Notes: generated from the sequence alone by a model not told the origin. A stretch of 20,000 nt of DNA from an uncultured virus (IMG/VR IMGVR_UViG_3300031555_002006) (IMGVR_UViG_3300031555_002006), one strand, 5' to 3'. Positions 1 through 20,000 are shown, counted from the stretch's first letter. Program-made: numbers and translations.

Positions 1-297
1 TCTTATCACGAGTACCCCGAAGACCCGGCGACGATCTATCTGGATTATGAAATGTTCAGCGGCAAAAACAACCGGCAGCTGCTGAACATCCCCATCCTAA
101 AGCCTGCTGGCGTCCGCATCCGGTTCCGTGCCTACGGCAATTTCGGCATGACGCTCTATATGGGTGGCAGCACTACGCAGATGGCGAAGATCACGTATAT
201 TCAGGATACCCCAGCGGAACTTCCTCAGTATCTCGTCGATGACGAGAACAATATCCTTACGGATGAGCTCGGCAACATTCTTTACGAACTGGAATAG
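1..297 (+). CDS. C-terminal part of phage baseplate/tail protein (5' truncated by window)
   Basis: Frame open from base 1 (SYHEYPEDPATIYLDYEM...ILKPAGVRI...LTDELGNILYELE*). KPAGV motif is typical of baseplate wedge/tail protein I-like proteins; lies directly upstream of a tail-fibre gene. Confidence 0.55.
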   Translation, partial: SYHEYPEDPATIYLDYEMFSGKNNRQLLNIPILKPAGVRIRFRAYGNFGMTLYMGGSTTQMAKITYIQDTPAELPQYLVDDENNILTDELGNILYELE

Positions 298-309
298 AGG
301 TGATTATAA

Positions 310-1368
310 GTGGTCAAAGTTAACATTACCAATTTCGGCAAGGCACTGCTGATTAAGGCGCTCCATAACGAGTCTCCCATCAACTTCGTGTCTATGCAGT
401 TTGGTAACGGTGAAGTACCGGAAAACTACGAAGAGCTTACGGCTCTGATGAACCCTCTGCTCGAGTGCAGCATCTCTTCCATGGAGAAGGGCGATAACTA
501 CATTCAGCTGACATCTGTATTCGATAACAGCAATGTTGAGGCCGACTTCGACATGACAGAGATCGGTGTTTTTGCAGAGGACGCCACCTTGGGCAAGGGC
601 TTGTTCGCCTATGTAAATCAGGAGAACGACTCTGAGCCCGTATATTCCGAGAACTCCAACAAGCTCAAGGAAAACCAGATCTCCGTGCAGATCATTGTGG
701 ATGATGCGGAGAACGTCACAGCAACGGTCAAGTCGCTGGTTTACGCCACCAAGCAGGAGCTCGAGGACCATATCAAAAACTACGAGAACCCTCACCGGGT
801 CACGGCGGCTCAGATCGGCCTTGGTAAGGTAGAAAATACCACTGTTGCCGATGCTGCAGTCAAGTTCACCGCCGCGAAGGAAATGGTGAATATTGAGTCT
901 GGTGAAAAGGTGGCCACCATCTTCGGTAAGATCTACACCGCACTCAAGGCGCTTTTGGCGCACCTTACCGACTACAAGAACCCGCACAAGGTTACGCCTA
1001 TTGATATTAAAGCTGCGGCCGAGGGTCATCTTCACTCTGCAGCTGACATCAAAACCGGCACCTTGGCTGTCGGTCGTGGCGGCACCGGCAGGGAAACTTG
1101 GACGGGAGATCTGCTGATTTATGCAGATACCGCGACGTCGCTTGCTCATGTTACTCGCCCGGCAAAGCTGTCGGTGCTTATGCAGGACTCCTCTGGCAAA
1201 CCCTATTTTCAGGCGTTCGACCAGCTGCAGTTTGTGGCTTCCGGAAGCGCCGCACCTGCGAATACCAATGTCTTCTGGATTGACCCCACACCGGTTACCG
1301 GCGGTCTCAAGTACCATAACGGCTCCGCTTGGGTGCATGTGCCTGTGGGCTATGCTGATGCTGAATAA
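310..1368 (+). CDS. Phage tail fibre protein (tail-collar/DUF3751-like N-terminus)
   Basis: GTG start after GAGGTG RBS. N-terminal ITNFGKALL...MQFGNG...MTEIGVFA...LFAY pattern; fibre motifs NPHRVTAAQIGLGKVEN, NPHKVT, HLHSAADIKTGTLAVGRGGTG. Confidence 0.8.
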   Translation: MVKVNITNFGKALLIKALHNESPINFVSMQFGNGEVPENYEELTALMNPLLECSISSMEKGDNYIQLTSVFDNSNVEADFDMTEIGVFAEDATLGKGLFAYVNQENDSEPVYSENSNKLKENQISVQIIVDDAENVTATVKSLVYATKQELEDHIKNYENPHRVTAAQIGLGKVENTTVADAAVKFTAAKEMVNIESGEKVATIFGKIYTALKALLAHLTDYKNPHKVTPIDIKAAAEGHLHSAADIKTGTLAVGRGGTGRETWTGDLLIYADTATSLAHVTRPAKLSVLMQDSSGKPYFQAFDQLQFVASGSAAPANTNVFWIDPTPVTGGLKYHNGSAWVHVPVGYADAE

Positions 1369-1382
1369 TGGAGGTGAACACC

Positions 1383-1673
1383 ATGGAAACAAAGATCCTG
1401 ATTTCCGAAGAATTGTCGAACTACATCGAAGGCCTGTCTTACAGCGCCGCATCGTTGAGAGATTTGCTGCTTGATGCCGCAGAGCGCGGCTTGCAGGGGT
1501 CTCCCGCTTTCGAGCGCTGGGAGCAGAAATACATCGAGACCGACGCCGAGTTTCAGGTTGCCAAAGGGCAGCTCGAGCGCGAGTATGTGCTCCCTAAAAT
1601 CGGCGACAAGCGTGTCAACTGGACGCTTGACTATAACACCAGAACGGTCACCATCGTGGAGGTGGAGGAATGA
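1383..1673 (+). CDS. CXXX-repeat peptide modification system accessory protein (TIGR04116-like), 96 aa
   Basis: GGAGGTG RBS at 1370-1376, ATG 1383. Helical protein ending in NWTLDYNTRTVTI, resembling the family's W-x-[IL]-D-[FY] C-terminus; overlaps the rSAM start (ATGA). Confidence 0.65.
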   Translation: METKILISEELSNYIEGLSYSAASLRDLLLDAAERGLQGSPAFERWEQKYIETDAEFQVAKGQLEREYVLPKIGDKRVNWTLDYNTRTVTIVEVEE

Positions 1674-3001
1674 GACCTTCCGAGAGCTTCATCGACAGAA
1701 TGTCCAGGCTGTTTCATCCTGCGGAGCTTACCGGGTTCAGCGTCAATTCCTACCACACGAAGAATGTCACGTTTCAGGTAACGGAAGACTGTAATCTTCG
1801 CTGTAGCTATTGCTATCAGGGAGCAAAGACCAGCAAGAAGATGTCCTTCGAGACCGCGAAAGCTATCATGGACATGCTTCTTGCGGCTGACGAGCGTACC
1901 TGCAAATACATCACAACCACCAAGATCACTGGCGTAGTATTCGACTTCATCGGCGGAGAACCCTTTCTCGAGGTTGAATTGATCGACAAGATCATGGATT
2001 ACTTTGTAGAGAGAGCCTTCCTTATGGAGCATCCGCTGGCGAATAAATACATGATAAGCATTTCGACAAACGGAACGCTGTACTTCACTCCGGAGGTACA
2101 GCGTTTTATTGCGAAATGGCACCGGCACCTCTCGCTGTCGATCTCCATTGACGGCAACAAGAAACTCCATGACGCCTGCCGTGTATTCCCGGATGGTTCT
2201 GGCAGTTATGACATTGCCATCGCCGCAGCGAAAGACTACATGGAGCGATACGGGAAGATCGGAAGCAAGATGACGATCTCACCTGAAAACGTGATGTACC
2301 TGAACGACGCTGTGAGAGAACTGCTTGCGAATGGATACAGGGAGATTTATTTGAACTGTGTCTACGAGGAGGGCTGGACCGAAAAGCACGCGAAGATCCT
2401 TTACGAGCAGTTGAAAATGCTTGCAGACGAAGTGGTTGAGATGGAAGAACAGCCCATGCTTTCCATCTTCCAGCAGTACATCGGCCAGCCGATGCCCGAG
2501 AGCGACAATCGAAATTGGTGTGGCGGCACCGGATGTATGCTGGCCTTCGATGCAGATGGGTGCGCCTACCCTTGTCTGCGTTATATGGCAAGCAGCCTTG
2601 CTGGTGCGCAGGAGCCGTATGCCATCGGAGATCTGAACCACGGTATCATGAATACCCCGGAGCATGAGCGGCGTGTGGATCTCCTCGGAAAAATCACACG
2701 CCGCAGTCAATCCACAGACGAGTGTTGGAACTGCCCGATTGCCTCTGGATGCAGCTGGTGCAGCGCATATAATTATCAGGTGTATGGAACACCCGATAAG
2801 CGTGTTACCTATATCTGCATCATGCACAAGGCGCGTGTACTGGCGACCTCGTATTATTGGAACACCTTGCTTCGCAAAAGCGGGAGCGCAAAGCGGTTCG
2901 CCCTCAATGTCCCCGAGTCCTGGGCTGTTCCCATCATCGGTGAGGAGGAGTACAGGATGCTCAAAACCCTTGCGGAGGTGAATGACGATGGCAATGATTG
3001 A
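1670..3001 (+). CDS. Radical SAM/SPASM peptide maturase, CXXX-repeat target family (TIGR04115-like)
   Basis: CNLRCSYC (CxxxCxxC), FIGGEPF, STNG, SISIDG. SPASM cysteines NWCGG...YPCLRY...CWNCPIASGCSWCSAYNY...YICIMHKAR; adjacent to a Cys-repeat substrate. Confidence 0.92.
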   Translation: MRPSESFIDRMSRLFHPAELTGFSVNSYHTKNVTFQVTEDCNLRCSYCYQGAKTSKKMSFETAKAIMDMLLAADERTCKYITTTKITGVVFDFIGGEPFLEVELIDKIMDYFVERAFLMEHPLANKYMISISTNGTLYFTPEVQRFIAKWHRHLSLSISIDGNKKLHDACRVFPDGSGSYDIAIAAAKDYMERYGKIGSKMTISPENVMYLNDAVRELLANGYREIYLNCVYEEGWTEKHAKILYEQLKMLADEVVEMEEQPMLSIFQQYIGQPMPESDNRNWCGGTGCMLAFDADGCAYPCLRYMASSLAGAQEPYAIGDLNHGIMNTPEHERRVDLLGKITRRSQSTDECWNCPIASGCSWCSAYNYQVYGTPDKRVTYICIMHKARVLATSYYWNTLLRKSGSAKRFALNVPESWAVPIIGEEEYRMLKTLAEVNDDGND

Positions 3002-3638
3002 TGCCGCCCGGTTCACAGCCCTCAAGGCTCGTGTCCAAGCTGAATGCCTGCGCCGCAAATATAACGGATCTGTGGTCGATTATGGCGGCGTGGATTACTA
3101 TTTCAAAAACCAGCCTGCCCCCGATACGATTGCAGCAGAGGAACATTTCGAGAAAATCGCCGTCCCCTTAAACGCTATCAACTCCGACAAAATCCCGTAC
3201 ACCGATGGAGATCGCATCATTTCTGACGAAGAAATGACCGCCATGGAAGCGGCTGTGACCCTCTTCGAAACGAGGGCAATGACCGACCGGACACAGGGTG
3301 ATTGCAAGACCAGCTGCACGGGTGCCTGTTATACAGGATGCGCAGGATCTTGTACTGGCGGCTGCGGTTCCAGCTGCTCCGGCACCTGTACCGGCGGATG
3401 CGATGGGTGTTCTGGTTGCTCCGGCTCTTGCCGTGGCGGTTGCCGTGGTTGCGGCTCCGGCTGCGCCTCCGGCTGTTCCGGGACCTGTTCTGGCACATGT
3501 AAGGGTGATTGCACGATGACTTGCGGTTATGCCGGCTGTGTCGGTTCCTGCATGGGGCTGTGTTACAACGGCTGCACGACCAGCTGCGGTTCCTCTTGCA
3601 GTACCTGCGGCAATACCTGTTCTGGAATTTCACTTTAA
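2988..3638 (+). CDS. CXXX-repeat Cys-rich protein, probable rSAM modification target
   Basis: GGAGGTG at 2974-2980, best-spaced ATG 2988 (2982 and 2994 possible). ~105-aa non-repetitive N-terminus, then 111 aa with 28 Cys, mostly CxxxC spaced and G/S/T rich. Confidence 0.88.
   Translation: MAMIDAARFTALKARVQAECLRRKYNGSVVDYGGVDYYFKNQPAPDTIAAEEHFEKIAVPLNAINSDKIPYTDGDRIISDEEMTAMEAAVTLFETRAMTDRTQGDCKTSCTGACYTGCAGSCTGGCGSSCSGTCTGGCDGCSGCSGSCRGGCRGCGSGCASGCSGTCSGTCKGDCTMTCGYAGCVGSCMGLCYNGCTTSCGSSCSTCGNTCSGISL
3303..3635 (+). repeat. Protein-level Cys-x-x-x tandem repeat (28 Cys)
   Basis: CKTSCTGACYTGCAGSCTGGCGSSCSGTCTGGC...CGNTCSGISL. Confidence 0.9.
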
Positions 3639-3650
3639 GGAGGCTATGTA

Positions 3651-4199
3651 ATGGAAATCACAAGCGCATACGAAATTGCAGTAGCAAACCTCGCTGTCGC
3701 ACTGAGCGAGGATGCGGTGTCCACCGAACAGCGGGCGGAGATCGCAACAGCGGTGGGCGGCGACGTCGACCGCCTTATTGATGTGGTCAATATCTTCATT
3801 GTCCACAACAATTCCAAGATGTACGAGGGGAAAATCACCGCTGCCAAAGCGAAGAGCACCGTGAAAGCGGAATATAACGCTATTGGCCTTGGCGAAGTTG
3901 TGAAATATTACTTCCTCGAGAAACCCATCGAGGTCTTCTATGACCGCGACATTTTCTCCAAGAGCGCACCGACCGAAAAAGTGGAACGCATCAAGGAGAT
4001 TTTCAAGCGCAACCTGTCCTGTCCCAATGACCGCATCCGGGTCGGCGTGGACAGCTACGCGCTGCGCCTGCTCTATCATTTTGGCCTGATTGCAGAGGAT
4101 CTTGAGTTCACCAAGAAGCTCATGATCCAGATCAACAGCTACAGCACCGATCATAAGGAGGCTGCGATCCTGCCGCCTGCAATCGTTACCGAACTGTAA
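3651..4199 (+). CDS. Hypothetical protein, 182 aa
   Basis: AAGGAGG RBS; tightly packed between the Cys-repeat gene and the giant fibre gene; no family recognised. Confidence 0.75.
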   Translation: MEITSAYEIAVANLAVALSEDAVSTEQRAEIATAVGGDVDRLIDVVNIFIVHNNSKMYEGKITAAKAKSTVKAEYNAIGLGEVVKYYFLEKPIEVFYDRDIFSKSAPTEKVERIKEIFKRNLSCPNDRIRVGVDSYALRLLYHFGLIAEDLEFTKKLMIQINSYSTDHKEAAILPPAIVTEL

Positions 4200-4209
4200 G
4201 GAGGATACT

Positions 4210-7200
4210 ATGAGCGACGAAAACAAAGGCATTATTCCTCTTAATGAGAAGCCGGTGTCTGCTTCGGCGGCACTGGCAGATTTTTTTGTAACCGTCATCG
4301 GTGGCAAGGTTCGCCTTGCCACCGTAAAAACCATTGCCGACTGCCTTACCGATGCACAGATCAAGTCCATCGAGGAAGCGGCGAAAGAACTGACGGCCAT
4401 CCTCACAAAGGACGCACAGGATGCCGCGGATAGAGCCGAGGCTGTGGCAACGCGCCTGGAAACCTTCCTCGGAAGTATCCCTGTGGATGTAAAATACGAC
4501 CCGCTGACCTATCTGCTGACCCTGATGAACGAAAACTCTTTGCCCATTGGTCAGGGTACGACCATCAAGGCAGGTATCTCCGACATCCAGATGGTGGTTG
4601 AGAAAAACGAAGAGACTGGCACCAACGATCTCGTGCTCTACGATGGAGACGGCGAGGTTGTGAGCCGCACCCCTCTGCCTGCCGGCGGCGGTGGCGGCGG
4701 TGGTGGAGCGTCCTCCTATTCTATCTCCATCAAGAACCTTATGGACTCTCGTACGGTCAGCGCACCCGCTGGCGCCGCTATTCCGCTGACATTCCTCTAC
4801 ACCTCCGTGGACGAAGATGGCTATGATGACGGAAAGGGTGTTGGCACCATCTGGGTTAACGGCGTTAAAAAGGGCGCGGTTGACATTGTGCAGGGCGAAA
4901 ACACGGTTTATGTGGAGTCCTACATCGGCAGCGGTGCCAATGCCGTCAAAATCACCGTGGAGAACTCTGAAGGAAGCAGCAGAAGCCTTTCCTATACCGT
5001 CAATATCGTGGCACTGAGCGTCACTACCACGCTGGATGCGTACAACGAGTGCAGAGGCGACACGATTTTCTACTACACTCCTATCGGCACCGGCGTAAAG
5101 ACCATTCATTTCTTGATGGATGGCAAGGAGCTCGGTACCGCAGAGGTTTCCACCAGCGGCCGCAGCCAGAGCTACACCATCCCCGCACAGGAGCACGGCG
5201 CACACATCTTCAAGTGCTACGCCGAAATGACCGTATCCGGCGTTACCGTTACGAGTGACCCGATTATTCTTGGCATGGCTTGGATCGACTCTGAAAAATC
5301 CACGCCTATGGTAGTCTCTACGTTTGACGTCAAGGAGGCTACACAGGGCGAAGCTCTGACGATCTCCTACTTGGCATACGACCCGGCAACAGAGGAGACC
5401 ACCGTTACCCGCAGCATCATCGATGCGGACGGAAATATCGTTGAGTCGAAGGCTGTATCCGCTGACCGCACAGAGCAGAAATGGGTTGTGCAGGATTATC
5501 CTGCCGGAGCAATCAAGTTCCGCGTTGCCATCGGCGCCATCGGCGTAGACCTCCCTGTGAACGTCAAGGAGAACTCCATCGTTATCGAGCCCATCACCGA
5601 CAGTTTGGTGCTCGATTTTGACCCCATCGGCCGCAGCAACAAGGAGGACAACCCCGAGAATTGGACCAGCGGCGAAGTTTCCGCTACCTTCTCCGGCGTA
5701 GGTTTCTCCGATGCCGACGGCTGGCTGACGGATGCCGATGGTGCAGCTATGTTCCGCCTGCTCCCCGGAGGTCAGATGACCATTCCGTTCCATCTGTTTG
5801 CCACCGACTGCAGAGATACTGGCGCGACCGTCGAGGTCGAAATGGCAACGCACAATGTCCGCGACTACGACAGCGTGGTTATGTCCTGCTTGTCCGGGAA
5901 CCGCGGCTTTATGATCGCAAGCCAGTATGCCGAACTCCACAGCGAGCAGAGCAGCATTTCCAAGCAGTTCAAAGAGGATAAGAAGGTTCGCGTCTCCTTC
6001 GTGGTCGAACCCCGTAACCTCCACCGCATGATTTATGTGTATGTGGACAGCGTCATGTGCGGTGCTATCCAGTACCCTGCAGATGACAACTTTGCACAGT
6101 CTCCGGCCACCGGCATCACCATCGGCGCCGAGTCGAGCGGCATTGATGTCTACCACATTCGTCTGTACAGGAAGGGCCTGACTCGCTTCGAGATCCTCGA
6201 TAACTTTGCAGCAGATCGCCCCACTCTGAAGGAGCGCATCGATGCGCATAAGCGCAATGATATTTTCAACGAGTCCGAAGAGGTCGTTATCACGAAGCTG
6301 CCTGTCACTCTCCCGTACATGATTATCTCCTGTCCCGAGCTGCCGCAGTCCAAGGGCGATAAGAAGACGTGCGAGATCACTTATGTTGACCCGGCCAATC
6401 CTGCAAAGAGCTTTACGGCTTCTGGTGTCACCATCGATGTTCAGGGTACGTCTTCTGCCGGCTACAAGAAGAAGAACTGGAAGATCACCTACAAGAATGG
6501 CCTGACGCTCACGGCCAGCGGAGAGCAGGTCTCCGAATACCAGCTGCGCAGCACATCCGTCCCGGCGTCCTGTTTCTGCATGAAAGCAGACGTCGCATCG
6601 AGCGAAGGCGCCAACAATGTCGAGCTGGTTCGCTTGTATAACGACACCGTTCCTCACAAGACTCCTCCCCAGGAAGAGAATGCCAACGTCCGTGTCGGCA
6701 TCGACGGCCTGCCCTGCGTCATTTTCTGGCAGAACAGCAGCACCGGCGAACTTCGGTTCTGGGGTAAGTACAACTTCAACGACGAGAAGTCCTCCACCCA
6801 AGTCTACGGCTTAACCGAAGGCTGTGAGAGCTGGGAGATCAAGAACAACACCTCCAACCGTGTCATCTTCAAGAGTGCTGACTTCTCCGGAAGCGGCTGG
6901 CTCAATGACTTCGAAGCTCGTTATCCTGACGGCAATGAAGATCCTTCCAAGCTGAAAGTCATGTGTGAGTGGGTTGTTTCCACTGATCGCGCAGCCGCTA
7001 CCGGTAATTCTTTGGGCAAGACTGTTACCTATGGCGGTGTAAGTTACACCAACGATACCGCAGAATATCGCCTTGCCAAGTTCAAGGCTGAGTTCGAGGA
7101 ACACTTCGTCAAGGTCCCCATGCTCTATTACTATCTGTTCACCGAGACCTTCCTGATGGTCGATAACAGAGCGAAGAACTTCTTCCCCAGCACCTTTGAT

Positions 7201-10200
7201 GGTGTCCACTGGCTGCCCCTGCCTTACGACATGGATACTGCCATGGGTATCAACAACGAAGGCCAGCTGGTCTTCGAGTACGACCTTGAGGATACCGACA
7301 CAGTCGGCGGCGCAGACGTTTTCAATGGCCAGAGCTCCGTACTTTGGTGCAACATCCGCGACGCTTTCCCCGATGAACTCAAGGCTCTGTATGGCGAGCT
7401 CCGTGGTGGCTCCATGTTCAACTACTCCGAGGTCGTTAATCGCTGGGCCAGCCATCAGGCCACATGGCCCGAGGCGATCTGGAACGAGGATGCGTGGGAG
7501 AAGTACCTTGAGCCGTTGGAGAATGACAACGACAGCGGCTATCTGGCTATGCTGCAGGGCGACAAAAAGAGCCAGCGCGAGTGGTGGGTCTTCAACGGCT
7601 TCCGCTACCGCGACTCCAAGTACGAGTGCGGCGATGCCGAGGCAAGCTATATCACGCTCCGCTGCTATGCGGTCGGTGATATTACCATCACCCCGTACAG
7701 TCATATTTGGAGCCGCATTAAGTTCGGTTCCTACACCGTCAAGGCTCGCAGCAAGCGCAACCAGGCGGTCACCCTCAAGTGCCCTCTGGACGAGATGAAT
7801 GATACCGAAACCTATATCTACTCTTCTGACAGACTTGCCAAGATCGGAGATCTGAGCCATCTTCACGTCGGCTATGCGAACTTCGTCATGGCTCCCAAGC
7901 TGCAGGTGCTCAAGCTGGGCGACGGTGCCGCTGATTATCAGAATACCCGCCTGAATGAGCTGTATGTCGGCAACAACGATCTGCTCGATGAACTGGATGT
8001 CCGTAACTGTGTCAATCTGAAAATGCCCGTAGATCTGACGGGATGCGTCGGCATTGAGACCATCCGCGCTACCGGCACGGCAATCGACTCCGTCAAACTC
8101 CCGGTTGGCGGCAAGCTGAAAACGCTGGAACTCCCTGGCACCGTAACGAACCTGACTATTCGCGATCACGCACAGTTGTCCTCCTTCACCATGGAGGGCT
8201 ACGGCGAGATCCAGACTCTGCGCATCGAGAACACCCCCAACATCCCCTGGGAGGCTCTTATTAACGGCGCAGAAAAACTCAACCGTGTCCGCATCATCGG
8301 AGCGGAGTGGACGGCCAGCAGCGCCGAAGCATTGCAGGAAACCTACGACCGTCTGAGCGCGGCCGCTGGTATGAATGCTGCCGGCGACAATACCGACAAG
8401 GCTGTCGTTACCGGCCGAGTTGTGCTGAAGAGCGACATCGATGCAGATCTTCTGGCAGCTTTCACCGAAAACTTCCCCGACCTTCTGATCGTCGCCAACG
8501 GTATCGCAAACTGCACCGTCCGTTTCCGTAACTGGGATGGCACCGTGCTTCATACCACCACCGTTGCTTACGGCTCCGACGTCGCAGATCCTGTGGCAAA
8601 CGGCACCATCGACGCTCCTGTTCGCGCTGCATCTGACCGCGTGGTCTATGTCTTCAAGGGCTGGGATCGCGATCTGACGAACATCACGAACAACGCCGTC
8701 TTTACTGCGGTGTTCGAGGAGCAGTACGCATGGATTGTCACCTTCTGCAACTGGGACGGCTCCGAGCTGTGCAAGGTTTCCGTCCAGAATGGCGGCGCCG
8801 CGGCAGATCCTATCGAGTCTGGCCTTATCAGTACACCCGCCCGACCGGGCGACGCCGATTACGCCTATACCTTCCTTGGTTGGGACAAGTCCATCTACAA
8901 TGTCACCGAGGACCGCACGATCACTGCCCGGTACTCCACCGAGGCATCCGTGGCCGTCAGCTTCGTTGACTGGGATGGCACTGTGCTGTACACCGCCTAT
9001 TGCGCGGCCGGCAGCAGCATTGCCGACCCGATCCTGGCTGGTCACATCACGGCGCCCGTTAGAGCCACCGACGAAAGCGCTCAGAAAGAGTATACCTTTA
9101 CCGGATGGGATAAGGAACTGTCCAATATCACTGAGGCCACTACAGTCACGGCGACCTATTCCTCCAAGAGCTACTACACAGCGACCTTCCAGAACCCTGA
9201 TGGCACCGTGCTGTTTGTTCGCAGACTCTACGCCGGCAACGCCGTCAAGGACCCCGTTGCCACCGGCGAGATCGAGACTCCTACGCAGGAGCCTACCGAG
9301 ACCTATGGTTATATCTACAAAGGCTGGGACAAGACGCTCACGTCCAGTATTTCCGCCAACGTGGTCTATACGGCAACATACAAGACCGACCAGCAGTTTA
9401 CCGTCACCTTCGTGGATTACGACGGCACTGTGCTTGATACGCAGCTCGTCTATGACGAGGATGGCGCTGTTGACCCCGTTACCTCTGGACGTATCGCAAC
9501 GCCTGTTCGCGCTTCCACCGCTCAGTATGAGTATAAGTGGACCGGCTGGTCTGGCACCTTCACTAACATTACGGCAGATAAGACCATCACTGCGACCTAC
9601 AGCACCACAACCCGCACTTATACCGTCACCTTCTGGAATGGTTCTACCCTCGTGCAGACTGTGGCAAACGTGGCTTATGGCGGCAGTGCTACCTACACGG
9701 GAGATCCTGTTTCCAAGCCCGATGTTGATGATCCTGACAGTTACGTGCATGTCGGTTGGACACCCTCGCCGACCAGCATCACCGGCGATACAGCCTGCTA
9801 CGCTGTCTACGTCGCCCTCCCCGAAGGCTTCAGCGATGCCTATGGTGTTCTTTGGGCTTACGGTCAGTCGAGCACAGCTCTTGGCCGCCTGGGTCTGGCA
9901 AAAACCTTTGTCAATCCCATTCCCGCAACCAGCCTGACCGACGAGGGCAGCAGCCCCTTCGACGATGTCATGCCTTGGGCCGGTATGAAGAAGTACAACA
10001 TCATCGATGGTGCCATTGCGTACTCTGAGGATGACGAGGGCTTCTCCATGACCGATTACGATACGGTGGTCTACATCCCCGAGTTCTGGTTCAAGGCGGC
10101 GAAGGATACCAGCGCCGAAACATGGGTTTGGGCGATCTCGCCCACCGAGAAGGAAGGCTTCACGAAGCATCCCGGCAGTGGTCGCTATATCGGCCGTTAT

Positions 10201-10884
10201 CATACCTCTGGCGACAGCTCGGCAGTATTCTCTAAATCCGGTGTAGCCCCGCTGGTCAACACCAGCCGTACCAATTTCCGCACCTACAGCCACAACAAGG
10301 GTGATAAGTGGTGGATGCTTGACATTGCCACTTGGAGCGCCTTGCAGATGCTGTACCTGATTGAGTTCGCAGACTTCCACTCTCAGAACACATTGGGTAA
10401 AGGCTATGGCTCCAGTTCTCAGGTCAGCGGCGCAAGTGACGGTGCTGTATACCACACCGTCAACGGCGGCAACACTTACAACCAGTACCGTTGGGTCGAA
10501 CAGCCCTTCGGCCGTGTTATGGACTGGGTCGATGGCTTTATGGCATCTTCCCGAAAGTGCTACCTGGGCACCGACAATGCTACCTTTGCGGACAGTACCT
10601 CGGCGCTTACCGCAGCCGGCGTAACTCTGCCTTCCTCCAACTACATCACCGGCTTCGGATACAGCGAGGAGTTCCCCTGGGCATTCCTGCCTGATGAAGC
10701 TTCTGGCGGTAGCGCTTCCACGTTCGTTCCCGACTATGTGTACTCGTTCTCTGGCATCAATGCGCTGTATGTCGGCGGCAACTATTACAGCCTCGACCTC
10801 TACGGCTTCTGGTACTTCTATGCGAACAACTCTGCGACCAACACGTACGGCAGCCTCGGCTCCCGACTCCTTTATATCCCCTAA
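4210..10884 (+). CDS. Giant multidomain phage tail/adhesin protein, DGR target (CotH-kinase-like domain, LRR, 6 Flg_new-like repeats, C-terminal CLec-type variable domain)
   Basis: AAGGAGG RBS; 2224 aa; poly-Gly linker; beta-rich domains. CotH-like motifs VQGTSS..KKN, KAD..SS..NN, DNRAKN, YDMDTAMG; LRR-like LxxLxL stretch; C-terminal YVGGNY...GFWY...GSLGSRL overlaps the VR. Confidence 0.9.
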   Translation: MSDENKGIIPLNEKPVSASAALADFFVTVIGGKVRLATVKTIADCLTDAQIKSIEEAAKELTAILTKDAQDAADRAEAVATRLETFLGSIPVDVKYDPLTYLLTLMNENSLPIGQGTTIKAGISDIQMVVEKNEETGTNDLVLYDGDGEVVSRTPLPAGGGGGGGGASSYSISIKNLMDSRTVSAPAGAAIPLTFLYTSVDEDGYDDGKGVGTIWVNGVKKGAVDIVQGENTVYVESYIGSGANAVKITVENSEGSSRSLSYTVNIVALSVTTTLDAYNECRGDTIFYYTPIGTGVKTIHFLMDGKELGTAEVSTSGRSQSYTIPAQEHGAHIFKCYAEMTVSGVTVTSDPIILGMAWIDSEKSTPMVVSTFDVKEATQGEALTISYLAYDPATEETTVTRSIIDADGNIVESKAVSADRTEQKWVVQDYPAGAIKFRVAIGAIGVDLPVNVKENSIVIEPITDSLVLDFDPIGRSNKEDNPENWTSGEVSATFSGVGFSDADGWLTDADGAAMFRLLPGGQMTIPFHLFATDCRDTGATVEVEMATHNVRDYDSVVMSCLSGNRGFMIASQYAELHSEQSSISKQFKEDKKVRVSFVVEPRNLHRMIYVYVDSVMCGAIQYPADDNFAQSPATGITIGAESSGIDVYHIRLYRKGLTRFEILDNFAADRPTLKERIDAHKRNDIFNESEEVVITKLPVTLPYMIISCPELPQSKGDKKTCEITYVDPANPAKSFTASGVTIDVQGTSSAGYKKKNWKITYKNGLTLTASGEQVSEYQLRSTSVPASCFCMKADVASSEGANNVELVRLYNDTVPHKTPPQEENANVRVGIDGLPCVIFWQNSSTGELRFWGKYNFNDEKSSTQVYGLTEGCESWEIKNNTSNRVIFKSADFSGSGWLNDFEARYPDGNEDPSKLKVMCEWVVSTDRAAATGNSLGKTVTYGGVSYTNDTAEYRLAKFKAEFEEHFVKVPMLYYYLFTETFLMVDNRAKNFFPSTFDGVHWLPLPYDMDTAMGINNEGQLVFEYDLEDTDTVGGADVFNGQSSVLWCNIRDAFPDELKALYGELRGGSMFNYSEVVNRWASHQATWPEAIWNEDAWEKYLEPLENDNDSGYLAMLQGDKKSQREWWVFNGFRYRDSKYECGDAEASYITLRCYAVGDITITPYSHIWSRIKFGSYTVKARSKRNQAVTLKCPLDEMNDTETYIYSSDRLAKIGDLSHLHVGYANFVMAPKLQVLKLGDGAADYQNTRLNELYVGNNDLLDELDVRNCVNLKMPVDLTGCVGIETIRATGTAIDSVKLPVGGKLKTLELPGTVTNLTIRDHAQLSSFTMEGYGEIQTLRIENTPNIPWEALINGAEKLNRVRIIGAEWTASSAEALQETYDRLSAAAGMNAAGDNTDKAVVTGRVVLKSDIDADLLAAFTENFPDLLIVANGIANCTVRFRNWDGTVLHTTTVAYGSDVADPVANGTIDAPVRAASDRVVYVFKGWDRDLTNITNNAVFTAVFEEQYAWIVTFCNWDGSELCKVSVQNGGAAADPIESGLISTPARPGDADYAYTFLGWDKSIYNVTEDRTITARYSTEASVAVSFVDWDGTVLYTAYCAAGSSIADPILAGHITAPVRATDESAQKEYTFTGWDKELSNITEATTVTATYSSKSYYTATFQNPDGTVLFVRRLYAGNAVKDPVATGEIETPTQEPTETYGYIYKGWDKTLTSSISANVVYTATYKTDQQFTVTFVDYDGTVLDTQLVYDEDGAVDPVTSGRIATPVRASTAQYEYKWTGWSGTFTNITADKTITATYSTTTRTYTVTFWNGSTLVQTVANVAYGGSATYTGDPVSKPDVDDPDSYVHVGWTPSPTSITGDTACYAVYVALPEGFSDAYGVLWAYGQSSTALGRLGLAKTFVNPIPATSLTDEGSSPFDDVMPWAGMKKYNIIDGAIAYSEDDEGFSMTDYDTVVYIPEFWFKAAKDTSAETWVWAISPTEKEGFTKHPGSGRYIGRYHTSGDSSAVFSKSGVAPLVNTSRTNFRTYSHNKGDKWWMLDIATWSALQMLYLIEFADFHSQNTLGKGYGSSSQVSGASDGAVYHTVNGGNTYNQYRWVEQPFGRVMDWVDGFMASSRKCYLGTDNATFADSTSALTAAGVTLPSSNYITGFGYSEEFPWAFLPDEASGGSASTFVPDYVYSFSGINALYVGGNYYSLDLYGFWYFYANNSATNTYGSLGSRLLYIP
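8512..9810 (+). repeat. Six tandem ~73-75 aa Listeria-Bacteroides (Flg_new/InlB-B)-like repeats
   Basis: Units begin at 8512, 8731, 8950, 9175, 9397, 9619 with consensus [YFWC]TVTFx[ND]WDGT...DP...P...Y.F.GWD...N[IV]T....TA.Y. Confidence 0.8.
10737..10872 (+). repeat. DGR variable region (VR)
   Basis: Ungapped 136-nt match to 11104-11239 (offset 367) with 13 mismatches, 12 of them at TR adenines; lies at the 3' end of the target gene. Confidence 0.97.
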
Positions 10885-10891
10885 TGGGGGT

Positions 10892-10911
10892 CCGGGGGTC
10901 GCAACCCCCGG
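10892..10911 (+). promoter_or_regulatory. GC-rich hairpin downstream of VR (probable DGR target-recognition element)
   Basis: CCGGGGGT-CGCA-ACCCCCGG, 8-bp stem starting 8 nt after the target stop codon. Confidence 0.7.
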
Positions 10912-10964
10912 GGCTTCCGTCATAAACCGCCCCGCATCCCAACGGGAAAAATCTATAACGGGGT

Positions 10965-10998
10965 GCGGGGCGAAGCCCCGCCGAATTTTTATATTTTT
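10965..10998 (+). terminator. Hairpin GCGGGGC-GAA-GCCCCGC plus T-rich tract (terminator and/or second DGR hairpin)
   Basis: 7-bp GC stem with GAA loop followed by CGAATTTTTATATTTTT. Confidence 0.55.
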
Positions 10999-11002
10999 CA
11001 CT

Positions 11003-11062
11003 ATAACGTATTTCGTTATTTTCTCACAAAATACTGGCTACCTCGCCGGTTGGGGCTATAAT
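11003..11062 (+). promoter_or_regulatory. Putative promoter/operator for the TR-RT transcript
   Basis: Palindrome ATAACG-N5-CGTTAT at 11003-11019; perfect TATAAT at 11057-11062 with a weak -35 (TGGCTA/CTGGCT). Confidence 0.5.
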
Positions 11063-11103
11063 CTCTCCGGGATTTCCTGCGCGTGCGAGCCGGGCCTGCG
11101 GCT

Positions 11104-11239
11104 TGTGAACTCGAACTCTGGCACCAATGCGCTGTATGTCGGCGGCAACTATAACAGCAACGACAACTACGGCTTCTGGTACTTCAATGCGAACAACTCT
11201 GCGACCAACACGAACGGCAACCTCGGCTCCCGACACCTT
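11104..11239 (+). ncRNA. DGR template region (TR)
   Basis: Copy of the VR with 13 AAY codons in the VR frame; intergenic, directly upstream of the RT. Confidence 0.97.
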
Positions 11240-11355
11240 GTTTCTTCCCGACATTGTGCAGGAAAATCCACACCGCTTGGTGAAAATATTGCCGATAGGA
11301 CAGGGCTTAGTAGGATCTCTCGAAAGGCTCTGAGGCAAACAAGGAGAGAAGTCCT

Positions 11356-12432
11356 ATGCCCAAGAAAGTCGGTCACCTCTACGAAAAGATGTGCGACCGG
11401 GACTTGATCCGCGCAGCCATCATCAAAGGCAGCAAAGGTAAAAAGCGTCGTTGGGACGTGAAGGCCGTTCTTGCCGATGTGGATGGTTATGTGGAAAAAG
11501 TCTATAACCTGTTATCCCAAGAGAAGTACGTGCCGACTCCGCCAAGAGAGAAGCAGATCTTCGACAACAGCTGCCAAAAGCAGCGCATCATTAGCATCGT
11601 GCCGTATTACCCGGACGGCATCATTCATCAGCTTTGTGTTATGGCCATGCAGGAAGTGCTCATGCGCGGAATGTATCGGTGGAGCTGTGCTTCTATCCCG
11701 GGAAGGGGAAATAAGTGCGCCACCGATTATGTCCGGCGAGCATTGAAAAACGACCCCAAAGGCACAAAATACTGCTTGAAGATGGATGTCCACCATTACT
11801 ATCCGAGCATATCCCCACGGCGTCTGATTTGGGCGCTGGCTCGAAAGATCAAGGACAAGCGCTTCTTGAAGATCGTCTTCGAGATTGCGGCGTCAAATCC
11901 CTCCGGTGGCCTCGCCATCGGGTTTTACATCAATCAGTGGCTTGCGAATTACTATCTCGAGCCGCTGGACAACTTCATCCTGACCCTGCCCGGAGTCAAA
12001 TACTATGTGAGAAACATGGATGACATGGTTCTGCTTGGCCCCAACAAAAAGCAGCTCCACCGGGCGAGAAAGGAAATCGAGCGCTTCCTATGGCAGCACC
12101 TCGGCCTGCGGCTCAAGAGAAACTGGCAAGTGTTTCCCGTGGCTGTCCGAGGCATCGACTTTGTCGGCTTTCGCTTTTTCCGTACGCACACCACCATGCG
12201 GCGCCGCAACTTCCTGCGGTTCGCCCGGCAGTGCCGACGGGTCCAGCGCATGATAGATACCAACAGCAAGATCCCGTATCGAGAAGCGGCCGGACTGCTC
12301 GCAAGGGCGGGCCAGCTCAGACATTGTAATGCCCACAAGATACGGGTCGCGTACTTCGACCAAATCGGAGAAAAACGGCTGAAAAGGATCGTCCGCGCTG
12401 AGAGCAAGCGAAGGCTTGAGAATGCTGCGTAG
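11356..12432 (+). CDS. DGR reverse transcriptase
   Basis: AAGGAG RBS; 358 aa, basic. KQRIISIVPYYPDGIIHQ, ASIPGRG, YCLKMDVHHYYPSI, GLAIGFYINQWLAN, YVRNMDD, GIDFVGF; adjacent to the TR/VR pair. Confidence 0.95.
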   Translation: MPKKVGHLYEKMCDRDLIRAAIIKGSKGKKRRWDVKAVLADVDGYVEKVYNLLSQEKYVPTPPREKQIFDNSCQKQRIISIVPYYPDGIIHQLCVMAMQEVLMRGMYRWSCASIPGRGNKCATDYVRRALKNDPKGTKYCLKMDVHHYYPSISPRRLIWALARKIKDKRFLKIVFEIAASNPSGGLAIGFYINQWLANYYLEPLDNFILTLPGVKYYVRNMDDMVLLGPNKKQLHRARKEIERFLWQHLGLRLKRNWQVFPVAVRGIDFVGFRFFRTHTTMRRRNFLRFARQCRRVQRMIDTNSKIPYREAAGLLARAGQLRHCNAHKIRVAYFDQIGEKRLKRIVRAESKRRLENAA

Positions 12433-12442
12433 GAGGATACCC

Positions 12443-12634
12443 ATGTCAAATCTGCAAATGATCGAGACGCTATGCGTCCTGGTCGAACATCAGGCAAGCG
12501 TTATTCATCACCTGTCCGTTCAGCTGGCCGAGGCCCGGTGCCTTACGGAAGCCGAGCAGCAGATGATAGATGCCACCAAAAATGAATACTCGGCGTTTCT
12601 TGGCGCCGGGGAGTTCCTTGACAATCTTGAATAA
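12443..12634 (+). CDS. Small helical protein, 63 aa, co-transcribed with RT
   Basis: AGGAGG at 12431-12436, ATG 12443; MSNLQMIETLCVLVEHQASVIHHLSVQLAE...; followed by a terminator. Confidence 0.75.
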   Translation: MSNLQMIETLCVLVEHQASVIHHLSVQLAEARCLTEAEQQMIDATKNEYSAFLGAGEFLDNLE

Positions 12635-12642
12635 CCTACATG

Positions 12643-12672
12643 AAAGAGCAGCGCGAAAGCGCTGCTCTTTTT
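12643..12672 (+). terminator. Rho-independent terminator
   Basis: AAAGAGCAGCGC-GAAA-GCGCTGCTCTTTTT. Confidence 0.85.
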
Positions 12673-12694
12673 CTATGCAGAAAGGAGCTTACCT

Positions 12695-12820
12695 ATGGAA
12701 GATCGTTGTGTGTGCTGCGGCGCCATCGTTCCCGAGGGCAGAATGGTTTGCCCCATGTGCGAAAAGGAGGCCGATGCCAAAATCTCTCGGGAAGGAGGTG
12801 GTGCGAATGGTAACTCTTAA
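12695..12820 (+). CDS. 41-aa zinc-ribbon microprotein (not in ORF track)
   Basis: AAAGGAG RBS; MEDRCVCCGAIVPEGRMVCPMCEKEADAKISREGGGANGNS* (CxxC...CxxC). Confidence 0.7.
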   Translation: MEDRCVCCGAIVPEGRMVCPMCEKEADAKISREGGGANGNS

Positions 12821-13151
12821 CGTTGGCAGCCTCGTCCTTGCCTTCATCGCCGCCATGGGCATCCCCAGTGCGATCATGGGCATCATTGTGAGACGTATGG
12901 AAAAGCGTATCGCAAAGAGGGACGAGGCCAGAGAAGCAAAGGACAAAGCTCAGGAGCAGCTGCTCCTCCTGATTGTCCAGAGCAACGGAGCGGCTATCGC
13001 TCTGGGCGAGGCAACCGCCCGGGCTGTTCAGCGTATCCCCGATGCCCATTGCAATGGGGATATGCACGAAGCCTTGGCGTATGCCACAAAGGTTAAACAT
13101 GAGCAGAAGGATTTCTTAGCAAAGCAGGGTATTCATGCCCTGGCAGAATGA
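12807..13151 (+). CDS. Single-TM plus coiled-coil lysis-module membrane protein (holin-like)
   Basis: GGAGGTG RBS, ATG 12807 (MVTLNVGSLVLAFIAAMG...); N-terminal hydrophobic helix then charged coiled coil. Confidence 0.65.
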   Translation: MVTLNVGSLVLAFIAAMGIPSAIMGIIVRRMEKRIAKRDEAREAKDKAQEQLLLLIVQSNGAAIALGEATARAVQRIPDAHCNGDMHEALAYATKVKHEQKDFLAKQGIHALAE

Positions 13152-13163
13152 AAGGAGTAAATT

Positions 13164-13487
13164 ATGTTCGACATTACTGACATCATCCTGGCGGCTTTGG
13201 CGCTGGTGTCTGTCATTATCTCCACGGTTGTGGTTCCTTATGTCAAATCCAAGACCTCTGCGCAGCAGCAGGCAGAGATCAACTCTTGGGTCAAGATCGC
13301 CGTGTCTGCTGCCGAGCAGATCTATGTCGGCTCCGGCCGCGGCGCAGAGAAGAAACAGTATGTTCTTGATTGGCTGCATCAGCGCAATATCACCGTTGAC
13401 GAAACCAAGCTGGATGCCATGATCGAGAGTGCTGTGTATGCCCTGAAGACCAGTGGCCTTGTCGCCTTGGAGGTAACCAATGGTTAA
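13164..13487 (+). CDS. Phage holin (LL-H family-like)
   Basis: N-terminal TM; VKIAVSAAEQ...GRGAEKKQYV...LDAMIESAVY. Confidence 0.85.
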   Translation: MFDITDIILAALALVSVIISTVVVPYVKSKTSAQQQAEINSWVKIAVSAAEQIYVGSGRGAEKKQYVLDWLHQRNITVDETKLDAMIESAVYALKTSGLVALEVTNG

Positions 13488-13752
13488 CATCATCGAAAAG
13501 GGCGGCTACCTCGTCGATGCCGCCACCGGCCAGAAGGTCGTTTTCTATGAGTGTGACCCCGAGAAGAACACCGAGTGCGGCAAACAGATGTGCCGTCACG
13601 ATGCCGCAGAGGACGAGGGCGGCTTCGGTTTTTGCGCCAAGACTGATAACCCCGCCTTCCGCAAAGACGGCGGTAGGGCTTGGTATGCGGTCAAAAAGAC
13701 CCCTGACGAGGGTGAGCCTTATTGGGGGCGTGAGTACATCGAGGGGGTGTAA
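13480..13752 (+). CDS. Hypothetical protein, 90 aa (4 Cys)
   Basis: GGAGG RBS; overlaps the holin stop and ends 3 nt before the endolysin. Confidence 0.7.
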   Translation: MVNIIEKGGYLVDAATGQKVVFYECDPEKNTECGKQMCRHDAAEDEGGFGFCAKTDNPAFRKDGGRAWYAVKKTPDEGEPYWGREYIEGV

Positions 13753-13755
13753 GCC

Positions 13756-14601
13756 ATGATGTCTGTTGCTGAATGCCTCGCCTATGTCGAGAGTCATCTG
13801 GAAGTGCGCATTGCCACCCAGAACGGTGCATGGAGATCTGGTCGCAAGATCAACCCCGATGGCTCGGTTAACCATTCTGTCGGCTGCGCCCAGCCCAGCG
13901 TCGATGTCTTTTTCAATCTCATGAATAAGACGAGCGCCGGTTGGGGCGTAAACGCCCTTCTGGGCGACTTCCATAAGGGCGAGGGTCGCATCATTCTTGC
14001 CCTTGATATGAACACCCGCCCCTGGGGCTGCGGTTCCGGTCCGAAAGGATCTTGGAACAACAGCAAGATCCAGTGGGAGGTCTGCGAGCCTGCCGGTCAC
14101 ACTTACGCAGGCGGCACCATGATCGGGTACGACGTGGCGAAAAACACACCGTACTTCGAGCGCATGTGGAAGATGCTCGTGGCGTGGAACGTCTATTGCG
14201 TGGTCAAGCTGGGCTATCCCGTGGATGGTATCAGAGATCACGCCGAGTCCCACAAAGCCGGCTATGGCTCCAATCATGGTGATATGGGCCACTGGCTCCC
14301 GAAGCACGGTAAGAGCATGGACGCCCTCCGGGCAGAAGTGCGCAACATTCTGAATAACAAAGAGGAGGACGACGATATGGATGTCGCAAGATTTAAGGAA
14401 CTGTTCGATGAAATGCGCAAGGAGCTCCGCGACAACGACTCCAGCGAATACTCCGAGGAGGCTCGCGCCTGGGCTGTCGATACCGGCATCATTCAGGGCG
14501 GCGATGCCAAGGAGTTCAACGGCATGTGGGAGGATATGATGACCCGCGAGCAGCTGGTCACCGTTCTGTTCCGCTTTGCCAAACTCGTTGGCCTTGCGTG
14601 A
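13756..14601 (+). CDS. Endolysin, N-acetylmuramoyl-L-alanine amidase (Amidase_2-like) with C-terminal SLH-like segment
   Basis: NHSVGCAQP, RPWGCG, WEVCEP, DHAESHKAGYGSNHGD; C-terminal ARAWAVDTGIIQG...MTREQLVTVLFRF; follows the holin. Confidence 0.85.
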   Translation: MMSVAECLAYVESHLEVRIATQNGAWRSGRKINPDGSVNHSVGCAQPSVDVFFNLMNKTSAGWGVNALLGDFHKGEGRIILALDMNTRPWGCGSGPKGSWNNSKIQWEVCEPAGHTYAGGTMIGYDVAKNTPYFERMWKMLVAWNVYCVVKLGYPVDGIRDHAESHKAGYGSNHGDMGHWLPKHGKSMDALRAEVRNILNNKEEDDDMDVARFKELFDEMRKELRDNDSSEYSEEARAWAVDTGIIQGGDAKEFNGMWEDMMTREQLVTVLFRFAKLVGLA

Positions 14602-14912
14602 TGGCGGGTAAGCGAGAGAAAAAGCGCCAGAAGCGCGAATGGAGTAAGATCTTCCCCCTCATTGTGGTGCTGCTTGGCTTCGTGATCGCACAAGAGTGCT
14701 TGGTGCTTATGGTACTCTGCGTAATCAGGGGCTATACGGCAACCGCAGCGTGGCTCACAGCCGCAGTCGGTTTGGCCGAGGCCGTCATAGGCCTTGGCCT
14801 GAACAGCTACATGAGCCTTGCAAAATCCGACCACAAAGAGGGTGGCATCACCTTCGAAGCTGCCAAAGCGAAAGGCTTTGAGCGCCCGGACGGGAACAGC
14901 CCGCCCATCTAA
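14601..14912 (+). CDS. Two-TM membrane protein of the lysis module
   Basis: ATG overlaps the endolysin stop (TGATG); basic N-terminus MAGKREKKRQKREWSK and two hydrophobic helices. Confidence 0.7.
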   Translation: MAGKREKKRQKREWSKIFPLIVVLLGFVIAQECLVLMVLCVIRGYTATAAWLTAAVGLAEAVIGLGLNSYMSLAKSDHKEGGITFEAAKAKGFERPDGNSPPI

Positions 14913-14918
14913 AATACC

Positions 14919-14969
14919 AGCCCCCGTGCACTATTGGGTCTCCCTTAGTGCGCGGGGGCTTCTTTTTTT
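14919..14969 (+). terminator. Rho-independent terminator ending the lysis operon
   Basis: AGCCCCCGTGCACTA...TAGTGCGCGGGGGCT followed by TCTTTTTTT. Confidence 0.8.
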
Positions 14970-15071
14970 ATGCTCCTACGTCCGAATTTATAACCTGTTT
15001 CGTGATAATCTGACAATTTACAATCTGATATGACAGGAACTGTTATATTATACGAGAGGAGCGCTAAAGAC

Positions 15072-15329
15072 ATGATTAGAATTCTACTGTCCAGGAAGCT
15101 TGGCGAAGTTCGATGGACGCAAGCTGACCTCGCACGGGCCACGGGTATTCGACCCACCACGATCAACGAAATGTATCACGAAATGGCAGATAGGGTAAAC
15201 CTCGAGTATCTGGACCTTATCTGTGAAGCGCTGGACTGCGACTTGTCTGAGATCATGGTGAGAGAGCCGAACCCCGAGCCGAAGGTGACCCACTACAGAG
15301 CGGGTCTCAGAAAAAAAGGGAGTAAGTAG
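15072..15329 (+). CDS. Cro/C1-type (Xre, HTH_26-like) transcriptional regulator, 85 aa
   Basis: GAGAGGAG RBS, ATG 15072; WTQADLARATGIRPTTINEMY...LDLICEALDCDLSEI. Confidence 0.88.
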   Translation: MIRILLSRKLGEVRWTQADLARATGIRPTTINEMYHEMADRVNLEYLDLICEALDCDLSEIMVREPNPEPKVTHYRAGLRKKGSK

Positions 15330-15384
15330 GAGGACCTGTTTTCCGCCTGCTTGCTCCCTTTGTGCCTTGATTGGGACGCAGAAA

Positions 15385-15422
15385 CGCCCACCTTGCAAAT
15401 TGCAGGGTGGGCGCTCTTTTTA
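15385..15422. terminator. Terminator between convergent genes
   Basis: CGCCCACCTTGCA-AAT-TGCAGGGTGGGCG followed by CTCTTTTTT. Confidence 0.75.
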
Positions 15423-15791
15423 TACAGCCTTGGGCATATATCGGAGGTTCTCGGTGCCGATGTTAATGTTGTAGGCTTCTGCTGCCTCGGCAGCTTCTGC
15501 GAATGTGGGGAACGTAAGCATTGAGCCGCGAACCCTCACCCAAGACTCAGCGGCGCCGAAAATGGAGTTTGCCGATCTCACGGCCCAAATGCCCCAGCAT
15601 TCACCGGTGTACTCTCCCGGGAAGTCGATGATCTTCGAGTCCTCGTGCTCGTCCTCGTAGTCAGGGAGGCCGTTCAGCCAGTTTTCGATGATGGGGATAT
15701 GCGGGAATATGTAGTCGGCAATAAAGCCGCCCACAGCGAGGATAATGGCGAAAACGCCAAGGTATCCGGAGAGGAGAAAGAGATCATCCAT
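15420..15791 (-). CDS. Hypothetical membrane-anchored protein, 123 aa
   Basis: AAGGAGG RBS; N-terminal TM helix; overlaps the upstream gene. Confidence 0.7.
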   Translation of the reverse strand: MDDLFLLSGYLGVFAIILAVGGFIADYIFPHIPIIENWLNGLPDYEDEHEDSKIIDFPGEYTGECWGIWAVRSANSIFGAAESWVRVRGSMLTFPTFAEAAEAAEAYNINIGTENLRYMPKAV

Positions 15792-16131
15792 TATTTACAG
15801 CCTCCTTCATCTTGATATAGGCCCAACCGGTCAGCGAGGTACGGCTATCCATCATGTCTTCCAAGGCCTCCTGCATACCGCAGGCGTCACAGATCTGCAC
15901 GTTCGCTCGGCGACTCAGAGCGTTTCGAGCAGGACTATCGTCCATGGTGTCCCGGCCGCAGCGGGGACAGGGATAGGGGTGCTGGCTCTGGATCTTACCA
16001 AAGTTCTCGAGCATCTGCTTTGCCAGCTGCTCGTTGAGCTCTTTGCAGAACTCGTCATAGCTCATATGGCCGGCTGCCTTCATGGCCTCGCTGGCAGCGG
16101 TCAACTCGTCAGGTGTCCAATCTTTGCTCAT
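15784..16131 (-). CDS. Hypothetical zinc-finger protein, 115 aa
   Basis: AAGGAGG RBS before MSKDWT; CPRCG...NALSR...ICDACG. Confidence 0.75.
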   Translation of the reverse strand: MSKDWTPDELTAASEAMKAAGHMSYDEFCKELNEQLAKQMLENFGKIQSQHPYPCPRCGRDTMDDSPARNALSRRANVQICDACGMQEALEDMMDSRTSLTGWAYIKMKEAVNNG

Positions 16132-16141
16132 GGTGTCCTCC

Positions 16142-16354
16142 TTAATCGTCAATGGTGAAGTGGATGCCCTCTGTCAACAGGACGGTCCCCACACCGGGTT
16201 CATAGCTTAACATGTTCCTGCGGCCGATGTAGTCGGCGGGCAACTCGCCGGCGGCAACTCGGTCGAGGTTGAAGGGGCTTGCCTCCCACTTGCCAATGTA
16301 GTTCGGAGTGCTGCGTTCCATCCTCTCCCATTCCTTTTTCGTGAAGTGCTTCAT
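16142..16354 (-). CDS. Hypothetical protein, 70 aa
   Basis: GGAGG RBS; MKHFTKKEWE...; ATGA overlap with the upstream gene. Confidence 0.65.
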   Translation of the reverse strand: MKHFTKKEWERMERSTPNYIGKWEASPFNLDRVAAGELPADYIGRRNMLSYEPGVGTVLLTEGIHFTIDD

Positions 16355-16587
16355 TCCTGCCCCTCCATCATCCGAATGTAATCCTGCTGGGCAGCGATCA
16401 GCACGTCCACGATGTCGCCGTATTCGTGCTCGGGACCGGAGCAGATCCAGATCACCAGTGCAATGTCGTTGAGAGCCCAATCGCTTTGGTTCATCTCAAA
16501 CAGCCGGTTATATTGGTAGTTTGTGCCGTGGTCAAAGTAGCCGTTGTCAATGCACAGCTGGCGAAGCTTCTCAGTGGTGGTAACCAT
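16351..16587 (-). CDS. Hypothetical protein, 78 aa
   Basis: AGAGGA RBS; MVTTTEKLRQLCIDNGYF... Confidence 0.7.
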   Translation of the reverse strand: MVTTTEKLRQLCIDNGYFDHGTNYQYNRLFEMNQSDWALNDIALVIWICSGPEHEYGDIVDVLIAAQQDYIRMMEGQE

Positions 16588-16639
16588 TGTTCTTCCTCTC
16601 TTTCTGCCGGGGAAAGCCGCCCCGGCTCGGCATTGTGGT

Positions 16640-17116
16640 TTAATCGTTACGCTTGTAGATCTCACAGCCGGCAGCCAGAAGATACGGCGTCATGTCGGCA
16701 TCCTCGAAACTGAGGGGCGTGGAGCAGTGACGGGAGACATGCTTGGATGTGTGAACAATAACGGGAGCGTATGCCTGCTTCGTCTTACTGTTATAGACGG
16801 CGACCACCACATCTTGGTCGGGCTTGATAAGCGGTGCCTGTGCCTTTTCCACCATCGCTGTATAGTCATAATAGGTGAAGTCATTCGTAAGGACGCAGCA
16901 CTCAGAGCTGGTGGTCAGCTTGCATTCATCACGGTATACGCGGATGGTTGCGCCGATGATGTATGGCGCTCCATCCCGGAAGGTGCCGGCATCGATGCGG
17001 ACCTTACAGCCTTTCAGGCCGTAGTCATCAGCATCTGCGAGGTCGATCTTGAGTACGGGGTACTTTCCGAAGTTTATGGCAAGGGCAACCTCCTGCCGAT
17101 CTTTCAGGTACTTCAT
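16640..17116 (-). CDS. Hypothetical protein, 158 aa
   Basis: AAGGAGG RBS; MKYLKDRQEVALAINFGKYPV... Confidence 0.72.
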   Translation of the reverse strand: MKYLKDRQEVALAINFGKYPVLKIDLADADDYGLKGCKVRIDAGTFRDGAPYIIGATIRVYRDECKLTTSSECCVLTNDFTYYDYTAMVEKAQAPLIKPDQDVVVAVYNSKTKQAYAPVIVHTSKHVSRHCSTPLSFEDADMTPYLLAAGCEIYKRND

Positions 17117-17117
17117 T

Positions 17118-17504
17118 TTAGCAGCCTCCTTTCTTTCTGGCGATGCAAAGGTACAGATCATAATCCAACTCGAACTCATACTGGGGAAGCTGGGCGGCCA
17201 GTTGCTGGGCGAGCATGAGGTGCATCGTGCGGCCGGTCACTCCCCAGAAGGCTTTGCAGGCACCCTCTCGCTCGACAATGGCAACGAACTCGTCAACCTT
17301 TCCTTCGTCGTTGCGGTTGAAGCCCATGGAAAGGGAGCGTATCTCGCGCACCGCGTACTCCTTGCCGTTGCGAGTATCGACGTATACGCTGTACAGGAGC
17401 CCTTCGCACTCCTCCTGCCGGACATAATCGATATAGCGGTCATCCTTCTCGAGGATGGAATTGAGCTTGCGCTTGGTGATGATCTCGATAACGTCAGTAG
17501 TCAT
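17118..17504 (-). CDS. Hypothetical protein, 128 aa
   Basis: GGAGG RBS; operon packing. Confidence 0.7.
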   Translation of the reverse strand: MTTDVIEIITKRKLNSILEKDDRYIDYVRQEECEGLLYSVYVDTRNGKEYAVREIRSLSMGFNRNDEGKVDEFVAIVEREGACKAFWGVTGRTMHLMLAQQLAAQLPQYEFELDYDLYLCIARKKGGC

Positions 17505-17506
17505 AA

Positions 17507-17725
17507 TTAAACCTCCAATTTTTTGACGATAATGGTAATGCCGACATAGTTGTTAATAGCGGGATAATGCTCGGGATATACTTCCACGACCTCGTAAGCT
17601 GCCGCGGCTCGAAGTGTGATTTCTCCGGCGGGTCCAAAGTAAATGCCCTCGGAGTTATTGGGGTCTTCTGCCACCCATACGGTGGTGTGCTCATATACCT
17701 TGTAGAGCAGGTCTGCCAGTCTCAT
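17507..17725 (-). CDS. Hypothetical protein, 72 aa
   Basis: AAGGAGG RBS; MRLADLLYKVYE... Confidence 0.68.
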   Translation of the reverse strand: MRLADLLYKVYEHTTVWVAEDPNNSEGIYFGPAGEITLRAAAAYEVVEVYPEHYPAINNYVGITIIVKKLEV

Positions 17726-17735
17726 AGGATCCTCC

Positions 17736-18101
17736 TTAGGTGTCAAGTCCGATACTGTGGTATACCCACACACCAGCAGGAACATCGAAGAACGAGATCC
17801 AGTTGGTGAAAGGTTTTCCAGTGCAGTCATAAGGGGAAAAGGGGCAGTCAATCCAAGAGCTTTCCTCGAAGTCAGTTTTGTCCTCCGCGCTCATACTTCC
17901 GGGAATGAACTGTTTAACGAGAACCCCATCAATTCCGAAGTCCTTAACGACGACCCAGTTAGCTTCTTTCTTAGGGGCTCCGATACCAAACTCGGCATTT
18001 CTCTTGTTGCGCTTGTGGCGGTATTCCTCAGCATAGTCCTTGCCCCGCAGGCTCCGGAGGATGCCATAGACCATCCAGTCATCAGGTGTCAGTCTGCTCA
18101 T
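17736..18101 (-). CDS. Hypothetical protein, 121 aa
   Basis: AAGGAGG RBS; contains SPYDCTGKPFT motif. Confidence 0.72.
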   Translation of the reverse strand: MSRLTPDDWMVYGILRSLRGKDYAEEYRHKRNKRNAEFGIGAPKKEANWVVVKDFGIDGVLVKQFIPGSMSAEDKTDFEESSWIDCPFSPYDCTGKPFTNWISFFDVPAGVWVYHSIGLDT

Positions 18102-18114
18102 GATCTGTACCTCC

Positions 18115-18687
18115 TTATCGAAGTCTGTAGGTCTTGTTGCGATAGCCTACGATGTAGGCGTTCTTACACTTACTGACCGTAACGTCAGCTTCGCGGATAC
18201 GCTCATATCCGAAACGCTTGCGGATGATGCGCTTGGCGATCTCCATAGCCTTGTCGGTGATGTTCTCGGTCTTGCGGCTGCTCTCGCGGGCGATATAGCG
18301 GCTGAGCTTTTTGGCTCTTGCGGCCTTGGCCTCTTCTTCGGTGCCGTAGTAGGTACCGTGGCGTCGATCCTCACCGATCTTGCAGAAACGCTCCTGGTTC
18401 AGGATCTCGAGACGGTTGTTCCAGATAGTTGCCCATCCGGAGTTGCTGTGGGGAACCACATCGGGGTCGAGTGCTCGGCCGACAATGATTTCCACACCTT
18501 CGATGCCGGCTTCCCAATCGGAGAATGTTTCAACCATGACGCGGATGATTTCGGAGCCGTTGGTGAGGTCAACCTTGGAGGTCTCGCCCTGGGAGCCGCT
18601 CATGGAAGCGGAGTTGATGGTGTAGCCCTTGCCGATGTACTCGGCGACGATCTCGGTGTACCGCTTGTTGATGTCAGCGTATTTCAT
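18115..18687 (-). CDS. Hypothetical protein, 190 aa
   Basis: AAGGAGG RBS; MKYADINKRYTEIV... Confidence 0.75.
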   Translation of the reverse strand: MKYADINKRYTEIVAEYIGKGYTINSASMSGSQGETSKVDLTNGSEIIRVMVETFSDWEAGIEGVEIIVGRALDPDVVPHSNSGWATIWNNRLEILNQERFCKIGEDRRHGTYYGTEEEAKAARAKKLSRYIARESSRKTENITDKAMEIAKRIIRKRFGYERIREADVTVSKCKNAYIVGYRNKTYRLR

Positions 18688-18699
18688 GTTGCTTCCTCC

Positions 18700-18882
18700 T
18701 TAGTGGTTGTTGCAGATAAAACCATTGGGACCGTACCAGCTCTTGTTTCCAAAATCATTGTCACAAGCGAAGAGCTTACCGGTTCGCTTTGCGGCTCGTC
18801 TGGCGTAGCCTGCCGCCTGTTCTGCGATAGGGGTCTTGGTGATGCGCTTCCGGTTTTCGTCATAAATCCAATAGATCTTCAT
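18700..18882 (-). CDS. Hypothetical basic protein, 60 aa (first gene of leftward operon)
   Basis: GGAG RBS before MKIYWIYDE... Confidence 0.6.
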   Translation of the reverse strand: MKIYWIYDENRKRITKTPIAEQAAGYARRAAKRTGKLFACDNDFGNKSWYGPNGFICNNH

Positions 18883-18955
18883 GGTCTCCATCCTTTTTGT
18901 TGTCTTTGTATTCTTTAGCCTTATCAAAGAAAAACTTTAACTTCTCTATGTTTAT

Positions 18956-19043
18956 ATATTAGCATACGGACACTGAGATGTCAATAAAAATCTTTGCGAA
19001 ATTAAAGATTTATTTTGACAAATGCGAAACCGTGTGATATATT
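18956..19043. promoter_or_regulatory. Back-to-back sigma-A promoters with overlapping inverted-repeat operator
   Basis: + strand: TTGACA 19015-19020, 17 nt, TG-extended TATATT 19038-19043. - strand: TTGACA 18984-18979, 17 nt, TG-extended TAATAT 18961-18956. 17-bp-arm inverted repeat at 18979-19020. Confidence 0.8.
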
Positions 19044-19065
19044 ATCAATATGAGGAGGTGTTCCG

Positions 19066-19278
19066 ATGATTAGTTACAAGCCCTTATGGGTCACTCTGGT
19101 GGACAGGGATCTCAAGAAGAAGGACTTGATTGAGATGGCAGACATCAGCTCCGCGACGGTCGCCAAGATGGGCAAGAATGAGTATGTGGCTCTCGAGGTC
19201 ATCGACAAGATCTGCGCTGCCCTCAACTGCGAGATCTCCGATGTCGTGGCGCACGTCAAGGACGCTGCTGTCGAATAG
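19066..19278 (+). CDS. Cro/C1-type HTH regulator (HTH_26-like), 70 aa
   Basis: GAGGAGGTG RBS; MISYKPLWVTLVDRDLKKKDL...ISSATVAKMGKNEYVALEVIDKICAALNCEISDV. Confidence 0.9.
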   Translation: MISYKPLWVTLVDRDLKKKDLIEMADISSATVAKMGKNEYVALEVIDKICAALNCEISDVVAHVKDAAVE

Positions 19279-19279
19279 C

Positions 19280-19344
19280 TTGCAATCCTGCTCGATCCGG
19301 TGTATACTATAAAAAGAAAAGCGACCGACAATAATGTCGGTCGC
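19280..19344 (+). promoter_or_regulatory. Outward-facing promoter followed by a perfect hairpin
   Basis: TTGCAA 19280-19285, 17 nt, TATACT 19303-19308; GCGACCGACA-ATAA-TGTCGGTCGC at 19321-19344. Confidence 0.6.
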
Positions 19345-19365
19345 AAGAAGTAGCAACTTCGCCCG

Positions 19366-19499
19366 TGGCTCTATTTTGGCTCTACAATTTTTGAGGAATA
19401 CGTGGACAGAAAAATCGAGAGATTTTTCAGACCAAAACCATCGATGCAAAAACGCGGGAAATCACATGGAAGTAAACTCCAACAATCGAGTGGGAATAA
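19366..19499 (+). mobile_element. Probable prophage attR (duplicated guaA 3' end plus integrase arm-type repeats)
   Basis: ACAATCGAGTGGGAATAA (19482-19499) reads T-I-E-W-E-stop, the GuaA C-terminus, with no guaA ORF upstream; direct repeat TGGCTCTA-TTT-TGGCTCTA at 19366-19384; host gene follows. Confidence 0.75.
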
Positions 19500-19521
19500 T
19501 TTGAAGCCTTTCCCTACAAGC

Positions 19522-19564
19522 AAAAAGAACCCCTGAAGGATATCCTTCAGGGGTTCTCTCTTTT
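19522..19564. terminator. Bidirectional host terminator (guaA/glnA convergent)
   Basis: Perfect 32-bp palindrome AGAACCCCTGAAGGATATCCTTCAGGGGTTCT flanked by A and T tracts. Confidence 0.85.
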
Positions 19565-19591
19565 CATGTTACACCAATACGAAACCGCGTC

Positions 19592-20000
19592 TTACAGGTT
19601 GTAGTAACGGTCGAACTCGGCGGGATGAGGAATCTTGGACAGCTCAGCAACCTCGGCACGCTTGGACTTGATGAAGTTGGCGATCAGCTCCTCGGGGAAC
19701 ACGCCGCCGGCAGTCAGATAATCGTGATCGGCCTCCAGAGCATCCAGAGCATCCCCCAGGCAGGTGGGCAGGCCCTGCAGCTTGGCCTTCTCCTCCTCGG
19801 GCAGGTGGAAGAGGTTGCAGTCATAGGGACCCCAACCGTTGGCATGAGGATCGATCTTGTTCTTCACGCCGTCCAGACCGGCCATGAGGATGGCGGCATA
19901 GCAGAAGTAGGGGTTGCAGGTAGCGTCGGGGTTACGCAGCTCGAAGCGGCGCTTGTCGGGGCTCTTGGCGTAGGCAGGGATACGGATGACAGCGCTGCGG
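19592..20000 (-). CDS. glnA: Glutamine synthetase type I, C-terminal part (host gene, truncated by window)
   Basis: RSAVIRIPAY...RRFELRNPDATCNPYFCYAAILMAGLDG...IPHPAEFDRYYNL*. Confidence 0.95.
   Translation of the reverse strand, partial: RSAVIRIPAYAKSPDKRRFELRNPDATCNPYFCYAAILMAGLDGVKNKIDPHANGWGPYDCNLFHLPEEEKAKLQGLPTCLGDALDALEADHDYLTAGGVFPEELIANFIKSKRAEVAELSKIPHPAEFDRYYNL

Follow-up and report, generated by a model that had tools for sequence, protein, structure and literature searches.

The 20,000-nucleotide stretch of viral DNA analyzed here (the window) contains, between two tail-fibre genes, a cassette for an accessory protein, a radical SAM/SPASM enzyme, and a cysteine-rich protein. It is proposed that the enzyme modifies the adjoining cysteine array (the ladder), likely with formation of thioethers, and that the whole product is found in or on the tail-fibre apparatus of the virion rather than exported as a peptide. 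The probability of this reading is estimated at about 0.5. The features of the locus are as follows:

310..1368, + strand: tail fibre protein, 352 aa (PF12571, N-terminal tail-collar fibre domain, E 3.7e-8; phrog_7037, tail fibre, E 1.4e-26)
1368..1673, + strand: accessory protein, 101 aa, directly 5' of the radical SAM gene
1670..3001, + strand: radical SAM/SPASM maturase, 443 aa (TIGR04115)
2982..3638, + strand: ladder protein, 218 aa, Cys-rich, 3' of the radical SAM gene
2982..3299, + strand: head domain of the ladder protein, residues 1-106 (AF2 fold, profile search)
3303..3620, + strand: cysteine ladder, residues 108-213, 28 Cys (unit listing)
3651..4199, + strand: 182-aa protein, no assigned function, lineage-specific (marginal phrog_15469 match)
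4210..10884, + strand: giant tail/fibre protein, 2224 aa, with a C-terminal DGR VR at 10737-10872
11104..12432, + strand: DGR template repeat and reverse transcriptase, as context (TR 11104-11239; RT 11356-12432)

The five + strand genes from 310 to 4199 either overlap or are separated by 10-12 bases. The stop codon of the fibre gene overlaps the start of the accessory gene by 1 nt, the accessory and enzyme genes overlap by 4 nt, and the enzyme and ladder-protein genes overlap by 20 nt. The ladder-protein gene and the 182-aa gene are each followed by a short gap (12 and 10 nt, respectively) and a ribosome-binding site of the GGAGG type. For the accessory gene, the start at 1383 taken in the sequence-only reading is as plausible as 1368; for the ladder-protein gene that reading took the second ATG, at 2988, rather than the start at 2982. 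The coordinates agree with the sequence-only reading, which had placed four cassette genes on the + strand between a tail fibre and a DGR target, and the co-directional genes with overlapping start and stop codons bear out the tight coupling to the tail-fibre genes that it had described. It had also reported no obvious promoter or terminator. No promoter-like site was detected on the + strand in a scan of 310-4210, so the first part stands; the second must be qualified by one weak + strand terminator-like hairpin at 3914-3933, within the 182-aa gene (16 terminator-like sites were found in the whole scan versus 11.8 expected from shuffles). The GC content of the cassette equals that of its flanks. 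Scans of window ORFs with Pfam, NCBIfam, and PHROGs revealed neither a peptidase nor an exporter family, in agreement with the earlier claim. The overlapping codons, the matching GC content, and the lack of internal promoter-like sites speak against an independently transcribed lysogeny gene (a moron) and, together with the lack of a protease or exporter, argue that the cassette is not an autonomous unit. It is best explained as a late-operon module in a prophage of a gut Clostridia bacterium. Contigs from RNA libraries include the cassette pieces 1680-1972 and 2985-3310 in run X20 (contigs only, with DNA carry-over possible) and most of the prophage at low depth in run X19, where DNA carry-over is again possible and timing is not readable.

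The fibre genes on the two sides of the cassette (310-1368 and 4210-10884) are co-oriented with it. The 2224-aa protein matches phrog_14959 (E 4.2e-131), and its residues 1770-2224 match the tail protein family phrog_5302 (E 9.8e-53). The VR and TR (136 nt) are 90% identical and differ at 13 TR adenines and by one C>T change; the RT gene matches phrog_1423 (E 3.4e-100). The RT, the TR/VR pair, the A-specific differences, and the C-terminal location of the VR confirm that the giant fibre is a true DGR target, as had been read from the sequence.

The enzyme was identified by comparison with curated models. A score of 470.7 bits is obtained with TIGR04115 of NCBIfam (cut-off 350), with model positions 1-359 of 359 aligned to enzyme residues 30-396, and the enzyme also matches phrog_1802 (E 2.9e-70). 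The radical SAM motif C41-x3-C45-x2-C48 (CxxxCxxC) is invariant across nine relatives, as are seven more cysteines (C284, C302, C352, C355, C361, C364, and C383). The spacing in the SPASM region is CX12GX4C ... CX2CX5CX2C ... C, which was compared with the canonical SPASM pattern. These sequence comparisons support the assignment of the enzyme as a TIGR04115-type CXXX-repeat maturase, and the claim of a CXXX-repeat radical SAM system holds for the enzyme.

In NCBIfam the CXXX-repeat set consists of the TIGR04115 maturase, the TIGR04116 protein ('CXXX_rpt_assoc'), and the Cys-rich targets TIGR04114 and TIGR04117. The founding paper on these radical SAM systems is said to be that of Haft and Basu in 2011. 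To our knowledge, the family has been defined only bioinformatically, and we know of no biochemical study and no established biological role. The cassette resembles this set in having a TIGR04115 enzyme, a small associated protein, and a protein with a cysteine at every third or fourth residue. It differs in that the accessory protein does not match TIGR04116, the ladder is below the TIGR04117 cut-off, the target has a folded head of 100 residues from no described family, and the set is located in phage tail modules. The HMM check proposed with the sequence-only reading was thus positive for TIGR04115, and negative at the cut-offs of TIGR04116 and TIGR04114 for the accessory and target proteins.

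Models for thioether-forming enzymes also match the enzyme, with scores below their cut-offs: PapB (185.2 bits, cut-off 340; E 1.8e-54), CcpM (115.8 bits, cut-off 500), QhpD (TIGR03906, 110 bits, cut-off 453; E 1e-31), and the SCIFF maturase (107.5 bits, cut-off 425). The best solved relative is CteB (5wgg, E 2.5e-21), and residues 31-370 of the enzyme align to residues 97-424 of CteB. In this alignment no N-terminal domain of RRE size is detected in the enzyme; since its radical SAM motif begins at residue 41, there is no room for an RRE of ~96 residues. As described in PMC8326336, PapB/freyrasin and CteB/SCIFF are SPASM radical SAM enzyme systems that join a Cys sulfur to nearby side-chain carbons, the acceptors in the CteB, freyrasin, and QhpD thioethers are Thr, Asp, Asn, or Glu, freyrasin contains six repeated Cys-Asp bridges, and CteB carries an RRE N-terminal to the radical SAM core. 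The PapB/CteB ranthipeptide pathways provide the best equivalog-level and structure-level matches of the window enzyme. It differs from them in scoring below the PapB cut-off and in having no RRE-sized N-terminal domain, and the locus differs in having a ladder without the CX3D motif, no leader protease or exporter, and a phage tail module as its context.

The ladder protein contains 29 cysteines, C22 in the N-terminal part and 28 in the array at residues 108-213, so the 28-Cys CxxxC protein of the earlier reading is present as described. The 28 cysteines fall within 106 residues; one unit has 5 residues, and the other 27 have 3 or 4 each. The units are rich in G, S, and T, and 24 of the 28 contain S, T, N, or D, as counted from the unit list of the window protein. 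Over 120 distinct ladder proteins, successive cysteines are spaced by 4 in 3334 cases and by 3 in 1040. Asp occupies just 3-5% of the spacer positions, and the CX3D rule of PapB is therefore not applicable to the ladder, a point that weighs against the proposed reading. As a DNA tandem repeat the ladder was rejected, with only 2.2 copies of a 12-nt unit found by TRF. The match of the ladder to TIGR04117 is weak (20.5 bits, cut-off 50); among 47 relatives, 13 match TIGR04117 and 7 match TIGR04114 at E<=0.01, and the first nine ladder Cys columns are invariant. The sole PHROG match of the protein is phrog_6085 (E 5.4e-4), which has no assigned function. The shortest ladder protein has 64 aa and the longest 968 aa, ladders carry up to 104 Cys, and up to six tandem copies occur on large viral contigs. 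Ladder length varies among near relatives: the window protein has 28 ladder Cys, and L049 and L048 have 36 to 37 Cys in total.

Relatives of the enzyme were found at 44 viral and 77 bacterial-genome loci. A Cys-rich gene on the same strand (8 or more Cys and 5 or more CxxxC steps, inside the examined flank) accompanies the enzyme in 109 of 123 sources, and in 65 of 77 bacterial-genome loci taken alone. Clustering of the 124 enzyme genes at 90% identity leaves 89 groups, so this pairing count does not derive from one clone, and recurrence in more than 100 loci places the arrangement far beyond chance. That ladder and maturase so strictly occur together is an argument for the ladder as the substrate of the enzyme. 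The ladder could instead bind a metal or an iron-sulfur cluster, or the enzyme could catalyze chemistry other than thioether formation (Cys oxidation, epimerization, or C-C coupling), and the stapled rod would then be wrong even with a correct pairing of enzyme and substrate. Metal-binding proteins can look similar, with a cysteine at each third or fourth residue and Gly-rich spacers, and SPASM enzymes catalyze other chemistries as well. The matches of the enzyme to the anaerobic sulfatase maturase (E 4.1e-18) and other SPASM families, and the lack of a confident AF2 structure for the ladder (pLDDT < 50), fit this alternative. The best matches of the enzyme, however, are all to thioether formers (PapB, CcpM, QhpD, SCIFF maturase, and CteB), and the strict pairing of ladder and maturase speaks against this alternative as well. 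It is considered very unlikely.

The N-terminal head of the ladder protein is predicted by AF2 to form four helices (pLDDT ~90 for residues 8-100) and has no match among the families of Pfam and NCBIfam. In a fold search its best PDB representative is an N-terminal fragment of LonA (Z 5.6, rmsd 3.9 Å over 89 residues), which is at the noise level for helical domains, and matches in BFVD are to uncharacterized phage proteins only. A profile search of 1.84 billion proteins provided 577 cluster representatives at E<=1e-3. In the examined loci, all 97 head matches carry ladders, and the head is C-terminal to the ladder in five of the 97. When 79 head domains were compared by BLAST with every gene of the examined loci, tail fibres included, no non-ladder homologue was found except for a 630-aa protein in L039/L040, matched over 26 N-terminal residues. 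In the relative P0136 an adsorption- or tail-type domain lies between head and ladder (residues 42-293; phrog_5499, E 2.5e-14; phrog_1330, E 7.8e-12), and P0058 has an additional C-terminal domain of 180 aa.

These properties bear on whether the product is instead a diffusible RiPP-like compound (a bacteriocin, signal, or anti-competitor peptide), from which the head, as a long leader or follower, is cut off and whose core is freed by lysis or by the lysogen. The enzyme family is curated as a peptide maturase, its nearest characterized relatives make ranthipeptides, and the layout, with an N-terminal part of ~100 aa before a Cys-rich C-terminal core, is reminiscent of a leader and core. True RiPPs can have long helical leaders and C-terminal follower peptides, so the head may still be a leader that is removed later. 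Phage lysis would also make an exporter unnecessary. The sizes of up to 968 aa and 104 Cys, the confident fold of the head, its occurrence at either end of the ladder, and the fusions to adsorption-type and other folded domains argue, however, for a protein rather than a peptide product. No protease or exporter family was found, by PHROG names, among 47 neighbour-cluster representatives or the 137 proteins of 20 further loci, as in the window itself. The genes are translationally coupled to structural genes, and their place within the tail-fibre block is constant over two tail architectures. A diffusible product is therefore judged unlikely.

The preferred reading, a whole protein retained by the virion, draws on the genomic neighbourhood. 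Homologous cassettes without any association with tail modules had been named as a ground for rejecting the sequence-only reading, and this ground falls away: tail, baseplate, lysis, or virion genes are found near the cassette in 99 of 123 sources. A neighbour cluster of the tail, lysis, or virion type is present in 85 of the 123, and 14 of 20 further long loci examined were positive. The neighbour clusters include baseplate wedge (phrog_6, phrog_120), tail (phrog_521, 48, 400, 52, and 76), and tail fibre (phrog_7037) families, as well as holins, endolysins, and DGR RT/Avd. The tail tips near cassettes are of two kinds, myovirus-type and siphovirus-type; Dit and Tal genes of the siphovirus type occur in L088, L077, and L095. 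The genes directly 5' of ladder genes are often tail fibres. Of the 24 sources that lack such a neighbour, 18 are short or were not looked at further; a search of the other six (L035, L038, L042, L071, L072, and L109) provided no tail, lysis, or virion gene. Further points against the preferred reading are the sole PHROG match of the ladder protein, to a family with no assigned function, the absence of tail-fibre homologues of the head in the examined loci beyond the 26-residue match, and the purely generic helical matches of the head and the accessory protein in fold searches.

At least two of the 399 scored genomes of the class of L049, its own included, have a match above the cut-off, a floor because part of the candidates was scored. 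In the phage collection, an identity of ~40% is reached with only two unannotated faecal records, and matches at 23-28% are found in jumbo phages of Salmonella and Erwinia and in Campylobacter phages. In SPN3US three Cys-ladder ORFs (130, 134, and 68 aa) have a 'virion structural protein' on one side and two radical SAM genes on the other, and one annotated gene overlaps one of these ORFs in another frame. The literature search provided no paper describing a phage-tail CXXX-repeat cassette and no virion proteome from a phage carrying the cassette.

The accessory cluster is present in 90 of 126 sources. The AF2 model of the accessory protein (pLDDT 95.6) has one strand, a hairpin of two long helices, and then a beta-hairpin. 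The protein matches no NCBIfam family, with no hit to TIGR04116 at E<=1; among its relatives, 5 of 42 match TIGR04116 weakly (best E 0.0052). Foldseek provided no PDB match to the model at E<=1e-3, and the best matches in the fold search are to designed or generic helical hairpins (best Z 8.0). Its conserved place beside the enzyme indicates that it behaves like a TIGR04116-type accessory protein, though it is no curated member.

The 182-aa protein had been counted as part of the cassette, and this claim is not upheld. It is not a conserved member: 4 of 126 sources contain its cluster, and a search of 5.8 billion proteins provided seven clusters, none of them named. The sole family match in NCBIfam, Pfam, and PHROGs is to phrog_15469 and is marginal (E 0.0017). 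No match was found in the protein atlas, and no HMM link to the genes 3' of ladder genes in other loci was detected.

The position of the cassette between two fibre genes would also suit a modified ladder protein that serves as a non-virion assembly factor for the adjoining fibres (a scaffold, chaperone, or length template), made late and left unpackaged. Tail-fibre blocks commonly encode chaperones next to fibres, and the differences in ladder length between the window protein and its close relatives L049 and L048 fit this reading. Against this, an enzyme-dependent covalent modification would be costly for a transient helper, the adsorption-type fusions point to an exposed and functional end product, and no likeness to known tail-fibre chaperone families was found in the NCBIfam, Pfam, and PHROGs scans. 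An assembly factor is regarded as quite improbable.

A pathway for a virion-retained product can be outlined. The TIGR04115-type enzyme would act on the 28-Cys ladder of the adjoining 218-aa protein, as supported by its family membership and the conserved neighbourhood. The enzyme lacks the N-terminal peptide-recognition domain (RRE) of CteB; the helical-hairpin accessory protein probably supplies substrate handling, possibly as an RRE substitute, and the four-helix head of 100 residues is probably a handle, a docking domain, or both. Judging from CteB, PapB, and QhpD, the most likely products are repeated Cys-to-carbon thioethers onto neighbouring Ser, Thr, Asn, or Asp residues. These would stiffen a Gly-rich and otherwise unstructured stretch, giving a rod or knot resistant to reduction and to proteases. 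The position of the gene and the fused domains suggest that the matured protein stays whole, neither trimmed nor exported as a peptide, and works within the virion's tail-fibre apparatus or attached to it. The more specific proposal, that in phages of anaerobic gut bacteria the shaft of a tail appendage is a ladder of enzyme-installed thioether staples in place of a folded domain, made with the help of a dedicated accessory protein and anchored by the new four-helix head, is offered tentatively. The sequence-only reading, that the phage crosslinks a virion structural protein by RiPP chemistry, is partly supported.

Covalent bonds that harden a virus particle are known from the HK97 capsid 'chainmail', in which autocatalytic isopeptide cross-links join phage structural proteins. 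The bonds proposed here would differ in being made by a dedicated radical enzyme, through Cys chemistry, on a tail-module protein. The Cys-Asp and Cys-Glu thioethers made by QhpD are placed in a subunit that is kept within a larger assembly (PMC8326336). QhpD/QhpC is the nearest precedent for the proposed logic, in which the modified protein stays in an assembly and is not released as a peptide. The substrate of QhpD is an enzyme subunit that is non-viral and has few bridges, whereas the window protein has a long periodic ladder.

Radical SAM maturases have been studied as makers of small natural products; here they are fixed in the tail-fibre module of many phages and prophages of gut Clostridia, and their apparent substrates, as judged from sequence, are entire proteins, the longest with nearly 1000 residues. 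If the tail-appendage proposal is correct, this would be the first enzyme-catalyzed radical cross-linking of a virus structural protein, and the CXXX-repeat systems, defined so far by bioinformatics, would gain their first biological role. If the product is part of the virion, it would represent a new viral way to harden or shape host-recognition structures, and a large unannotated family (577 cluster representatives at E<=1e-3 for the head alone) would gain a function. The thioethers would then work where disulfides fail, in the reducing cytoplasm and the anoxic gut. The system is also a natural scaffold for stapled proteins.

The window covers the right-hand end of a prophage, and its features are listed below with their coordinates and strands.

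1-297, plus strand: 3' end of an upstream gene, without family match
310-1368, plus strand: tail fibre (PF12571, phrog_7037)
1368-1673, plus strand: accessory gene
1670-3001, plus strand: radical SAM (rSAM)/SPASM enzyme
2982-3638, plus strand: Cys-rich gene for the 218-aa ladder protein
3651-4199, plus strand: 182-aa gene
4210-10884, plus strand: 2224-aa tail protein
11356-12432, plus strand: reverse transcriptase (RT) of the diversity-generating retroelement (DGR)
13164-13487, plus strand: holin
13756-14601, plus strand: amidase-type endolysin
after the endolysin gene, plus strand: two HTH regulators
19592-19999, opposite strand: 3' end of a glutamine synthetase gene, marking the host flank

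The positions of the four cassette genes (accessory to 182-aa gene) agree with those of the sequence-only reading, except for two starts: 1368 for the accessory gene, or 1383 in that reading, and 2982 for the Cys-rich gene, where that reading used the second ATG at 2988. The stop of the fibre gene overlaps the accessory gene by 1 nt, and overlaps of 4 and 20 nt are found at the accessory/rSAM and rSAM/Cys-rich junctions, respectively. At the next two junctions, 12 and 10 nt separate the genes, and GGAGG-type ribosome-binding sites are present. The same reading had seen no obvious promoter or terminator in the cassette. A signal scan detected no plus-strand promoter-like site within 310-4210, and the sole plus-strand terminator-like hairpin in this interval lies inside the 182-aa gene; terminator-like sites in the whole scan were near chance (16 vs 11.8 expected). 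The GC content of the cassette is that of its flanks. In the interval from the lysis genes to the host glnA (15400-19500), only the two HTH regulators were found among ORFs with a family match, and the AT skew is strongly negative, down to -0.24.

The 2224-aa protein is a DGR target, as had been proposed. A 136-nt variable region at its C-terminus (10737-10872) pairs with the template repeat (11104-11239) at 90% identity, with mismatches at 13 template adenines and one C>T. The template repeat lies upstream of the RT gene, and the DGR is complete. A 7-bp all-GC hairpin is located directly after the target gene (10965-10981). In the closest relative, locus L049, the same protein is represented by two separate genes (4876-7787) for products of 347 and 623 aa, whose counterparts within the 2224-aa protein are separated by a large insertion. 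A 24-kb contig from metagenome run X2 is near-identical to window positions 1-4536 and 8437-15368, and is diverged or mosaic over 4536-8437. From this comparison and the split in L049, the middle of the fibre is variable and the cassette is conserved.

The 443-aa enzyme was scored at 470.7 bits (cut-off 350) by TIGR04115, the "radical SAM peptide maturase, CXXX-repeat target family", and is thus a member. The expected match to TIGR04114/04115/04116 was therefore obtained for the enzyme only; the accessory and target resemble the partner families TIGR04116 and TIGR04114/04117, but fall below their cut-offs. The next best models for the enzyme, all below cut-off, were PapB (185 bits), CcpM, a QhpD-type maturase and the SCIFF maturase. 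The enzyme also matches phrog_1802 (E 2.9e-70). When aligned with eight relatives, C41-x3-C45-x2-C48 and seven more cysteines are invariant, with a spacing as expected for a SPASM domain. The nearest solved structure is CteB (5wgg, E 2.5e-21), with enzyme residues 31-370 aligned to CteB 97-424. The N-terminal part of CteB is an RRE leader-binding domain (PMC8326336). Since the alignment begins at residue 31, there is no space for an RRE in the phage enzyme. Inteins split the rSAM genes of three large viral contigs (L035 5983-7944, L037 4825-7176 and L038 5362-7521). They carry Hint and Intein_splicing domains, one also a LAGLIDADG domain, and are inserted at or near the CxxxCxxC motif. The rSAM gene of L045 (6421-8304) is apparently split likewise.

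Relatives of the enzyme were collected from viral contigs (44; 42-55% identity, plus one identical 8.8-kb contig) and from prokaryotes at one genome per species, where the best 80 of 265 were taken. These 80 are almost all from Clostridia, the top ones (66%) from Oscillospiraceae. Loci L060 and L064 come from strains of Neglectibacter and Desnuesiella, which are cultured Clostridia lysogens. In the resulting 126 sources (the window and 125 loci), ORFs were called by a longest-ORF rule favouring the enzyme strand and clustered by BLASTP. With this crude calling, which missed some genes, 123 sources had the enzyme cluster, 90 the accessory cluster and 88 the cluster of head-plus-ladder proteins. 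A Cys-rich gene on the same strand (at least 8 Cys and 5 CxxxC steps) accompanies the enzyme in 109 of 123 enzyme-bearing sources, including 65 of 77 bacterial-genome loci and 42 of 44 viral loci; it lies upstream of the enzyme in 99 sources, and in 11 it has the downstream position seen in the window. The 124 enzyme genes form 89 groups at 90% identity, and one phage group supplies 29 near-identical genes. The gene order of the closest relatives, L048 and L049, is exactly that of the window, 182-aa gene included. On the basis of enzyme-family membership and this conserved neighbourhood, the enzyme probably acts on the ladder as its substrate (probability roughly 0.85).

In a sample of 399 scored genomes from the class of L049's genome, that genome counted, at least two have a match over the cut-off, a patchy distribution that fits a mobile element. 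The MAGs that contain the enzyme-bearing contigs L052, L080 and L094 carry the labels Treponemataceae, Slackia and Methanobrevibacter; ladder genes were called in L052 and none in L080 or L094. These labels are at odds with the otherwise Clostridia-only spread, and the contigs may be mis-binned phage contigs. Salmonella phage SPN3US (L126) has three Cys-ladder ORFs of 130, 134 and 68 aa at 4094-5123, flanked by a "virion structural protein" on one side and two radical SAM genes on the other. The sole gene annotated there (112 aa) overlaps the second ladder ORF in another reading frame.

The ladder protein has 29 cysteines, and the array of 28 that had been read from the sequence was counted at residues 108-213. 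All but one of its 28 units have 3 or 4 residues, and the remaining one has 5. The array DNA is not a tandem repeat, and thus it is in the protein sequence that the periodicity is maintained. Successive cysteines in 120 distinct ladder proteins show a spacing of 4 in 3334 instances and of 3 in 1040. Their spacers are mostly S, T and G, with Gly at 40% of the middle position and Asp at only 3-5% of any position. By manual count, S, T, N or D occurs in 24 of the 28 window units; these are the acceptor residue types of characterised ranthipeptides (PMC8326336). The cysteines may undergo other chemistry or bind metal. Thioether formation, suggested by analogy with the nearest characterised enzymes, has an even chance of being the modification.

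Most ladder proteins have about 100 residues ahead of the ladder. In the window protein, AlphaFold2 (47-sequence alignment) predicted this head as four helices spanning residues 8-100, at a pLDDT of about 90, and gave the ladder a pLDDT below 50. The head matched no Pfam or NCBIfam family, and fold searches gave no convincing structural match. A head profile searched against 1.84 billion cluster representatives returned 577 matches at E<=1e-3, of which 368 reach E<=1e-10. Among the best 150, 115 have at least 130 aa, and 102 of these bear ladders. The 13 exceptions are mixed: several resemble ladder genes with a frameshift or chimeric gene calls, two look truncated, with a short ladder-type Cys run retained, and one (P0133) carries a non-ladder sequence matching phrog_38190. 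Among the loci examined, all 97 head matches have ladders, with the head N-terminal in 90, C-terminal in 5 and ambiguous in 2 (Cys inside the head). The ladder precedes a head-like domain in the following genes.

L087, 3544-4221
L097, 9154-9894
L101, 9286-10161
L102, 7014-8003
L103, 9721-10686

Further domains occur in several proteins from the profile search. P0136 has a domain of about 200 residues between head and ladder that matches phrog_5499 ("host range and adsorption protein", E 2.5e-14) as well as families of tail proteins, with a sub-threshold match to CBM_4_9. P0058 has a 180-residue C-terminal domain beyond the ladder, and P0057 and P0084 have additional N-terminal domains. Arrays of four to six tandem ladder genes are found in the large viral contigs L035 and L038, and one of these genes encodes 968 aa with 104 Cys.

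In the accessory model (pLDDT 95.6), a short strand is followed by two long helices, antiparallel to each other, and then by a beta-hairpin; fold searches with it returned generic helical hairpins only. The accessory may stand in for the RRE that the enzyme lacks. The window accessory matched no NCBIfam model, and 5 of 42 accessory relatives matched TIGR04116 weakly. In the 334-aa representative P0011, a single reading frame spans head, ladder and a C-terminal part resembling the accessory; it is either a natural substrate-accessory fusion or a read-through gene call. The 182-aa protein is restricted to the nearest relatives, with no detectable link to the genes occupying its position in other loci. 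It was treated, from these comparisons, as a lineage-specific neighbour outside the system.

The sequence-only reading was to be refuted if homologous cassettes lacked an association with tail modules. When the 47 neighbour clusters of widest occurrence were annotated with PHROGs, those identified upstream were the baseplate wedge proteins phrog_6 (59 sources) and phrog_120 (41 sources), tail proteins phrog_521, 48, 400, 52 and 76, a baseplate hub and tail fibres (phrog_7037). The gene immediately preceding a ladder gene is often a tail fibre. Holins, endolysins, the DGR RT (26 sources) and Avd were identified downstream. At least one cluster labelled tail or lysis is present in 85 of 123 sources. 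Of the other 38, the 20 with more than 12 kb of sequence were checked, and 14 gave tail, lysis or virion PHROG matches at E<=1e-8. Among these matches are siphovirus-type Dit and Tal genes (L088, L077 and L095); L086 has a major head protein and L100 a terminase. No such match was found in six (viral contigs L035, L038 and L042, and L071, L072 and L109). Tail, lysis or virion genes thus neighbour 99 of 123 sources; besides those six, the remaining 18 are short or unchecked loci. The refuting outcome set out in the sequence-only reading was therefore not obtained, and the cassette accompanies tail modules of two distinct tail-tip types.

In the proposed mechanism, the module would be transcribed late together with the tail genes, the enzyme, aided by the accessory, would modify the ladder, and the modified protein would stay whole and act in the tail-fibre apparatus. 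The ladder product may alternatively be a peptide set free at lysis, or an assembly factor that is not packaged in the virion. A virion role is given slightly better than even odds, on the strength of where the cassette lies, its coupling, the size of the proteins, a head that can sit at either end and the fusions to other domains. The closest likeness in mode of action would be PapB/freyrasin, with its repeated bridges, and QhpD/QhpC would be the nearest parallel in that the modified protein is kept and no peptide is released (PMC8326336). The tail-module context, head domain and protein-sized substrates appear undescribed; a literature search with most subscription journals outside its scope returned nothing on them. 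As a possible biological rationale, disulfides would be unable to form in the cytoplasm or to last in the anoxic gut, and thioethers would give the phage a cross-linked structure that withstands reduction and proteases.
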